Of a stretch of 64,000 nt of DNA, positions 1 to 64,000 are shown piece by piece (position 1 is the first letter of the stretch; every line of letters starts with the position of its first letter). The stretch spans positions 973,091 to 1,037,090 of the forward strand of contig NZ_CP133017.1 in the NCBI RefSeq assembly GCF_030866765.1. The letters run 5' to 3'. The notes under the pieces are model-generated. The model was not told the origin of the DNA, did no database searches, and worked only from the letters and a program-made list of their open reading frames with translations. Origin of the DNA: Paenibacillus silvisoli. Lineage in GTDB: Bacteria > Bacillota > Bacilli > Paenibacillales > Paenibacillaceae. Made by a program: the position numbers and the translations under genes.

Positions 1-1
1 T

Positions 2-1549
2 TTGAGCATTCGCAGAGCACTTATTAGCGTATCGGATAAAACGGGCATTGTGGAGTTTTCGCGGGCGCTGGCCGGCCTTGGCGTGCAAATCATTTCGACG
101 GGCGGCACGGCAAGCCTATTGGAGAAGGAAGGCGTTCCGGTCATCGGCATCTCCGATGTGACGGGCTTCCCGGAAATTCTCGACGGGCGCGTTAAAACGC
201 TGCACCCTGCCGTACACAGCGGTCTGCTTGCGGTTCGCGACGACGAAGAGCATCAGAAAGCGATGCAAGAGCTTGGCCTCGACTATATCGATCTGGTGGT
301 CGTGAACCTGTACCCGTTTGCGGCGACGATTGCGAAGCCGGACGTGACGTACGAGGACGCGATCGAGAACATCGATATCGGCGGCCCGACGATGCTTCGT
401 TCTGCAGCGAAAAACCATGCTTTCGTAACGGTTGTCGTAGACGCGGCTGATTATCAAACCGTTCTTGACGAAGTCAAAGCAAGCGGCGACACGACGCTGG
501 ACACGCGCAAGCAGCTGGCTGCAAAAGTATTCCGCCACACCGGCGCGTACGATGCGCTCATCTCGGACTACCTCTCGAAGCTGCAAGGCAATCCGCTTCC
601 GGAGAGCTACACCGTAACGTACGAGAAAGTACAGGATCTTCGCTACGGCGAGAACCCGCACCAGAAAGCGGCGTTCTACCGCAAGCCGCTCGCTTCCGCC
701 GGCAACATCACGACGGCGGAACAGCTTCACGGTAAAGAGCTGTCCTACAATAACATCAACGACGCGAATGCGGCGCTGGCGATCGTGAAGGAATTCAACG
801 AGCCTGCCGTTGTCGCGGTGAAGCATATGAACCCTTGCGGCGTGGGCATCGGCAGCGACATCCACGAAGCGTACAAAAAAGCATACGCAGCCGACCCAAC
901 CTCCATCTTCGGCGGCATCGTCGCGGCGAACCGCACGATCGGCGTTGAAACCGCGCAGCTGCTGAGCGAAATTTTCCTCGAAATCGTCATCGCGCCGGAC
1001 TTCACGCCTGAAGCGCTGGAAGTGCTGACGAAGAAGAAAAACATCCGCCTCATGAAGCTGGGCGAAATCCAAGCGGCAGGCGAGCGCAAGCCGGAATGGC
1101 TCGTAACGAGCGTAGACGGCGGCATGCTGGTGCAAGAGAGCGACGTGCACAGCCTGACGGAAGAAGATATCAAAATCGTAACGAACCGCAAACCGACCGA
1201 AGAAGAGCTGAAGCAGCTGCTATTCGGCTGGAAAGTAGTGAAGCACGTGAAATCGAACGCGATCCTGCTTGCGGCGGACGACATGACGGTCGGCGTAGGC
1301 GCAGGCCAAATGAACCGCGTCGGCGCGGCGCGCATCGCCATCGAACAAGCGGGCGAGAAAGCAAAAGGCGCGGTGCTCGCATCCGATGCGTTCTTCCCGA
1401 TGGGCGATACGCTTGAGCTGGCGGCGAAGGCCGGCATTACGGCGGTTATTCAGCCGGGCGGTTCAATCAAGGACGAAGAGTCCATCGCGGTCGCGAATGC
1501 GAACAACATTGCGATGGTGCTGACGGGCGTCCGTCATTTTAAACACTAG
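2..1549 (+). CDS. purH: Bifunctional AICAR transformylase / IMP cyclohydrolase PurH (TTG start at window position 2)
   Basis: 515 aa. N-terminus [19 protein letters not shown] plus MGS-like and AICARFT/IMPCH domain motifs match PurH along the full length. Followed directly by purD, as in Bacillales pur operons. Confidence 0.9.
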
Positions 1550-1566
1550 GACGGGGAGGGCTTCCT

Positions 1567-2838
1567 TTGCGGATTATGGTCATCGGCGGCGGCGGGCGTG
1601 AGCACGCCATCGTTTGGTCGCTGAACAAGAGCGATAAAGTTAGCAAAATCTTTTGTGCACCCGGCAACGCGGGTATCGCCGAGCTGGCGGAATGCGTGCC
1701 GATTCCGGTTAACCGGTTCAACGATCTCATTCAATTCGCATGCGACAACGATGTGGATCTCGTCGTCGTAGGTCCGGACGATCCGCTTGCGGACGGTATC
1801 GTAGACGCGTTTGAAGAGCGTAATATTCCGGTCTACGGCCCTCGCAAAAACGCGGCGGAAATCGAAGGCAGCAAGATTTTCATGAAAAACCTGCTGAAAA
1901 AGTACGAGATTCCGACGGCTAAATACGAGACGTTCACCGAGTACGAAACGGCGCTCGCTTACTTGCGCCAGCAGGAGCTGCCGATCGTCGTTAAAGCGGA
2001 CGGCCTTGCGGCAGGCAAAGGCGTTACCGTTGCGGCAACGATGGAGGAAGCCGAAGAAGCGCTTCACGGCATGATGGTCGGCAAAGTGTTTGGCGAGTCC
2101 GGCGGCCGCGTCGTCATCGAGGAATTCCTCGCAGGACAAGAGATGTCCATTCTGGCATTCGTGGACGGCGAGACCGTTCGCGCAATGGTGCCGGCTCAAG
2201 ACCACAAGCCCGTGTTCGACAACGATAAAGGCCCGAATACGGGCGGTATGGGCACGTATTCTCCGCTGCCGCATATCGATCCGGCGATCGTCGAAGACGC
2301 GATCGAGAACATCATCAAGCCGACGGCGCGCGCGATGGTGAGCGAAGGCCGTCCGTTCCGCGGCGTGCTGTTCGCAGGGCTGATGATTACGAAGGACGGT
2401 CGTGCGAAAACGATCGAGTTCAACGCGCGGATGGGCGACCCGGAAACGCAGGTTGTGCTCCCGCGTCTGAAGACCGATCTGCTGGATATCATCCTCGCGT
2501 CGATGAACGGCCGTCTCGGACAGCTGGACATCGAGTGGAGCGACGAGGCAGCGGTGTGCGTCATCGCCGCATCCGAAGGCTACCCGGCTTCGTATCCGAA
2601 AGGCCGCGTCATTACGGGCTTGGATGCTGCCAAAGCGCAAGGCGCGCTCGTATTCCATGCCGGCACGGCGCTGTCGGAAGGCGGCGACATCGTGACGAAC
2701 GGCGGACGCGTGCTTGGCATCGTCGGCCGCGGCAGCGATATCGCGGAAGCGCGCGCGAAGGCGTATGAAGCGGTGAGCGCGATTCATTTTGACGGCATGC
2801 ACTGCCGGACGGATATTGCGGCGAAGGCGTTGAAATAA
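1567..2838 (+). CDS. purD: Phosphoribosylamine--glycine ligase PurD
   Basis: 423 aa. MRIMVIGGGGREHAIVWSL N-terminus and ATP-grasp motifs. TTG start 18 nt after the purH stop. Confidence 0.9.
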   Translation: MRIMVIGGGGREHAIVWSLNKSDKVSKIFCAPGNAGIAELAECVPIPVNRFNDLIQFACDNDVDLVVVGPDDPLADGIVDAFEERNIPVYGPRKNAAEIEGSKIFMKNLLKKYEIPTAKYETFTEYETALAYLRQQELPIVVKADGLAAGKGVTVAATMEEAEEALHGMMVGKVFGESGGRVVIEEFLAGQEMSILAFVDGETVRAMVPAQDHKPVFDNDKGPNTGGMGTYSPLPHIDPAIVEDAIENIIKPTARAMVSEGRPFRGVLFAGLMITKDGRAKTIEFNARMGDPETQVVLPRLKTDLLDIILASMNGRLGQLDIEWSDEAAVCVIAASEGYPASYPKGRVITGLDAAKAQGALVFHAGTALSEGGDIVTNGGRVLGIVGRGSDIAEARAKAYEAVSAIHFDGMHCRTDIAAKALK

Positions 2839-2848
2839 GCTGAAAGTG

Positions 2849-2928
2849 GCTAACGAACATTCATGTCCGTTACAATCTACAAAATAGCGAGTTTAGGATG
2901 CTAACGGACATTCATGTCCTTTAGAATC
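2849..2928. repeat. Two copies of a 29-bp element, each containing a 22-bp imperfect palindrome (TAACGRACAT-tc-ATGTCCKTTA)
   Basis: gctaacgaacattcatgtccgttacaatc at 2849-2877 and gctaacggacattcatgtcctttagaatc at 2900-2928. Each has 10-bp inverted arms (9/10 match) around a 2-nt centre. The pair lies between the purD stop and its terminator. Confidence 0.6.
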
Positions 2929-2933
2929 CGCAG

Positions 2934-2968
2934 GAACCCCGCGTGGTGGGAGCGCGGGGTTCTTTTTG
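2934..2968 (+). terminator. Rho-independent terminator after purD
   Basis: GC-rich stem aaccccgcg / cgcggggtt with loop tggtgggag, followed by a TCTTTTTGTT run. Confidence 0.8.
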
Positions 2969-3103
2969 TTGCGCGCGCCAGCTTTTCCCGGTACCGGTGT
3001 TACTTCTTTGTAACTACTCCGTCACCTGATTCTATTAGCATAGAGGTATAGGGACAGAGGAAGCAGAAGTAGAATGGGAACCGGCGTATGAGGGGATAGC
3101 GAT

Positions 3104-4174
3104 ATGCGGCGTACACGAGGACTAGGGCGAAAGAAATATGCGGCCGCTGTTACGGCGGTCATGATTCTAGCCGGGCTGCTCGCCGGCTGCGGGTCCGAGG
3201 AGCCGCAGCATTCGGCGCGAGTGGAGCTTGGAGCTGCGATGCCGATCGAGGGAGATTCCTCGGCAGCGGGCAAATCCGCGGAACTCGCGGTTGCCGCGGA
3301 TTTGCAGCCGGCGGATGGCGAAGCGAGTCAGGTAGCGAAGGTGGTTGTTGCAGGCGATTCGCCAGCTGAAGGTGACGACGGCGACGCGAAAGAGACCGCC
3401 GGCAGCGGAGATGCACCTGAGCCTGCTAGCAGCGAGGGCGTCGAACTGGCAGCGAAAGCCGAAGCGACGACGCCTCCCGCGAAGCAGCCAGCGGTAACCA
3501 CTCCGCCTGCAAAGCAACCGGAGGCGGTGAAGCCGGCCGCGCTGGATATACCGACGGAGCCGTCTGTGAAGTTCGCGGGCAAGAAAGGCGCGAAGCTGGT
3601 GGCGCTGACGTTCGATGACGGGCCGGATGATCATTTTACGCCGGCGATTTTGGATATATTGAAGGAGAAGAAGGTGCACGCGACCTTTTTCACGGTAGGC
3701 ATTCAAGTGAAGCGCCATGCGAAGGTGATGAAGCGCATCCTGCAGGAAGGCAGCGAGATCGGCAACCACAGCTATGCGCATAAAGATCTATCCAAACTTG
3801 ACAGTCTAAAGATCGTAGAGCAAATTAAATGGACGGATATCAATATCAATAAGCAGATCGGCTATGTTCCCCGCCTGGTGCGTGCCCCGTACGGCGCCGT
3901 TTCGCCGCTGTTGAAGGACATCGTCAAGCAAAATCGGCGCGAGTTGGTCGGCTGGACCGTCGACACGCGCGATTGGGAGGGCAGCACGGTGGCGGAGATG
4001 AGGGCCAACGTGAGCAAAAATACGCATGCCGGCGGCATTATTTTGATGCATTCGTTTGGGAATAAATATGTGAACAACACGGTACAGCTGCTCCCTCAGA
4101 TCATTGAGGATTTGAAGAGCAAAGGCTTTACGTTCGTGACCGTGAGCGAGCTGCTGGCCGCGAAGAAAAAGTAA
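3104..4174 (+). CDS. Polysaccharide deacetylase family lipoprotein (NodB homology domain)
   Basis: Lipobox LAGLLAGCGS. Ala/Glu/Pro-rich linker with the repeat TTPPAKQP. NodB motifs TFDDGP...HATFF...NHSYAH are present. Confidence 0.8.
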   Translation: MRRTRGLGRKKYAAAVTAVMILAGLLAGCGSEEPQHSARVELGAAMPIEGDSSAAGKSAELAVAADLQPADGEASQVAKVVVAGDSPAEGDDGDAKETAGSGDAPEPASSEGVELAAKAEATTPPAKQPAVTTPPAKQPEAVKPAALDIPTEPSVKFAGKKGAKLVALTFDDGPDDHFTPAILDILKEKKVHATFFTVGIQVKRHAKVMKRILQEGSEIGNHSYAHKDLSKLDSLKIVEQIKWTDININKQIGYVPRLVRAPYGAVSPLLKDIVKQNRRELVGWTVDTRDWEGSTVAEMRANVSKNTHAGGIILMHSFGNKYVNNTVQLLPQIIEDLKSKGFTFVTVSELLAAKKK

Positions 4175-4215
4175 GGTAGGGGCCGATGGTCCGCGGGAAG
4201 GGAAGGAGCGGGAAC

Positions 4216-5616
4216 ATGTACATACCACGATGGATAACGCGAGCCGCTCTTCTAGTGTGCCTGCTAGTTCTAACCGGCTGCCAGATCACGGCGACTCCCG
4301 CCGATCTGCTGCTGAATCCGCGCTCCACGCCGGAAAATGCCGCGCTTGCTTCGGCGGTCCGCGAGCAGCTGCCGCCTCGAACGAAGCTTTCGCTGGCGAT
4401 GCAGGAGCCGGCCAACTCGGCTGTGCTGCAGATGGATGTGGACGGCGACGGAAAACGGGAAGCTTTTGTCGTATACTCGGATGAGGCGGGCACGGAGCAT
4501 GTGATGATGCTGCGAAGCGTGGAAGGCACCTGGAAGCAGTGGTTTACGTTTGCCGAATCGTCCAACTATGGCGTGGATGTGCTACGGGTGGCAGACCTGG
4601 ACCGGGACGGAAAGACGGAGCTGATGATCGGCTGGAATCAGTACGGCGAGCCGCAGCATATGCTGACGCTTTACCATATTGACTTGGCTGCGCCATTCGA
4701 TCAGCCGCCTAATCCATTGGTGGAGCTGCCATATGATACGATGGGAACAGGCGATGCGGATGGCGACGGCAATGCCGAGCTGGCTTTGATCCAGCTGCAG
4801 CGCCAGAAGATGACGGCTTCGATCGGCATTTATCGGTTGTACGGGGACCGTTTGGACAAAATGGCCTCCGCCATGCTGGACGGCTCGGTGAACGAATATT
4901 TGCAGCTCAAATTAGGCAAAATCGCGCCAAACCGCTATGGCGTGCTGGCAGATGCGGCGATCGGGGCCGATGCTTCGACGACGACGATGCTGGCTTGGGA
5001 AGGCGGGGAGCTGAAGGTGATTTATCCGCCTATGGAGACCGGCGACGATAACGTTCAAATCAATGCCAATGTGCAATTAAGCGGCGACGGCAATGGGGAC
5101 GGGATCATGGAGCTCCATACGCTGCGCGAGGCGCCGGGGCAATCGGAGGGCGTCGCGTACAGCGATTTGCTGTGGATTGAGCAGCATAAGCAGTGGAATG
5201 GCGCAGATGCTTTTGACGTGGTCAATGAGCGGTACGTCGATGCTTATCACTCTTATGCGCTGCAGCTCCCGATGTCTTGGAAAGACTATACGTTTAGAAG
5301 ATTGACGGACGGCAGCGTCGACGATGTGGCGCTGGACCGCTATGTCGAGGAAACGAATACGCGGGAAGAGATTTTGGCGCTGCGCGTCATTGCGGTTGCG
5401 GACTGGAACAAGACGGAGCAGCAGCTGCAGGAGGAAGGACGCCGGTATATGCCGCTCGGCAGCGGCAGCGGGCTGGTTTATGTGGCGGTGTGGCATGATT
5501 TGCTCCCAAAAGACGAGGGAGAGGAAGGCGAGCAGCGTGTGGCTGCTGCCGAAGGCGCATTTCCGCCGGACGAAGCCGAGCTGAAACGGCTGTTCAAGCT
5601 GCTGCCGGAGGAATAG
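4216..5616 (+). CDS. Hypothetical lipoprotein with FG-GAP-like D-x-D-G-D-G repeats
   Basis: GGAAGGAG RBS 7 nt before the ATG at 4216 (internal to track ORF 4186). Lipobox LVLTGCQ. Repeated DVDGDGKRE, DLDRDGKTE, GDADGDGNAE and SGDGNGDGIME calcium-binding-like motifs. Confidence 0.6.
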   Translation: MYIPRWITRAALLVCLLVLTGCQITATPADLLLNPRSTPENAALASAVREQLPPRTKLSLAMQEPANSAVLQMDVDGDGKREAFVVYSDEAGTEHVMMLRSVEGTWKQWFTFAESSNYGVDVLRVADLDRDGKTELMIGWNQYGEPQHMLTLYHIDLAAPFDQPPNPLVELPYDTMGTGDADGDGNAELALIQLQRQKMTASIGIYRLYGDRLDKMASAMLDGSVNEYLQLKLGKIAPNRYGVLADAAIGADASTTTMLAWEGGELKVIYPPMETGDDNVQINANVQLSGDGNGDGIMELHTLREAPGQSEGVAYSDLLWIEQHKQWNGADAFDVVNERYVDAYHSYALQLPMSWKDYTFRRLTDGSVDDVALDRYVEETNTREEILALRVIAVADWNKTEQQLQEEGRRYMPLGSGSGLVYVAVWHDLLPKDEGEEGEQRVAAAEGAFPPDEAELKRLFKLLPEE

Positions 5617-5638
5617 GACGTGAAGGAGGAACCTCTGT

Positions 5639-6448
5639 TTGCGAATATTGATCTTGGAGGATGAAGAGGCCATTCGCGGATTCGTCCGCATTAACCTGAA
5701 GCGCGGCGGGATGGAGGTTACGGAGGCCGAGGATGGCGAAACCGCCTTGGCGCTGGCGAGGGAAGCCTCCCCGCCTTTCGACGTGGCGCTGCTGGACGTG
5801 ATGCTTCCCGGGATAAGCGGGTTCGACGTCTGCGAGCAGCTGCGGCGGGAGTTTCCCCGCATGGGCATTATCATGCTGACGGCGAAATCGCAGGAGGAGG
5901 ATAAAATCCGCGGCTTGGAGCTCGGCGCGGATGATTATGTGCAGAAGCCGTTCAGTCCCGGCGAGCTTGTTGCCCGGCTGAACGCGTTGAAGCGGCGCAT
6001 GCTGCCGCTTGGCGACGAGGCGGGCGGCGACGCTGGCGGAGCTGGCCAGGCCGGCGCGGCCGCGTCGAGCGAGAACGGCGCAAGCGAAGCCGGCACCGTC
6101 AACGCCGCCGACCAGGCGCAGCACGCCTCGCGGCGCGGCGAGCTGCGCTCCGGGCCGTTCCGCCTGTCTTCGGCGGAACGCAAACTGTGGAAGGACGGCG
6201 TCGAAATCGTGCTGACGCCGACGGAGTGGACGCTTGTGAAGCTGTTGATGGAGCGGGAGGGCGAGGGACTGAGCCGCGACGATATTTTGGACGCGGTATG
6301 GGGCCGCCATTACGTCGGAGATTTGAAGATCGTTGACGTCAACATCCGGCGCATCCGGCAGAAGATCGAGCTGAAGCCATCCGATCCGCTGCATATCGAG
6401 ACCCTTTGGGGCTACGGCTACCGCTGGAAACGGAGCGACGAGCAATGA
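5639..6448 (+). CDS. OmpR-family response regulator with a Gly/Ala-rich ~50-aa linker insertion
   Basis: Receiver motifs (LLDVMLPGISGF; phospho-acceptor Asp in DVALLD) and a C-terminal winged helix (LTPTEWTLVKLL...GYGYRW). TTG start behind a GAAGGAGGAA RBS. Confidence 0.85.
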   Translation: MRILILEDEEAIRGFVRINLKRGGMEVTEAEDGETALALAREASPPFDVALLDVMLPGISGFDVCEQLRREFPRMGIIMLTAKSQEEDKIRGLELGADDYVQKPFSPGELVARLNALKRRMLPLGDEAGGDAGGAGQAGAAASSENGASEAGTVNAADQAQHASRRGELRSGPFRLSSAERKLWKDGVEIVLTPTEWTLVKLLMEREGEGLSRDDILDAVWGRHYVGDLKIVDVNIRRIRQKIELKPSDPLHIETLWGYGYRWKRSDEQ

Positions 6449-7875
6449 AAAGCCTGCGTACGCGCATCGTCTGGAGCTACGGCAGTCTCATCGTGCTTGT
6501 CGTCCTCATGCTCGGTTCGATGTTCGTCACTCTCGTTTGGAATTACTATTACAGCAGCGCCGTCGGCTCCGTGCAGCAGCGGGCCGAGACGGAAGCCGCG
6601 CTGCATAACCGGATGATCGCCTATGAACCGCTCCGGGAGAAAGCACGATACATGCTGCGAAATATGTCCGTCGGCACCGCGCATCTCCAGCTGCTGGCCG
6701 GCTCAGGCGCCATCGTCGTGGACAGCGACGGTATTAGCGGCCAAGGGAAAATGGCGGAAACGCCTGACGTCAGGCGGGCGATCCGCGGGGAGAAAGGGGT
6801 CTGGCGAGGTACGGACCCGTTGACGGGCGAGCGGATTGCGGCGGTGACGATGCCGGTCAAGCAGGGCCAGCGCGTCGTGGCGATGTTTCGCTACACCGCC
6901 TCGCTCAAAGAGGTCGACGCGACGGTGCGCAGCGTGCTCTGGATTACGCTGCTCGTCGGCGGCGCGGTCGTGCTGCTCTTCTTCACGGTGAGCGTGCTGA
7001 TCGCGAACCGGATCGCCAAGCCGATCCGCAACCTGACGCGGGTGGCCGAGAAAATGGCCGAAGGCGACTGGACGCGCCGCGCGACGCTGCGGGACCGCGA
7101 CGAAATCGGGCGGCTGGCCGAAACGCTGAACACGATGGCGTCGGAGCTGACGCGGCGGGAGAAGCTGAAGGAGGATTTTATCTCCTCCATCTCGCATGAG
7201 CTGCGCACGCCGCTGACCTCGATCAAAGGCTGGAGCGAGACGCTGGCTTCCGGCGATCCTTCCGACGTGGAGGAATTGAATCTCGGTTTGGCCATCATCG
7301 ACCGGGAGACTGAGCGGCTGGCAGGGCTCGTGGAGGACCTGCTCGATTTCTCGAAGCTGTATGCGAAGAGCATCGTGCTGCATCCGGAGACGATGGACAT
7401 CCGCAAGCCGGTCACGGAGACGCTGCGGCAGTTCGAAGCGCGCGGTCAGCGCGAGTCGGTTACGATCAAGGGGAGCTCCTTCGACAAGCCGTTGATCGCC
7501 AAAGTCGATGCGAACCGGATGAAGCAGGTGTTCATCAACGTGCTGGACAACGCGATGAAATTTACGCCGCGAGACGGGACGATTACGGTCACGACGGAGC
7601 AGCAGGACGGCTTCGCAACGATTCGCATTGCCGATACCGGCTGCGGCATTCCGCCGGAGGATCTGCCACACGTGACGGAAAAGTTCTACAAAGGGTCGAG
7701 CCAGCGCTCCGGCAGCGGACTTGGCCTTGCGATCTGCAAAGAGATCGTCGAGCTGCACGGCGGCACCTTCCGGGTGGAGAGCACCGTCGGCGAAGGCACG
7801 GCCGTAACGATCGCGCTTCCGCTGTTCACCACGCAGCAGCAGCTGCTGGAGCAGGAGTCCGAACAGACCAAATAA
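6445..7875 (+). CDS. Sensor histidine kinase (TM-HAMP-HisKA-HATPase_c)
   Basis: ATGA overlap with the RR stop. Two TM segments, HAMP region, H-box ISHELRTPLTSIKGW, N/G boxes (DTGCGIPPEDL, GSGLGLAICKEIV). Confidence 0.85.
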   Translation: MKSLRTRIVWSYGSLIVLVVLMLGSMFVTLVWNYYYSSAVGSVQQRAETEAALHNRMIAYEPLREKARYMLRNMSVGTAHLQLLAGSGAIVVDSDGISGQGKMAETPDVRRAIRGEKGVWRGTDPLTGERIAAVTMPVKQGQRVVAMFRYTASLKEVDATVRSVLWITLLVGGAVVLLFFTVSVLIANRIAKPIRNLTRVAEKMAEGDWTRRATLRDRDEIGRLAETLNTMASELTRREKLKEDFISSISHELRTPLTSIKGWSETLASGDPSDVEELNLGLAIIDRETERLAGLVEDLLDFSKLYAKSIVLHPETMDIRKPVTETLRQFEARGQRESVTIKGSSFDKPLIAKVDANRMKQVFINVLDNAMKFTPRDGTITVTTEQQDGFATIRIADTGCGIPPEDLPHVTEKFYKGSSQRSGSGLGLAICKEIVELHGGTFRVESTVGEGTAVTIALPLFTTQQQLLEQESEQTK

Positions 7876-7903
7876 CCCGAACGGCGGCGCCGATCGGGTT
7901 ATT
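7875..7903. terminator. Bidirectional hairpin terminator
   Basis: aacccga-N13-tcgggtt followed by ATTTAT. Sits between the convergent kinase gene and the small minus-strand ORF. Confidence 0.6.
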
Positions 7904-7914
7904 TATCGTTCAAC

Positions 7915-8034
7915 CTATTCCTTATAAAACAGCGACTTGTGATTTTTGGCCACGTAGGCGATCGCAAGAACAGCCAGCACGATGATGAGGCTGGAGAACC
8001 AATGACGGGTTATCCAATCGAGAAAAGCAGGCAT
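7915..8034 (-). CDS. Small predicted membrane protein (39 aa), absent from the ORF track
   Basis: MPAFLDWITRHWFSSLIIVLAVLAIAYVAKNHKSLFYKE. Strong RBS GGAGG 6 nt upstream of the ATG. Single hydrophobic helix. Confidence 0.45.
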   Translation of the reverse strand: MPAFLDWITRHWFSSLIIVLAVLAIAYVAKNHKSLFYKE

Positions 8035-8204
8035 AAGAAGCCTCCTACACGTTGAGCAATATAGCCATAGTATGCCAATCGCGAGGCTTATTTATGCGTT
8101 TTCAGGTGCCTGGGACGGCAGACAATCTTGCGTTCATATGGTTTAATAAGATATGGTATAAGTTCCCTTACTTTTCCTCAAAATTCGACTAAAAGGTGGG
8201 CTCG

Positions 8205-9329
8205 ATGATGAAGGTTGCTAAACGGTCTCCATTTCGCTCGACGTTCGTGCTAGGCGTCGTCCTGCTGCTTGCAGCCAGCGCCATCCTCGCGGGGTGCAAC
8301 GAGAAGAAGCTGAACGTGAACAATGCCGAAACGATGGCTCCGGCCACGGATCCCGCAGCGGACAACGGAGCCGCGAACGTGCCGGCCGAGACGCCGGCGG
8401 TGGATCCGCCGGCCGTCGATCCCCCTCAATATATAGCGCCGCTGACCGGGCTGCCCCTGGACAGCGAGGCCGCGCAGCGCCCGATTGCCGTAATGGTGAA
8501 CAACTTTGCGGCGGCGCGTCCGCAATCGGGATTGCCGAATGCCGACGTGGTGTGGGAGGTGCTGGCCGAGGGCGGCATCACGCGGCTCGTCGCGATTTTT
8601 CAGAGCACGACGTCTACGGAGCCGATCGGCCCGATCCGCAGCAACCGGCCTTATTTGATCCGCATCGGCGAAGCCTATCACTCGGTGCTGGCGCATGCGG
8701 GCGCCAGCCAGCAGGGCTATGATATTTTGCAGCATCATAATAAAGATTACCTCGATGAAATTTCGAATGCCGGGGCTTACTTCTACCGCGAATCGTTCCG
8801 GAAGGCGCCGCACAATCTGTACTCCACGCTGGAGAAGCTGCGCGCGGGGGCTGCGAAGAAGAAGTATGCGGAAACCGTCGATATTCCGACGTTCCAGTGG
8901 TCCGAGACAGGGGCTACGGCGGCGGGGGAAGACGCTTCTCAGGTGGAGATTCATTTTCTGCTGAAGGATTATGCGGTCTCTTACACCTATAATGCGACAT
9001 CCGGGCTCTATGAGCGCTTCATTAACGGCAAGCCGCATACCGATCTGACGACGAAAAACCAGCTGACGGCCGCGAATCTGGTCGTGCTCGGCGCGAAGCA
9101 TAAGACGTATGACGATTATGGCAGGCTGGAAATCGACCTCGAAGCAGGCGGTCCGGCGATGCTGATGGAGAAGGGCAAGAAGATCGACTGCACGTGGGAA
9201 CGGAGCAGCGACGGCGTTATTCGCCTCATGAAGGATGGGCAGGAGCTGCCGTTCGTGCCCGGCCAGACGTACTATCACATCGTGCCGATGACGCCGGCGT
9301 TTGCGGGGCATGTGAAGCTCGGCTTATAA
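8205..9329 (+). CDS. DUF3048-family lipoprotein (YerB-like)
   Basis: Lipobox ILAGCN. Conserved RPIAVMVNN...LPNADVVWEVLAEGGITRL block typical of DUF3048/YerB. Position between the pur genes and yerC matches the B. subtilis yerB locus. Confidence 0.75.
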   Translation: MMKVAKRSPFRSTFVLGVVLLLAASAILAGCNEKKLNVNNAETMAPATDPAADNGAANVPAETPAVDPPAVDPPQYIAPLTGLPLDSEAAQRPIAVMVNNFAAARPQSGLPNADVVWEVLAEGGITRLVAIFQSTTSTEPIGPIRSNRPYLIRIGEAYHSVLAHAGASQQGYDILQHHNKDYLDEISNAGAYFYRESFRKAPHNLYSTLEKLRAGAAKKKYAETVDIPTFQWSETGATAAGEDASQVEIHFLLKDYAVSYTYNATSGLYERFINGKPHTDLTTKNQLTAANLVVLGAKHKTYDDYGRLEIDLEAGGPAMLMEKGKKIDCTWERSSDGVIRLMKDGQELPFVPGQTYYHIVPMTPAFAGHVKLGL

Positions 9330-9353
9330 TGGAGAGATTAGACGACGCGTCAC

Positions 9354-10166
9354 GTGGAGGCAATTGAATTGGATTTGGAACCGACAACGAAGCAAAACGA
9401 ACAATCCTGGAACACCGGCGCGTACGGCGCTTGGCTGCAGCGGTTCGGCACCCCGGGCGAAGCGGCGGCTAAAATCGCGGCCGCGCCGGCGAAGCGCGTC
9501 GGCACGGCTCTCGAGCATATGGGCGAGGTGAGCGGGAAGCGAATCGTCAACCTGCTCGGCTCGAACGGGAATAAGGCGGTCGCGCTTGCGCTGCTCGGCG
9601 CGGCTGCGACGGTTATCGATTTTTCGCACGACAATGAGCGGTATGCGCGGGAGCTGGCCGACAAAGCGGGCGTTCCGCTAACCTACATCGTGGCGGATGT
9701 GCTGAAGCTGCCTGCCGATGTGCTGGACGGCTCCTATGATATTGTGTATATGGAGTTTGGGATTTTGCATTATTTTCTCGATTTGGCGCCGCTCTTCGAG
9801 GTTGTGCGCGGGCTGCTGCGCCAGGGCGGGAAGCTGGTGCTGCAGGACTTTCACCCGGTATCGACGAAGCTGATCTCCTCTCGCGGCACGACGGCGAACA
9901 TTCGCAAGCATAAAGTGGACGGCGATTATTTCAGCAGCGAGCTGGAAGAGAAGGAAGTGGCCTTCGCGAAGTTTATGGCTTCGGAGCCGGGCGCCGCCGA
10001 AGTGCCGAAGGTGCTGCTGCGCAACTGGACGCTCGGCGAGATCGTCACCGCGGTGGCAGGCGGCGGGCTGTGCATCAAGCTGCTCGAAGAGCTGCCGAAC
10101 GGCTCGTCCGATGTGTTCGACAAGGGAATTCCGAAGACGTTCACGATTGTGGCGGAGAAGCTGTGA
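9354..10166 (+). CDS. Class I SAM-dependent methyltransferase
   Basis: Glycine-rich SAM-binding motif IVNLLGSNGNKAVALA...VIDFS and the acidic-loop motif DIVYMEFGILHY. GTG start. Confidence 0.65.
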   Translation: MEAIELDLEPTTKQNEQSWNTGAYGAWLQRFGTPGEAAAKIAAAPAKRVGTALEHMGEVSGKRIVNLLGSNGNKAVALALLGAAATVIDFSHDNERYARELADKAGVPLTYIVADVLKLPADVLDGSYDIVYMEFGILHYFLDLAPLFEVVRGLLRQGGKLVLQDFHPVSTKLISSRGTTANIRKHKVDGDYFSSELEEKEVAFAKFMASEPGAAEVPKVLLRNWTLGEIVTAVAGGGLCIKLLEELPNGSSDVFDKGIPKTFTIVAEKL

Positions 10167-10352
10167 AGGGGAAAGTGAATAACTAATGCGTGGTGCAAGA
10201 AGCTGACACCGGTTTAGGCCGGGAGTCGGCTTTTTTAGTTTACAGCAGTTCAGCGGAGGGGGATTTTTTTACCCAAACCCGGTTAAAATCGGGTGCCCCG
10301 GAAAACAATACGAAGGCGTGGCAGGCACAGGCGCCCCGATTGTGAAGGTTTT

Positions 10353-10380
10353 TTGAAAATCGTCATAAAACCTTTACAAT
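10353..10380 (+). promoter_or_regulatory. Sigma-A-type promoter for the DUF47-pit operon
   Basis: TTGAAA (10353-10358), 16-nt spacer, TACAAT (10375-10380), about 105 nt upstream of the DUF47 start. Confidence 0.5.
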
Positions 10381-10486
10381 CCCTTAACAAATGGAAGGTA
10401 AACTATGTTAAGATATTGTCGGTTTACTGTGACAATTGTAGAAATTTACCGGTAGCGCAAATACCGCGGCAGCGAAGGGGATAGTT

Positions 10487-11101
10487 ATGTTTAAGAAGAA
10501 GAACGATGTGTTCTTTACCACACTGGAGTCCATGGCGGATACGATTTTGGAGGCCGTGCACTACTTCGAGCAAAACGTGTCCAAAATCAAGGACGCCAGC
10601 CAGTTTGCGAAGGCGATGAAAGAATACGAGAGCAAATGCGATCGCCACGTACATACGATCTTGACCGAACTGAACAAGACGTTCATCACGCCGATCGAGC
10701 GCGAAGACATCATGAAGCTGACGACGTCGCTGGACGATGTGCTTGACGGCATCGAAGCATGCGCATCCCGTTTCGAGATGTACAATATTACGCAGCCGGA
10801 CGAATATATCACGCTGTTCGCCGACAACCTGCTTCGCTGCGCGCAGCAAATCAAGAAAGCGATCTACATGCTATCCGAGAAGAAGCTGCTTGCGATGCGC
10901 GAGCCGGCGATTCATATCAACGAGCTGGAAAACCAAGCGGACGACCTGCTTCGCGTCAGCGTAAAAAGCTTGTTCGCGAACGTGACGGACCCGATCGAGC
11001 TGATCAAGCGCAAAGAGATTTACGAGCGCCTCGAGCAAACGACCGACTATTGCGAGGATGTCGCAAACACACTCGAAACGATCATTATGCGCAACAGCTA
11101 A
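10487..11101 (+). CDS. DUF47-family protein (PhoU-like Pit accessory protein, YkaA-like)
   Basis: 204 aa, all-helical. Immediately precedes and is co-oriented with the Pit transporter, as in B. subtilis ykaA-pit. Confidence 0.75.
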   Translation: MFKKKNDVFFTTLESMADTILEAVHYFEQNVSKIKDASQFAKAMKEYESKCDRHVHTILTELNKTFITPIEREDIMKLTTSLDDVLDGIEACASRFEMYNITQPDEYITLFADNLLRCAQQIKKAIYMLSEKKLLAMREPAIHINELENQADDLLRVSVKSLFANVTDPIELIKRKEIYERLEQTTDYCEDVANTLETIIMRNS

Positions 11102-11119
11102 GGAGCGGGACGAGCAGGT

Positions 11120-12118
11120 ATGGACATTTACATTTGGGTCGGCATCGTTATCTTTTTGGCACTGGCTTTCGACTTTATTAACGGGTTTCACGATACGGCC
11201 AACGCGATCGCCACGTCCGTATCCACGCGGGCATTGTCGCCGCGGATGGCGATCATTCTCGCATCGGTGATGAACTTCGTCGGGGCGATTATGTTTACGG
11301 GCGTAGCGAAAACGATCGGGGGCAAAATCGCCAATCCGGCGACGCTAGATCACGGCGTGCAGGTCGTTGTCGCGACGCTGATCGGCGCGATTGCCTGGAA
11401 CCTGATTACCTGGTGGTTCGGCATCCCGTCTTCCTCTTCGCATGCTTTGATCGGCGCGCTGACGGGCGCGGTCGTCAGCTCGGCAGGGTTTGACGCGATC
11501 AACGCCAAAGGGTTCATCGATATATTGAAGGCACTTATTCTTTCGCCGCTTATTGCATTTACCGGTGGCTTTATCGTGATGTGGATATTGAAGCAGATTT
11601 TCGCCAAAGCGAATCCGCATTCGATGAACAAAGGATTCCGTACCGGCCAAATCCTTACGGCCGCGTTCCAATCGTTCACCCACGGCACGAACGACGCGCA
11701 GAAGGCGATGGGGATTATCACGTTCGCGCTCGTCACGGCGGAGATCCAGGACACGACCGATTACATTCCGCTCTGGGTTAAAATCTCCGCGGCGACGGCG
11801 ATGGCGCTCGGTACCTCGATCGGCGGTTGGAAAATCATCAAGACGATGGGCACGAAAATTTTCAAAATCGAACCGATCAACGGATTCGCGGCCGACATTA
11901 CGTCCGCAACCGTTATTTTGACGGCGACGATGACGCATTTGCCGGTCAGTACGACGCACGTCATCACCTCCGCCATACTCGGCGTCGGCAGCGCGAAGCG
12001 CTTCTCGGCGGTCAAATGGGGGCTGGCGGGACGGATCATCATCTCTTGGATCATCACGATTCCGATTTCGATGATTCTCGCGGCGCTGATCTATCAGCTC
12101 ATCGCATTGTTTATCTAG
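11120..12118 (+). CDS. pit: Low-affinity inorganic phosphate transporter (PiT/PHO4 family)
   Basis: N-terminus MDIYIWVGIVIFLALAFDFINGFHDTANAIATSV and a duplicated GxNDAxK motif (FTHGTNDAQKAMGII). Confidence 0.9.
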   Translation: MDIYIWVGIVIFLALAFDFINGFHDTANAIATSVSTRALSPRMAIILASVMNFVGAIMFTGVAKTIGGKIANPATLDHGVQVVVATLIGAIAWNLITWWFGIPSSSSHALIGALTGAVVSSAGFDAINAKGFIDILKALILSPLIAFTGGFIVMWILKQIFAKANPHSMNKGFRTGQILTAAFQSFTHGTNDAQKAMGIITFALVTAEIQDTTDYIPLWVKISAATAMALGTSIGGWKIIKTMGTKIFKIEPINGFAADITSATVILTATMTHLPVSTTHVITSAILGVGSAKRFSAVKWGLAGRIIISWIITIPISMILAALIYQLIALFI

Positions 12119-12136
12119 GCTTGAAATGAAACGGCA

Positions 12137-12200
12137 AAAGGCTGAAAGGCCCGCAGCATTGGCACCTATCGTGCGCATGCGGCGGCTTTCAGCCTTTTTT
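12137..12200. terminator. Bidirectional terminator between pit and the convergent regulator gene
   Basis: aaaggctgaaaggcc...ggctttcagcctttttt long stem with a nested internal hairpin and a T-run. Confidence 0.55.
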
Positions 12201-14382
12201 ATGTGGACAGCTGGTCAAAAACAAGGTCGGCAAGCTGCCGGATGCCTTTCTTTAGGTGGCGGTAATAGGTCGTCATCGGCATGCCGAGACGCTGGGCGAC
12301 CATCTCATGGCTGCCGATCCGCTCGAGATAGAAAAGACGCAGGATGCGCTCTTGCAGCTGCTCGTGCGGCTTGCTTTCCGCTAGAGACATCAGCGATGTG
12401 GCGAGAACGACCGAAATGCGAGCGGCAAGCTGGTCCTTCGGCAAGCTGGACGAAGGGGGAGGCAGCATGCCGCTGATCTGACCCAGCAGCGCCGGCTCGC
12501 GGAGCAGCCGGTGATGGTGCTCGAGCAGCTGCTTCGCCAGCTGGATGCGGTCCGCTGCCGGTGTTTGCATCTGCGTCTGTGGGAGTGGCTGTGGCTGTGG
12601 CTTCTTTGCGGCCACGGGCATCCGCTGCTCATGCTCGCTTTCGCTGCTTCCAGTCTCAATCTCGAGTGCAGGTATGCGGTGAAAGAAATCGTCGCCTCGC
12701 AGGTCGATGCGGGCGGCTTTGTAATGCAGACCGCCGGGGGAGCGGTAATCCGCCCAAGGCAGCCTCTCGAAGCCGAGCCGGCAGATCGAATCGATCGGCC
12801 CGTCAAGCGGAATCGTCGTAAAGACGAGCCGGCCGGACAGCCGCTCGCTGTAAATTTCCCGGACCAGCAGTCCGAGTACGTCCGGATCGTATTCTTGCAC
12901 GCTGCCGAGCAGCCAGAACATGTATTCATTTTCGTTAGGGCTGCTTTCGAATTCGCAGTTGCTTTGCTCGAAGTAGCTGCTCAGCACGCGGTTGTCGGCG
13001 AGGATGTTTCGTACTTCCGCACTCAGCCGGACAAAGGCGTAGAAGCCGACCGGCAATCCGCCGTGCAGCACGACCCGAATCGCGCCGGGATCTTGTTTCC
13101 ATATGGCGTGTATGTACGCTTGCTGTCCCGTATCGTCCGGCAAAAACGGCGGCATCGTCGTCATCGACCGCTCATAAATGGCAATGACCGCAGGCAGCTC
13201 GCTCTCGATCGCTTGCCGGACAACGAAGCCATCGCCGTCGCTGGCAAAATGATTGCTTTGCATGAATGAATCCGAGACCAGATACAGCTTCTGCAGGCGA
13301 AGCATCCGCTTCTTTTCCTCCGAATGGACAACCTCCAGCATCCGCCATCTTCGTTCTATTGTCCGCAGCGCGCGCAACTTATAGTGCTGGTGAGTATCCG
13401 GGGCGCGCCGGGACAGCTCGTCATTCATCCACCTTCGGACACCGTCGAGGATGCTGTAACCGCCGGGGCCGAAAGGCATCACATAAGGCAGGCTGCAAAA
13501 CTCGCTCATTTCGCTGCGCATAATGGTCTCGCCCAGCATCTCTTCCAGCAGATCCTGATCGAACCACCAAATCATCGAGGCGGCGGACAACAGCCGTTTA
13601 TACATCGCGGGCTGCTGGCCGTCCTGGAAGAGAGCTCGGTCCATCATGGCGATTATGGTCGTCGTCTGCGTACCGGCGAGAAACGATTGGGCGCCATGCT
13701 GCAGGATCGATTCGCAAGCCAGCGACAGCGCAAGCGGAATGCCGCCCGAGAACAGCTTTACCGATTCGCGCAGCGAAGGGTCGTCAATGCCGATAATGGC
13801 GGTATAGCGGTCGGTTTCGCATTTGCTGAGAGGGGAGAGTCTGACGTTGCGGATCATGCCGATCCATCCCGCGGCGGATATCCATTCTTCATTTAACGGG
13901 AACCGGCCGGCGGTGAACACTTTAATACGGGTAATCAGTTGAGGGAGCCAATGGTCTCGCAGCCAATTCGCGATGGGGCTTCCGCGTTCAATGCCATCGA
14001 GGAGTAGCACCAGTCTGCCCTGGATGTCCGCCAAACGGTTCATGCGCTCCGCCTCGGCCGTGCCGAACGGGGCTAGGAGATCCACCGGAGCATGAGGGAA
14101 CGGGTACCGCCGCTCAAGCTCGTCTCGTAAGGCGTCAGCGAAACGAGCGGGATGCTCGAATGTACGCACATCCACATAGATGACGATTTCTTCCTTTTGA
14201 AGCATTCGCTCGAACGCGCGGAGCAGCGCGCTTTTGCCGATCCCGCCAGGCCCGTGAAAATGGTGCAGGCGCCAAGCCGCCTCGCCGTTCCCCAGCTCTT
14301 GGGTCATGAGGGCAATCTCTCTCTCCCGCCCTACAAATCGTTTTTGCTGTAAATCGTTGAGCAGCTGGCGAACGCTCTTCAA
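12199..14382 (-). CDS. Multidomain transcriptional regulator: N-terminal AAA/STAND-like ATPase, central domain, C-terminal sigma-70 region-4/LuxR-type HTH
   Basis: 727 aa. Walker A HFHGPGGIGKSALLRAFE and Walker B LVLLLDGIE. C-terminal HEMVAQRLGMPMTTYYRHLKKGIRQLADL HTH. Gln/Pro-rich linker. Confidence 0.6.
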   Translation of the reverse strand: MKSVRQLLNDLQQKRFVGREREIALMTQELGNGEAAWRLHHFHGPGGIGKSALLRAFERMLQKEEIVIYVDVRTFEHPARFADALRDELERRYPFPHAPVDLLAPFGTAEAERMNRLADIQGRLVLLLDGIERGSPIANWLRDHWLPQLITRIKVFTAGRFPLNEEWISAAGWIGMIRNVRLSPLSKCETDRYTAIIGIDDPSLRESVKLFSGGIPLALSLACESILQHGAQSFLAGTQTTTIIAMMDRALFQDGQQPAMYKRLLSAASMIWWFDQDLLEEMLGETIMRSEMSEFCSLPYVMPFGPGGYSILDGVRRWMNDELSRRAPDTHQHYKLRALRTIERRWRMLEVVHSEEKKRMLRLQKLYLVSDSFMQSNHFASDGDGFVVRQAIESELPAVIAIYERSMTTMPPFLPDDTGQQAYIHAIWKQDPGAIRVVLHGGLPVGFYAFVRLSAEVRNILADNRVLSSYFEQSNCEFESSPNENEYMFWLLGSVQEYDPDVLGLLVREIYSERLSGRLVFTTIPLDGPIDSICRLGFERLPWADYRSPGGLHYKAARIDLRGDDFFHRIPALEIETGSSESEHEQRMPVAAKKPQPQPLPQTQMQTPAADRIQLAKQLLEHHHRLLREPALLGQISGMLPPPSSSLPKDQLAARISVVLATSLMSLAESKPHEQLQERILRLFYLERIGSHEMVAQRLGMPMTTYYRHLKKGIRQLADLVFDQLST

Positions 14383-14564
14383 TACCCATCGCTCCTAAGC
14401 CAATAATGGTGGCAGGCCGCTGAATCTAGCAGGGTCTATTCCATATTATACAGGAGAATCGTTGGATATGTTGGAATTTTTTAGGCGATTATAGGCGTAA
14501 AAAATCCCCCATCCGAGGTCGCGGAAATCGCTTGTCGAATTGGGGGAGGGGTATTACCGCAGCA

Positions 14565-16283
14565 CTATACTTTATATTTCATGACCAAATCTTGCAGCTC
14601 TTCGGCCATCTTGGACAGATAAGTAGCGGATGCCGCGATCTCTTGCATGGAAGCCAGCTGCTCTTCCGAAGCGGCGGACACGTTTTGCGTTTCCGCTGCC
14701 GCGGTCTCTGCGGCATTGGCAACGGCATCGATCGTTTGCACGATTTGCGATGCGCCTTCGGACATGTCTTGGGACGCCTCGGACACCTCCGTAATTTGCG
14801 TGGCTACTTGGGCGATGGCACCTTGAATGCCCTCGAACGTTTGGCCTGCCGTCGTCACGACCTCGATGCCTTCCTCGACTTCGGTGTTCACCCGGTTCAT
14901 CGTGCGGATCGTCTCGTTCATCTCTTCTTGGATGGTGCCGACCAGCTCGGCAATTTGCGCCGCTGCTTCGGTCGACTGCTCCGACAGCTTGCGAATCTCG
15001 CTGGCGACGACGCCGAATCCGCGTCCGTTCTCGCCCGCGCGCGCCGCCTCAATGGCCGCGTTCAGAGCCAGCAGGTTCGTTTGCGACGAGATGGAGGTGA
15101 TAACCTCGACGAATTGGCCGATTTGCACGGAGCGTTCGCCAAGCTCTTGAACCGAGCTCGTCAGGCCGCCTACCGTTTCGTTCAGTCCGTTCATCCGATC
15201 GACCGCTTGCTGTACGATGACATTGCCTTCGCTAGCCGACTGGTTCGCCTGCTCAGCGATGTGCGTCACATGGCTGGCACTAGCCGCAATTTGCTGCACG
15301 CCGCTGGACATGTCGTGAATCGCTTTGGCGCCTTGGTCGACGCTTGCGACCTGCTTGTCCGAGCTGATCGCCATTTCTTGCACCGATTTCGTAATATGCT
15401 CGGTCGCCCGGCTTGTCTGCTCGGCGCTTGCCGTCAGCTGCTCGGCCGAAGCGGCAACCTGCTCCGCGTTCAGCTTGACGTGGTGGATCAGCGTGCGCAG
15501 ATTCGCCGTCATGGCGTTGAAGTTCGCGGAGAGCGTGCCGATCTCATCCTTGGACTTGACTTCGATCTGGCTGCCGGACAAGTCGCCGTCCGCGATTTGG
15601 CGGGATGCGTCCGCCAGCGTCTTGATCGGTTTGACGACGCGCGTCAGGACGCCGAACATGATTATGCCTGCCGCAACAAGGAAAATCAGAATGAGTCCGA
15701 CAACGCTGAGCGTTTCTTTTACGGCTTTCTTATCGGTAACGGCCACGTCGTAGTCCATCCCGTACAGGGCAACGACCTTATCCCCGTCTAGAATCGGGTA
15801 GAGGGCGCTTTTCCATGTTCCGGTGGCGTCCGTATACGTGTCCGTAATTTGAATCGTTTTTTTATCGAAGGCCTGCTTGGCGAATTTTTTAAACGTCTCG
15901 CTGGCCGGAATTTCGGATCCGTACGACATCGTATCCGAGAGCAAAGAGCTGTTCATCGCAGCCGCATAATACTTGCCGTCCTTGGTGCTGACAAGATAAA
16001 GATTGGTAACGCCGGACTTGGACTCGTTGATCAGGTCATCCATTTCGCCGGTCATGGCCATCGCCGTCGGATTGGACTTATCCGGCTTCTGGAGGATATA
16101 GCTGACGTCCGATAAACTAACTAGTCTGCCCAGCAGGTAGCTCATCGAGTGGAGCTGCTGCTCCGTGCTTTGCTCGTTGCTGGCTTTGATTTTGGTAAAG
16201 ACCATGAACATCGTTGAGGCGCCGAACAGTAGTAAAATAATGGAGTTAATCAGCACTAACTTGAAGCGAATGGATCCTCTCAT
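14565..16283 (-). CDS. Methyl-accepting chemotaxis protein (dCache-like sensor, HAMP, MCP signalling domain)
   Basis: 572 aa. N-terminal TM. Highly conserved MCP tip [34 protein letters not shown]. Confidence 0.85.
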
Positions 16284-16550
16284 GTCGAATGTTGTCCCCT
16301 CTGGCCGAAGTATGATGTGCGGGTTGTGCGATGCGGGATGTGTGCCCGTGCACAGAGTACTATTGTATCATGTTGGATATGACCATGGATGGTACTTTTA
16401 TCCTAATTTAAGCGTTTTCTTCTTTTAAATTTTGCTAAACTCCGCGCGCTTGGGAATGCGGAAAAGGCCGGAGCCGCATGGGATGCGGCTTTCGGCCTTA
16501 TTGCTGCCCTGTTGGGGCGGGATAACTGGGGCTTGGGCAGGTGCTGCGCT

Positions 16551-17318
16551 TTATCTGCGCTTGCGTTTCCGCGGTCCGCCTGGGGTAGGGCCGGACTTCT
16601 TGGCCGTGCCCTTGCGCTTCCTTTTGCGGCGTTTAGGTCTATCGTCGTCATCGTCGTCGTCGGCTGCGAGCACGGATGCCCCTTTCTTGCCGCCGAAGGA
16701 TGTCGCCAGCACCTTGATGAGCGGGGCCATCTGCGTAATGCTGCCGACGACCTTCTGTACCTTACCCATCGTGGTGACGATGCCGTCGATGCCGCCCAGC
16801 CGGTCGACGACGCCCTTGAGGTCGTTGAGACTGGTGGCGAGGTTGAAGCCGCCTTTGCTATCCGACTTCGCCGGCTCGATGACGGTCGGGAGATTGCCGT
16901 CCGACTCCGGGAGCGGGATGATTTGCTGGCCGGCTGCCGGCTGAATTTGGATGGAAGGCACGCCGGTCGAAAACTCCGACGTAGGGAACGGAACCGGCGT
17001 TTTTCCTTCGAGCCCGACGCTTTTGTTCATGCCGATGCTCTTATTGAGTCCGACGCTTTTGTTGACGCCTTGAAACGGATCCGGAATGCCCGGGAACGGG
17101 CTTTGATTTTGCGCTTGACGGTAATTTTGCTGCTGCAGGCTTTGACCTTGCCCGCCGTGTTGCGGATTGTGGTTCCCAGGGGACGGATCATAGCGATATT
17201 TCACGCAGATCACAACCTTTTTTGGCTTTTTATAGAACAGTTTATGGGATAGGCAAACATACGGATTGGACGAATGCCCGCTTTTCGAAATAAAATTCGA
17301 GCGAATGCGGGGGGACAT
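16551..17318 (-). CDS. Low-complexity Gln/Asn-rich protein with a C-terminal poly-Asp run followed by a Lys/Arg-rich tail; possibly YqfQ-like spore-associated protein
   Basis: Track ORF 16551..17729 trimmed to the first ATG (17318); the upstream 137 codons are Arg-rich with no RBS. Repeats GVNKSVGLNKSIGMNKSVGL. Tail DDDDDDDRPKRRKRKRKG...RKRKRR. YqfQ-like is a weak recollection of family flavour. Confidence 0.4.
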   Translation of the reverse strand: MSPRIRSNFISKSGHSSNPYVCLSHKLFYKKPKKVVICVKYRYDPSPGNHNPQHGGQGQSLQQQNYRQAQNQSPFPGIPDPFQGVNKSVGLNKSIGMNKSVGLEGKTPVPFPTSEFSTGVPSIQIQPAAGQQIIPLPESDGNLPTVIEPAKSDSKGGFNLATSLNDLKGVVDRLGGIDGIVTTMGKVQKVVGSITQMAPLIKVLATSFGGKKGASVLAADDDDDDDRPKRRKRKRKGTAKKSGPTPGGPRKRKRR

Positions 17319-17432
17319 CGGCTGATGGGCGGCGACTCTTCTATTCTGTAAAGCGCCGCAACGGTGATGCTTGAATAATGAGAGAGAAAGGACTACAATT
17401 AGTGTACAAGTTCGAGTAGGAGTGAGCGGGAG

Positions 17433-17723
17433 ATGCAACTGAAGAAGCTGAACGACAAGACGTTCGACCAACTGTTCGAAGCGGTTTTGACGCTGAAGAG
17501 CGTGGAAGAGTGCTATATATTTTTCGACGATTTGTGTACGGTGAACGAGATTCAATCGTTGTCCCAGCGGCTTGAAGTGGCGCGCATGCTTGGCAAGGGC
17601 GCGACATATAATCAGATTGAAGCGGAAACCGGCGCTAGCACGGCGACGATTTCGCGCGTGAAGCGGTGCCTGAACTACGGCAACGACGGGTACAAAATGG
17701 CGCTGGAGCGCTTGGGACGCTAA
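17433..17723 (+). CDS. yerC: YerC/YecD-family TrpR-like protein
   Basis: 96 aa. EECYIFFDDLCTVNEIQSLSQRLEVARML...ATISRVKRCL is the conserved YerC/YecD signature. AGGAG RBS. Confidence 0.8.
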   Translation: MQLKKLNDKTFDQLFEAVLTLKSVEECYIFFDDLCTVNEIQSLSQRLEVARMLGKGATYNQIEAETGASTATISRVKRCLNYGNDGYKMALERLGR

Positions 17724-17727
17724 CGCC

Positions 17728-18675
17728 ATGAAGCCTGGCGTGTTGGTGATCAGCCACGGCTCGCGCGAGGCGGGCTGGGTGAAGCTTGTGGATGAGGCGG
17801 TTGCGGCGGTTGCCGAGTCGGCGGTTTGCCGGCAGGCGGCTGTCGGCAGCGATGTGGACGGCGAGCTTAGCGGCGCGGAAGCAAAGGCGGAGTCCGGCGG
17901 TACTGGCGGCGGCGCAGTGTCCGCGATGTACGGCGAAGCCTTCGGCAGCGCAGGCGCAGAAGCAGCGAAGCCGGAAAGCTACAGTGGCAAGGTGCCGGTT
18001 GTCTCGGCTTTTCTTGAAATTGTTGAAGGACGTCTGATTCAGGACGGCATAGATCGGCTCGAAGCGGAAGGGGTGACGGAGCTTTACGTCCTTCCGCTTT
18101 TTGTGTCGTCCGGGAGCACGCATGTGGACGACATCGCGCAGGCGTTCGGCGTGGCGCCGGTGTCCGAGGCGCGGAGCGGCGAGCTCGCGCCGTTTCGCGT
18201 TGGCGCCGGGACGCGCGTTCGGTTCGGCCTGCCGATCGACGATGATGCGGATATTGCGGAGCTGCTGCTCGGCAATATCTTATCGCTGTCGGCGGCGCCC
18301 GCGCGGGAGCGGCTGCTGCTCGTCGCGCACGGCTCGCGCGAGCCGGTCTTTCACGGCCGCTGGCGAAGCGGCATGACGCGGCTCGCGGAGCGGGTGCGCG
18401 AGCTCGGCGGGTTCGCCGGCGCGGACATCGCGATGCTGCTGCCGAATCAGGCGGCTTGCAGGCTGCGGGCGCTGCAGCGGCGGTATCCGGGAGACACCTT
18501 TATCGTGGTGCCGCTGTTTTTGAGCGAGGGCTATTTTACGCGTACCGTTATTCCGGGCCGGCTGGAAGGGCTCGATTACCGGAACAATGGCCGCGCGCTG
18601 CTGCCGCATCCGTGCATCGTGCGCTGGATGGAGCGCCAGGTCGGGAGCTGGCTGTCCTCGTTCACGTCGTTGTAG
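17728..18675 (+). CDS. CbiX/SirB-family (sirohydrochlorin chelatase-like) protein with two CbiX repeats and an Ala/Gly-rich insert
   Basis: Two LxxHGSRE motifs (VLVISHGSREAGW; LLLVAHGSREPVF). Confidence 0.6.
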   Translation: MKPGVLVISHGSREAGWVKLVDEAVAAVAESAVCRQAAVGSDVDGELSGAEAKAESGGTGGGAVSAMYGEAFGSAGAEAAKPESYSGKVPVVSAFLEIVEGRLIQDGIDRLEAEGVTELYVLPLFVSSGSTHVDDIAQAFGVAPVSEARSGELAPFRVGAGTRVRFGLPIDDDADIAELLLGNILSLSAAPARERLLLVAHGSREPVFHGRWRSGMTRLAERVRELGGFAGADIAMLLPNQAACRLRALQRRYPGDTFIVVPLFLSEGYFTRTVIPGRLEGLDYRNNGRALLPHPCIVRWMERQVGSWLSSFTSL

Positions 18676-18866
18676 CATTTATGGTTAATTTTGTATAAAG
18701 ATGGTCCGCCGCGTTTGGGAAGTTCGCCATTTAGGTGTATAGTAGAGAGTAGTAAACACGAGAGAAGATACGGGCAGCGGGTCGGTCGGCTGCCGCGTCT
18801 GACGGGTGCGCGGAAGGCGCAGTCCGTGCGCGGCAGGTCAGGGCGACTGTGCCGGAGGTGGTCTAG

Positions 18867-19781
18867 TTGACGATTAAGAGGGCGAGACTGATTTATAACC
18901 CGACGTCGGGGCGCGAAGAGATTAAGCGGCGGCTGCCGGATATCCTGCAGCGGCTGGAGCGCGGCGGCATCGAGACAAGTTGCCACGCGACGTCGAGCGA
19001 AGGCGACGCGACGATCGCGGCGGCCGAGGCTGCGGACCGCGGCTTCGATTACATTATCGCGGCCGGCGGCGACGGGACGCTGTATGAAGTGATCAACGGC
19101 TTGGCGGAAAAGGAAGTACGGCCGCCGCTCGGCATATTGCCGCTGGGAACGACGAATGATTTTGCTCGGGCGCTCGGCATTCCGAAGCACTGGGAGTACG
19201 CGTGCGATCTCATCACCCAGCAGTATACGCGGCCGATCGATTTGGGACGGGCGAACAACCGGTATTTTATCAATATTGCCGGCGGAGGCTCCTTGACGGA
19301 GCTGACCTACGAGGTGCCGAGCAAGCTGAAGACGATGATCGGGCAGCTGGCCTATTATATGAAGGGTCTCGAGAAAATGACCCGCCTGCGGCCAACCGAG
19401 CTCCGGATCCAAGCCAAGGAAATCGGCGAAATCCATGAGGAGATCATGCTGTTCCTCATCTGCAACAGCAACTCGGTCGGCGGCTTCGAGAAGCTGGCTC
19501 CTGAGGCGAGTTTGGGCGATGGGCTGTTCGACGTTGTCGTCTTGAAGAAGTGCAACCTCGGCGAGTTCATCCGCCTGGCGTCGCTGGCGCTGCGCGGGGA
19601 GCATTTGAACGATCCGCATGTGGTGCATTTTCAGACGAGCGAGCTCGTGGTGACGACACCGGATTACGTGCAGCTCAACCTGGACGGGGAGTATGGCGGG
19701 ACGCTGCCGTGCACGTTCACGGTGCTGCCGTCGCATTTGAACATTATCGTGGATGAAGCGGGCAATTCTACTTATAAATAG
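18867..19781 (+). CDS. dagK: Diacylglycerol kinase-family lipid kinase (DagK/YegS/BmrU)
   Basis: LIYNPTSGREE...IIAAGGDGTLYEVINGL...LGILPLGTTNDFAR motifs. TTG start with GGAGGTGG RBS. Sits upstream of rlmCD as B. subtilis yerQ does. Confidence 0.8.
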   Translation: MTIKRARLIYNPTSGREEIKRRLPDILQRLERGGIETSCHATSSEGDATIAAAEAADRGFDYIIAAGGDGTLYEVINGLAEKEVRPPLGILPLGTTNDFARALGIPKHWEYACDLITQQYTRPIDLGRANNRYFINIAGGGSLTELTYEVPSKLKTMIGQLAYYMKGLEKMTRLRPTELRIQAKEIGEIHEEIMLFLICNSNSVGGFEKLAPEASLGDGLFDVVVLKKCNLGEFIRLASLALRGEHLNDPHVVHFQTSELVVTTPDYVQLNLDGEYGGTLPCTFTVLPSHLNIIVDEAGNSTYK

Positions 19782-19868
19782 ACGGACTGCTACTGCGGAC
19801 ACAGGACAAAGGAACAAAGCGGTCTGATACGGCAAGACAACTGAGGAAAACGGAGCGGGTTACGAACA

Positions 19869-21329
19869 ATGAGCAGCAAGCTGCAAGTACCGGTAAACAA
19901 AAATGAAGAAGTCACCGTCGACATTGTCGGCTTGACGCATGAAGGCGAAGGGGTAGGCCGTGTCGACGGCTTTACCCTTTTTATACAGGGAGCCCTACCC
20001 GGCGAGCGCGTCCGCGCGAAGGTGCTGAAGGTGAAGAAGACGTACGGCTACGCGAAGATGCTGGAATTGGTGGTGGGGAGCCCGGACCGCGTGGAGGCGC
20101 CGTGCGCGATCTATAAGCAGTGCGGCGGCTGCCAGCTGCAGCACTTGGGCTATGAGGCACAGCTGGCGTGGAAGCGGCAGCATGTGGTCGATAATTTGGA
20201 GCGGATCGGGAAGCTGCGAGTTGCGGGGGCGGACGGTGTGGGCGGTGTGCTCGTTCACCCGACGATCGGGATGAACGAGCCTTGGCGCTACCGGAACAAG
20301 GCAGCCGTGCCGATGGGCATGGCCGCTGTGGCGACAGGCGGGGACGGCGACGGCTTGGTGTCGGCCGAGCGCCTGATCGGCGGTTTCTATGCGCGCGGCA
20401 GCCACCGCATTATTGATATGGACGAGTGCATGATTCAGCACTCTTGGAATGATGAAATCGTGGCTCGCGTGAAAGAGATTGGGCGTGAGTTAGGGATTAC
20501 GGCCTACAACGAGGAGACTGGCCGGGGCTTGTTGCGTCATGTTATGACGCGCGTCGGTTTTGTGAGCGGTGATGCAATGATTGTGCTTATCACGAATGGG
20601 GATCGGATTCCACAGGTGGATCGCTGGGTTGAGCGGATTCGTGAAGCGGCGCCGAATGTGAAGAGTATTGTGCAGAATGTGAACAAGCGTAACACCAACG
20701 TCATCTTTGGCGACGAGACCCGTGTGTTGTGGGGCAGCGAGGTCATCTATGATGAGCTTGACGGTATTCGCTTCGCGATTTCGGCGCGTTCGTTCTACCA
20801 GGTGAATCCGGTGCAAACGGTGGAGTTGTACCGCAAAGCGGTGGAGTATGCTGCGCTGACGGGGCGTGAACGGGTTATCGACGCCTACTGTGGCATCGGC
20901 ACGATTTCGCTGTTCTTGGCTCGCCAGGCGGGCCATGTCTACGGTGTCGAGATCGTGCCGGAGGCTATCGAGGACGCCGGGCGCAATGCGGCGCTGAACG
21001 GCATCGAGAACGCCTCCTTTGAAGCCGGCCCGGCTGAAGTCGTTATCCCGCGCTGGCGCAAAGAGGGCATCGTCGCGGATGTAATCGTCGTCGATCCGCC
21101 GCGCAAAGGCTGCGATGAAGCGCTGCTTGAGACGATCCTAGCGATGCGGCCGGAGCGGGTGGTGTATGTGTCGTGTAATCCTTCGACACTAGCCCGCGAT
21201 CTGCGTGTGCTTGAGGACGGCGGCTATCGGACGGTTGAGGTGCAGCCGGTGGATATGTTTCCGCATACGGTGCATGTAGAGTCCGTGGTAATGCTTACCC
21301 AATATGTAACAACCGAAGTTAAAGTATGA
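19869..21329 (+). CDS. rlmD: 23S rRNA (uracil-C5)-methyltransferase RlmCD/RumA family (TRAM, 4Fe-4S, MTase)
   Basis: TRAM N-terminus, Cys cluster [17 protein letters not shown] motif [11 protein letters not shown], catalytic VDPPRKG. Confidence 0.85.
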
Positions 21330-21340
21330 GTAAAGTTATC

Positions 21341-21385
21341 GAACCCGAGTGATTGGAAATGGCGCTCGGGTTCTTATAATTTTGC
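21341..21385 (+). terminator. Rho-independent terminator after rlmCD; marks the left edge of the low-GC island
   Basis: gaacccgag-N15-ctcgggttc followed by TTATAATTTT. Confidence 0.75.
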
Positions 21386-21431
21386 TATCCTTGAGATGTT
21401 CTGAGAAGCAGAATTGATAGTACCTAAAAGT

Positions 21432-21833
21432 TTAAGGAGAGCCTTTGCGAACAAACTGATTTTTAGCCACCAAAATGTCCCTACAGGTTTGTTCTATCAC
21501 TAAATCAAAGTTGGATTTGAGATCATGTTCCCAGACCCTGACTAAAAGCCATTTATTATTAATGTAGTATTGAGTAACTTCCCAATCTCTCTCAATGTTA
21601 CGATTTATTTTTTTATTCCAGTAATCTGAATTCTTTGAAGGCAACTTAAAGTGGGTTTTACATCCATGCCAGAAACATGAATCAATGAAAATGGCGACTT
21701 TGTACTTTTTTATTGCTATATCAGGCTTTCCGTACAATGAAAGAACGTTTTTTCGAAATCTAAAGCCATTTTTCCAAAGGGTCTTTGAGACGGACTGTTC
21801 TAATTTAGTATTTTTACCTCTTATTTTCCCCAT
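21432..21833 (-). CDS. vsr: Very-short-patch-repair (Vsr) T:G mismatch endonuclease, orphan (no adjacent Dcm)
   Basis: 133 aa, colinear with E. coli Vsr: KIRGKNTKLE...PDIAIKKYKVAIFIDSCFWHGC...WNKKINRNIERDWEV...WLLVRVWEHD. AT-rich. Confidence 0.8.
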   Translation of the reverse strand: MGKIRGKNTKLEQSVSKTLWKNGFRFRKNVLSLYGKPDIAIKKYKVAIFIDSCFWHGCKTHFKLPSKNSDYWNKKINRNIERDWEVTQYYINNKWLLVRVWEHDLKSNFDLVIEQTCRDILVAKNQFVRKGSP

Positions 21834-21893
21834 TGCCTTGCTTCTGAGATCATTAGTAGAAATGCTCTACCACGCTCCTCGGAATAATAATTA

Positions 21894-21907
21894 AGAACAT
21901 ATGTTCC
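21894..21907. promoter_or_regulatory. Putative LexA (DinR) binding site / Cheo box
   Basis: AGAACATATGTTCC matches the Bacillus SOS-box consensus CGAACATATGTTCG at 12/14 positions, with a perfect GAAC-N4-GTTC core. Located in the divergent vsr / McrB-like intergenic region. Confidence 0.55.
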
Positions 21908-22062
21908 ATATGTATTGATTTTACTTCTATATCGATTCGAAAACAATATTATCCTTTTCATTAGTGGAGTACGTATCTTTCCCTTCAGAAGGACTTTGAG
22001 CCTACCTTATCGAAATCTAAGACGGGACAAAACTTATTATTTCGATTTGGAGCGAGACGACT

Positions 22063-24801
22063 ATGACACTTCCAGTAGAACTGGCATCTATATTTCACGC
22101 AAAACAAAAATCCTACAAAATGGTCCTGATCCTATCCATTCTGAATGAGTACCAACAGACCAAGCTTCAATTTCTACCGCTCAATGCTGTTGCTGAGCGG
22201 TTTTTGTCTTATTTTCGGAATGCCACAAGAGCTGGTGAGACTGTAGACTTACCACCTCAGAAAGTGACTACTAGTTGGGAGGAACTCACGCTAGCTCGGA
22301 CCAAATCTCTACTGCAAACACCTATCGAGGCGTTGAAGTTTATACTAGATGCAAATGCAGAAACAATAACATTCAAGCCCCACATATGGTCGTTACTACA
22401 TGAACAACATTTAGACGAGCTCAGAGAATATGCAGAGTCTGAGCTAGCGAAGTATAACGAAGAGCTCGCGATGAATTCATCATTTTCTTTGAAAGCTTCG
22501 TTCGACCAAATGCTGAACAATTATTTGGAATACAAGACACAAGGGTTCGGCGGTCATCCTGTGGGCGCCCTAATTAGACAAGAGATTCCTGCATTTCTCC
22601 AGTCTCAGGAGTTTATCGGCCAGGACTACAAGGTGCAAGGCTCCATTGGCCAAGGCAACTGGGTCGGAGTTCCGTGGATCGCGATTTTGGATAAACGACT
22701 AAACGTATCTATTCAGAGCGGTGAATATATCGTCTACCTATTCTCAGAAGATATGAGTGCGGTATATCTGACTTTTGCTCATGGTGTTACCGAGCCGATA
22801 AGAGTCCATAAAAGAAAAGGAGCCTATCCATACTTTAAGCAGAAGTCCGATGAAATGCGGGGTTTCCTGCCTCTCAATAATATGCAAATTGATGAGGAGA
22901 TTCCCGGTCTAGGTGACGACTACCAGGCTGCGATTATCGCATCGATCCGTTACGATCGTAACCAAATACCGGACGATGAGCAGCTGCTCGAGGATCTTCG
23001 AAACGTAGTCGACAATTACAAAATATACGCGGACCAAGTGCTTGAAAAGCAGCACCATGAACAAGTCGAACGGCCTGTATTTACATACACAATCGCTCAT
23101 CTCTATCTGGGTAATGGAATCACTCGTTATTTAGGCCAGAATCAGAATCGCTATGTCTCCTTAGAAGAGCTCGTCTCAAACCAAGCAGTTATGCTAAAGT
23201 CCGGCGATGATGTAAAGAACCCCAAGGAAAGAATCCAGCATATTGGGCGAGCGCTGCAAGAGTTGGGCTTAATAACAATTGAAGATAATGAATATTGCCT
23301 AACTGCGAAGGGAATCGAATACGACCAGGCGCTCGGAAAAGAGACCTGGATGCTAAGCATGGGACAGGTCCATCTCTTAAGGGAGCTTTTCTTATCGAAC
23401 GAACATAATGCACAGGCGACTAGATTAATGAAATGCATCCTGCTAGGGATCTCAATCGCGAAAAAGCTCGGAACATTTAAGCTAGACTCGTTCAAATCGT
23501 TGTTTACTTCCGGAATGGGTATGGACAGCGAATGGGGAAATGTAACGCAGGAGAACCGTGCCCGGTTTATGTTGAACTGGCTGGAGGAATTTGCATACGT
23601 TCGCAAAGAAAAAGATGAGTACGCATTTGTCGAAGGGGAGGAAGAACCAGTGGACGAGCGATCGGTGACGGAGCGGGTTGAATATATTAAAGCGTACATC
23701 GAGAGCAAAGGGTTCCATTTTCCTCAAGACTTAGTCGAGAACTTTTATCTATCGCTGAAGAGTAAACCTTTTGTGATCTTGGCCGGGGTCTCCGGAACGG
23801 GGAAAACCAAATTAGTCAAATTGTTCGCGGAGGCGCTGGGGGCGACTAGTTCGAACGGACAGTTCAATCTTATTCCTGTTCGCCCGGATTGGAGCGATCC
23901 ATCCGATTTGCTGGGATATAAAGATTTAACAGGTGCATTTCGGCCCGGACATCTTGCTGAAGTATTGGTTGAAGCATCAAAGAATAGCAATCGGAACAAA
24001 CCTTATTTCATCTGCTTGGATGAAATGAACCTAGCTAGAGTTGAGCATTACTTCAGTGATCTCCTAAGTGTTATTGAAACTCAGGAAAGGCAAAATGACC
24101 GCATTGTCACGGTGCCGCTTATTCAGAGCAAGGGCCTGCTTGCAGAGGATCAACCAACCTATGGTGGTCTAGCGCTACCGGATAACGTCTATATCGTTGG
24201 CACGGTTAACATGGATGAGACAACGCATCCTTTTAGCAAAAAAGTTCTTGATCGAGCCAATACGATTGAGTTTAACTACATCAATCTTGAACAATTTCCA
24301 ACAAGGTTCTCGACCGAGATTGTACCGTTACGAGTGCCTAACTCTTTTTTACGGAGCGATTATCTTCAGCTCATTGACGCGTTCGACTCTAATCAGGAGC
24401 TGGTAAAGAGAATTACGGCTCGGCTGGTCAAGATGAATGGGATTTTGGAACAGGTTCACTCTCATATCGGTTTCCGGATTAGAGACTCGATTAGTTTCTA
24501 TATGATCTATAACGAGCAATTTGAGTTGCTGAGTGAGGATCAAGCTTTTGATCTGCAACTGTTACAGAAGCTGTTGCCCCGCGTTCAAGGCAGTAGTTCA
24601 TCCGTTAAAAGAGTGCTGCTTCAGCTCCTGCAGGAGGCACTAGGTAGGACGTTACCTATCAATGACTTGATGGATGATGCTTCCGGGCTTAATTCGCCGA
24701 TGCAGTCGAACGATGCAAAATATCCGCTTAGTGCGCGTAAGCTCGCATTTATGCTCCGGAGGTTAGAGGAAGATGGATTCACCTCTTATTGGCTCTCCTA
24801 A
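22063..24801 (+). CDS. McrB-like AAA+ GTPase with N-terminal DUF3578 (MrcB_N-like) domain; Type IV restriction-like subunit
   Basis: 912 aa. DUF3578-like block GNWVGVPWIAILDKR...YIVYLF. AAA_5/McrB motifs: Walker A LAGVSGTGKTKL, PVRPDWSDPSDLLGY, Walker B FICLDEMNLA, TVNMDETTHPFS. Confidence 0.7.
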   Translation: MTLPVELASIFHAKQKSYKMVLILSILNEYQQTKLQFLPLNAVAERFLSYFRNATRAGETVDLPPQKVTTSWEELTLARTKSLLQTPIEALKFILDANAETITFKPHIWSLLHEQHLDELREYAESELAKYNEELAMNSSFSLKASFDQMLNNYLEYKTQGFGGHPVGALIRQEIPAFLQSQEFIGQDYKVQGSIGQGNWVGVPWIAILDKRLNVSIQSGEYIVYLFSEDMSAVYLTFAHGVTEPIRVHKRKGAYPYFKQKSDEMRGFLPLNNMQIDEEIPGLGDDYQAAIIASIRYDRNQIPDDEQLLEDLRNVVDNYKIYADQVLEKQHHEQVERPVFTYTIAHLYLGNGITRYLGQNQNRYVSLEELVSNQAVMLKSGDDVKNPKERIQHIGRALQELGLITIEDNEYCLTAKGIEYDQALGKETWMLSMGQVHLLRELFLSNEHNAQATRLMKCILLGISIAKKLGTFKLDSFKSLFTSGMGMDSEWGNVTQENRARFMLNWLEEFAYVRKEKDEYAFVEGEEEPVDERSVTERVEYIKAYIESKGFHFPQDLVENFYLSLKSKPFVILAGVSGTGKTKLVKLFAEALGATSSNGQFNLIPVRPDWSDPSDLLGYKDLTGAFRPGHLAEVLVEASKNSNRNKPYFICLDEMNLARVEHYFSDLLSVIETQERQNDRIVTVPLIQSKGLLAEDQPTYGGLALPDNVYIVGTVNMDETTHPFSKKVLDRANTIEFNYINLEQFPTRFSTEIVPLRVPNSFLRSDYLQLIDAFDSNQELVKRITARLVKMNGILEQVHSHIGFRIRDSISFYMIYNEQFELLSEDQAFDLQLLQKLLPRVQGSSSSVKRVLLQLLQEALGRTLPINDLMDDASGLNSPMQSNDAKYPLSARKLAFMLRRLEEDGFTSYWLS

Positions 24802-27187
24802 CCGAAGCATCGAGCTGCTTCGCATTGAGTCGAATTTATTCAATCTCTATATACACGGGAAGCCATTTCACCCGACCGTGGATTCGTTGCAGCTTCATCG
24901 AAATGAAGAACGGCAGCTTATTCCTGCTCAGCTTCTGGTTTCTTCTACATCGAGCGTATTAGTGATTGAGAAGCTGTATGTGTTTAACCCGGAAGTTCTG
25001 AAGCTAGTAGATTGGCAGACGGGAGAGGCTGCCTACCCTCTATTTTTCGAAACGCAGTCTTATGAGTTTGTCGTCGAAAAGAAAGAGGATGTGCCGATTG
25101 CGTTCTTCCACGAGAACCTGAATATTCGCCAAGCAGTGAAACCGCTGGGCAGAGGATCGATTCTCTCCGGCGTGCTTAACTTCCAGAATGAAGTAGGGTT
25201 AACCGATCTGGAGCTACGCATGCATGGGAAGACGTTGCTTTCGCTGCAACTTGAAATCTTCCCTGTAAAAATGGACTACAAGCGCGATTATCAGATGATC
25301 TTGAATGATGTGAACCAGCAGATTTATAATCTTTCGTTTGATTTTCTGCGTAAGACCTATAATTTGACCGGGCTTAAAGAGACGAAGAATCAGAGTTTAA
25401 CGGAGTTTTTCTCCATTCTAAAACATGTCTTTAGTCATTTAATTCAGGCCGTGGAACGGATTCAATTTGCGCCACATTCTAAGCATCAGGTTGAAAATCG
25501 AATTGTATCGTCCGGGCAAGTGAGAAAGCCGGGAAAAAAGAATATCCAGTTTCTTAGTAAGCATCCGCACCTTCTAGTGCAGGACAATCATGGGATCGTG
25601 TCTATTCATGGGCAACGCTACAACCCGAGTCATGCGCTAGAGACGAAGCGTTACGTGGACTATGATACGAATGAGAATCGGTTCGTTAGATGGGTTTTAC
25701 AGCGGATCGCGCAGAAGCTTAAAGCGTTGAAACAACGTTTAACCGAGAAAGGGAAGCTTCTTGATCCCCACTTATCCAGGCAACTAACAGATATGCAATC
25801 TCAGATGCAGAGGCTGTTGGGATTGGATTTTCTGCAGGTCAAGGATATGAACAAGCTCTCGATTACGATTGTCCTGCAAATGGCACCGGGGTACCGTGAC
25901 GTGTATCGCAACTATCTCATGCTGATGAAGGGGTTATCTATCCAGAGTGATCTGTTCCATTTGTCCATGAAGGACTTGGCCCAACTATACGAATACTGGT
26001 GCTTCTTGAAAATACACGATCTGCTTAGTCGTAAATACGAGCTACTAAAACAAGATATTATTAAAGTGAATCGAACAGGCATCTTTGTCACGCTAGATAA
26101 GACGCAGAAGGCCAAGGTGGTCTACCGAAATCCTAAGAATGGCGAAGAGTTTACGCTATATTACAACACCTTGCCGCTTGGCGAGAAGACGCATACGGTT
26201 GCTCAGCGGCCGGATAATGTTTTGACGCTCAAGAAGAATGATTCCAAGACTGTGTATAAATATGTTTTCGATGCTAAGTACCGACTAGATCCTGCATACG
26301 AAGGGACGCCATACAGCCGCAATTACAAAATACCGGGACCCGAGGAATCGGATATCAATACAATGCATCGATACCGAGATGCGATTGTGTGCGAGGAAGA
26401 GCGCGGGGACGGAATTGAGCGGAGTATGTTCGGCGCGTTTGTGCTTTTTCCGTACCACGATGAGGAGCAGTATAAAGAGCATCGATTTTATAAAAGCATT
26501 CAGCTAGTGAACGTAGGGGCATTCCCGTTTTTGCCGAATGCGACGAAGTTAATGGAAGCTTTCCTGGATGAGATTATCTCGGATAGTCCAGAGAGGTCCT
26601 ATGAACGGGCAACTCGTCCAAGCGGTACGAAGACCTACTACCAGAATCAATTGAGTGGCCGAAACGTTCTAGTCGGATCGATGCGCAGAGTAGAGCAGTT
26701 AGACGAGGCTTTGAAGCATAGCTTCTATCACGTGCCGCTTGAGAATTTGACGGACCATACTGTACTCTCTCAATTGGAGTATGTAGCACTTTATCAATCT
26801 GTGAAGCAATTCGAATCTCAAGGCAGGGGCTCTGGTATCCAATGGTATGGAAAGATAAAAGACTGGAAGGTGCTCAGAAGGAGCGAAATCTCTGAAATCC
26901 CGGCAAGAGCTGGAACGGAGAACAAGCTCTACGTGAAATTCACCGTGGAGCGTTGGATGAAGCGGGAGAAGTCGATCATACCTGGCGGGCATGGGATTTA
27001 TTCGTTATTGTTGACGTCGATATATATTTTCGATCGAGCGGATGAAGTGGCTGAGTTGAGGCTTGAAACGGAAGAGGATATTCGTCTATGGCGCGAGAAG
27101 CGTCGACAAGGGCGTTTGAAGGTAGAGCTCGATCATGAGCAGGCTGATTTGGCTAGCAAGGTTGAAGCCATAACAGATGTAGAATAG
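24773..27187 (+). CDS. McrC-like partner (DUF2357-like N-terminal region, PD-(D/E)xK nuclease core, extra C-terminal domain)
   Basis: 804 aa, overlaps the upstream gene by 29 nt. McrC-like motifs DYDTNENRFVRWVL and YVFDAKYRLD (D...EXK-type core). Confidence 0.6.
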   Translation: MDSPLIGSPNRSIELLRIESNLFNLYIHGKPFHPTVDSLQLHRNEERQLIPAQLLVSSTSSVLVIEKLYVFNPEVLKLVDWQTGEAAYPLFFETQSYEFVVEKKEDVPIAFFHENLNIRQAVKPLGRGSILSGVLNFQNEVGLTDLELRMHGKTLLSLQLEIFPVKMDYKRDYQMILNDVNQQIYNLSFDFLRKTYNLTGLKETKNQSLTEFFSILKHVFSHLIQAVERIQFAPHSKHQVENRIVSSGQVRKPGKKNIQFLSKHPHLLVQDNHGIVSIHGQRYNPSHALETKRYVDYDTNENRFVRWVLQRIAQKLKALKQRLTEKGKLLDPHLSRQLTDMQSQMQRLLGLDFLQVKDMNKLSITIVLQMAPGYRDVYRNYLMLMKGLSIQSDLFHLSMKDLAQLYEYWCFLKIHDLLSRKYELLKQDIIKVNRTGIFVTLDKTQKAKVVYRNPKNGEEFTLYYNTLPLGEKTHTVAQRPDNVLTLKKNDSKTVYKYVFDAKYRLDPAYEGTPYSRNYKIPGPEESDINTMHRYRDAIVCEEERGDGIERSMFGAFVLFPYHDEEQYKEHRFYKSIQLVNVGAFPFLPNATKLMEAFLDEIISDSPERSYERATRPSGTKTYYQNQLSGRNVLVGSMRRVEQLDEALKHSFYHVPLENLTDHTVLSQLEYVALYQSVKQFESQGRGSGIQWYGKIKDWKVLRRSEISEIPARAGTENKLYVKFTVERWMKREKSIIPGGHGIYSLLLTSIYIFDRADEVAELRLETEEDIRLWREKRRQGRLKVELDHEQADLASKVEAITDVE

Positions 27188-27200
27188 TAATTACAGTAAT

Positions 27201-27236
27201 CGATGACTCCTGATCAGGGGTCATCTTTTTATTTAT
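27201..27236 (+). terminator. Terminator after the McrC-like gene
   Basis: Palindrome gatgactcctga/tcaggggtcatc followed by TTTTTATTTATT. Confidence 0.7.
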
Positions 27237-27354
27237 TCCGAGGAGCCTCCAATTCTTGCATGTTAGCTTTAGTAATAGTATGGTATTATTTTACTATCGA
27301 TTGGGTAATAAGGCCTTAAAATTAATAAATCTTTTTATGCTAGGGGATAGACTG

Positions 27355-28338
27355 ATGTCATTATTAAATAAACTTTTTGGTCAAAAACGTACAATTCTAA
27401 ATCCAACATTCATAAAAGACTTTACTAAAGAGAATCATCAGCTGGTGGCTCTAAACGAGCTGTATCATAAAGTTGCCGAAGGCGAACAAAAGGATAATAT
27501 CGATAGGGACATTAAGCTCCTAAAGTACGGAATAGATGGAGAGAATAATGTTTATTTCGAATTGAAAAACTCATTCTTACCAATACTCTGTCTTCATGAT
27601 ATTAGACTAGAGTATGAGGATTTCGTTGCTCAACTTGATTTTGTCGTCATTTCGTCCAAATTCATATGCATCCTTGAAACTAAAAAGCTAAGTGGAAACA
27701 TATCGATCGACTCAGACGGTAATTTTACAAGAACTATGAAGAATAAACATGGTAAGGAATTCAAAGAGGGCATCTATAGCCCTGTCACTCAAAATATGAG
27801 ACATGTCGATATACTTAAACATGTACTTTCGAAAGAACTAAAAACCAATAATATGCCGATCATGTCTCTTGTAGTTATGGCTAACCCTAAAACAATAATA
27901 AAGAAATATAAGTGCCCTGCAGAGATTGAAAGAACGCTGATTAAGTATGATCAAATTAAAGCGACGATCGAGAAGTTCCAAGATGATAAGTCGAATCAAT
28001 ACGATCTTCCAGAGAAGGATATGTATGATATAGCTCAAATGCTGATCAGGCTTAATACCCCTATAGAGATGGATTTCAATGCAATGTATCAACTTTCAAG
28101 TGAAACTTCAAAAAGAAAAAGTGAAGAAACGCTTCGAGAAGAGCTGACAGCCTACAGGCTGCAGACTTCAAGAGTGGAACAAATCAAAGCGTACTACATT
28201 TATAATAATGCTGAAATGGAAGAGATGATTGCAAAATACCCTAGAACAGAGAATGAGTTGCTGGAAGTAAAGGGTTTTGGGAAAGTAAAGGTAGAGAAGT
28301 ATGGGAGTGCAATTTTAAACATATTTAATGGGGATTAA
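27355..28338 (+). CDS. NERD-domain nuclease-like protein with C-terminal HRDC-like domain
   Basis: Start moved to the ATG at 27355 (GGGGA RBS). NERD-like core DFVVISSKFICILETKK...YSPVTQNMRHVDIL. C-terminus ELLEVKGFGKVKVEKYGSAIL resembles RecQ-type HRDC/HhH. Confidence 0.6.
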   Translation: MSLLNKLFGQKRTILNPTFIKDFTKENHQLVALNELYHKVAEGEQKDNIDRDIKLLKYGIDGENNVYFELKNSFLPILCLHDIRLEYEDFVAQLDFVVISSKFICILETKKLSGNISIDSDGNFTRTMKNKHGKEFKEGIYSPVTQNMRHVDILKHVLSKELKTNNMPIMSLVVMANPKTIIKKYKCPAEIERTLIKYDQIKATIEKFQDDKSNQYDLPEKDMYDIAQMLIRLNTPIEMDFNAMYQLSSETSKRKSEETLREELTAYRLQTSRVEQIKAYYIYNNAEMEEMIAKYPRTENELLEVKGFGKVKVEKYGSAILNIFNGD

Positions 28339-28402
28339 GCTAATCAAGCTTGCCGCATTTTGCAAGGTGTGAATTGAATTGTTTAACTAGGAGAGGGATG
28401 TT

Positions 28403-28654
28403 ATGTCGCCTAATCGTAATTGGATTCCAGTTACATTTAAAAAAAGTAACCAGCCTTTTAAGGAATTCGAAAGTATTCAAGAATGCTTTAGATATTTAGC
28501 GACTATGAGTGAATTTGTAGGACATAGCAAGAGTGAAATTTATAACATAATTAATGCTGGTATAGATGTAGCAAAGCCCCACGGGGAATTTACGTTCGAA
28601 ACTCCCTATGATGTACAAGCCAGAGCGAATCGCAAAACAAGAAGAGGATACTGA
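28403..28654 (+). CDS. Hypothetical small protein (83 aa)
   Basis: AGGAGAGGG RBS. AT-rich island gene downstream of the NERD gene. No recognisable domain. Confidence 0.4.
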   Translation: MSPNRNWIPVTFKKSNQPFKEFESIQECFRYLATMSEFVGHSKSEIYNIINAGIDVAKPHGEFTFETPYDVQARANRKTRRGY

Positions 28655-28697
28655 GTGAAAAACTAACAAGATATATAGATGAGTATTGAAAAAATTG

Positions 28698-28738
28698 AAG
28701 GGGCGAGCTAATAGCTTAATTAGCTGCGCCCCTCTATA
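28698..28738. terminator. Bidirectional terminator between convergent island genes
   Basis: gaaggggcgagctaat-agc-ttaattagctgcgcccctct. Confidence 0.65.
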
Positions 28739-28778
28739 AATTGACCATGTACCGACAGCAATCTACTTAGTAGAGGAA

Positions 28779-29606
28779 CTATGAAGTTAGCTCCTCATCC
28801 CCCTCCGCACTAACCCCATAACGCTCCAAAGCCTTCGTCGAAGACTCAAGCATCCGCTTTTTCAAATACTCCGCTTCTACCACCCGAACCCGTTTCCCAA
28901 GAAACCGGATCTTGGACAATAAATACTCCGCTTCATCCTTAAGCAGCGAAACGCGGACCAGATAAGTATCGTTCATCGTATCGTACTCCACGTTCTTCTC
29001 GAAGCTGGAGAAGGCGTACAGAATTCGAGACAATTCCTCGTTATACTGACGGACAATTTCAATGACCGCTTCGCTTTTGCGCGATTCAAGCGTTTTTCCG
29101 ATCCGCCCCAGGATGCTCTCGGCCGTTGACGGATCAACCAATTCCGCGTCGACGGAGTGGATCTTTTTCAGCCGGGTGCTCATAAAGGTACGATACCGAG
29201 CGTGGTACCAGAGCAAGTACCATTCTCGCTTGACCATGGAGTACTCCAGTTTATACGGAAGCCCCAATTGCTCCGAATACACCTGCCCGCCCTTAATTTC
29301 GTAGGTGATGCGGATGCCTGCCTTATTCATGATGTGCCGGCGCAAGGGCCGCAGGAGCGGGTGGTAGACCTGCCGTTCCATGGTACGAGCCTTCTCGATC
29401 AAGTGGAGAGAACTATCCGTAACCTCATCCGGCTCAAGGACAGCCCGAAGCTTCTCCAACGTGTCCGGGGTGAAGGCATCTGCCGTGGCGGGATGCTCCA
29501 TCATCGTCTTGAGCCATGCCCGCTCGTGCGAGGTGACCATGAATGTACCGGAATCCTCCAGCCGGGAGATGATCTGGTGATTAAAGATTTTCTCAAACAG
29601 ATGCAT
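28779..29606 (-). CDS. WYL-domain protein (second of a tandem WYL pair)
   Basis: WYL signature KREWYLLWYHARYRTFMSTRL. ATG at 29606 overlaps the end of the upstream WYL gene by 14 nt, consistent with translational coupling. Confidence 0.65.
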   Translation of the reverse strand: MHLFEKIFNHQIISRLEDSGTFMVTSHERAWLKTMMEHPATADAFTPDTLEKLRAVLEPDEVTDSSLHLIEKARTMERQVYHPLLRPLRRHIMNKAGIRITYEIKGGQVYSEQLGLPYKLEYSMVKREWYLLWYHARYRTFMSTRLKKIHSVDAELVDPSTAESILGRIGKTLESRKSEAVIEIVRQYNEELSRILYAFSSFEKNVEYDTMNDTYLVRVSLLKDEAEYLLSKIRFLGKRVRVVEAEYLKKRMLESSTKALERYGVSAEGDEELTS

Positions 29607-37530: not shown

Positions 37531-40500
37531 CTACTTCGTCATCCCCTGATAAAGCACCGCCAACATCTTAGCCGTCTCCTCGCGCGTAGCCGCTTGCTTC
37601 GGCGCGAAGTATACGCCTGCTTCGTTGCCGCGCGTTGTACCGCCGATGATGCCCGCTTGTTGAACAGCGGCTGCAGCTTCGACAGCATAAGCCGAGATGC
37701 TAGAAGCATCTGCGAACGTTACAGGCTCGGCCGATTGAGGCAGCGCGTAGCCATTATACTCGGCAAATCTCGCAATCATCGTCGCCATTTGCTCGCGTGT
37801 GATGCTTGCTGTCGGCGCGAAGGTCGAGCCGGAAACGCCGCTCGTAATGCCGCTAGTTGCCGCCCAAGCTACTGCCTTGGCGTAGTAAGCATCGGCGCTT
37901 ACATCGCTGAACGTGTTGCCGGCGGCAACTTCTTCAAGCTCGACACCTGCAATGCGAGCGAGAATGAGCGCGAAGTCAGCGCGAGTCACGTTCGCTTTTG
38001 GCGAGAAGCTCGTAGCTGAAGTTCCTTGGATAATATTTCGTGCCGATAAGTACGTGATGTGATCCTTGGCGAAGCTTGCCGCCACATCCGTAAACATCGC
38101 TTTCTTATGCGCAACGGCATAGTTCGAGAAGTGCTTCACTTGGAAGCTCAGCGTACCGGTAACCACATCGTAGCTTGTCTTCGGCAGCATGACGAGATCG
38201 CCGTTATCCGCAATGTAGTAGATGACGATGGCGTTGATGTCCTCGCCAGCGCTCGGTGTGTACGGAACCTGGATGCTGGCAGTACCGCCTGCAAAGTCCG
38301 CTACGTTCTTCCCGTCTGCCGTAACAGTGAACTGATAAACAGGATGGGAACCGATCGCTGCCGCAACAGCCGCTTGGGCTCCCGCCGGCAGATTCGCTGT
38401 CACATCGGATGCGCCAACGCGCGCAACGGACACGGATACATCGCCTGTTGTAGCAGCTTTCGATACGGTAGACAATGCGGTGCGGTCAAAAGCGACGCGA
38501 GCGATCCCCGCATCAACGACCACATTCAATGCCGAACTGTCCGCAATCTTATCCACTGCCGTCGCAGGCAGCGTAATTGTGTTCTGTGTTGCTTTCGAAT
38601 CTGCCACGGCCTTGATCTCAACATTGCCAGCCGCAGGCAGCTTGGACAGCGCGTCCTCGATTTGCGAGCCGGTAACAGCTGCGGCAGCACGGCCGGTGCT
38701 ATCCGTCACAGCCTTTGCTTCAGTCGTTACGTTAGATCCATCGACTACCGGCTTGTCGGGCTGCGTTGTAACCGGCGGTGTAGGAATGACTACGACTGGG
38801 CCGCCGTTCGATTTCGAAACGGTTACCGCAGCTTCAGCGATACCGAAGCCATCGGCGCTAATAGCAGTAATAATAGCGTTGCCAGCACCAACAGGCGTAA
38901 CGCGACCGGCGTTATCCACCGTTGCAACCGCAGTATTCGACGACGACCATGTAACGGTTGCAGCGTTGCCGCCCACTGGAGCGACTGTCGCAGCTACCTG
39001 CTGAGGCGCATCGCCCGTCCACAGGGCAAGCGAAGCTTTATCCAGCGTTACTTTCGTGACGTTCATTTGAAGCACGCTGATCGTGCCGCCCACTTCATTG
39101 GCAACCAAGATAAGCGGCAGGCCGGTTGGGCTTGCTGTTGCAGGGATAAATTCAATGCCTTCCGGACCTGCATCGGTTTGAAGCGGGTTCGCCGGATCGA
39201 CTGGCGTACCGAAGTTGCGCGTATTCGTATAGTTCGCGAAAATAGGACTTTCCGGATTCGTGACATCGTACGTCATGATGCCGCTGATGCGCTCCAGACC
39301 AACGAAGGCAAACGCTTTGTTGCCGACTTTGCCGACTTTCACGTACTCCGGCTCCGGTCCTTTTTTGGTGCTGCGCTTGTCGAACGCGATTTCTTTATGA
39401 TCCGAGTTGAAGTAAGCCGGCAGCCGCTCCGCAGTGATTTTCTCAAAATCATTATGGCTGTCGTAAACTTGCGCTAACGTGTCCGCGTTCCAGATGGAGA
39501 ACGAACGGCCGCCGTACATGTAGATACCGTCCGGGCCCATATCGCTTGGCACTTCGACGCTGTCATACGGCGTTTTGCCGTTTACGGTTTTGCTCGCCAG
39601 AAATTCAGCTGCAGCCGAGCCAGGAGCCAGATTCCCTTTGATCGCGCCGATGGTGGACACGCTCGTTCTGCCCGGCCATTCCGTTCCATCGCCCTCATTG
39701 GCTGTGAACACATACGTTTGGCCTCCAACGGTATACGTATCGATGCCGTCCGGCATGTACATGCCTTTGAACGGCACATTTTCAAACTTGATGGCGCCGT
39801 CTTTATTTTGCAGGTCAAGCGAGTTGGCCGGATCGTTCAGATCCTTATAGCCAAGTCCTTTAACGGAGGTTACTTTACCTTGCGCAATGTCAATCGTCGC
39901 GATGGCATTGCTTTCTTGCAGCGAGGCATAAGCAATGGTTTCGTCTTCGGAAAGCGCAATGTACTCAGGCTCAAAATCGTACACAGCCGCTTCCTTCGAT
40001 GCAGCCGGCCCTGTAATGATGCCCTTGTCGTCAACGGTGCCGCGCAGATGAACGAGGTCGTCGATGACGCTCGTATCGTCGAATTTCACATGCTTCACGG
40101 TATTCGCGACCGTATCGACGATCGTAATGCTGCCCTCTGGGTCGTCGCCATTCAGTCTTGGCTCGCCTTCGTCGGCAGTCAGCACATAGCGGCCGTCCTT
40201 GGTTACTTTGATCATATCCGGTTGAACGCCGGCTTCATAGGACTTCACGAAGTTTCCATCGTAGTCGTATACGAGAATAACGCCGTTCTTCATATGGTCC
40301 TCTTCTTGAATGGCCGCATAGACCAAATCGTTCATCGTATCGATGTCTACGCTGGTGAAGTCGCCATATACAAAATTCGGGATATGGTCGGCAACCGTCG
40401 TTTCGATGTTAATTTGTTTCGCGTCTTGTTCCGGTGCGCCGTTGCTGCCCAAGCTGACGATGTCCAGCGTAGCAGGATCGCTTGAGCCGTTGACCGAGTA

Positions 40501-41724
40501 GAACGAATGATTGTCCGGATTGTATTTGACGATTTCGGCTACGCCGCCTTCCTCATTCGGTGCACCGGCGATAAACGAGCCGAGCCTCGTAATGGATACG
40601 GTGTCCAGATGAGGCGTGTTCACGTTCAGCGTAAAGGATTTGGAGATCGAAGCCGATGCGCCGTCCGTAATCGTGACTTCAACTTGATTCGTCGCAGGAG
40701 CGTCTGCGGCAGGCGTACCGGAAATGACTCCTGTAGCCGCGTCAATAGCCAATCCCGCAGGCAGTCCCGTCGCGCTAAAAGCATACGGAGTCGTTCCGCC
40801 GCTCACGACGACCGCAGCCGTGTAGGCTACGCTAATCGCTGCATCCGGCAGCGAAGCCGTTGTCACGACAAGCGGGCTTGGCGGAGGCGGCGTAAAGCCC
40901 CATGCGCCGTCGCTGCCGCTGCGCGGACCGTAGGTTGCAACCCCGGCATCGCCAACAGTCATGTCGCCATAAATCACTTGCACGAAATCGTTCTTGTTAT
41001 TGTCCGTATCCGCAAAATGCACCCGGCGCAGCGACATGTTTTTGGATGTGCCGCCCGTCGTTCCTACAGGGCCCGTGCCAACCGCAGGACCGGCAGGGTA
41101 TGCCGACTCATAGCCGTCGATATCGGTTGTTTTATCGTTGCTTCCCGTACCGAGCATGTCCACATAGCCGGCCGGCTTAGTGGCAAAAGGATTGAGATCG
41201 ACCGTTTGATCCAGCAGCGTCTGGCTGCTCATCAGAACGAGCTTCATGCCTTTGTTCTGAAGAGGTATCAAGGAGCTGTCCGATACTTTCGTAAAGTCGA
41301 TATCTTTTTTCGCTACTTCCAAAATGGTTGAAGGCGACGTCGATTCGGCAGCGCGTATGAGGTAGGAGGAGTGCGCTTTAATCGTGCCTGTGAGGTCTAA
41401 TTTCTGCCAGGCTCCGGTTGCTCCCGTTGCAGTGTCTCCGCGGTCGGCATACTGAATGGACCATGTGCTGAGATTCACGTCGGAATCGGTTGGGTTATAT
41501 AGTTCAATAAACCCATAGTTGGCTGCACCGCCCGTCGAAGTGCCGGACCCGTAATATTGGTTAATGACGATATGCGGTACGGTAACATCGTAAACGCCGC
41601 CTGCATTGTAAGGGGTGCCCGGTGCGGCAGCCGCCGCCGATGCAGGAATGACAGCCAGCAATGAGCCTGCAGCGATTTCCGCTGACAGCAGTAGAGACAA
41701 CAGTCTCTTGTTTCTCGTTCTCAC
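37531..41724 (-). CDS. Large S-layer-anchored surface protein: signal peptide, lamin-tail domain, Ig-like domains, phytase-like/choice-of-anchor-I beta-propeller-like region, Big_2, three C-terminal SLH domains
   Basis: GTG start at 41724 (AGGAG RBS) giving MRTRNKRLLSLLLSAEIAAGSLLAVIPASA. LTD block YGFIELYNPTDSDVNLSTWSIQY. Big_2 TVTWSSSNTAVATVDNAGRVT. Three SLH repeats (FTDVAASFAKDHITYL..., FSDVSADAYYAKAVAWA..., FADASSISAYAVEAAAA...). Confidence 0.7.
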   Translation of the reverse strand: MRTRNKRLLSLLLSAEIAAGSLLAVIPASAAAAAPGTPYNAGGVYDVTVPHIVINQYYGSGTSTGGAANYGFIELYNPTDSDVNLSTWSIQYADRGDTATGATGAWQKLDLTGTIKAHSSYLIRAAESTSPSTILEVAKKDIDFTKVSDSSLIPLQNKGMKLVLMSSQTLLDQTVDLNPFATKPAGYVDMLGTGSNDKTTDIDGYESAYPAGPAVGTGPVGTTGGTSKNMSLRRVHFADTDNNKNDFVQVIYGDMTVGDAGVATYGPRSGSDGAWGFTPPPPSPLVVTTASLPDAAISVAYTAAVVVSGGTTPYAFSATGLPAGLAIDAATGVISGTPAADAPATNQVEVTITDGASASISKSFTLNVNTPHLDTVSITRLGSFIAGAPNEEGGVAEIVKYNPDNHSFYSVNGSSDPATLDIVSLGSNGAPEQDAKQINIETTVADHIPNFVYGDFTSVDIDTMNDLVYAAIQEEDHMKNGVILVYDYDGNFVKSYEAGVQPDMIKVTKDGRYVLTADEGEPRLNGDDPEGSITIVDTVANTVKHVKFDDTSVIDDLVHLRGTVDDKGIITGPAASKEAAVYDFEPEYIALSEDETIAYASLQESNAIATIDIAQGKVTSVKGLGYKDLNDPANSLDLQNKDGAIKFENVPFKGMYMPDGIDTYTVGGQTYVFTANEGDGTEWPGRTSVSTIGAIKGNLAPGSAAAEFLASKTVNGKTPYDSVEVPSDMGPDGIYMYGGRSFSIWNADTLAQVYDSHNDFEKITAERLPAYFNSDHKEIAFDKRSTKKGPEPEYVKVGKVGNKAFAFVGLERISGIMTYDVTNPESPIFANYTNTRNFGTPVDPANPLQTDAGPEGIEFIPATASPTGLPLILVANEVGGTISVLQMNVTKVTLDKASLALWTGDAPQQVAATVAPVGGNAATVTWSSSNTAVATVDNAGRVTPVGAGNAIITAISADGFGIAEAAVTVSKSNGGPVVVIPTPPVTTQPDKPVVDGSNVTTEAKAVTDSTGRAAAAVTGSQIEDALSKLPAAGNVEIKAVADSKATQNTITLPATAVDKIADSSALNVVVDAGIARVAFDRTALSTVSKAATTGDVSVSVARVGASDVTANLPAGAQAAVAAAIGSHPVYQFTVTADGKNVADFAGGTASIQVPYTPSAGEDINAIVIYYIADNGDLVMLPKTSYDVVTGTLSFQVKHFSNYAVAHKKAMFTDVAASFAKDHITYLSARNIIQGTSATSFSPKANVTRADFALILARIAGVELEEVAAGNTFSDVSADAYYAKAVAWAATSGITSGVSGSTFAPTASITREQMATMIARFAEYNGYALPQSAEPVTFADASSISAYAVEAAAAVQQAGIIGGTTRGNEAGVYFAPKQAATREETAKMLAVLYQGMTK

Positions 41725-41920
41725 CTGTTCTTCAGCTCCTATTTGAGAGATCTTCTCATAGAGCATAAGGGCGAAATATGTTGACTCTATTAAGTTGGTT
41801 TGAAATTATTGTAAACTTACTGGGAATTCGAGCTGGAAAATGGTTAAGAGGATTACCCGCCGGCATCGCGAATACTATGGAGAGTTAAAACGACTTGCAT
41901 CTGCGAAGGAGCATGTGAAC

Positions 41921-43177
41921 GTGGAGAACAATCGAAATTGGGCCGGGAATTTGTCGTATAGCGCCGCGGAGCTGCTTACCCCGGAAAATAAAAGTCAATT
42001 GCAGGAGATGGTTGCGCAAAGCGGCAGCCGAATTAAAGCGCTTGGCACGCGTCATTCGTTCAATGGAATCGCCGATAGCGCAGGAACGCATCTATCCCTT
42101 CAGAAAATGAACCGCGTGCTGGAATTGGACCGCGAAAATAACAAGGTAACCGTAGAAGGCGGTATCCGCTACGGGGAGCTGAGCGAGTATTTGCATGCGA
42201 ACGGCTATGCGCTGCACAATCTGGCTTCGCTACCGCATATCAGCGTAGCCGGCGCGTGCGCGACGGCCACGCATGGCTCGGGCGATCGCAACGGCAATCT
42301 CGCGACGGCTGTCTCGGCCATGACGCTGATCAAAGCGGACGGCGAAGCGGTAAAGCTGACCCGCGGCCAGCCGGATGGCAGCTTCGAGGGCGCTGTCGTC
42401 GGCCTCGGCGCGCTGGGCGTTGTCGCCGACCTGACGCTTGACGTCGTTCCTTCGTTTGAGGTCAGCCAGCGTTTATATGAGAATTTGCCGCTGGCTATGC
42501 TGGAACGGTATTTTGAGGCTATTTTCACCTCGGCCTACAGCGTTAGCTTGTTCACGGATTGGAAGAGACCGGTGTTCAATCAGGTCTGGCTGAAGCATCG
42601 GACGGAAGATGGCATCGGTTACGACGCACCGTTGTTTTTCGGAGCGCCGCTTGCGACAGAGAAGCTGCATCCCGTGCCGGGCATTTCGGCGGAAAACTGC
42701 AGTGAGCAGTTGGGTGCGCCGGGGCCTTGGTATGATCGGCTGCCGCATTTCCGCTTGAACTTCATGCCGAGCGCTGGTGAAGAGCTGCAGAGCGAATATT
42801 TCGTCCCGCGTCATCATGCCTACGATGCGCTGCTCGCGATTGATAGCCTAAGAGAGCACATCGCGCCGCTGCTGTACATATCCGAAGTTCGCTCGATCGC
42901 TAGCGATGACCTGTGGATGAGCCCATGCTACGGCCAGCAGACGGTGGCGGTTCATTTTACGTGGAAGGCGGACTGGGAAGGCGTTCGGCAGGTGCTGCCG
43001 CTGATCGAGAAGAAGCTCGAGCCGTTCCAAGCGAAGCCGCATTGGGGTAAGCTGTTTACGATGCCGGCCGATCGGGTTCGGCCGTTGTACGAGAAGCTGC
43101 CTGATTTTCTGAAGCTTCGCGAGCAGTTTGATCCGCAGGGGAAATTCCGGAACGATCTCTTGGATGCATACTTATAA
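41921..43177 (+). CDS. FAD-binding oxidoreductase of the D-arabinono-1,4-lactone / alditol oxidase (ALO/GULO) family
   Basis: NWAGN...KALGTRHSFNGIADS FAD-binding block plus an ALO-type C-terminus. Start placed at the in-frame GTG behind AAGGAG (ENNRNWAGN); the track's ATG at 41840 has no RBS. My hand count of the displayed sequence and the track frame disagree by about 1 nt near here, so the start is ±3 nt. Confidence 0.65.
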   Translation: MENNRNWAGNLSYSAAELLTPENKSQLQEMVAQSGSRIKALGTRHSFNGIADSAGTHLSLQKMNRVLELDRENNKVTVEGGIRYGELSEYLHANGYALHNLASLPHISVAGACATATHGSGDRNGNLATAVSAMTLIKADGEAVKLTRGQPDGSFEGAVVGLGALGVVADLTLDVVPSFEVSQRLYENLPLAMLERYFEAIFTSAYSVSLFTDWKRPVFNQVWLKHRTEDGIGYDAPLFFGAPLATEKLHPVPGISAENCSEQLGAPGPWYDRLPHFRLNFMPSAGEELQSEYFVPRHHAYDALLAIDSLREHIAPLLYISEVRSIASDDLWMSPCYGQQTVAVHFTWKADWEGVRQVLPLIEKKLEPFQAKPHWGKLFTMPADRVRPLYEKLPDFLKLREQFDPQGKFRNDLLDAYL

Positions 43178-43181
43178 CAAA

Positions 43182-43215
43182 TAAGACCCAAGCGCCTTGG
43201 CGCTTGGGTCTTTCT
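43182..43215 (+). terminator. Terminator after the FAD oxidase gene
   Basis: agacccaagcgcc-ttg-gcgcttgggtct followed by TTCTCATTTT. Confidence 0.7.
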
Positions 43216-43287
43216 CATTTTCCGCATAACATGCCACTCAATGGGAAATCCTACCTTATGCATTTTGGAATATTGCTCCAGTTCTCG

Positions 43288-43473
43288 TTAGGTCGGCTGC
43301 TGCCGCTCCTTCCGATGCTGGAAGTACTGCTTGATCAGCTTCTTCCCGTTTATAAAATACCACACAATGAACGGCGACATGATGTTCACGCCAAGAACGA
43401 TATACACAATGATCCACATAAACCATTCGGTGTTGATCACTTTTTGATACATCCAAGAGTGATAAAAGTCCAT
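43288..43473 (-). CDS. Small hydrophobic protein (61 aa), possible membrane peptide
   Basis: MDFYHSWMYQKVINTEWFMWIIVYIVLGVNIMSPFIVWYFINGKK has two hydrophobic stretches. AT-rich segment between GC-rich genes. Confidence 0.3.
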   Translation of the reverse strand: MDFYHSWMYQKVINTEWFMWIIVYIVLGVNIMSPFIVWYFINGKKLIKQYFQHRKERQQPT

Positions 43474-43578
43474 AACGTTCGGGCTCCTTTGCCTGGCGGC
43501 GGGTAACCGCCTGAATGCAATGGTTATTGTAATCCATCACCGACAGGTCTATACCGAGGCAGAAAGGAGGAAGCGCAA

Positions 43579-45114
43579 ATGTCGACCGCCCAGGAGAAAT
43601 TACAAGCGCAATTGGATGCTTCCTTCACGCCGCAATTATCCGGCAATATCGCGGCGCTCGACCAAATTCTCGGCAAGAGCGCCGATATGCAGCAGCGTGA
43701 TTTCAAGCTTTGCGGCAGCTCCGAATTCCCCGGTGTGTGCTGCTTCGTGGATGGGCTGGCGGATGCGTCGATCATCGAGGCGATCCTCAAGGCGCTCGTC
43801 ATATTCGGCAGCGACCTGCACCGCGACCCGGCAGCGATGCCGACGGCGGACGATATTCAAACGACGCTCATGGTCAACGCCTCCGCGAAGCCGTGCGGCA
43901 AAGTCCGCGACGGCATTGCCGGCATCGTATCCGGCGATACGCTCGTCCTGATTGAAGGCCTCGACCAGGCCATTCTCGTCAGCACCAAAGGCTGGAAGGA
44001 CCGGGGCATCGAGGAACCTTCCTCGGAAAATAACGTTCGCGGGCCGAGGGACGGCTTTACGGAGAGCATTCGCACCAATACCGCGCATGTGCGCAGGCGG
44101 ATCAAGGATCCGCTGCTTCGCTTCGATGCCATGGTTATCGGCACGCGGACGCAGACGGACATCAACATCGCCTATATACAGGACATCGTCAAAGAAGGTT
44201 TGGTCGATGAAGTCAAACGACGGCTCAAAGGCATCAAAATCGACGCGATTCTGGAGAGCGGCTACATCGAGGAGCTGATCGAAGACGCGCCGCTGTCGCC
44301 GTTCAATACGGTGCAAAGCACGGAGCGGCCGGATAAGGTCGCATCCGCTCTATTGGAAGGCCGAGTCGCGATCTTCATCGACAATACGCCGGTCGTATTA
44401 ACCGTGCCGACGTTCTTCTGGCAGTTTATCCAAGCGCCGGACGACTACTACAACCGCTACTGGGTCGGGTCTTTTTTTCGCAGCGTGCGGTACTTGGCGC
44501 TCATTATCAGTCTAGTGCTGCCGTCGATCTACGTCATGCTGGTTTCGTTCCATCATGAAATGATTCCGACCTCGCTCGCGCTCACCATCGCATCCGGCCG
44601 GGAGGTTGTTCCGTTCCCCGTGCTGCTGGAGGCCATTATGCTGGAGATCGCCTTCGAGCTTATGAGGGAAGCGGGTCTGCGGATGCCCAAGCCGATCGGC
44701 CAAGCGGTCAGCATCGTAGGCTCGCTCATCATCGGACAAGCGGCGGTGCAAGCGGGTCTTGTTTCCCCGTTTATGGTCATCGTCGTGGCCATTACGGAGA
44801 TTTCGTCCTTCGCCATTCCGAGCTATTCCTCATCGCTGGCGCTGCGCATTTTCCGCTTCCCGCTGCTGATCGCGTCCGGCGTTTTCGGCTTGTTGGGCTT
44901 CGCCACCGTATTTTTCGCGCTGCTGCTTCATGCCTTGTCGATCCGATCGTTTGGGGAATCGTTTATGGCGCCGGCCAGCCCGTTCCGCCCGTCCGATCAG
45001 CGCGATATGCTGCTGCGGATGCCGCTTTGGATGCAAAACCAGCGGCCGGAATTTGCGCAGGACCAGCAGCGTATGGGAGAGCAGCAGATGCCGCGACCGC
45101 CCAAAGGAGGCTAA
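43579..45114 (+). CDS. Spore germination protein, GerA-family A subunit
   Basis: 511 aa GerAA/GerKA-like with a C-terminal membrane region. Confidence 0.8.
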   Translation: MSTAQEKLQAQLDASFTPQLSGNIAALDQILGKSADMQQRDFKLCGSSEFPGVCCFVDGLADASIIEAILKALVIFGSDLHRDPAAMPTADDIQTTLMVNASAKPCGKVRDGIAGIVSGDTLVLIEGLDQAILVSTKGWKDRGIEEPSSENNVRGPRDGFTESIRTNTAHVRRRIKDPLLRFDAMVIGTRTQTDINIAYIQDIVKEGLVDEVKRRLKGIKIDAILESGYIEELIEDAPLSPFNTVQSTERPDKVASALLEGRVAIFIDNTPVVLTVPTFFWQFIQAPDDYYNRYWVGSFFRSVRYLALIISLVLPSIYVMLVSFHHEMIPTSLALTIASGREVVPFPVLLEAIMLEIAFELMREAGLRMPKPIGQAVSIVGSLIIGQAAVQAGLVSPFMVIVVAITEISSFAIPSYSSSLALRIFRFPLLIASGVFGLLGFATVFFALLLHALSIRSFGESFMAPASPFRPSDQRDMLLRMPLWMQNQRPEFAQDQQRMGEQQMPRPPKGG

Positions 45115-45120
45115 ACCATC

Positions 45121-46308
45121 ATGAAACGAGCCGTAGGATTGCTCATCACGCTGATCATGCTGTTGACTCAGACCTCCTGCCTTGGCTTGCGTCAAATCAA
45201 CGAGCTCGCGATCGTCACGGCGGTCGGACTCGATCTCGGGGATAAGCCCGGCACGATCCGGGTATCGGCGCAGATTATCCGGCCGGCGGATGCGCGGGGG
45301 CAGACCGGGGCGCCGTCGGGCGGAACCGGCCAGCCGATCTACTCGATCGTCTCGGACGGGACGTCGATCTTCGACGCGATCCGTAACCTGGGGCGCATTT
45401 CTTCTCGCCGCGTGTATTGGGCGCATAATTTCTTCATCATCATGAGCGAGGACTATGCCAGGAAGGGCATCAAGGATATGGTCGACTTTTTCACGCGCAA
45501 TCATGAGCTTCGCATGAATACATGGGTGGCGGTCACGCCTAACATCCCCGACGAGGTCATTTCTACGATTACCGGCCTTGAAGTGGTGCCCGGCGAAGCG
45601 GTTAACCGGCTGTTTCAGAACAATCACGTCGTCGGCCGCGCGCCGGCCAGCGATATGATGAATTTGGAGGAAGCCTTCTTAAGCAGCTCGACCGAGCCTG
45701 TCCTTGCCCGGGTTCAGCTTATGCCCAGAGGCATTTCCAATCTAAAGCCCGAAGAACATGGTTCGTTGAAGCAGGTGGAGCTGGGCGGGGCGGCAGCGTT
45801 TCTCGGCGACAAAATGGTTGGCTGGCTCAACGTGAAAGAAGCGCGCGGTCTTCTCTTTTTCCTGGAAAACCTGGCGAGCGGTATCGAGGTCGTGAATTGC
45901 CCCGATGGCGACGAGGTGATGTCCGTTGAATTCAGGCGCGCGCATTTGAAGGTGACGCCAGCCTATGAGAACCAAGAGCCGAAGTTCCGCATACGGCTGA
46001 CCACGGAAGCGGACATTGTGGAAAGCGGGTGCAGCTTCAGTCTCGGCGAAGGGGTTCGCCGCGAAGCGGAAGAGAAGCTGGAGAAGCAGCTGAAATCCAA
46101 TATCGACAGCGTCATCGACAAAGCGCAGCACCGGTATCGCTCCGATTTCATGAAGCTTGGCGACGTGTTCCGGAATCGATTTCCGGAGGAATGGCGCGTG
46201 TTGAAGCGGGATTGGAATCAGACCTTCTCGGACGCGCAGATCGATGTGGAGGTCAACGCATCCATTAAGAGCGGTGTCGTTAAAGCGGTAGGGACGGATA
46301 TCCGATGA
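45121..46308 (+). CDS. Germination lipoprotein, Ger(x)C family
   Basis: Lipobox LLTQTSCLG. Ger(x)C-like length and composition. Confidence 0.75.
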   Translation: MKRAVGLLITLIMLLTQTSCLGLRQINELAIVTAVGLDLGDKPGTIRVSAQIIRPADARGQTGAPSGGTGQPIYSIVSDGTSIFDAIRNLGRISSRRVYWAHNFFIIMSEDYARKGIKDMVDFFTRNHELRMNTWVAVTPNIPDEVISTITGLEVVPGEAVNRLFQNNHVVGRAPASDMMNLEEAFLSSSTEPVLARVQLMPRGISNLKPEEHGSLKQVELGGAAAFLGDKMVGWLNVKEARGLLFFLENLASGIEVVNCPDGDEVMSVEFRRAHLKVTPAYENQEPKFRIRLTTEADIVESGCSFSLGEGVRREAEEKLEKQLKSNIDSVIDKAQHRYRSDFMKLGDVFRNRFPEEWRVLKRDWNQTFSDAQIDVEVNASIKSGVVKAVGTDIR

Positions 46309-47420
46309 CAAACGAGAAGCAGACGAAAGTACAAATCACGAAAGGCATGTTCATCGCATTGTTCGTCAATCTCATCTTCGTCAAAGCGATCGGCGTGACG
46401 CAAGGCTCCATCGCGCGCCAGGTCGGCCAGGACATGTGGATCGCCACGCTTCTGGGGACGCTGCAAGGGATCGCGATGATGTACATCACGTATGTCGTCA
46501 TTCGCAAAACGCCGAGCCTCGACTTTATGGCGCTAACCGAGCGGTTGGCAGGCAAATGGGCCGCCAAAATCCTCGCCTTGATCGTGTTCTTGTTCTTCTT
46601 GGCCGGTTTTGGGCCGATCATGATTACGTTCGTCTATCATTTGCAGGATTATTTTCTCCCGGAGGCGCCGCTCTATCTCTTCATCGTCGCGCCGCTGCTG
46701 GTCGGCTCGCTGGGTTGCTTCTATGGGCTGGAGGTGATGGCGCGGCTGGCGCTAGTGGGGCTGCTGTTTATTTTCCTGCTGAATTTGCTGATCATCATGG
46801 GCTCTACGAATGAGTTCGATATCCGGAATTTGCTTCCGGTCATGGAAAACGGCTTTCCCCGCACCTTCGCAGCGAGCTTGGATTTCGATACGGACTGGGC
46901 GCTCGCGACGATGCTGGCCGGAATCGTTCTGCCATCGGTGAAGAACGCGGGAAAGGCCGGCGGCAAAGCCGCTATGGTCGGTATTCTGGCCAGCGGCCTG
47001 CTGACCATGATTTGGTCCATTCTCGAAGGCGCAGTCTTGTCGGCGGAAGTGACGAGCCAGTACACGATTTCCTGCATGAAGCTGGCCCGCAACGCGCATA
47101 TGGGCAATTTTCTGCAGCGGTACGAAATGATTATGATCGCGTTGTACTCGATCCCGATCCTATGCGAGATCATGTTCTGCATTTATGCCACCTCGATCAG
47201 CGCCGCTCGCATAGCCGGATTGAAAAGCAACCGCACGATGATCCCGATCGTCAGCGTCCTATTGGGCGTGTTCGGGTACTGGATCGTGGACGATCATTTT
47301 CGCGCCATCAATTACCTGGAAAATTTCTGGCCGTGGATTGCGCTGCCGGTTGCGTTCGGCCTGCCGGTCCTGATGCTCCTCCTGCGTCTGATGCTGGGGA
47401 AGAAGCTAAACAAAGCGTAA
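46305..47420 (+). CDS. Spore germination protein, Ger(x)B permease subunit (APC-superfamily-like)
   Basis: 371 aa polytopic membrane protein. Overlaps the C gene stop (ATGA). A-C-B order as in gerK. Confidence 0.75.
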   Translation: MTNEKQTKVQITKGMFIALFVNLIFVKAIGVTQGSIARQVGQDMWIATLLGTLQGIAMMYITYVVIRKTPSLDFMALTERLAGKWAAKILALIVFLFFLAGFGPIMITFVYHLQDYFLPEAPLYLFIVAPLLVGSLGCFYGLEVMARLALVGLLFIFLLNLLIIMGSTNEFDIRNLLPVMENGFPRTFAASLDFDTDWALATMLAGIVLPSVKNAGKAGGKAAMVGILASGLLTMIWSILEGAVLSAEVTSQYTISCMKLARNAHMGNFLQRYEMIMIALYSIPILCEIMFCIYATSISAARIAGLKSNRTMIPIVSVLLGVFGYWIVDDHFRAINYLENFWPWIALPVAFGLPVLMLLLRLMLGKKLNKA

Positions 47421-47471
47421 GCGGGCAGGTATAATAGGAGAGCGCAGATTATCGGGTAGAGGGATGGTTTC

Positions 47472-47786
47472 ATGGAACAAAAGCAATTCATTTACTTGCT
47501 CCGGCTCGTTCCTTCCTTGCATCGCGAGGAGAATTGGACGGACGAAGCGAATGCGATCGTCGGCCGGCATTTTCGGTATTTGAAGCGGCATTTGGAGCAA
47601 GGCACGCTGATCATGGCAGGACGAACGTCGCCGGTCGACGAGACGACGTTCGGCATTGTGGTGTTTAAAGCGGCGGACATGGAGGCGGCCCGCGCGTTCA
47701 TGCGGCAGGACCCAGCCGTTGCCGAAGGGGTCATGACGGCGGAGCTGTCGCCTTTTCACGTCGCGTTATCCGCGATGACGGTGTAG
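47472..47786 (+). CDS. YciI-family protein
   Basis: 104 aa. YLLRLVPSLHREENWTDEANAIVGRHFRYLKRHLEQGTLIMAGRT...FKAADMEAARAFMRQDP matches YciI-like dimeric alpha+beta barrel proteins. Confidence 0.65.
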   Translation: MEQKQFIYLLRLVPSLHREENWTDEANAIVGRHFRYLKRHLEQGTLIMAGRTSPVDETTFGIVVFKAADMEAARAFMRQDPAVAEGVMTAELSPFHVALSAMTV

Positions 47787-47794
47787 GTGCGGTT

Positions 47795-47845
47795 GAGTTG
47801 AAGGCTTCGAACGATGTTGAATCGTTCGGGGTCTTTTTTTTCGCT
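47795..47845 (+). terminator. Terminator after the ger-yciI cluster
   Basis: cgaacgatgttgaatcgttcgg hairpin followed by GGTCTTTTTTTTCG. Confidence 0.7.
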
Positions 47846-47940
47846 GCTAATCGACAAATCATGACTAGTAATGTAGTGTTATTTCATAGACTAGCACTTC
47901 CATGAATCTGCTAAAATTACTAGAAAATAGAGGTGTCAAC

Positions 47941-50900
47941 GTGAGTAGAAAAGGTTCGAGAGGTCTCATCCTGTTCATCTGTTTTATGCTCGTTTTCGGC
48001 TTGTGCGTTCAACAACGGGCGATGGCTGCCTCCGGTGCGCCTGATCCGTTGGACAGCGCGATTCCGAACGAGCCCATAACCGGTGCGGCGTACGGGAATG
48101 GGGTCTATGCGGCGGTAGGCTATTACGGCAAAATTTTGACCTCTGCCAACGGGGTGGATTGGCAAATAGCCGCGGATAAAACGAGGCTCGACGTCACCTA
48201 TACGGGCGTTGCTTACGGCAATAGCCAATTCGTCGCCGTCGGGTACGATGGGACGATCATGACGTCGCCGAACGGGACGGTGTGGACGCAGCGAGATTCT
48301 ACCGTCACGGGTATCATTTCGAGAGTCGCTTACGTGACGACGAACGGCATCAACCAGTTTTTTGCCGTTACTAAAGGAGGAGTCTTGCTTACGTCGACCG
48401 ATGGGATCGCATGGTCCTCGGCTTCGGTGGGAACGAGCAACGATCTTACCTCCATCGCGTTCAGCTCGTCTGCGGTCGTTATTGGCGATTCGGGCGGATA
48501 CATGCATACTTCGGGCGACGGAGCTAATTGGGGGCACAAGAAGCTTGATGCTTCTTCTTTTTTCATTAACTCGGTCTTCAATCTTAACGGCCGTTTCTAT
48601 GCAAACGACCCCATTGTGGGGACCTATATGTCTGCGGATGGAGCGAACTGGGGGAAATTGTGGTCCGTCAGCTCGCCAAGTCAAGTCTTCGGCGGTCTCT
48701 ATGATGGCACCAACTATTATTTGTTTGGATACGACGGAACGTCCTATGGCGGGATTTTTAAGTCCGGCAATGGGGGAGACAACTTTACGCCGCAATCTAA
48801 AAGCACGACGATGACCTCGCAAAATGCTTTCTACGCGAACGGGGTCTACATGCAGCTCGGCAACGACGGCATCGTCGTATCGACCAACGGAACCAATTGG
48901 GATTACGCCTACGGCGGCGTGGTGTCCAGCGTATTCTACGACGGTACGAAATACATCGCTGTCGGGAAACGTGGCAGCGACGGATTCATTAAATACTCGA
49001 CCGATTACGTGAATTGGACGTATGCTGCTTTGCCGCAGCGGGTTCCTGCTCTGACGTCGATTACCTCCGGGATGGGAAAATATATCGCGGTGAGCGACAA
49101 CCCAGGTACGGTGCTCGTATCAGGCGATGGCATGAGCTGGACTGTCAACTCTCCAACGATTTCGAGGTACGGCTTCACATCGATCGCTTTTGCAAATGCC
49201 AACTTCGTGGCTGTGAATAAGGTTGGGTCCATTTATTTGTCGACAGACAAAGGCGCAAACTGGACGCAGGTTAGGAGCGATTCCAACTATAATGCGTTAC
49301 GGTTTATTACAGGTCAAGGTGGATTTTCTGTCGCCGGAGATTCGGGTCTCTTCCTTCAGTCCCCGGATAGCGGGAATACGTGGTCAACCGTTTCATCCAT
49401 TCCAGCGGCATTTACATTTGATAAGAAGAGTATCCATTCAACGGATATACCATTCTCGTTTTCGTTCGGGACCTTGAATAAGATTACGGCCAGCAATTAT
49501 GGCAGCGATATTGTTGAAGGCACCGATTACAGCGTTTCAGGCACAACGGTCACGCTTAAAAAATCATTCTTGGCCAAGTTACCTCTCGGATGGCAAACCA
49601 TTGCCTTGCATCTAAGCACCGGTGGCTCATTCACGAGGATGGCCGTCAATGTAGTGAATACTTCTCCTGCGCTAGCGCAGGTATCGAGCGTACAGCTTAC
49701 TCCGAGCGGGAACGCATCTTGGAGCAGTGTGTCCGGGGCGGCCGGCTACGAAGTGCAGCTATACCGTAACGGGGCAGTCTGGGGCGGCGCGGTTTGGGTA
49801 TCTGCCGGCAGCGGAAGCTACAATGTTTTGGCAGCTATGCGTGCTGCCGGACCAGGCGTGTATACGTTCAAAGTAAAAGCGTTAGGGGATACCGTCACCT
49901 ATCAGGATGGACCTCAATCGAACGCTTCGTCGGGCGTGACCATTTACAAGACGCCGACGGAGGATGGAACGCCTAAGAACGGAACAACGCAGAGACTTGA
50001 TTTTTCGATTGTCGTAAATGCCCAAAACGGGACACAGGCAACAGCGAAAATAGGCGGACAAAACGTCTTGCAAACGGGTACCGAAGTTGCAGTAGCGAAT
50101 GGAAAAGCGACGCTTCCGATTGATATGGATGGACTGTCGGAGGGCATGAACCAGATCGCGATCGCATTGAAAGATGCGCAAGGCAATTTCTCCGAACCAT
50201 TAACGGTTGCCGTAACGAAGGATACAACACCGCCTACGGCAGCGACCGAAGACGGTACGGCCGACAAAGCGGGAACGACTCAGACGGCCAACTTCAACTT
50301 GATCGTGAACGCGGAAACGGGAGCTGCGGTAACGGCTAAGGTAAGCGGTACGAACGTCCTCCAAGCCGGCGTGAGCGTGACTGCTGCGGGCGGCTTAGCG
50401 ACATTGCCGATCGATCTCTCGAAATTGTCCGAGGGAGTCAACGTTATTACGATCGTCGTAACGGATGCGGTAGAGAACGTATCCTCGCCGCTGACGGTTA
50501 GCGTAACGAAGGATACCGTGAGCGCAGCGAAGGCGGCACTGGAAATCGGATACGGCGGTAGTGATACGGCGGCCAGCGTGACGCAAGCATTGACGCTGCC
50601 GGCAACAGGACTGAACGGAACGACGGTTACGTGGACGACTAGTGCATCGGCAACGATCGCCGGGACAGGTGCGGTAACTCGTCCTGCATACGGAGAAGGC
50701 GATGCAACGGTAACGGTAACCGCGACGGTTACCAAAGACGGCGTTAGCCAGACCAAAACATTTACGCTGATCGTCCTGCAGCAAGAGCCGACGGATACGC
50801 AAGCGGTAAGCGAAGCGAAGGCGGCGCTGGACATTACGTATGGCGGAAGCGATACGGCTGGGAGCGTAACGCAAGCGTTGACGCTGCCGGGAGCAGGGCT

Positions 50901-53900
50901 GCATGGAACGACGGTAACTTGGTCGTCCAACGGACAGGCAGCGATCTCAAATACAGGAGTGGTAACGCGCCCTGCATTTGGGGACGGCGATGCAACGGTA
51001 ATACTGACGGCGACGATTACGAAAGGCGCGGTTAGTGAGACGAAGACGTTCACGTTGACCGTAGTGAAGCTTGCGCAAACGGACGCGGAAGCGGTAAGCG
51101 CAGCAAAGACGGCTTTGGAAATTGGATATGGCGGTAGTGATACAGTGGCTAGCGTGACGCAAGCGTTGACGCTGCCGGCTGGGGAGTTTGGAACGACGGT
51201 TACATGGTCGTCGGACACAGAGGCAACGATCTCAGATGCCGGCGTGGTAACGCGTCCTTCGTTTGGATCGGGCGATGCAACGGTAACGTTGACGGCGACG
51301 ATTACGAAAGGCGCGGTTAGTGAGACGAAGACGTTTACGCTGATTGTAGTGAAGCTTGCGCAAACGGATGCGGAAGCGGTAAGCGAAGCGAAGGCAGCGC
51401 TGGAAATTGGTTTTGGCGGTAGTGATACGGCGGTTAGCGTGACGCAAGCGTTGACACTGCCAGTAGGGCAGTTTGGAACGACGGTTACATGGTCGTCGGA
51501 CACAGAGGCAACGATCTCAGATGCCGGCGTGGTAACGCGTCCTTCATTCGGATCGGGAGATGCAACGGTGACGTTGACGGCGACGATTTCGAAAGGTGCG
51601 GTTAATGAGACGAAGGCATTCACGTTGACTGTCGTGAAGCTTGCGCAGACGGATGCGGAAGCGGTGAGCGCAGCGAAGGCAGCGCTGGAAATTGGGTTTG
51701 GTGGAAGCGACGCAGCGGCGAGCGTGACGCAAGCGTTGACGCTGCCAGCAGGGCAGTTTGGAACGACGGTTGCATGGTCGTCCGACACAGAGGCAACGAT
51801 CTCAGATGCCGGCGTGGTAACGCGTCCTTCGTTTGGATCGGGCGATGCAACGGTGACGTTGACGGCGACGATTACGAAAGGCGCGGTTAGTGAGACGAAG
51901 GCGTTCACGTTGACCGTAGTGAAGCTTGCGCAGACGGATGCGGAAGCGGTAAGCGCAGCGACGGCGGCGCTGGAAATTGGATACGGCGGCAGTGACACAG
52001 CGGCAAGCGTGACGCAAGCGTTGACGCTGCCGGCTGGGCAGTTTGGAACGACGGTTACATGGTCGTCCGATACAGAGGCAACGATCTCAGATGCCGGCGT
52101 GGTAACGCGTCCTTTGTTTGGATCAGGCGATGCAACGGTGACGTTGACGGCGACGATCGCGAAAGGCGCGGTTAGTGAGACGAAGGCGTTCACGTTAACT
52201 GTAGTGAAGCTTGCGCAGACGGATGCGGAAGCGGTGAGCGCAGCGAAGGCGATTTTGGAAATTGGGTACAGCGGCAGTGATACAGCTTCGAGCGTGACGC
52301 AAGCGTTGACGCTGCCAGCCGGTCAGTTTGGAACGACGGTTACATGGTCGTCCGACACAGAGGCAACGATTTCAGATGCCGGCGTGGTAACGCGTCCTTC
52401 TTACACAAATGGCGATGCAATGGTGACATTGACGGCGACGATTACGAAAGGCGGAGCGAGTGAGACGAAGTCGTTCGCGCTGACTGTCGTGAAGCTTGCG
52501 CAGACGGATGCGGAAGCGGTAAGCGCGGCGAAGGCGGCTCTGGAAATTGGTTTCGGCGGCAGTGATACAGCGGCTAGCGTGACGCAAGCGTTGACGATGC
52601 CGGCAGGGCAATTTGGAACGACGGTTACATGGTCGTCGGACACAGAGGCAACGATCTCAGATGCCGGCGTGGTAACGCGTCCGTCTTATACAGATGGCGA
52701 TGCAACGGTAACGTTGACGGCGATTATTACGAAAGGCGCGGTTAGTGAGACGAAGACATTCACGCTGACTGTCGTGAAGCTTGCGCAGACGGATGCGGAA
52801 GCAGTGAGCGCAGCGAAGTCGACATTGGCCATTACGTACGGTGGCAGTGATTCGGCAGCAAGCGTAACGCAAGCAATAACGCTGCCGACAACAGGGCTTA
52901 ACGGAACGACAATTTCGTGGTCGTCCGATGCACAGGCAATGATTTCGAATACAGGTGAGGTAGCGCGTCCTTCGTTTGGGGATGGCGATGCAACGATAAC
53001 GTTGACTGCGACGATTACGAAAGGCGCCGTGAGTGAGACGAAGAAGTTCACGCTAATTGTACTGGAGCGGGAACAAACCGATGCAGAAGCGGTAAGCGCA
53101 GCGAATGCGGTATTGGCTATTACCTACGGTGGCAGTGACTCGGCAACAAGCGTAACGCAAGCAGTAACGCTGCCAACAATTGGACTAAACGGAACGACAA
53201 TCTCGTGGTCGTCCGATACACCTGCAACAATCACGACGTTAGGTGCTGTAACGCGACCAACGTACGGAACAGGCAATGCAACAGTAACGCTGACTGCAAC
53301 CATCACCAAAGGTACAGTAAGCGAAACGAAAACATTCACGCTAACCGTACTAGAGCTAGAACAGACGGATGCGGAAGCGGTAAGTGCAGCGAAGTCGACA
53401 TTGGCGATCACTTATGGCGGCACTGATACAGCAGTAAGCGTAACGCAAGCAGTAACGCTGCCGACAACGGGGCAGAACGGAACGACAGTCACATGGTCGT
53501 CCGACACACCTGCAACAATCACGACGTCAGGTGCTGTAACGCGCCCAGTGTACGGAGCAGGCAATGCAACAGTAACGCTGACTGCAACCATCACCAAAGG
53601 TACAGTAAGCGAAACGAAAACATTCACGCTAACCGTACTAGAGCTAGAACAGACAGATGCGGAAGCGGTAAGTGCAGCGAAGTCGACATTGGCCATCACT
53701 TACGGCGGCACTGATACAGCATCCAACGTAACGCAAGCAGTAACGTTGCCGACAACGGGGCAGAACGGAACGACAGTCACATGGTCGTCCGACGCACCGT
53801 CAACAATCTCGACGACTGGCGCAGTAACGCGCCCGGCATACGGAGCAGGCAATGCAACAGTAACGCTGACTGCAACCATCACCAAAGGTACAGTAAGCGA

Positions 53901-56900
53901 AACGAAAACATTCACACTAACCGTACTAGAGCTAGAACAGACAGATGCGGAAGCGGTAAGTGCAGCGAAGTCGACATTGGCCATCACTTACGGCGGCACT
54001 GACTCAGCAACAAGCGTAACGCAAGCGTTGACGCTGCCGACAACGGGGCTTAACGGAACGACAATCTCGTGGTCATCCGACACACCTACAACAATCACGA
54101 CGTCAGGTGCTGTAACGCGCCCAGTGTACGGAGCAGGCAATGCAACAGTAACGCTGACTGCAACCATCACCAAAGGTACAGTAAGCGAAACGAAAACATT
54201 CACACTAACCGTACTAGAGCTAGAACAGACAGATGCGGAAGCGGTAAGTGCAGCGAAGTCGACATTGGCCATCACTTACGGTGGCACTGACTCAGCAACA
54301 AGCGTAACGCAAGCGTTGACGCTGCCGACAACGGGGCTTAACGGAACGACAATCTCGTGGTCATCCGACACACCTACAACAATCACGACATCAGGTGCTG
54401 TAACGCGCCCAGTGTACGGAGCAGGCAATGCAACGGTAACGCTGACTGCGACGATCACCAAAGGTACAGCAAGCGAAACGAAAACATTCACGATAACCGT
54501 ATTAGAGCTAGAACAGACGGATGCGGAAGCGGTAAATGCAGCGAAGTCGACATTGGCCATCACTTACGGCGGCACTGATACAGCATCCAACGTAACGCAA
54601 GCAGTAACGTTGCCGACAACGGGGCAGAACGGAACGACAGTCACATGGTCGTCCGACACACCTGCAACAATCACGACGTCAGGTGCTGTAACGCGCCCGG
54701 TGTACGGAGCAGGCAATGCAACGGTAACGTTGACTGCAACCATCACCAAAGGTACAGCGAGCGAAACGAAAACATTCACGCTAACTGTACCGGAGCTAGT
54801 ACAGACGGATGCGGAAGCGGTAAGCACAGCGAAGTCGACATTGGTCATCACTTACGGCGGTAGTGACTCAGCAACAAGCGTAACGCAAGCGTTGACGCTG
54901 CCGACAACGGGGCTTAACGGAACGACAATCTCGTGGTCGTCCGACGCACCGTCAACAATCTCGACGACTGGCGCAGTAACGCGCCCGGCATACGGAGCAG
55001 GCAATGCAACGGTAACGCTGACTGCAACCATCACCAAAGGTACAGCAAGCGAAACGAAAACATTCACGCTAACCGTACCGGAGCTAGTACAGACGGATGC
55101 GGAAGCGGTAAGCGCAGCGAAGTCGACATTGGCCATCACTTACGGCGGCACTGACTCGGCAACAAGCGTAACGCAAGCAGTAACGCTGCCAACAATTGGA
55201 CTAAACGGAACGACAATCTCGTGGTCGTCCGATACACCTGCAACAATCACGACGTTAGGTGCTGTAACGCGACCAACGTACGGAACAGGCAATGCAACGG
55301 TAACGCTGACTGCGACGATCACCAAAGGTACAGCAAGCGAAACGAAAACATTCACGCTAACCGTATTAGAGCTAGAACAGACGGATGCGGAAGCGGTAAA
55401 TGCAGCGAAGTCGACATTGGCCATCACTTACGGCGGCACTGATACAGCATCCAACGTAACGCAAGCAGTAACGTTGCCGACAACGGGGCAGAACGGAACG
55501 ACAGTCACATGGTCGTCCGACGCACCGTCAACAATCTCGACGACTGGCGCAGTAACGCGCCCGGCATACGGAGCAGGCAATGCAACAGTAACGCTGACTG
55601 CGACCATCACTAAAGGCACAGCAAGCGAAACGAAAACATTCACGCTAACTGTACCGGAGCTAGTACAGACGGATGCGGAAGCGGTAAGCGCAGCGAAGTC
55701 GACATTGGTCATCACTTACGGCGGTAGTGACTCAGCAACAAGTGTAACGCAAGCGTTAATGCTGCCAACAACGGGCCTGAACGGAACGACAATCTCGTGG
55801 TCGTCCGACGCACCGTCAACAATCTCGACGACTGGCGCAGTAACGCGCCCGGCATACGGAGCAGGCAATGCAACGGTAACGCTGACTGCAACCATCACCA
55901 AAGGTACAGCAAGCGAAACGAAAACATTCACGCTAACCGTACCGGAGCTAGTACAGACGGATGCGGAAGCGGTAAGCGCAGCGAAGTCGACATTGGCCAT
56001 CACTTACGGCGGCACTGACTCGGCAACAAGCGTAACGCAAGCAGTAACGCTGCCGACAACGGGACAGGACGGAACGACAGTGAAATGGTCGTCCGATGCT
56101 GCAACAACGATTTCAACGAATGGTACGGTAACGCGTCCAGCGTATGAAGCTGGCGATGCAACGGTAACGTTGACCGCCACGATCACCAAGGGCACAGCAA
56201 GCGAGACGAAGACATTTATTCTAACCGTACTGAAGCTAGCCGAAGTAACACCGCCAGTCGACGTAACGCCACCAGCGGCACCAACGGTGAACGCAGTGGA
56301 CAGCGATGACCTCGTCATCACAGGTACAGCGGAAGCGGGTTCGACCGTAACAGTAAAAGCAGGCGGCACGACGCTGGGAACGGCGAAGGCAACGGGAGGA
56401 GCATTCTCCATCACGCTGACGGCCGCATTATCGGCAGGTACGGAGCTTGAAGTAACCGCGACGGATGCGGCAAGCAATGTAAGCCCGGCAACGCACGTAA
56501 CGGTAACGGAGGCGAACACAACTCCGGTTGACGTAACGCCACCAGCTGCACCAGCGGTGAACGCGGTGGACAGCGATGACCTCGTCATCACAGGTACAGC
56601 GGAAGCGGGTTCGACCGTAACGGTAAAAGCAGGCAGTACGACGCTGGGAACGGCTAAGGCAACGGGAGGAGCATTCTCCATCACGCTGACGGCCGCATTA
56701 TCGGCAGGTACGGAGCTTGAAGTAACCGCGACGGATGCGGCAAGCAATGTAAGCCCGGCAACGCACGTAACGGTAACGGAGGCGAACACAACTCCGGTTG
56801 ACGTAACGCCACCAGCTGCACCAGCGGTGAACGCGGTGGACAGCGATGACCTCGTCATCACAGGTACAGCGGAAGCGGGTTCGACCGTAACGGTAAAAGC

Positions 56901-58311
56901 AGGCAGTACGACGCTGGGAACGGCTAAGGCAACGGGAGGAGCATTCTCCATCACGCTGACGGCCGCATTATCGGCAGGTACGGAGCTTGAAGTAACCGCG
57001 ACGGATGCGGCAAGCAATGTAAGCCCGGCAACGCACGTAACGGTGACGGAGGTGAACACAACTCCAGTCGACGTAACGCCACCAGCTGCACCAACGGTGA
57101 ACGCAGTGGACAGCGATGACCTCGTCATCACAGGTACAGCGGAAGCGGGTTCGACCGTAACGGTAAAAACAGGCGGCACGACGCTGGGAACAGCGACGGT
57201 AACGGGAGGCACGTTCTCCATCACGCTGACGGCCGCACGATCGGCAAGTACGGAGCTTGAAATAACCGCGACGGATGCGGCCGGCAACGTGAGTCCTGCA
57301 ACTCACATAACGGTAACTGCAGTGACTCCAGCACCTACGCCAACGCCGACACCGACTCCAACACCGGAACCAAGCGACACTCCGGTAACGTCGACAGACG
57401 GCGCGTTGACGCTTCCTGTAGGCCGAGCAGGTCAGGTTAGCTTGGGAGACCATGTGATGATCTCTATTCCTGCGGGCTCGACAGACACTGAGCTGAAACT
57501 AACGATTGAAGAAGTGCTGAACACGCAGGAGCTGCTATCGGATAAAGATGTTTTAGCGAGTCCGATCTTCGAGCTGTTGAAAAACTTTTCGGAAAACTTC
57601 AATAAACCGGTAACGCTCACGTTTGCATTTGATTCGTCCAAATTAAGTGCCGGCAAGCGGGCAGCCGTATTCTACTATGACGAAGCGAAGAAGGAATGGG
57701 TGGAAGTCGGCGGCTCGGTCAACGGAGGCAGCATTACCGCGGATGTTAACCACTTCACGAAGTTCGCGGTCATGGTTGTCGATCAGCTCAGCGACATTAC
57801 GGGACACTGGGCTGAAGCGAGTATCAAGCAAGCGGTGAGCAACGGTATCGTTAAGGGTTACCAAGACGGAACGTTCAAGCCAGGAAAAACGGTAACGCGC
57901 GCGGAATTCGCCGTCATGCTGATGAATGCGCTGAAGCCGGAAGGCAACGGAGCGGCACTGACGTTCACGGATAAGGCAGAAATCGGAGCCTGGGCGCAGA
58001 AAGCAGTCGCTCAAGCGGTGCAAGCAGGTATTATTACCGGCTATGCGGACGGTAGCTTCGGTCCGAACGAGGAGATTACGCGCGCAGAGATGGCGGCGAT
58101 GATCGCGAAGGCAATGGGCAAGTCGACTGAAGGAGCCGGAGCAACGGGTTTCGCAGACGATAAGGACATCCCCGCGTGGGCCAAAGCCGGCGTAGCGTTC
58201 GTGAAGCAAGCGGGCGTGATGCAGGGCAAAGGCGATAACCGATTCATCCCTGAAGACCATGCAACAAGAGCGGAAGCTGTAACGGTTCTGATGAACCTGT
58301 TGGAGCAGTAA
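47941..58311 (+). CDS. Giant S-layer-homology surface protein (~3450 aa): N-terminal BNR/Asp-box-like beta-propeller repeats, Fn3/Ig-like domains, 20 tandem 96-aa Ig-like repeats, 4 tandem 90-aa Ig-like repeats, three C-terminal SLH domains
   Basis: Likely GTG start at 47941 (GAGGTG RBS, signal peptide LILFICFMLVFGLCVQQRAMAA). About 11 copies of an (S/T)xDGxxW motif. Repeat unit AEAVSAAKSTLAITYGG..VTQALTLPTTGLNGTT(I/V)xWSSD...VTRP.YG.GNATVTLTATITKGT.SETKTFTLTV. C-terminal SLH triad (HWAEASIKQAVSNGIVKGY..., FTDKAEIGAWAQKAV..., FADDKDIPAWAKAGV...). Confidence 0.8.
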   Translation: MSRKGSRGLILFICFMLVFGLCVQQRAMAASGAPDPLDSAIPNEPITGAAYGNGVYAAVGYYGKILTSANGVDWQIAADKTRLDVTYTGVAYGNSQFVAVGYDGTIMTSPNGTVWTQRDSTVTGIISRVAYVTTNGINQFFAVTKGGVLLTSTDGIAWSSASVGTSNDLTSIAFSSSAVVIGDSGGYMHTSGDGANWGHKKLDASSFFINSVFNLNGRFYANDPIVGTYMSADGANWGKLWSVSSPSQVFGGLYDGTNYYLFGYDGTSYGGIFKSGNGGDNFTPQSKSTTMTSQNAFYANGVYMQLGNDGIVVSTNGTNWDYAYGGVVSSVFYDGTKYIAVGKRGSDGFIKYSTDYVNWTYAALPQRVPALTSITSGMGKYIAVSDNPGTVLVSGDGMSWTVNSPTISRYGFTSIAFANANFVAVNKVGSIYLSTDKGANWTQVRSDSNYNALRFITGQGGFSVAGDSGLFLQSPDSGNTWSTVSSIPAAFTFDKKSIHSTDIPFSFSFGTLNKITASNYGSDIVEGTDYSVSGTTVTLKKSFLAKLPLGWQTIALHLSTGGSFTRMAVNVVNTSPALAQVSSVQLTPSGNASWSSVSGAAGYEVQLYRNGAVWGGAVWVSAGSGSYNVLAAMRAAGPGVYTFKVKALGDTVTYQDGPQSNASSGVTIYKTPTEDGTPKNGTTQRLDFSIVVNAQNGTQATAKIGGQNVLQTGTEVAVANGKATLPIDMDGLSEGMNQIAIALKDAQGNFSEPLTVAVTKDTTPPTAATEDGTADKAGTTQTANFNLIVNAETGAAVTAKVSGTNVLQAGVSVTAAGGLATLPIDLSKLSEGVNVITIVVTDAVENVSSPLTVSVTKDTVSAAKAALEIGYGGSDTAASVTQALTLPATGLNGTTVTWTTSASATIAGTGAVTRPAYGEGDATVTVTATVTKDGVSQTKTFTLIVLQQEPTDTQAVSEAKAALDITYGGSDTAGSVTQALTLPGAGLHGTTVTWSSNGQAAISNTGVVTRPAFGDGDATVILTATITKGAVSETKTFTLTVVKLAQTDAEAVSAAKTALEIGYGGSDTVASVTQALTLPAGEFGTTVTWSSDTEATISDAGVVTRPSFGSGDATVTLTATITKGAVSETKTFTLIVVKLAQTDAEAVSEAKAALEIGFGGSDTAVSVTQALTLPVGQFGTTVTWSSDTEATISDAGVVTRPSFGSGDATVTLTATISKGAVNETKAFTLTVVKLAQTDAEAVSAAKAALEIGFGGSDAAASVTQALTLPAGQFGTTVAWSSDTEATISDAGVVTRPSFGSGDATVTLTATITKGAVSETKAFTLTVVKLAQTDAEAVSAATAALEIGYGGSDTAASVTQALTLPAGQFGTTVTWSSDTEATISDAGVVTRPLFGSGDATVTLTATIAKGAVSETKAFTLTVVKLAQTDAEAVSAAKAILEIGYSGSDTASSVTQALTLPAGQFGTTVTWSSDTEATISDAGVVTRPSYTNGDAMVTLTATITKGGASETKSFALTVVKLAQTDAEAVSAAKAALEIGFGGSDTAASVTQALTMPAGQFGTTVTWSSDTEATISDAGVVTRPSYTDGDATVTLTAIITKGAVSETKTFTLTVVKLAQTDAEAVSAAKSTLAITYGGSDSAASVTQAITLPTTGLNGTTISWSSDAQAMISNTGEVARPSFGDGDATITLTATITKGAVSETKKFTLIVLEREQTDAEAVSAANAVLAITYGGSDSATSVTQAVTLPTIGLNGTTISWSSDTPATITTLGAVTRPTYGTGNATVTLTATITKGTVSETKTFTLTVLELEQTDAEAVSAAKSTLAITYGGTDTAVSVTQAVTLPTTGQNGTTVTWSSDTPATITTSGAVTRPVYGAGNATVTLTATITKGTVSETKTFTLTVLELEQTDAEAVSAAKSTLAITYGGTDTASNVTQAVTLPTTGQNGTTVTWSSDAPSTISTTGAVTRPAYGAGNATVTLTATITKGTVSETKTFTLTVLELEQTDAEAVSAAKSTLAITYGGTDSATSVTQALTLPTTGLNGTTISWSSDTPTTITTSGAVTRPVYGAGNATVTLTATITKGTVSETKTFTLTVLELEQTDAEAVSAAKSTLAITYGGTDSATSVTQALTLPTTGLNGTTISWSSDTPTTITTSGAVTRPVYGAGNATVTLTATITKGTASETKTFTITVLELEQTDAEAVNAAKSTLAITYGGTDTASNVTQAVTLPTTGQNGTTVTWSSDTPATITTSGAVTRPVYGAGNATVTLTATITKGTASETKTFTLTVPELVQTDAEAVSTAKSTLVITYGGSDSATSVTQALTLPTTGLNGTTISWSSDAPSTISTTGAVTRPAYGAGNATVTLTATITKGTASETKTFTLTVPELVQTDAEAVSAAKSTLAITYGGTDSATSVTQAVTLPTIGLNGTTISWSSDTPATITTLGAVTRPTYGTGNATVTLTATITKGTASETKTFTLTVLELEQTDAEAVNAAKSTLAITYGGTDTASNVTQAVTLPTTGQNGTTVTWSSDAPSTISTTGAVTRPAYGAGNATVTLTATITKGTASETKTFTLTVPELVQTDAEAVSAAKSTLVITYGGSDSATSVTQALMLPTTGLNGTTISWSSDAPSTISTTGAVTRPAYGAGNATVTLTATITKGTASETKTFTLTVPELVQTDAEAVSAAKSTLAITYGGTDSATSVTQAVTLPTTGQDGTTVKWSSDAATTISTNGTVTRPAYEAGDATVTLTATITKGTASETKTFILTVLKLAEVTPPVDVTPPAAPTVNAVDSDDLVITGTAEAGSTVTVKAGGTTLGTAKATGGAFSITLTAALSAGTELEVTATDAASNVSPATHVTVTEANTTPVDVTPPAAPAVNAVDSDDLVITGTAEAGSTVTVKAGSTTLGTAKATGGAFSITLTAALSAGTELEVTATDAASNVSPATHVTVTEANTTPVDVTPPAAPAVNAVDSDDLVITGTAEAGSTVTVKAGSTTLGTAKATGGAFSITLTAALSAGTELEVTATDAASNVSPATHVTVTEVNTTPVDVTPPAAPTVNAVDSDDLVITGTAEAGSTVTVKTGGTTLGTATVTGGTFSITLTAARSASTELEITATDAAGNVSPATHITVTAVTPAPTPTPTPTPTPEPSDTPVTSTDGALTLPVGRAGQVSLGDHVMISIPAGSTDTELKLTIEEVLNTQELLSDKDVLASPIFELLKNFSENFNKPVTLTFAFDSSKLSAGKRAAVFYYDEAKKEWVEVGGSVNGGSITADVNHFTKFAVMVVDQLSDITGHWAEASIKQAVSNGIVKGYQDGTFKPGKTVTRAEFAVMLMNALKPEGNGAALTFTDKAEIGAWAQKAVAQAVQAGIITGYADGSFGPNEEITRAEMAAMIAKAMGKSTEGAGATGFADDKDIPAWAKAGVAFVKQAGVMQGKGDNRFIPEDHATRAEAVTVLMNLLEQ
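50515..57330 (+). repeat. In-frame tandem DNA repeats inside the giant SLH gene: 20 x 288 bp (50.5-56.24 kb), then 4 x 270 bp (56.25-57.33 kb); distal copies near-identical
   Basis: The 288-bp periodicity is visible as a ladder of identical-length antisense ORFs (53124, 53412, 53700 ... 56003). The 270-bp units at 56521-56790 and 56791-57060 appear identical. Confidence 0.85.
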
Positions 58312-58488
58312 ACGGAGGGTTACCCTGCAGGCGCAGGGTGACCCTTCTTTTTATTTTCAATGATAAATTCCGCACTTCATCCCACAATCCAAAGCCCTCC
58401 GGACAGAAAAAGCGCATTTTAACAGTAAACGCAGCCCTCGCGATATGCCACAATGACAGAAAAGTCATTGGAAAATGGGGTAATACAG

Positions 58489-60678
58489 ATGCAAATGATG
58501 GCAGATGCGCTTACGGTATTGGGGTCGCGAATCGGGATCGGCTGGGATCCGGGAAGGCGCAGAGCTACGCTTATCCGGCACGGGCACCATCCGGGGCTCC
58601 CGCTGCAGCTTAGCGTAGGCGTAAACTACGAGGATGGCAGGACGGTTGTGCTGCCGCTCTGCGCGGACGGCGAGTCGTTCCCGTTCATCGATCAAGAAAT
58701 GACGGCGTGCTCGATGTCGTTAAGCGGTATCGATCCGTCGACGGGGATACATGTGAAGCTAATTGTGCGCATCCCATTCAGGCCTCGTGACGCCGTGTTC
58801 AGTACGACGCCTGTCGTTTTGCTTGATGTGGAGCTGAAGCGGCTGGAGGCGGATTTTCGCTGGCAGGGGCAGGCGCAAGGCGATGTGAAGGGGACGCTGT
58901 TTCTGGGCATCACCGCCGTCCCAGCTGAAGGTTTCGCGCCTGAGCCGAACGGGAATCGGATCGATATCCAATATGCATCTCCAGTCGCGCGGCCAAAAGA
59001 ATCCAGCGGTCCGAGAGAGCTGGCCTGTCGAGATAGGCTTGTCCTGGAGGGCGCAGCCTGGAACTCGAATACAGGCAGAGCGGAGAGTCCATTCACGCTC
59101 GGCAAAGGAGAGCGTGGAACGCGCCTGTCGGTCGCATGGTGCGTCTACGATGCGCCGGTCACGCATGTGTTGGGCAGCCTATGCCCATTCAAATATACAG
59201 AGCGGTTCGGAAGCTTGGAAGAAGTCGCGGACTGGGCGGAGCACCATGCGGATGAGATCCGGCTGAACGCGGAGCGGGTGGACGGGATTTTGTCCCGGCA
59301 TACGCTGGGCACGGCCGTTACGCATCTCATGGCGCAGACGCTTCATTCCTGGCTGCTGAACACGTGGTGGACGGTGCGGCCTGACGGGCAGGATTGGTTC
59401 ACGGTGTGGGAAGGCATCTGTCAGTTAAACTCAACGCTGGACGTCGAATATACGCAGGCGCCGTTTTATTTGGCCGTTTGGCCGGAGCTGCTGGAGATTC
59501 AACTGCGGCAGTGGCCGTTCTTTGCCAAGTATGGCACGATCACGCTTGGCGACCGGGGAACCGGCACGCTCTTCATGTCCCACGATGTCGGCAGGCTGAC
59601 GGACTGCGATCACGCGGATTATCCGCACGAGATGGAGGTCGAGGAGACCGCGAACTACGTGCTGCTTGCCTACACGCACTGGCGAAGAACGGGGAAGGAC
59701 GCCGTCATTCGGGAGCAGGAGGCGCTTATTCGCAAGCTGCTCGGGTTTATCGTAATGGCCGATTCCACGGGCAACGGCATTCCGGATCGCGGCTGCGCGA
59801 ACACGCTGGATGATGCTTCGCCCGCGGTGCAGTATGCGTCCGAGCAGGTTTATCTAGGCGTGAAGGCTATGGCGGCCTGCAAGGCGGGGATCGAGATTTT
59901 GAAGCATATCGAGGCAGCCGGTGCCGGAAGGCGAGAAAGCAGCATGATCTTTTCCCAGACAGCAGCTTTGGAAGCGTTCGTCGAACAGGCCTGCCGTACG
60001 CTGGAGGAGCGGGGCTGGCTGGAGGATCACTATGTAGTCACGCTAACGCGAACGATGGACGGCTTGACCGATCCGTGGACCGGGGAGAAGAAGAGCGGTG
60101 AGTTGGCAGGCTGGAACGCCTATCACATCTACACGCAGAACGGTCTGGCGCTGCTCGACATGACCGGCTTCGAAGCGGGCTTGTCGCCTGATCGGCTGGC
60201 GCAGGATTTGCGCAGCGCGATGCAGCATACGGCAGGCCGCTATGGCTGCCGTCATACGAGCGCGGTAAACAGCGCCGACTCGGAAAGCAAGACCGTAGCC
60301 GGCTTGATGTCGAGCTCCAAGCGGGTGGGTTGGATCTCCATGAACATGCTCCGGGATATCGCGGCCGCTTACCGGGGCATCGATTTTCTGCACGAGGCGC
60401 AGCGGTATTGGGATTGGCAGCAGACGGTCAATTCGCAGGGCATGTATTTGTTCCACGAAACCTTCTATGGCAACCATCTGCACTTCTACCCTCGGGGAAT
60501 CGCGATATTCGGGTATTTCGACGCGGCGGCGGGCTTTGTCTATGATGCGGTGAGCGGAACGAGAACCTTCTCTCCGGTGAGGAGTTCGCTTGCCGTGCCG
60601 ATTCTGCTGGAGGCGAACTGGTCGGAAGGCACATGCTTGATCTACGAAGCGGCGCGGAAGGAGGAGGGCGTAAGATGA
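58489..60678 (+). CDS. Putative glycoside hydrolase (possibly GH52-like beta-xylosidase fold)
   Basis: ~730 aa cytoplasmic protein. N-terminal HGHHPGLPLQLSVG and C-terminal FYPRGIAIF blocks are reminiscent of GH52; the family assignment is tentative. ATG at 58489 preferred by RBS. Confidence 0.4.
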   Translation: MQMMADALTVLGSRIGIGWDPGRRRATLIRHGHHPGLPLQLSVGVNYEDGRTVVLPLCADGESFPFIDQEMTACSMSLSGIDPSTGIHVKLIVRIPFRPRDAVFSTTPVVLLDVELKRLEADFRWQGQAQGDVKGTLFLGITAVPAEGFAPEPNGNRIDIQYASPVARPKESSGPRELACRDRLVLEGAAWNSNTGRAESPFTLGKGERGTRLSVAWCVYDAPVTHVLGSLCPFKYTERFGSLEEVADWAEHHADEIRLNAERVDGILSRHTLGTAVTHLMAQTLHSWLLNTWWTVRPDGQDWFTVWEGICQLNSTLDVEYTQAPFYLAVWPELLEIQLRQWPFFAKYGTITLGDRGTGTLFMSHDVGRLTDCDHADYPHEMEVEETANYVLLAYTHWRRTGKDAVIREQEALIRKLLGFIVMADSTGNGIPDRGCANTLDDASPAVQYASEQVYLGVKAMAACKAGIEILKHIEAAGAGRRESSMIFSQTAALEAFVEQACRTLEERGWLEDHYVVTLTRTMDGLTDPWTGEKKSGELAGWNAYHIYTQNGLALLDMTGFEAGLSPDRLAQDLRSAMQHTAGRYGCRHTSAVNSADSESKTVAGLMSSSKRVGWISMNMLRDIAAAYRGIDFLHEAQRYWDWQQTVNSQGMYLFHETFYGNHLHFYPRGIAIFGYFDAAAGFVYDAVSGTRTFSPVRSSLAVPILLEANWSEGTCLIYEAARKEEGVR

Positions 60679-62942
60679 CGGATCGACGCAAAATCGAGTG
60701 GGATCTCAACACCGGCTACTGTCACCACGGCATCCCGTTGTCGAACGGCGTGCTGGGGGCGCTGATCTGGTTTCAGCCGGATCGCATCCTGCTGACGATC
60801 AACCGAGCGGATTATTGGGATCGCCGCGGCGCGACGCAGCTGACGGAGGCTTGCAACTATGAAACGATCAAGGGTCTCCTGCTGGAAGGCAAGTTCGAGG
60901 AGATTCGCGACTTCTTCAAGCCGTACGAGGTAGGCGGCTATCCCGTCACCCCGGCCCGCTTGCCGATGGGCAGGTTCGAGTTCGTACTGAACCAGGGAGT
61001 CAGCATCAGCAGTGCATGGCTGGACCTCGTGCAAGGGGAAGCCGTCATCGAGCTGTCCAATAAGCAAAAGGAGAAATCGACGGTTCGCTTTGCCATCGCG
61101 ATGGAGCGGGACGCAGTGGCCGTACAAGACGAGCCCGCCTCCGGACTATTCGCCGAGGTCATTGCAAAGCCTGCGGACAGCTTCCCTCGCGTGCAGGAAT
61201 ACTACTATACGCGTGGCTTCGAACCGTCTACGGCCATCGACGAAGAGGAGACGCAAGGCTGGGTGCAGCCGCTCCCGGCCGATCCGGCCGCCGCAGTCGC
61301 GTGCAGCCGCACGCAGAACGGCTTCGCGATTACGGCCGTCTACGGCCCAACTGCTGACGAAGCGGTCGCATCCGCACTTCAAGAGCTGGCGGATTGCCGA
61401 CAGGCTGCGTACTGCCAGCTCACCGAGCAGGCCAAAACCCGCTGGAACGAGCTGTGGGAACGTTCGCCGAAAGTGGGACTGCCCGGCACGGATTTGGAGC
61501 AGCTCTACGATATGGGCATCTACCGGATGCTCGGCAACTGCATGCCCGGCAAGCTTGGCCCGACGCTGCAAGGACCTTGGGGCGAAGAGCATCGGATGAT
61601 CCCGTGGGGCGGCGACTACCATTTCAACATCAACGTCCAGCTGATGCTGATGCCGGCTTATGCGGCGAACCATACCGACAGCGTAACCAATCTGTTCCGC
61701 ATGCTGGACGAATGGAAGCCGCTGCTCGCGGAGCGTGCCGCCAAGTTCGTCGGCATCGACGACGGCTACATGCTGTCCCACGCGACCGACGACCGCGGGC
61801 AGTCCATCGGAGGCATGTGGACAGGCGTCATCGACCACGCCAATACGTCTTGGGTCGCGCAAATGATGTGGCAATATTACCGCTACACGCTGGACGAGGA
61901 GTTCCTCCTGCAGGAGGCGTACCCTTTCATGAAGCGCGCGTTGAATGTGTTCATTCAGATGCTGGAGCCTGACGGCGAGCGTTATAAGCTGCCGGTCTCC
62001 GTGTCGCCCGAATACGGCGGGGACGGAGCCAACGCGCTGGGCGCGAACTCGACGTTCTTCCTCGTCAATTTCCACTTCCTCTGCGAGAAAATCATCCGCG
62101 TCTACGAACAGTTCGGCGTAGACCCGGAGTACGCGGCGGCAACGCGCAAGTGGAAGCAGCTTGTACCGGAATATACGACAGGAGCATGGGGCGGGCTGGA
62201 GTACGAGCCGCGCAATCCCGTCTGCAACGAGGAGCTCTACCTGTGGGAGGGCCAGCCCCTCGCGGTCAGCCATCGCCACCACTCCCATCTGGCCGGGATC
62301 TTCCCGTTCGATATGATGGATCTGGAAACGGAGAACGAGCGCGAAATCGTCCGCAACAGCTACCGGACCTGGGTAGACAAAGGCATGGGGCGCTGGGCGG
62401 GATGGTCCTTCCCGTGGGCCTCGATTCTGAACACGCGGCTCGGCAAGAAGGAAATGGCGCTTCACTGTTTGCAGCTGCTGCGCTCATCCTTCACGATGCG
62501 CGGATACGCGACGCGGCATAACAGCTTGTACGAAGGCTTGACCTACTTCCACAGCGGCGACATTATGCAGCTCGACGCGGGCATCGCCGCCTCCGCCGCG
62601 GTACTGGAAATGCTCGTGCATAGCAGACGGGAAACGCTCCACGTGTTTCCGGGTCTGCCCGACTCCGTCGCAGATGCCGTTTTCTATGGCGTCCGCGCCG
62701 AAGGCGCCTTCCTCGTCTCCGGCCGGAAGTCGGACGGGCAAATCGACTACATCCGCATTCAGAGCGAGAAAGGCGCCCGGCTCCGACTGGCCAACCCGTT
62801 CCCGAACGAAGCCGCGATCCTCGAAGCCGAGGACGGCACGTGCAGCGAACACTACGGACCGCTGATCGAGCTGCCGACGACCATTGGCCAAACGATAACG
62901 CTGCTGCCGGGCAGACCGAAAGAGGCCGGCGCCGTTATCTAA
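60675..62942 (+). CDS. Glycoside hydrolase, GH95-like (N-terminal GH65N_2-type beta-sandwich plus six-hairpin domain)
   Basis: N-terminal IPLSNGVLGALIWFQPDRILLTINRADYWDRRG matches the GH95 N-terminal signature (PIGNGRLGAMVFG...LNEDTLW). ATGA overlap with the upstream gene. GGAGG RBS. Confidence 0.5.
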   Translation: MTDRRKIEWDLNTGYCHHGIPLSNGVLGALIWFQPDRILLTINRADYWDRRGATQLTEACNYETIKGLLLEGKFEEIRDFFKPYEVGGYPVTPARLPMGRFEFVLNQGVSISSAWLDLVQGEAVIELSNKQKEKSTVRFAIAMERDAVAVQDEPASGLFAEVIAKPADSFPRVQEYYYTRGFEPSTAIDEEETQGWVQPLPADPAAAVACSRTQNGFAITAVYGPTADEAVASALQELADCRQAAYCQLTEQAKTRWNELWERSPKVGLPGTDLEQLYDMGIYRMLGNCMPGKLGPTLQGPWGEEHRMIPWGGDYHFNINVQLMLMPAYAANHTDSVTNLFRMLDEWKPLLAERAAKFVGIDDGYMLSHATDDRGQSIGGMWTGVIDHANTSWVAQMMWQYYRYTLDEEFLLQEAYPFMKRALNVFIQMLEPDGERYKLPVSVSPEYGGDGANALGANSTFFLVNFHFLCEKIIRVYEQFGVDPEYAAATRKWKQLVPEYTTGAWGGLEYEPRNPVCNEELYLWEGQPLAVSHRHHSHLAGIFPFDMMDLETENEREIVRNSYRTWVDKGMGRWAGWSFPWASILNTRLGKKEMALHCLQLLRSSFTMRGYATRHNSLYEGLTYFHSGDIMQLDAGIAASAAVLEMLVHSRRETLHVFPGLPDSVADAVFYGVRAEGAFLVSGRKSDGQIDYIRIQSEKGARLRLANPFPNEAAILEAEDGTCSEHYGPLIELPTTIGQTITLLPGRPKEAGAVI

Positions 62943-62960
62943 CCCAAACTAATCCATAAA

Positions 62961-62998
62961 TAGGCTCCCGCCGCCAATGGCGGGGGCCTATTTGCCGT
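62961..62998 (+). terminator. Terminator after the GH95-like gene
   Basis: aggctcccgccgcc-aatg-gcgggggcct followed by ATTTG. Confidence 0.65.
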
Positions 62999-63111
62999 GA
63001 AAGTCCGCTTTTCGCAGTCGAGGCGAATATTGACAGTAGGCACCAAACGGCAAGTTTTTTATAATACCAGAATAGTGCTTCTAAGTATGAACTAGCTGGG
63101 AGGGGTCCTGG

Positions 63112-64000
63112 ATGTCCGCGCTTCGCATTTTCCGTTCGCGCAAATATTTGCAGCGGATCTTGATCTACATATGCCTGGCCATGGTTTTGCTCGTCGGCGT
63201 CTCCTCGTATACGGTCTACTACAATGCGGAGAACACCGTGTTAAATATGCAGTACGAGGCGAACCAGAAGGTACTCAGCCAGATGAATTACAACATCTCC
63301 TATATGAACGAAATGATCAAGACGATGGCCACCTCCGTCTTCTTCGACACGGACATGGTGCCGATGATGTACGGCGTCGAAGGGGCCGACTATTTCGACA
63401 TGAACCGGGGCTTCTCCAAAATCAACACCGCCGTCGGCACCAGCTCCTTCCTGGATTCCATCGTCGTGTACAACGGCATGAGCGATAAGTTCTACTCCAC
63501 GGCGAACATGCCCGTGCTGAGCGATCGGATGTATGCCGGCCTGCGGCAGGTGCTGGAGGGGGATAAGCCGGTTCCGAAAATGAAGCTGATCCCGATGAGC
63601 CTGCAAGGAAACGGCGTGGAGTTTTTCTCCTTCATCGTCTATGAATCGTTGGGCGATTACAAGCAAGGGGACAGCGCGCTCATCTTGAACATTAAGTCCA
63701 AGTGGCTGTTCGATAACGTCAAGCTGATCAACAAGCTGGAGATCCCGGATCACAGCGGCATTTATTTGATGGACGCGGCCGGTACGATCCTGAACCCTGA
63801 GCCTTCCGCGGATCTCCAGGCCGAGGAGCTGAAGCCGCTGCTGGCCGGCCATATCAAAGCTTCGAACCAAGAGGCGGCTTACTTCACGGCCAGCTCGGGC
63901 GGCGATAAATATGTGGTGACCTATATGCAAACGGACGTCAACGGCTGGAAAATCGTCACGGTAAAGCCCTTCAACAGCATTCTCGGCTTCGTTACCGAAT
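63112..64000 (+). CDS. Sensor histidine kinase, YesM-like (N-terminal TM plus extracytoplasmic sensor domain), 3'-truncated by the window end
   Basis: ATG at 63112 behind GGGAGGGG. MSALRIFRSRKYLQRILIYICLAMVLLVGVSSYTV TM anchor, then a long periplasmic-type domain with no stop before the window end. Not in the ORF track because no in-window stop. The track ORFs 63171..63488 and 63241..63930 are alternative-frame artefacts. Confidence 0.6.
   Translation, partial: MSALRIFRSRKYLQRILIYICLAMVLLVGVSSYTVYYNAENTVLNMQYEANQKVLSQMNYNISYMNEMIKTMATSVFFDTDMVPMMYGVEGADYFDMNRGFSKINTAVGTSSFLDSIVVYNGMSDKFYSTANMPVLSDRMYAGLRQVLEGDKPVPKMKLIPMSLQGNGVEFFSFIVYESLGDYKQGDSALILNIKSKWLFDNVKLINKLEIPDHSGIYLMDAAGTILNPEPSADLQAEELKPLLAGHIKASNQEAAYFTASSGGDKYVVTYMQTDVNGWKIVTVKPFNSILGFVTE

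Follow-up and report, generated by a model that had tools for sequence, protein, structure and literature searches.

The window analyzed here is a stretch of 64,000 nucleotides (64 kb) from Paenibacillus silvisoli contig NZ_CP133017.1, and positions without a locus label are positions in this window. It contains a low-G+C island at 21432-30906, with a G+C content of 42-51% compared to ∼57% elsewhere (42-47% in the part carrying the McrBC-like genes). The island genes are vsr; a gene for a 912-amino-acid McrB-like protein (MrcB_N plus AAA_5); a gene for a McrC-like protein (DUF2357 plus PD-(D/E)XK, PDDEXK_7); a NERD-HRDC gene; and two WYL genes. The first ∼148 residues of the McrB-like protein, upstream of MrcB_N, matched no Pfam family, and the sole PADLOC match of this protein is the candidate family PDC-M26A. 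Also encoded in the window are an SLH-domain surface protein and germination proteins of the GerA type, as in spore-forming Bacillota. At the far end of the island, a gene for an HTH-WYL-WCX regulator (29593-30906, minus strand) and a 141-amino-acid open reading frame are divergent from Band_7, RlaP and RtcB RNA-repair genes (31443-34602, plus strand), and the WYL proteins may regulate this RNA-repair gene set rather than the McrBC-like genes.

The vsr gene (21432-21863, minus strand) encodes a very-short-patch repair endonuclease of 143 amino acids (Pfam PF03852, E=1.5e-21) that is 100% identical to WP_323132038.1, a 143-amino-acid very short patch repair endonuclease of Paenibacillus silvisoli. 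The database protein starts at an ATT codon at 21863, 10 codons upstream of the ATG at 21833. The start is limited to this ATT because of an in-frame TAG at 21867-21869. Residues 6-122 align with residues 8-125 of the E. coli Vsr protein (1CW0), and the aligned region includes the stretch upstream of the ATG. The longer form of the protein is credible because the extra residues (LRSKA) align with TRSKN at the N terminus of E. coli Vsr. The Vsr motifs PD...(F/C)WH...WE are present, and the alignment with 1CW0 pairs GKPDI with GRPDF, CFWH with CFWH, and VWE with VWE. The expression level of the gene is nevertheless uncertain, because of the unusual ATT start and the TAG just upstream of it. The conserved N-terminal RSK..M motif of this vsr is encoded before the first ATG (minus strand, 21861-21869 region), and in the related locus of Paenibacillus methanolicus (L165, about 3951-4003) the ATG that follows the Shine-Dalgarno sequence is not in the reading frame of the annotated ATG. 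It may be that some of these vsr genes have a decaying 5′ end or start translation in an unusual way.

This vsr is solitary. No C5-methyltransferase was found with tblastn, using three C5-methyltransferases as queries, in the 64-kb window or in nine related vsr loci, and the adjacent or overlapping C5-methyltransferase of a dcm-vsr pair is absent from the window vsr. The usual Dcm-Vsr logic is therefore not evident locally, and it is possible that a methyltransferase is encoded elsewhere in the P. silvisoli genome. The gene is monocistronic, because the next gene (rlmCD-like, 19869-21329, plus strand) is convergent with it. A sigma-70-like match, TTGGAA-16-TATAAT (10/12), lies at 21353-21380 on the plus strand, just past the rlmCD-like stop codon and antisense into the 3′ end of vsr; it may be due to chance.

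Upstream of vsr, a putative promoter, a predicted LexA (Cheo-box) operator and a ribosome-binding site follow one another in the order -35, -10, box, Shine-Dalgarno sequence and ATT start on the minus strand. The putative -35 element, TTGTTT (21941-21946), matches the consensus at only three of six positions and so escaped a scan for consensus promoters; TTGTTT occurs at the equivalent place in the related locus L163. It is separated by 17 nt from a putative -10 element, TAAAAT (21918-21923), assigned from the sequence and from the orthologues, which lies 10 nt upstream of the box. These weak hexamers (TTGTTT-17-TAAAAT) were picked by eye and by analogy with orthologues, and a scan for sigma-70 consensus promoters reported none in the region between vsr and the McrB-like gene. 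The Shine-Dalgarno sequence of vsr, GAGGAG (21875-21880), is separated by 13 nt from the box upstream of it and by 11 nt from the ATT.

The box itself, at 21894-21907, reads AGAACATATGTTCC on the plus strand and GGAACATATGTTCT on the vsr-coding minus strand. It matches the Bacillus LexA consensus CGAACATATGTTCG in 12 of 14 positions, and both mismatches fall on the outermost bases; the GAAC-N4-GTTC core is perfect, and the spacer is the consensus ATAT. The site is 61 nt from the ATG of vsr (21833) and 156 nt from the ATG of the McrB-like gene (22063), in an intergenic region of 229 bp measured from ATG to ATG, and is only 30 nt from the ATT at 21863, the start used by NCBI for Vsr. The original prediction, made from the letters of the window, had placed a near-consensus box of this sequence, match and core at these positions, ∼60 bp from vsr and ∼160 bp from the McrB-like start, and the sequence and both distances are as it stated.

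A single perfect GAAC-N4-GTTC core occurs in the 64-kb window. By itself this lone core is no evidence, because about one is expected by chance: the bare core is expected 0.98 times per window, and at least one core was present in 67 of 100 dinucleotide-preserving shuffles. Perfect cores had a background frequency of ∼1.4e-5 per base in the 1.49 Mb of fetched loci, with 21 outside the promoters of the vsr orthologues described below. For the 12-mer GAACATATGTTC with no more than one mismatch, the expectation is 0.05 per window. What makes the box significant is its conservation at the same promoter position in nine of ten vsr orthologues. A second, weak box, CGAAAAAACGTTCT, at 21742-21755 inside vsr, was considered as a parallel to an intragenic LexA box described in Caulobacter and was rejected; the orthologues vary freely there at synonymous positions.

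The vsr orthologues were gathered via a protein database, look-ups of contigs with exact sequences, and a metagenome scan, which gave ten loci including the window, with 66-80% protein identity. The box was found in the window; in Paenibacillus sp. BK720 (L082, 80%), as AGAACATACGTTCT; in two Logan assemblies of 74% identity, SRR9729500 (L163), where the sequence leading into the box reads TGATATAAT-aaaat-AGAACATGTGTTCT, and SRR31343205 (L164), TGATAAAAT-aaaaa-AGAACATATGTTCC; in P. methanolicus (L165, 70%), TAAAAT-cgaaag-AGAACATACGTTCC; in Cohnella sp. OV330 (L166, 70%), TGATACTAT-aaaat-AGAACATACGTTCT; in Cohnella zeiphila (L168, 69%), TGTTAAAAT-ggata-GGAACACACGTTCT; in P. amylolyticus (L169, 67%), CATAAT-AGAACATAAGTTCC; and in a metagenome locus (L083, the same as L084, 66%), TACTAT-aaaat-AGAACATATGTTTG, which has one mismatch in the core. 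The remaining orthologue, that of P. humicola (L081, 79%), had no box upstream of its vsr. The orthologous boxes have the consensus AGAACATAYGTTCY and come shortly after the -10 element, and every box-bearing vsr locus has a GGAGG-type ribosome-binding site 12-25 nt beyond the box. The -10 element before the box is TAAAAT in L164 and L165 and TATAAT, TACTAT or TAAAAT in L163, L166, L083 and L168, with a TG extension in L163, L164, L166 and L168. The -10 and the box are farther apart in the window (10 nt) than in most orthologues (1-6 nt), and the spacing in Paenibacillus sp. BK720 is 13 nt.

Conservation in these promoters is concentrated in the box. When the loci were anchored on it, the information content averaged 1.70 bits per position within the box compared to 0.79 in the 5′ flank and 0.47 in the 3′ flank, and the window was 79-86% identical to the orthologues in the box and 28-38% identical in the flanks. 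The half-sites are constant, save for the one core mismatch in the metagenome locus, whereas the 4-nt spacer varies among orthologues (ATAT, ATAC, ATGT, ACAC, ATAA), a pattern that is the signature of an operator for a dimeric helix-turn-helix protein. BLAST alignments of the window with the other vsr loci end within the coding region, and the neighbors of the vsr orthologues are mutually unrelated, comprising glycoside hydrolases, ABC transporters, and arrays of small unknown genes. Orthologous boxes share ancestry and are thus not fully independent observations. No perfect core was present within 250 nt upstream of vsr in 78 more distant loci (≤62% identity), and the operator therefore characterizes this one clade of vsr. 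Collections of plasmids, phages and viral contigs yielded only distant Vsr relatives, with identities of ≤58.5%.

Several lines of evidence point to LexA as the protein that would recognize this operator. In Firmicutes, the LexA motif has been documented as GAAC-N4-GTTC (PMC4951493; PMC4551915), and B. subtilis LexA binds SPbeta operators with 3-4 mismatches to the consensus in vitro with Kd values of 3.9-12 nM (PMC8270828). The box in the window has two mismatches, none of them in the core, compared to the 3-4 of these bound operators, and it shares its outer bases with one of them, AGAACACTTGTTCC (PMC8270828). The consensus and the example operators used in these comparisons were taken from PMC8270828, PMC4551915 and PMC4951493. 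All Paenibacillus LexA proteins retrieved (120 listed, with the P. silvisoli LexA not among them) carry the helix-turn-helix stretch GLASSSTVHGHL. We take this stretch to be identical in B. subtilis LexA. Furthermore, tandem boxes with the same layout, directly after a -10 element, precede a gene for a Y-family polymerase in the related locus L133, and Y-family polymerases are classical SOS genes. Literature searches on the Paenibacillus LexA regulon and on ydiO/LexA yielded nothing useful.

Considered together, these comparisons make it highly probable that this 14-base palindrome functions as a LexA operator and that it serves vsr, which forms a self-contained transcription unit with no other gene. 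With such an operator, the solitary vsr is likely to be an SOS gene. The proposal that a LexA (Cheo) box places vsr under SOS control thus gains strong support from phylogenetic footprinting and from the geometry of the promoter. In an undamaged cell, a LexA dimer would occupy GAAC-N4-GTTC directly downstream of the -10 element. The transcription start near 21911, the binding of LexA and the induction by damage are all predicted from sequence; with this start, LexA would cover approximately +5 to +18, which is a classical repressing position, and would keep RNA polymerase from forming the open complex or from escaping the promoter. Upon DNA damage, activated RecA would promote self-cleavage of LexA, vsr would be derepressed, and the Vsr nicking endonuclease would build up during the SOS response.

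The palindrome could in principle serve a dimeric helix-turn-helix regulator other than LexA that recognizes a similar motif, such as a repressor belonging to a cassette or island. The vsr units that carry the box are mobile or resemble cassettes, and mobile elements often bring their own repressors. However, no regulator gene accompanies the vsr unit, whose neighbors differ at every locus, which argues against a private repressor, and the half-sites and their spacing are exactly those of the Bacillota LexA consensus, the same motif that precedes the Y-family polymerase gene in L133. We therefore consider a different regulator quite unlikely. Extremely unlikely, in our estimation, is that the palindrome is a chance occurrence with no function or that it forms a hairpin in the leader RNA of vsr. 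Although one perfect core per 64 kb is to be expected and the region is A+T-rich, chance does not readily account for a box that is kept in nine of ten orthologues between diverged flanks, and the half-sites show none of the compensatory changes of a conserved hairpin. The hairpin was also rejected on folding: the predicted leader folds no better than shuffled sequences (z = 0.05), and its minimum-energy fold does not contain the palindrome hairpin. An Rfam search with L163, L166 and L083 gave no match.

It was also considered whether the box is a shared, divergent operator that places the McrBC-like operon (22063-27187) under SOS control as well as, or instead of, vsr. The original prediction had named this operon as a possible LexA target and had described the intergenic region as a divergent promoter region; it had also remarked on the co-resident WYL regulators, and none of the present results suggests a link with these. 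The box does lie within the 229-bp intergenic region at 156 nt from the McrB-like start; in one of the homologous loci, L029, the McrB homologue has a C5-methyltransferase gene ∼195 nt upstream of it in the same orientation, and this gene is preceded by a box; and boxes occur elsewhere in such islands (L045, L033). However, none of 80 loci with McrB-like homologues (46-84% identity, almost all from Paenibacillus or Cohnella) carried a box with a perfect core in the 700 bp before the McrB-like gene. A vsr gene was a neighbor in only 1 of the 80 (L048), where it lacks a box. In the closest McrB homologues, upstream conservation extends only from about 21985 to the start codon, so that the conserved sequence begins ∼80 bp past the box. 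No sigma-70-like promoter on the plus strand overlaps the box, and the box moves with vsr into contexts without McrBC. These results indicate that LexA control is not a property of the McrBC-like system, which does not regularly come with a vsr. It is thus very unlikely that this site puts the McrBC-like operon under SOS control; that part of the original prediction is not supported, and the arrangement is better read as a self-contained vsr unit that happens to adjoin a separate McrBC-like island than as a divergent promoter region. The conserved block at 21985-22062 (AGGACTTTgAgCCTACcttATCGAAaTcTAA ... GGGACA ... TTTGGAGCGA) is shared with the closest homologues L001, L002, L026 and L033; it shows no obvious sigma-70 promoter, and it may be bound by a regulator or contain a promoter of an unusual type.

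Boxes were also observed at genes for C5-cytosine methyltransferases and at a Y-family polymerase gene in the fetched loci. A Cheo box lies directly after a -10 element and before C5-cytosine methyltransferase genes (PF00145) in L048 (4092-4105), L029 (255-268) and L113 (2855-2868), and the palindrome GGGAACAACTGTTCCC precedes dcm-vsr operons in L086 (about 1070-1081) and L089 (about 1078-1089). A box with one mismatch, CGAAAATATGTTCT, recurs 136-193 nt upstream of vsr in the divergent regions of L127, L146, L151 and L159, where the product of the opposite-strand gene starts with MIFKKGELF..GPGG, the N terminus of the Pfam-confirmed C5-methyltransferases of L048 and L113. Tandem perfect boxes, AGAACGTTTGTTCT and CGAACAAACGTTCT, located 26 bp apart, are present in L123 (155-192) and L133 (2203-2240); in L133 they precede the Y-family polymerase gene, which is divergent from a vsr. 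Both match the SPbeta yolD and yolC operators exactly or almost exactly. The motif matches at methyltransferase genes suggest that SOS control of 5-methylcytosine modules may extend beyond this vsr clade.

Some of the orthologous vsr units lie within arrays. In L163 (158-5242), L166 (1-2256), L168 (2851-3900) and L169 (3791-6586), the box and vsr are embedded in arrays of small genes with repeats of 95-190 nt between the genes. These four loci come from Logan contig SRR9729500_64, Cohnella sp. OV330 FOKE01000005.1, Cohnella zeiphila JACJVO010000019.1 and P. amylolyticus RIAS01000008.1, respectively. The ends of the repeats, ...TAACGTT..TGTATTCACG and CGTGAATA...TGTTA(G/T)RT... (TGTTAGGT-like), pair with each other, with two compensatory changes in the end stem and more in the inner stem. 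These repeats are provisionally assigned to the attC architecture of integrons on the basis of this pairing. A fragment of a tyrosine recombinase is encoded in L166 (2724-3236). The vsr gene is the sole gene on the opposite strand in L163, L164 and L166, and nearly so in L168 and L169, an orientation that fits a cassette needing its own promoter. Integrons have been reported to be very rare in Firmicutes (PMC9024848). No attC-like repeats were found around the vsr of the window.

The arrays raise the more far-reaching prospect of a solitary vsr under LexA control that travels as a cassette with its own regulation and spreads via integron-like attC arrays in Paenibacillaceae. Its product, which has no partner C5-methyltransferase, would then be a damage-induced nicking nuclease with a role other than Dcm-linked repair. 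We regard this as conceivable, if on balance doubtful. If it were true, Vsr might, for example, limit mutagenesis by SOS polymerases or attack incoming or induced mobile DNA.

With the box assigned to LexA, the likely SOS regulon of Paenibacillaceae gains a Vsr endonuclease, and the comparative support for this is unusually clean. The analysis also corrects an over-reading, in that a restriction system located beside an SOS box is not thereby SOS regulated. The boxes before C5-methyltransferase genes and the presence of vsr in attC-like arrays of Cohnella and Paenibacillus point to SOS control of 5-methylcytosine functions and to integron-like elements, and these side observations may outweigh the site itself in value.

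The closest parallel in operator sequence is the Cheo box CGAACATATGTTCG recognized by B. subtilis LexA (DinR) at recA, dinB and the SPbeta genes yolC/yolD and yorB, which has the same 14-bp palindrome, the same half-sites and a 4-nt A/T-rich spacer. The B. subtilis operators also occupy the same position, overlapping or immediately following the -10 element. The gene under predicted control here differs, being a solitary vsr in a Paenibacillus host; to our knowledge, vsr is absent from the published SOS regulon of B. subtilis. The outer bases A...C/T of the window box are shared with SPbeta sites bound in vitro (PMC8270828). SOS boxes on horizontally moving DNA are found in integrons, GIL01 and the SPbeta prophage, as they are with the vsr units of L163, L166, L168 and L169. 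The integrase of integrons is SOS regulated, whereas in these vsr loci the box is inside the cassette and would serve the cassette's own gene.

The Vsr of the window belongs to the same family (PF03852) as that encoded by the dcm-vsr locus of E. coli, where vsr overlaps dcm and is cotranscribed with it, and we know of no regulation of E. coli vsr by LexA. In contrast, the vsr of the window is monocistronic, with its own predicted promoter and operator, and has no C5-methyltransferase within 64 kb. Greater similarity in apparent regulation is found in Caulobacter crescentus, in which the mRNA of vsrA rises upon DNA damage and a consensus LexA box is located inside the open reading frame (PMC12907096). 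Like the P. silvisoli vsr, for which the SOS link is predicted, vsrA encodes an SOS-linked endonuclease of the Vsr family, has a LexA box associated with the gene, and is not adjacent to its methyltransferase (PMC12907096). The Caulobacter box is, however, an alphaproteobacterial direct repeat, GTTC-N7-GTTC, located ∼133 bp inside the open reading frame, and the main promoter of vsrA is not damage responsive (PMC12907096), whereas the P. silvisoli box is a promoter-proximal palindrome that is predicted to be an operator. The authors of the Caulobacter study proposed that Vsr helps to correct mismatches made during the SOS response (PMC12907096), and by analogy this rationale could apply to the P. 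silvisoli Vsr. Considered alongside Caulobacter vsrA, the predicted LexA operator of the P. silvisoli vsr suggests that damage-induced very-short-patch nicking may recur across distant phyla.

Follow-up and report, generated by a model that had tools for sequence, protein, structure and literature searches.

A NERD-HRDC nuclease gene inserted in a McrBC-like operon of Paenibacillus silvisoli, a candidate single-gene defence cassette

In the window analyzed here (the whole 64-kb stretch of Paenibacillus silvisoli DNA), a 327-aa protein is predicted to be a NERD-family PD-(D/E)xK nuclease with an intact and invariant active site and a fused RecQ-type HRDC domain. Its gene is best explained as a stand-alone, DNA-structure-directed nuclease cassette and single-gene defence candidate embedded in a restriction operon, a reading to which a probability of about 0.5 is assigned. 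Both ORFs described in the first-pass annotation were recovered, at 27355-28338 and 28403-28654. The gene of interest, its domains and its predicted catalytic residues are located as follows.

27355 to 28338, + strand: gene for the NERD-HRDC protein, 327 aa (ATG at 27355 to TAA at 28338)
aa 1-58 of the protein: N-terminal extension, family-specific
aa 59-175 (nt 27529-27879): NERD PD-(D/E)xK core
aa 176-257: helical linker subdomain
aa 258-323 (nt 28126-28323): HRDC domain
27541 to 27792, + strand: span of the predicted catalytic residues, PD-(D/E)xK pattern
27541-27543, + strand: E63, predicted catalytic
27637-27639, + strand: D95, predicted catalytic
27676-27678, + strand: E108, predicted catalytic
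27682-27684, + strand: K110, predicted catalytic
27790-27792, + strand: Q146, predicted catalytic

The ORF is preceded by an AGGGGA ribosome-binding site at 27342-27347. A longer ORF-finder reading from a TTG at 27256 was rejected as wrong, because the M-S-L/I beginning at ATG 27355 is the start in nearly all homologues and because the conserved promoter at 27281-27297 falls within the putative extension. Pfam identified NERD (PF08378) at aa 59-175 with 63.8 bits against a cut-off of 22.1 (E 2.6e-17), the match spanning profile positions 2-110 of 111, and HRDC (PF00570) at aa 258-323 with 55.7 bits against a cut-off of 23.8 (E 4.9e-15). Both scores are significant and well above their cut-offs, in agreement with the fusion initially proposed and with the Pfam check suggested for it. 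Neither a helicase domain nor an RQC domain was detected in the protein by Pfam. The P. silvisoli entry annotated by NCBI as 'NERD domain-containing protein' is 100% identical, and sequence searching retrieved 381 homologues. The database label 'aldolase' is often carried by members of this family; the label, although widespread, is wrong. The NERD domain was reportedly defined by Grynberg and Godzik in 2004 with pXO1-01 as the prototype, and combinations of NERD with HRDC and with a topoisomerase zinc finger are said to have been listed at that time. The architecture itself is already catalogued and is no surprise to a specialist. In the literature searched, no discussion of the NERD-HRDC fusion protein was found, nor any description of the function, cassette structure or genomic behaviour of the HRDC-bearing NERD subfamily.

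Across 74 homologues, there is no variation at E63, E108, T109, K110 or Q146, and conservation of D95 is 90% or higher. According to the secondary structure of the AF2 model (pLDDT 90.1), the predicted layout places an acidic residue in helix 1, the D in strand 2, the ExK in strand 3 and the Q in the following helix, which fits the PD-(D/E)xK pattern. Membership in the NERD HMM family (PF08378), the (D/E)xK signature and the PD-(D/E)xK fold are shared with other NERD proteins. Foldseek matched the nuclease half to Can2, VC1899, the R2 restriction-like endonuclease (R2-RLE) and Bax1 with probabilities of 0.9-0.99, at E values of only about 2e-3 and with low global TM. The best solved structural neighbours, Can2/Card1 and VC1899 (CARF + PD-(D/E)xK), share the restriction-endonuclease-like core fold with the NERD half (probability 0.98-0.99, E about 2e-3) but have a CARF sensor that the NERD-HRDC protein lacks; at 11-14% identity and a global TM of about 0.27 (query-normalised), the modelled resemblance is at fold level only.

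The C-terminal module had been described as RecQ-type, and the Pfam match, the NCBIfam RecQ models that match this C-terminus, the PDB RecQ HRDC chains matched by sequence (7e-13) and structural superposition all agree with that description. The modelled HRDC domain adopts the five-helix fold of the family and aligned to D. radiodurans RecQ HRDC3 (2rhf) with a TM of 0.90 (target-normalised) and an rmsd of 1.0 A, and to E. coli RecQ HRDC (1wud) with a TM of 0.82 (target-normalised); sequence identity to these domains was 25-33% and the rmsd about 1 A. The family-invariant Y280 aligns with the Tyr of the 'PPY' motif in E. coli RecQ HRDC, a residue that was reportedly found by Bernstein and Keck in 2005 to be needed for ssDNA binding. 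In RecQ the HRDC domain sits on a helicase, whereas in the 327-aa protein it sits on a nuclease.

RNase D and Rrp6 likewise contain HRDC domains, so an RNA substrate is conceivable. The protein would then be an RNA-directed nuclease acting on phage or cellular RNA, with HRDC as an RNA-binding module as proposed for RNase D/Rrp6. A precedent is ZwsA (Zowangsin) of Pseudomonas, a stand-alone NERD RNA endonuclease active against RNA phages, whose genomes it cleaves alone (10.64898/2026.04.06.716636), and the fold search also returned HRDC-containing Rrp6, RNase D and viral cap-snatching PD-(D/E)xK endonucleases. ZwsA resembles the present protein in being a single protein that acts alone and combines a NERD core (E/D/E-x-K) with a nucleic-acid-binding domain. 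However, ZwsA has the architecture VHS-DUF647-NERD-S4, while only NERD and HRDC were detected here, with no S4, VHS or DUF647, and the RecQ-type HRDC, unlike the S4-bearing arrangement of ZwsA, points to DNA. The HRDC domain is closest to RecQ (TM 0.90, target-normalised, and 33% identity to 2rhf, as opposed to a TM of about 0.17 for Rrp6). Furthermore, in the sister proteins at loci L027 and L028 the same nuclease module carries Zn_ribbon_Top1, a topoisomerase-type, DNA-binding zinc ribbon, instead of HRDC. An RNA target is accordingly considered unlikely.

The gene lies within a type IV restriction-like operon, the relevant features of which are given below.

22063 to 24801, + strand: McrB-like GTPase gene (MrcB_N/DUF3578 + AAA_5), first gene of the type IV restriction-like operon
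24773 to 27187, + strand: McrC-like gene (DUF2357 + PDDEXK_7), overlapping the McrB-like gene by 29 bp
27202 to 27225, + strand: hairpin plus T run resembling an intrinsic terminator; left end of the inserted segment
27281 to 27297, + strand: extended -10 promoter and start region, TGGTATTATTTTACTAT; family consensus TGGTATAATnTnACTAT
28339 to 28402, + strand: spacer between the NERD gene and the 83-aa ORF, 64 bp, no terminator found
28403 to 28654, + strand: 83-aa ORF, a real gene, probably of the McrBC-like operon

The McrB-like protein was recognized by Pfam (MrcB_N 6.9e-46, AAA_5 1.8e-08), PADLOC (PDC-M26A, 6e-56) and NCBIfam (McrB, 1.4e-12), and the McrC-like protein by Pfam (DUF2357 1.9e-62, PDDEXK_7 1.2e-47). 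Downstream of the 83-aa ORF, on the other strand, Pfam detected two WYL proteins, so that the two ORFs do sit between a McrBC-like module and WYL regulators as first described. The McrB-like gene is collinear with a locus of Paenibacillus sp. CF384 (L002) at 72% DNA identity. Overall, positions 21986-27177 of the window are collinear with 2727-7929 of the CF384 locus and positions 28402-28645 with 8000-8246, and the gap between these blocks measures 1225 bp in P. silvisoli compared with 71 bp in CF384. Homology stops at 27177, ten bases ahead of the McrC-like stop codon (27185-27187), which forms the left edge of the insertion. In CF384 the orthologous McrBC-like pair is followed directly by the small gene, so the NERD gene represents an insertion of approximately 1.15 kb between McrC and the usual downstream gene. 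Alignment with the CF384 and P. lignilyticus spacers indicates that what is left of the ancestral McrC-small gene spacer lies at about 28350-28402. Around 27188-28350 neither terminal inverted repeats nor a convincing target duplication was found, only short chance matches, and transposon-like borders were ruled out on these grounds. A TAATC-type similarity at both junctions is weak and too short to count.

The inserted segment is a self-contained one-gene cassette, in which a terminator is followed by the cassette's own extended -10 promoter, by a leader about 60 nt long and then by the ORF. In the terminator scan, the hairpin at 27202-27225 has a 10-bp stem with 5 GC pairs followed by TTTTTATTTA; no such hairpin exists in the spacer separating McrC from the small gene in CF384, and the P. 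silvisoli hairpin would be expected to insulate the NERD gene from McrBC read-through. In an alignment of 12 upstream regions that otherwise cannot be aligned, the promoter motif is invariant. The window contains a single copy (0 expected by chance), as does each of 17 ortholog loci (about 9 distinct sites), in which the motif always precedes the ATG by 24-86 nt. The promoter at 27281-27297 has no recognisable -35, which is why a sigma-70 consensus scan of 27000-28900 returned no promoter, and it was found only through alignment of the upstream regions. No riboswitch or known RNA was matched by Rfam in the leader or island (21000-31500, E <= 0.1). No Cheo/LexA box was present within 300 bp upstream of the NERD gene at 13 loci, and SOS regulation was ruled out on this basis. 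DNA homology to 20 other loci is limited to the ORF plus about 20 bp. With a dN/dS of about 0.07, at saturated dS, the gene is under strong purifying selection.

Ortholog loci fall into about 11 distinct contexts, across which no neighbour is conserved, and the initial description of the gene as stand-alone is borne out by this absence of a partner at any related locus. With the search patterns used, only nine close loci were found among 185,579 species genomes. The gene has a GC content of 27-38% whatever the host, against flanks of up to 55%, and in P. dendritiformis its GC3 is 0.37 compared with 0.62-0.70 for the neighbouring genes. The NERD-HRDC proteins of P. dendritiformis and B. laterosporus are 83% identical, while identity between the same two species is lower for the adjacent Spo0A (68-72%), SpoIVB (55%) and RecN (48%). 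By its composition the cassette is of foreign, low-GC origin. It is found repeatedly, both downstream of spo0A and groEL and within defence-like islands. Defence-like settings were observed in 3 of the approximately 11 contexts: the P. silvisoli window (McrBC-like, Vsr), L012, where two SoFic-like genes flank it, and L019, which has Mrr-like and HNH genes together with a SLFN_AlbA_2 (Schlafen/AlbA_2-domain) gene matching the PADLOC candidate PDC-S50. At least 6 are housekeeping contexts, in which the gene comes after spo0A/groEL or has metabolic genes on both sides and defence genes are absent from the vicinity. Among 50,697 phage genomes there was one partial match, and IMG/VR yielded four distant relatives (34-39% identity); distant relatives sit near terminase genes and are carried on prophages. 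Close relatives are therefore not phage genes, and phage cargo was ruled out for them by these searches.

Recurrence of exactly the promoter and ORF raises the question of whether the cassette is a selfish, free-standing homing-type endonuclease that cuts cassette-less alleles, with repair copying promoter and ORF into spacers downstream of conserved genes. Homing endonucleases of the PD-(D/E)xK type exist. In P. silvisoli no more than about 10 bp separate the unit from the McrC stop codon, and in different genera it comes right after spo0A or groEL. It is AT-rich relative to its hosts, and between P. dendritiformis and B. laterosporus an unbroken stretch of 74% DNA homology reaches from the 3' third of spo0A across the gene, compared with 67% for the rest of spo0A. 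Against homing, there is no target-site duplication and there are no terminal repeats, and the insertion-site sequences are unlike one another. Furthermore, copies differ by a dS of at least 1, which leaves none that is recent. No fetched locus has more than one copy, and phages, in which free-standing homing genes flourish, almost entirely lack the gene. The 3' regions of spo0A and groEL are also hot spots for integration in general, next to which integrases and prophages occur. Homing is considered very unlikely as the main explanation.

Alternatively, the gene may encode an accessory DNA repair or recombination nuclease acting on host structures such as stalled forks and recombination intermediates, with no immunity role and with its presence in a restriction island being incidental. 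In B. laterosporus, B. gelatini and P. dendritiformis the gene is directly downstream of the recN-spoIVB-spo0A cluster, and HRDC is otherwise typical of RecQ helicases. The very strong purifying selection, the invariant promoter with no immunity gene and the failure to match any known defence model in PADLOC are consistent with such a role, and NERD proteins are among the candidate repair genes of Deinococcus (PMC6300522). The distribution, however, is patchy, with foreign GC and codon usage in high-GC hosts, and synteny is not conserved beyond variable hot spots, with only the nine close loci mentioned above. Insertion in the restriction operon of P. silvisoli, the SoFic-like flanks at L012 and the prophage location of distant relatives also argue against a repair function, as does the lack of a LexA (Cheo) box. 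Host repair is thus judged rather improbable, although it deserves more weight than an RNA target or homing.

Under the preferred reading of a defence cassette, the enzyme would act alone. The C-terminal module (HRDC, or the topoisomerase-I-type zinc ribbon in the sister proteins) would tether the nuclease to single-stranded or branched DNA, candidate targets being replication or recombination intermediates and DNA ends, and the NERD core would then cut the tethered DNA in a metal-dependent manner. The gene is seemingly expressed from a strong, constitutive-looking promoter, as judged from the sequence motif only, and is not accompanied by an immunity gene, so self-protection would come from substrate specificity or autoinhibition and not from an antitoxin. 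The least secure step is the biological role, that of an accessory, horizontally spread nuclease against invading DNA. NERD effectors have an experimentally shown defence function in HEC-02 and in ZwsA, the latter acting alone, and a defence role is plausible here. Observations that speak against it include the dN/dS, which indicates much stronger conservation than defence genes usually show and fits a core enzyme better than an arms-race gene, the lack of a PADLOC v2 match to the nuclease part and the housekeeping nature of at least 6 of the roughly 11 contexts. A broader proposal, offered more tentatively, is that the NERD-HRDC protein and its zinc-ribbon sister constitute a new single-protein immune nuclease of spore-forming Firmicutes, which would sense DNA structure through a swappable module, as opposed to sequence or modification, and would spread as a promoter and ORF cassette into the 3' spacers of conserved genes and into other defence operons. 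In a radical version, the cassette may promote its own spread as a homing-type element. If the protein does defend, a compact (about 1 kb), partner-free nuclease would join the single-gene systems and would provide a testable case of structure-based discrimination of foreign DNA via HRDC or a Topo-I zinc ribbon.

The protein was compared with the catalogued anti-phage systems of PADLOC v2.0.0, a database that dates from 2023 and may lack later systems. The NERD part was unmatched at E <= 0.01; the PADLOC match to the protein involved the HRDC part only, to DpdF C-termini (1.3e-10). Nhi-like and Mokosh type I systems have NERD fused to or paired with a helicase, whereas the 327-aa protein has no helicase domain; PADLOC returned no Nhi or Mokosh match and no helicase gene is conserved nearby. 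HEC-02, an ABC ATPase with a NERD effector, is a defence system of experimentally shown activity that was discovered through its embedding in Hma systems (Payne et al., 10.1101/2024.01.29.577857). Like HEC-02, the present gene encodes a NERD nuclease with (D/E)xK and is embedded in another defence system, in this case the McrBC-like operon. HEC-02 differs in needing its partner ABC ATPase and in that HEC-02B has no HRDC, and no ABC/SMC-type ATPase adjoins the NERD-HRDC gene in the window or in the approximately 11 related contexts. The HEC study also shows that a gene lying inside a defence system frequently has a defence function itself (10.1101/2024.01.29.577857). The insertion between McrC and the small gene provides a clean natural example of defence-operon embedding and supports this 'guilt by embedding' rule.

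The 83-aa ORF, which has a ribosome-binding site (GGAGAGGGA) at 28390-28398, had been put forward as an accessory or antitoxin-like partner of the nuclease. A two-gene toxin-antitoxin or effector-accessory pair is suggested by the position of the two ORFs next to each other on one strand, separated by a terminator-free spacer of 64 bp, and by the 83-aa ORF being a real gene under purifying selection (dN/dS 0.29-0.46). Nevertheless, the ORF was absent from nine of nine NERD-HRDC ortholog loci by tblastn, and in the gene lists of further ortholog loci NERD is never followed by a small gene of this kind. Conversely, no NERD gene was present at the loci of the small-ORF relatives, two close and two more distant (4 of the 4 placed). 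Lack of conservation of the small ORF beside the NERD gene had been named beforehand as a refuting outcome, and this is what the approximately 11 ortholog contexts and the 4 small-ORF loci show. The small gene appears to be ancestrally linked to the 3' end of McrC: it has 74% DNA identity to the CF384 gene directly after McrC, where 61 bp separate the McrC stop codon from the small gene ATG, and in P. lignilyticus (L001) the small gene follows a 92-bp remnant of the McrC 3' end. Its adjacency to the NERD gene is a product of the roughly 1.15-kb insertion. On this comparative genomic evidence the pair is regarded as refuted, and the 83-aa ORF is most probably the displaced third gene of the McrBC-like operon, with no partnership with the NERD gene. 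The ORF may be a new accessory of the McrBC-like system and is best studied in that setting, not with the nuclease.

No match to the 83-aa ORF was found in Pfam, PADLOC, NCBIfam or PHROGs, and assignment to a known family was dropped. An impression of a NUMOD-like helix-turn-helix was unsupported by the fold search, in which the AF2 model (pLDDT 76) gave no significant PDB match, the best being the DNA-binding region of I-HmuI (E 0.3) and AcrVA3 (E 0.58). The ORF had also been called basic, which holds for its C-terminal tail; overall it is only mildly so (12 K/R against 9 D/E by direct count). An exhaustive profile search of 1.84 billion representatives put the family at only about 10 members. 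A link to McrBC is known in just three cases, in P. lignilyticus by way of the McrC remnant. Distant relatives occur alone (L023) and on an SPbeta-like phage contig (L024), and one family member is fused to DUF3427 and HNH.

The NERD-HRDC gene and the 83-aa small ORF downstream of it were confirmed where the first-pass annotation had placed them, and P. silvisoli proteins match both ORFs at 100% identity. The features of this region are as follows.

27202-27225: terminator hairpin, 5' of the promoter
27281-27297: promoter motif TGGTATAATnTnACTAT, a single copy in the 64-kb window, with 0 expected by chance
27355-28338, + strand: NERD-HRDC ORF, 327 aa, with an AGGGGA ribosome-binding site 8 nt 5' of its start
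28403-28654, + strand: small ORF, 83 aa, with ribosome-binding site GGAGAGGGA

A mechanical ORF list stretched the NERD-HRDC ORF 5' to TTG 27256. This start was rejected in favor of ATG 27355, since the Met at 27355 is the start in nearly all aligned homologues and the conserved promoter falls within the putative extension. The proposed fusion of a NERD domain to an HRDC domain was upheld, with Pfam scores above the cut-offs for both NERD (PF08378; 63.8 bits vs 22.1, E 2.6e-17, aa 59-175) and HRDC (PF00570; 55.7 bits vs 23.8, E 4.9e-15, aa 258-323), making the protein a clear member of these families. The match to NCBIfam RecQ models was confined to the C-terminus, and a profile of 74 homologues matched RecQ and BLM HRDC chains in the PDB (E down to 7e-13). 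An AlphaFold2 model built on the 74-homologue alignment was confident (mean pLDDT 90.1), and its C-terminal domain matched D. radiodurans RecQ HRDC3 (2rhf; target-normalised TM 0.90, rmsd 1.0 A, 33% identity) and E. coli RecQ HRDC (1wud; TM 0.82). The N-terminal half resembled, at the level of fold only, the PD-(D/E)xK nucleases Can2, VC1899, R2 restriction-like endonuclease and Bax1. Invariant residues across the homologues are E63, E108-T109-K110 and Q146, with D95 nearly so; an active PD-(D/E)xK site would be expected to show this layout, and the protein is predicted to be a nuclease. Furthermore, Y280, also invariant, is aligned to the E. coli RecQ HRDC 'PPY' tyrosine, a residue required for ssDNA binding.

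Comparison with the Paenibacillus sp. CF384 locus (L002) bears on how the gene arrived. The McrB-like/McrC-like pair of CF384 is collinear with that of the window at 72% DNA identity, and a relative of the small ORF lies directly 3' of it. Two blocks align (window 21986-27177 with L002 2727-7929, and window 28402-28645 with L002 8000-8246), separated by an unaligned gap of 1225 bp in the window vs 71 bp in CF384. The window shares DNA homology with 20 related loci only over the NERD-HRDC ORF plus approximately 20 bp, and the segment directly 5' of the small ORF (~28350-28402) is still alignable with the ancestral spacer. By sequence comparison, the NERD-HRDC gene is evidently an insertion of ~1.15 kb, at most ~10 bp from the McrC stop codon; no terminal repeats or target duplication were found at the inserted segment. 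The small gene of P. lignilyticus (L001) is located in a restriction-modification island, where what remains of the McrC 3' end (92 bp) precedes it. The small ORF was absent from nine NERD-HRDC ortholog loci by tblastn and from the gene lists of the remaining ones. This absence, together with the linkage to McrC in CF384 and P. lignilyticus, identifies the small ORF as probably the third gene of the McrBC-like operon, displaced by the insertion; it is newly reassigned to that operon. The earlier suggestion that it is a partner of the nuclease did not survive this comparison, and a toxin-antitoxin pair is effectively refuted; no terminator was found between the two genes.

The small ORF had no match in the Pfam, PADLOC, NCBIfam or PHROGs libraries. 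Close relatives numbered 2 among 5.8 billion proteins, and the family approximately 10 among 1.84 billion representatives (window 28403-28654; L002 8001-8282; L001 8001-8282; P0128). Its dN/dS of 0.29-0.46 indicates a real gene, and its AlphaFold2 model (pLDDT 76) had no significant structural neighbor. Distant members comprise one standing alone, one in an SPbeta-like phage contig and one fused to a DUF3427 and HNH nuclease, to which it is joined N-terminally. The family may be an accessory or DNA-binding component of type IV restriction systems that has so far gone unrecognised. The CF384 relative overlaps a 76-aa Cys-rich ORF (L002 8275-8505).

The promoter motif, which comprises an extended -10 promoter and the start region, is invariant among aligned upstream regions of NERD-HRDC genes; it was found once per locus in 17 ortholog loci, always just 5' of the gene. 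Conservation of ACTAT past the -10 suggests a possible operator or start-site constraint. No LexA box was found upstream of NERD-HRDC genes, and no Rfam elements in the region. In the related loci L003-L021 the motif lies 24-86 nt 5' of each ATG and accompanies the gene in different genera, the remaining flanks being unalignable.

No neighbor was conserved across the related loci compared, consistent with the stand-alone nuclease originally proposed. The gene lies within the McrBC-like operon in the window, directly 3' of spo0A in B. laterosporus, B. gelatini and P. dendritiformis, and directly 3' of groEL in two Paenibacillus species (with an integrase in one). Others adjoin prophage ends or integrases, or lie among SoFic-like genes (L012) or Mrr-like, HNH and SLFN_AlbA_2 genes (L019). 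The spo0A 3' end looks like an integration hot spot (L004/L019 13190-13410; L013 vs L014/L015; L007 vs L013). Contiguous homology between P. dendritiformis and B. laterosporus runs from the spo0A 3' third through the NERD gene (L007 7223-8981 vs L013 5251-6981), and a prophage separates the two genes in some B. laterosporus strains. In P. endophyticus the NERD-HRDC gene lies in a prophage-remnant island, at whose far edge is a duplicated 3' fragment of spo0A, 85% identical at the DNA level to the P. dendritiformis gene.

Searches detected 381 family members, distributed over Paenibacillus, Brevibacillus, Clostridium, Desulfotomaculum and relatives, many wrongly labeled 'aldolase'; both domains were present in 120/120 among the matches listed. 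GC content of the gene is 35% in the window and 27-38% elsewhere, independent of flanks of up to 55%, and the P. dendritiformis gene has a GC3 of 0.37 vs 0.62-0.70 for its neighbors. Between P. dendritiformis and B. laterosporus identity is 83%, exceeding that of the adjacent Spo0A (68-72%), SpoIVB (55%) and RecN (48%). The low GC and excess identity indicate horizontal acquisition from a low-GC pool. Selection is strong (dN/dS ~0.07, dS at least 1). Some close relatives are carried by large plasmids and essentially none by phage genomes. Four distant relatives (34-39% identity) occur on viral contigs near terminase genes, and two of these retain the whole 250-aa nuclease module with a topoisomerase-type C4 zinc ribbon replacing HRDC.

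L027 5926-6936: zinc-ribbon (PF01396) sister gene, IMG/VR contig
L028 5983-6915: zinc-ribbon (PF01396) sister gene, IMG/VR contig

Viral contig L025 holds a distant NERD-HRDC gene, and the genes of L025, L027 and L028 lie near terminase or capsid genes. This domain swap, the clean restriction-operon insertion, the conserved promoter cassette and the assignment of the small ORF to the McrBC-like module are the most useful new points.

The 2004 definition of NERD reportedly listed NERD+HRDC and NERD+zinc-finger architectures; our literature search found no paper treating the NERD-HRDC combination as one protein. It differs from HEC-02 in having no ATPase partner, from ZwsA in having no VHS, DUF647 or S4, and from Nhi/Mokosh in having no helicase, and belongs to none of them. 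Function varies among NERD proteins: the NERD-like SmdA of S. aureus is a morphology factor without several conserved residues, so the intact active site matters here. NERD-HRDC is a catalogued but uncharacterised kind of protein, of which this is a new member; as a defense system it would be a new variant.

The comparisons establish an autonomous one-gene cassette, horizontally acquired and without a partner, that encodes an intact NERD nuclease and a RecQ-type HRDC. HRDC and the Topo-I zinc ribbon are ssDNA-binding parts of DNA-processing enzymes. As a swappable C-terminal module, either would guide the enzyme to DNA that is single-stranded or branched, for cleavage by the NERD core; RNA targeting is improbable, and less likely than a repair role. 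The promoter appears constitutive and an immunity gene is absent, so host safety would depend on substrate specificity or autoinhibition. The role is most likely that of an accessory nuclease against invading DNA (probability approximately 0.5). NERD effectors defend in HEC-02 (10.1101/2024.01.29.577857) and stand-alone ZwsA (10.64898/2026.04.06.716636), Mokosh I and Nhi-like systems list NERD, and genes embedded in defense operons are often defense genes themselves (10.1101/2024.01.29.577857). Against defense, and in keeping with a role in repair or recombination, which we consider unlikely, are the extreme sequence conservation, the frequent housekeeping contexts and the result of the PADLOC check proposed at first pass, in which no model fit the nuclease part. 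A homing-type selfish element ranks well below repair and is very improbable.

The region 21400-28750 is a GC mosaic (Vsr ~34%, McrBC-like pair 42-49%, NERD and small ORF 35-38%) within host DNA of 50-63% GC, suggesting that the island may have been built by at least two separate acquisitions. The Vsr-type very-short-patch repair endonuclease gene (21432-21833, - strand; Pfam 1.5e-21, 34% GC) lies between an rRNA/tRNA methyltransferase-like gene (19869-21329) upstream and the McrB-like gene downstream. It adjoins no cytosine methyltransferase gene, and looks like an orphan left behind in the island; in P. lignilyticus a Vsr gene adjoins a Dcm-type methylase. Two WYL proteins (28779-30906, - strand; HTH-WYL-WCX, 437 aa, and WYL only, 285 aa) form a PafBC-like pair of host-like GC, divergent from an SPFH - RlaP - RtcB row (31443-34602, + strand) representing an RNA-repair pathway, and more likely regulate that operon than the restriction/NERD island. 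A 918-aa protein (34726-37482) with dozens of short 'SHAEG'-type repeats and a C-terminal Peptidase_G2/IMC autoproteolytic chaperone domain (2.5e-21) is built like a phage tail-spike or fibre-like protein.
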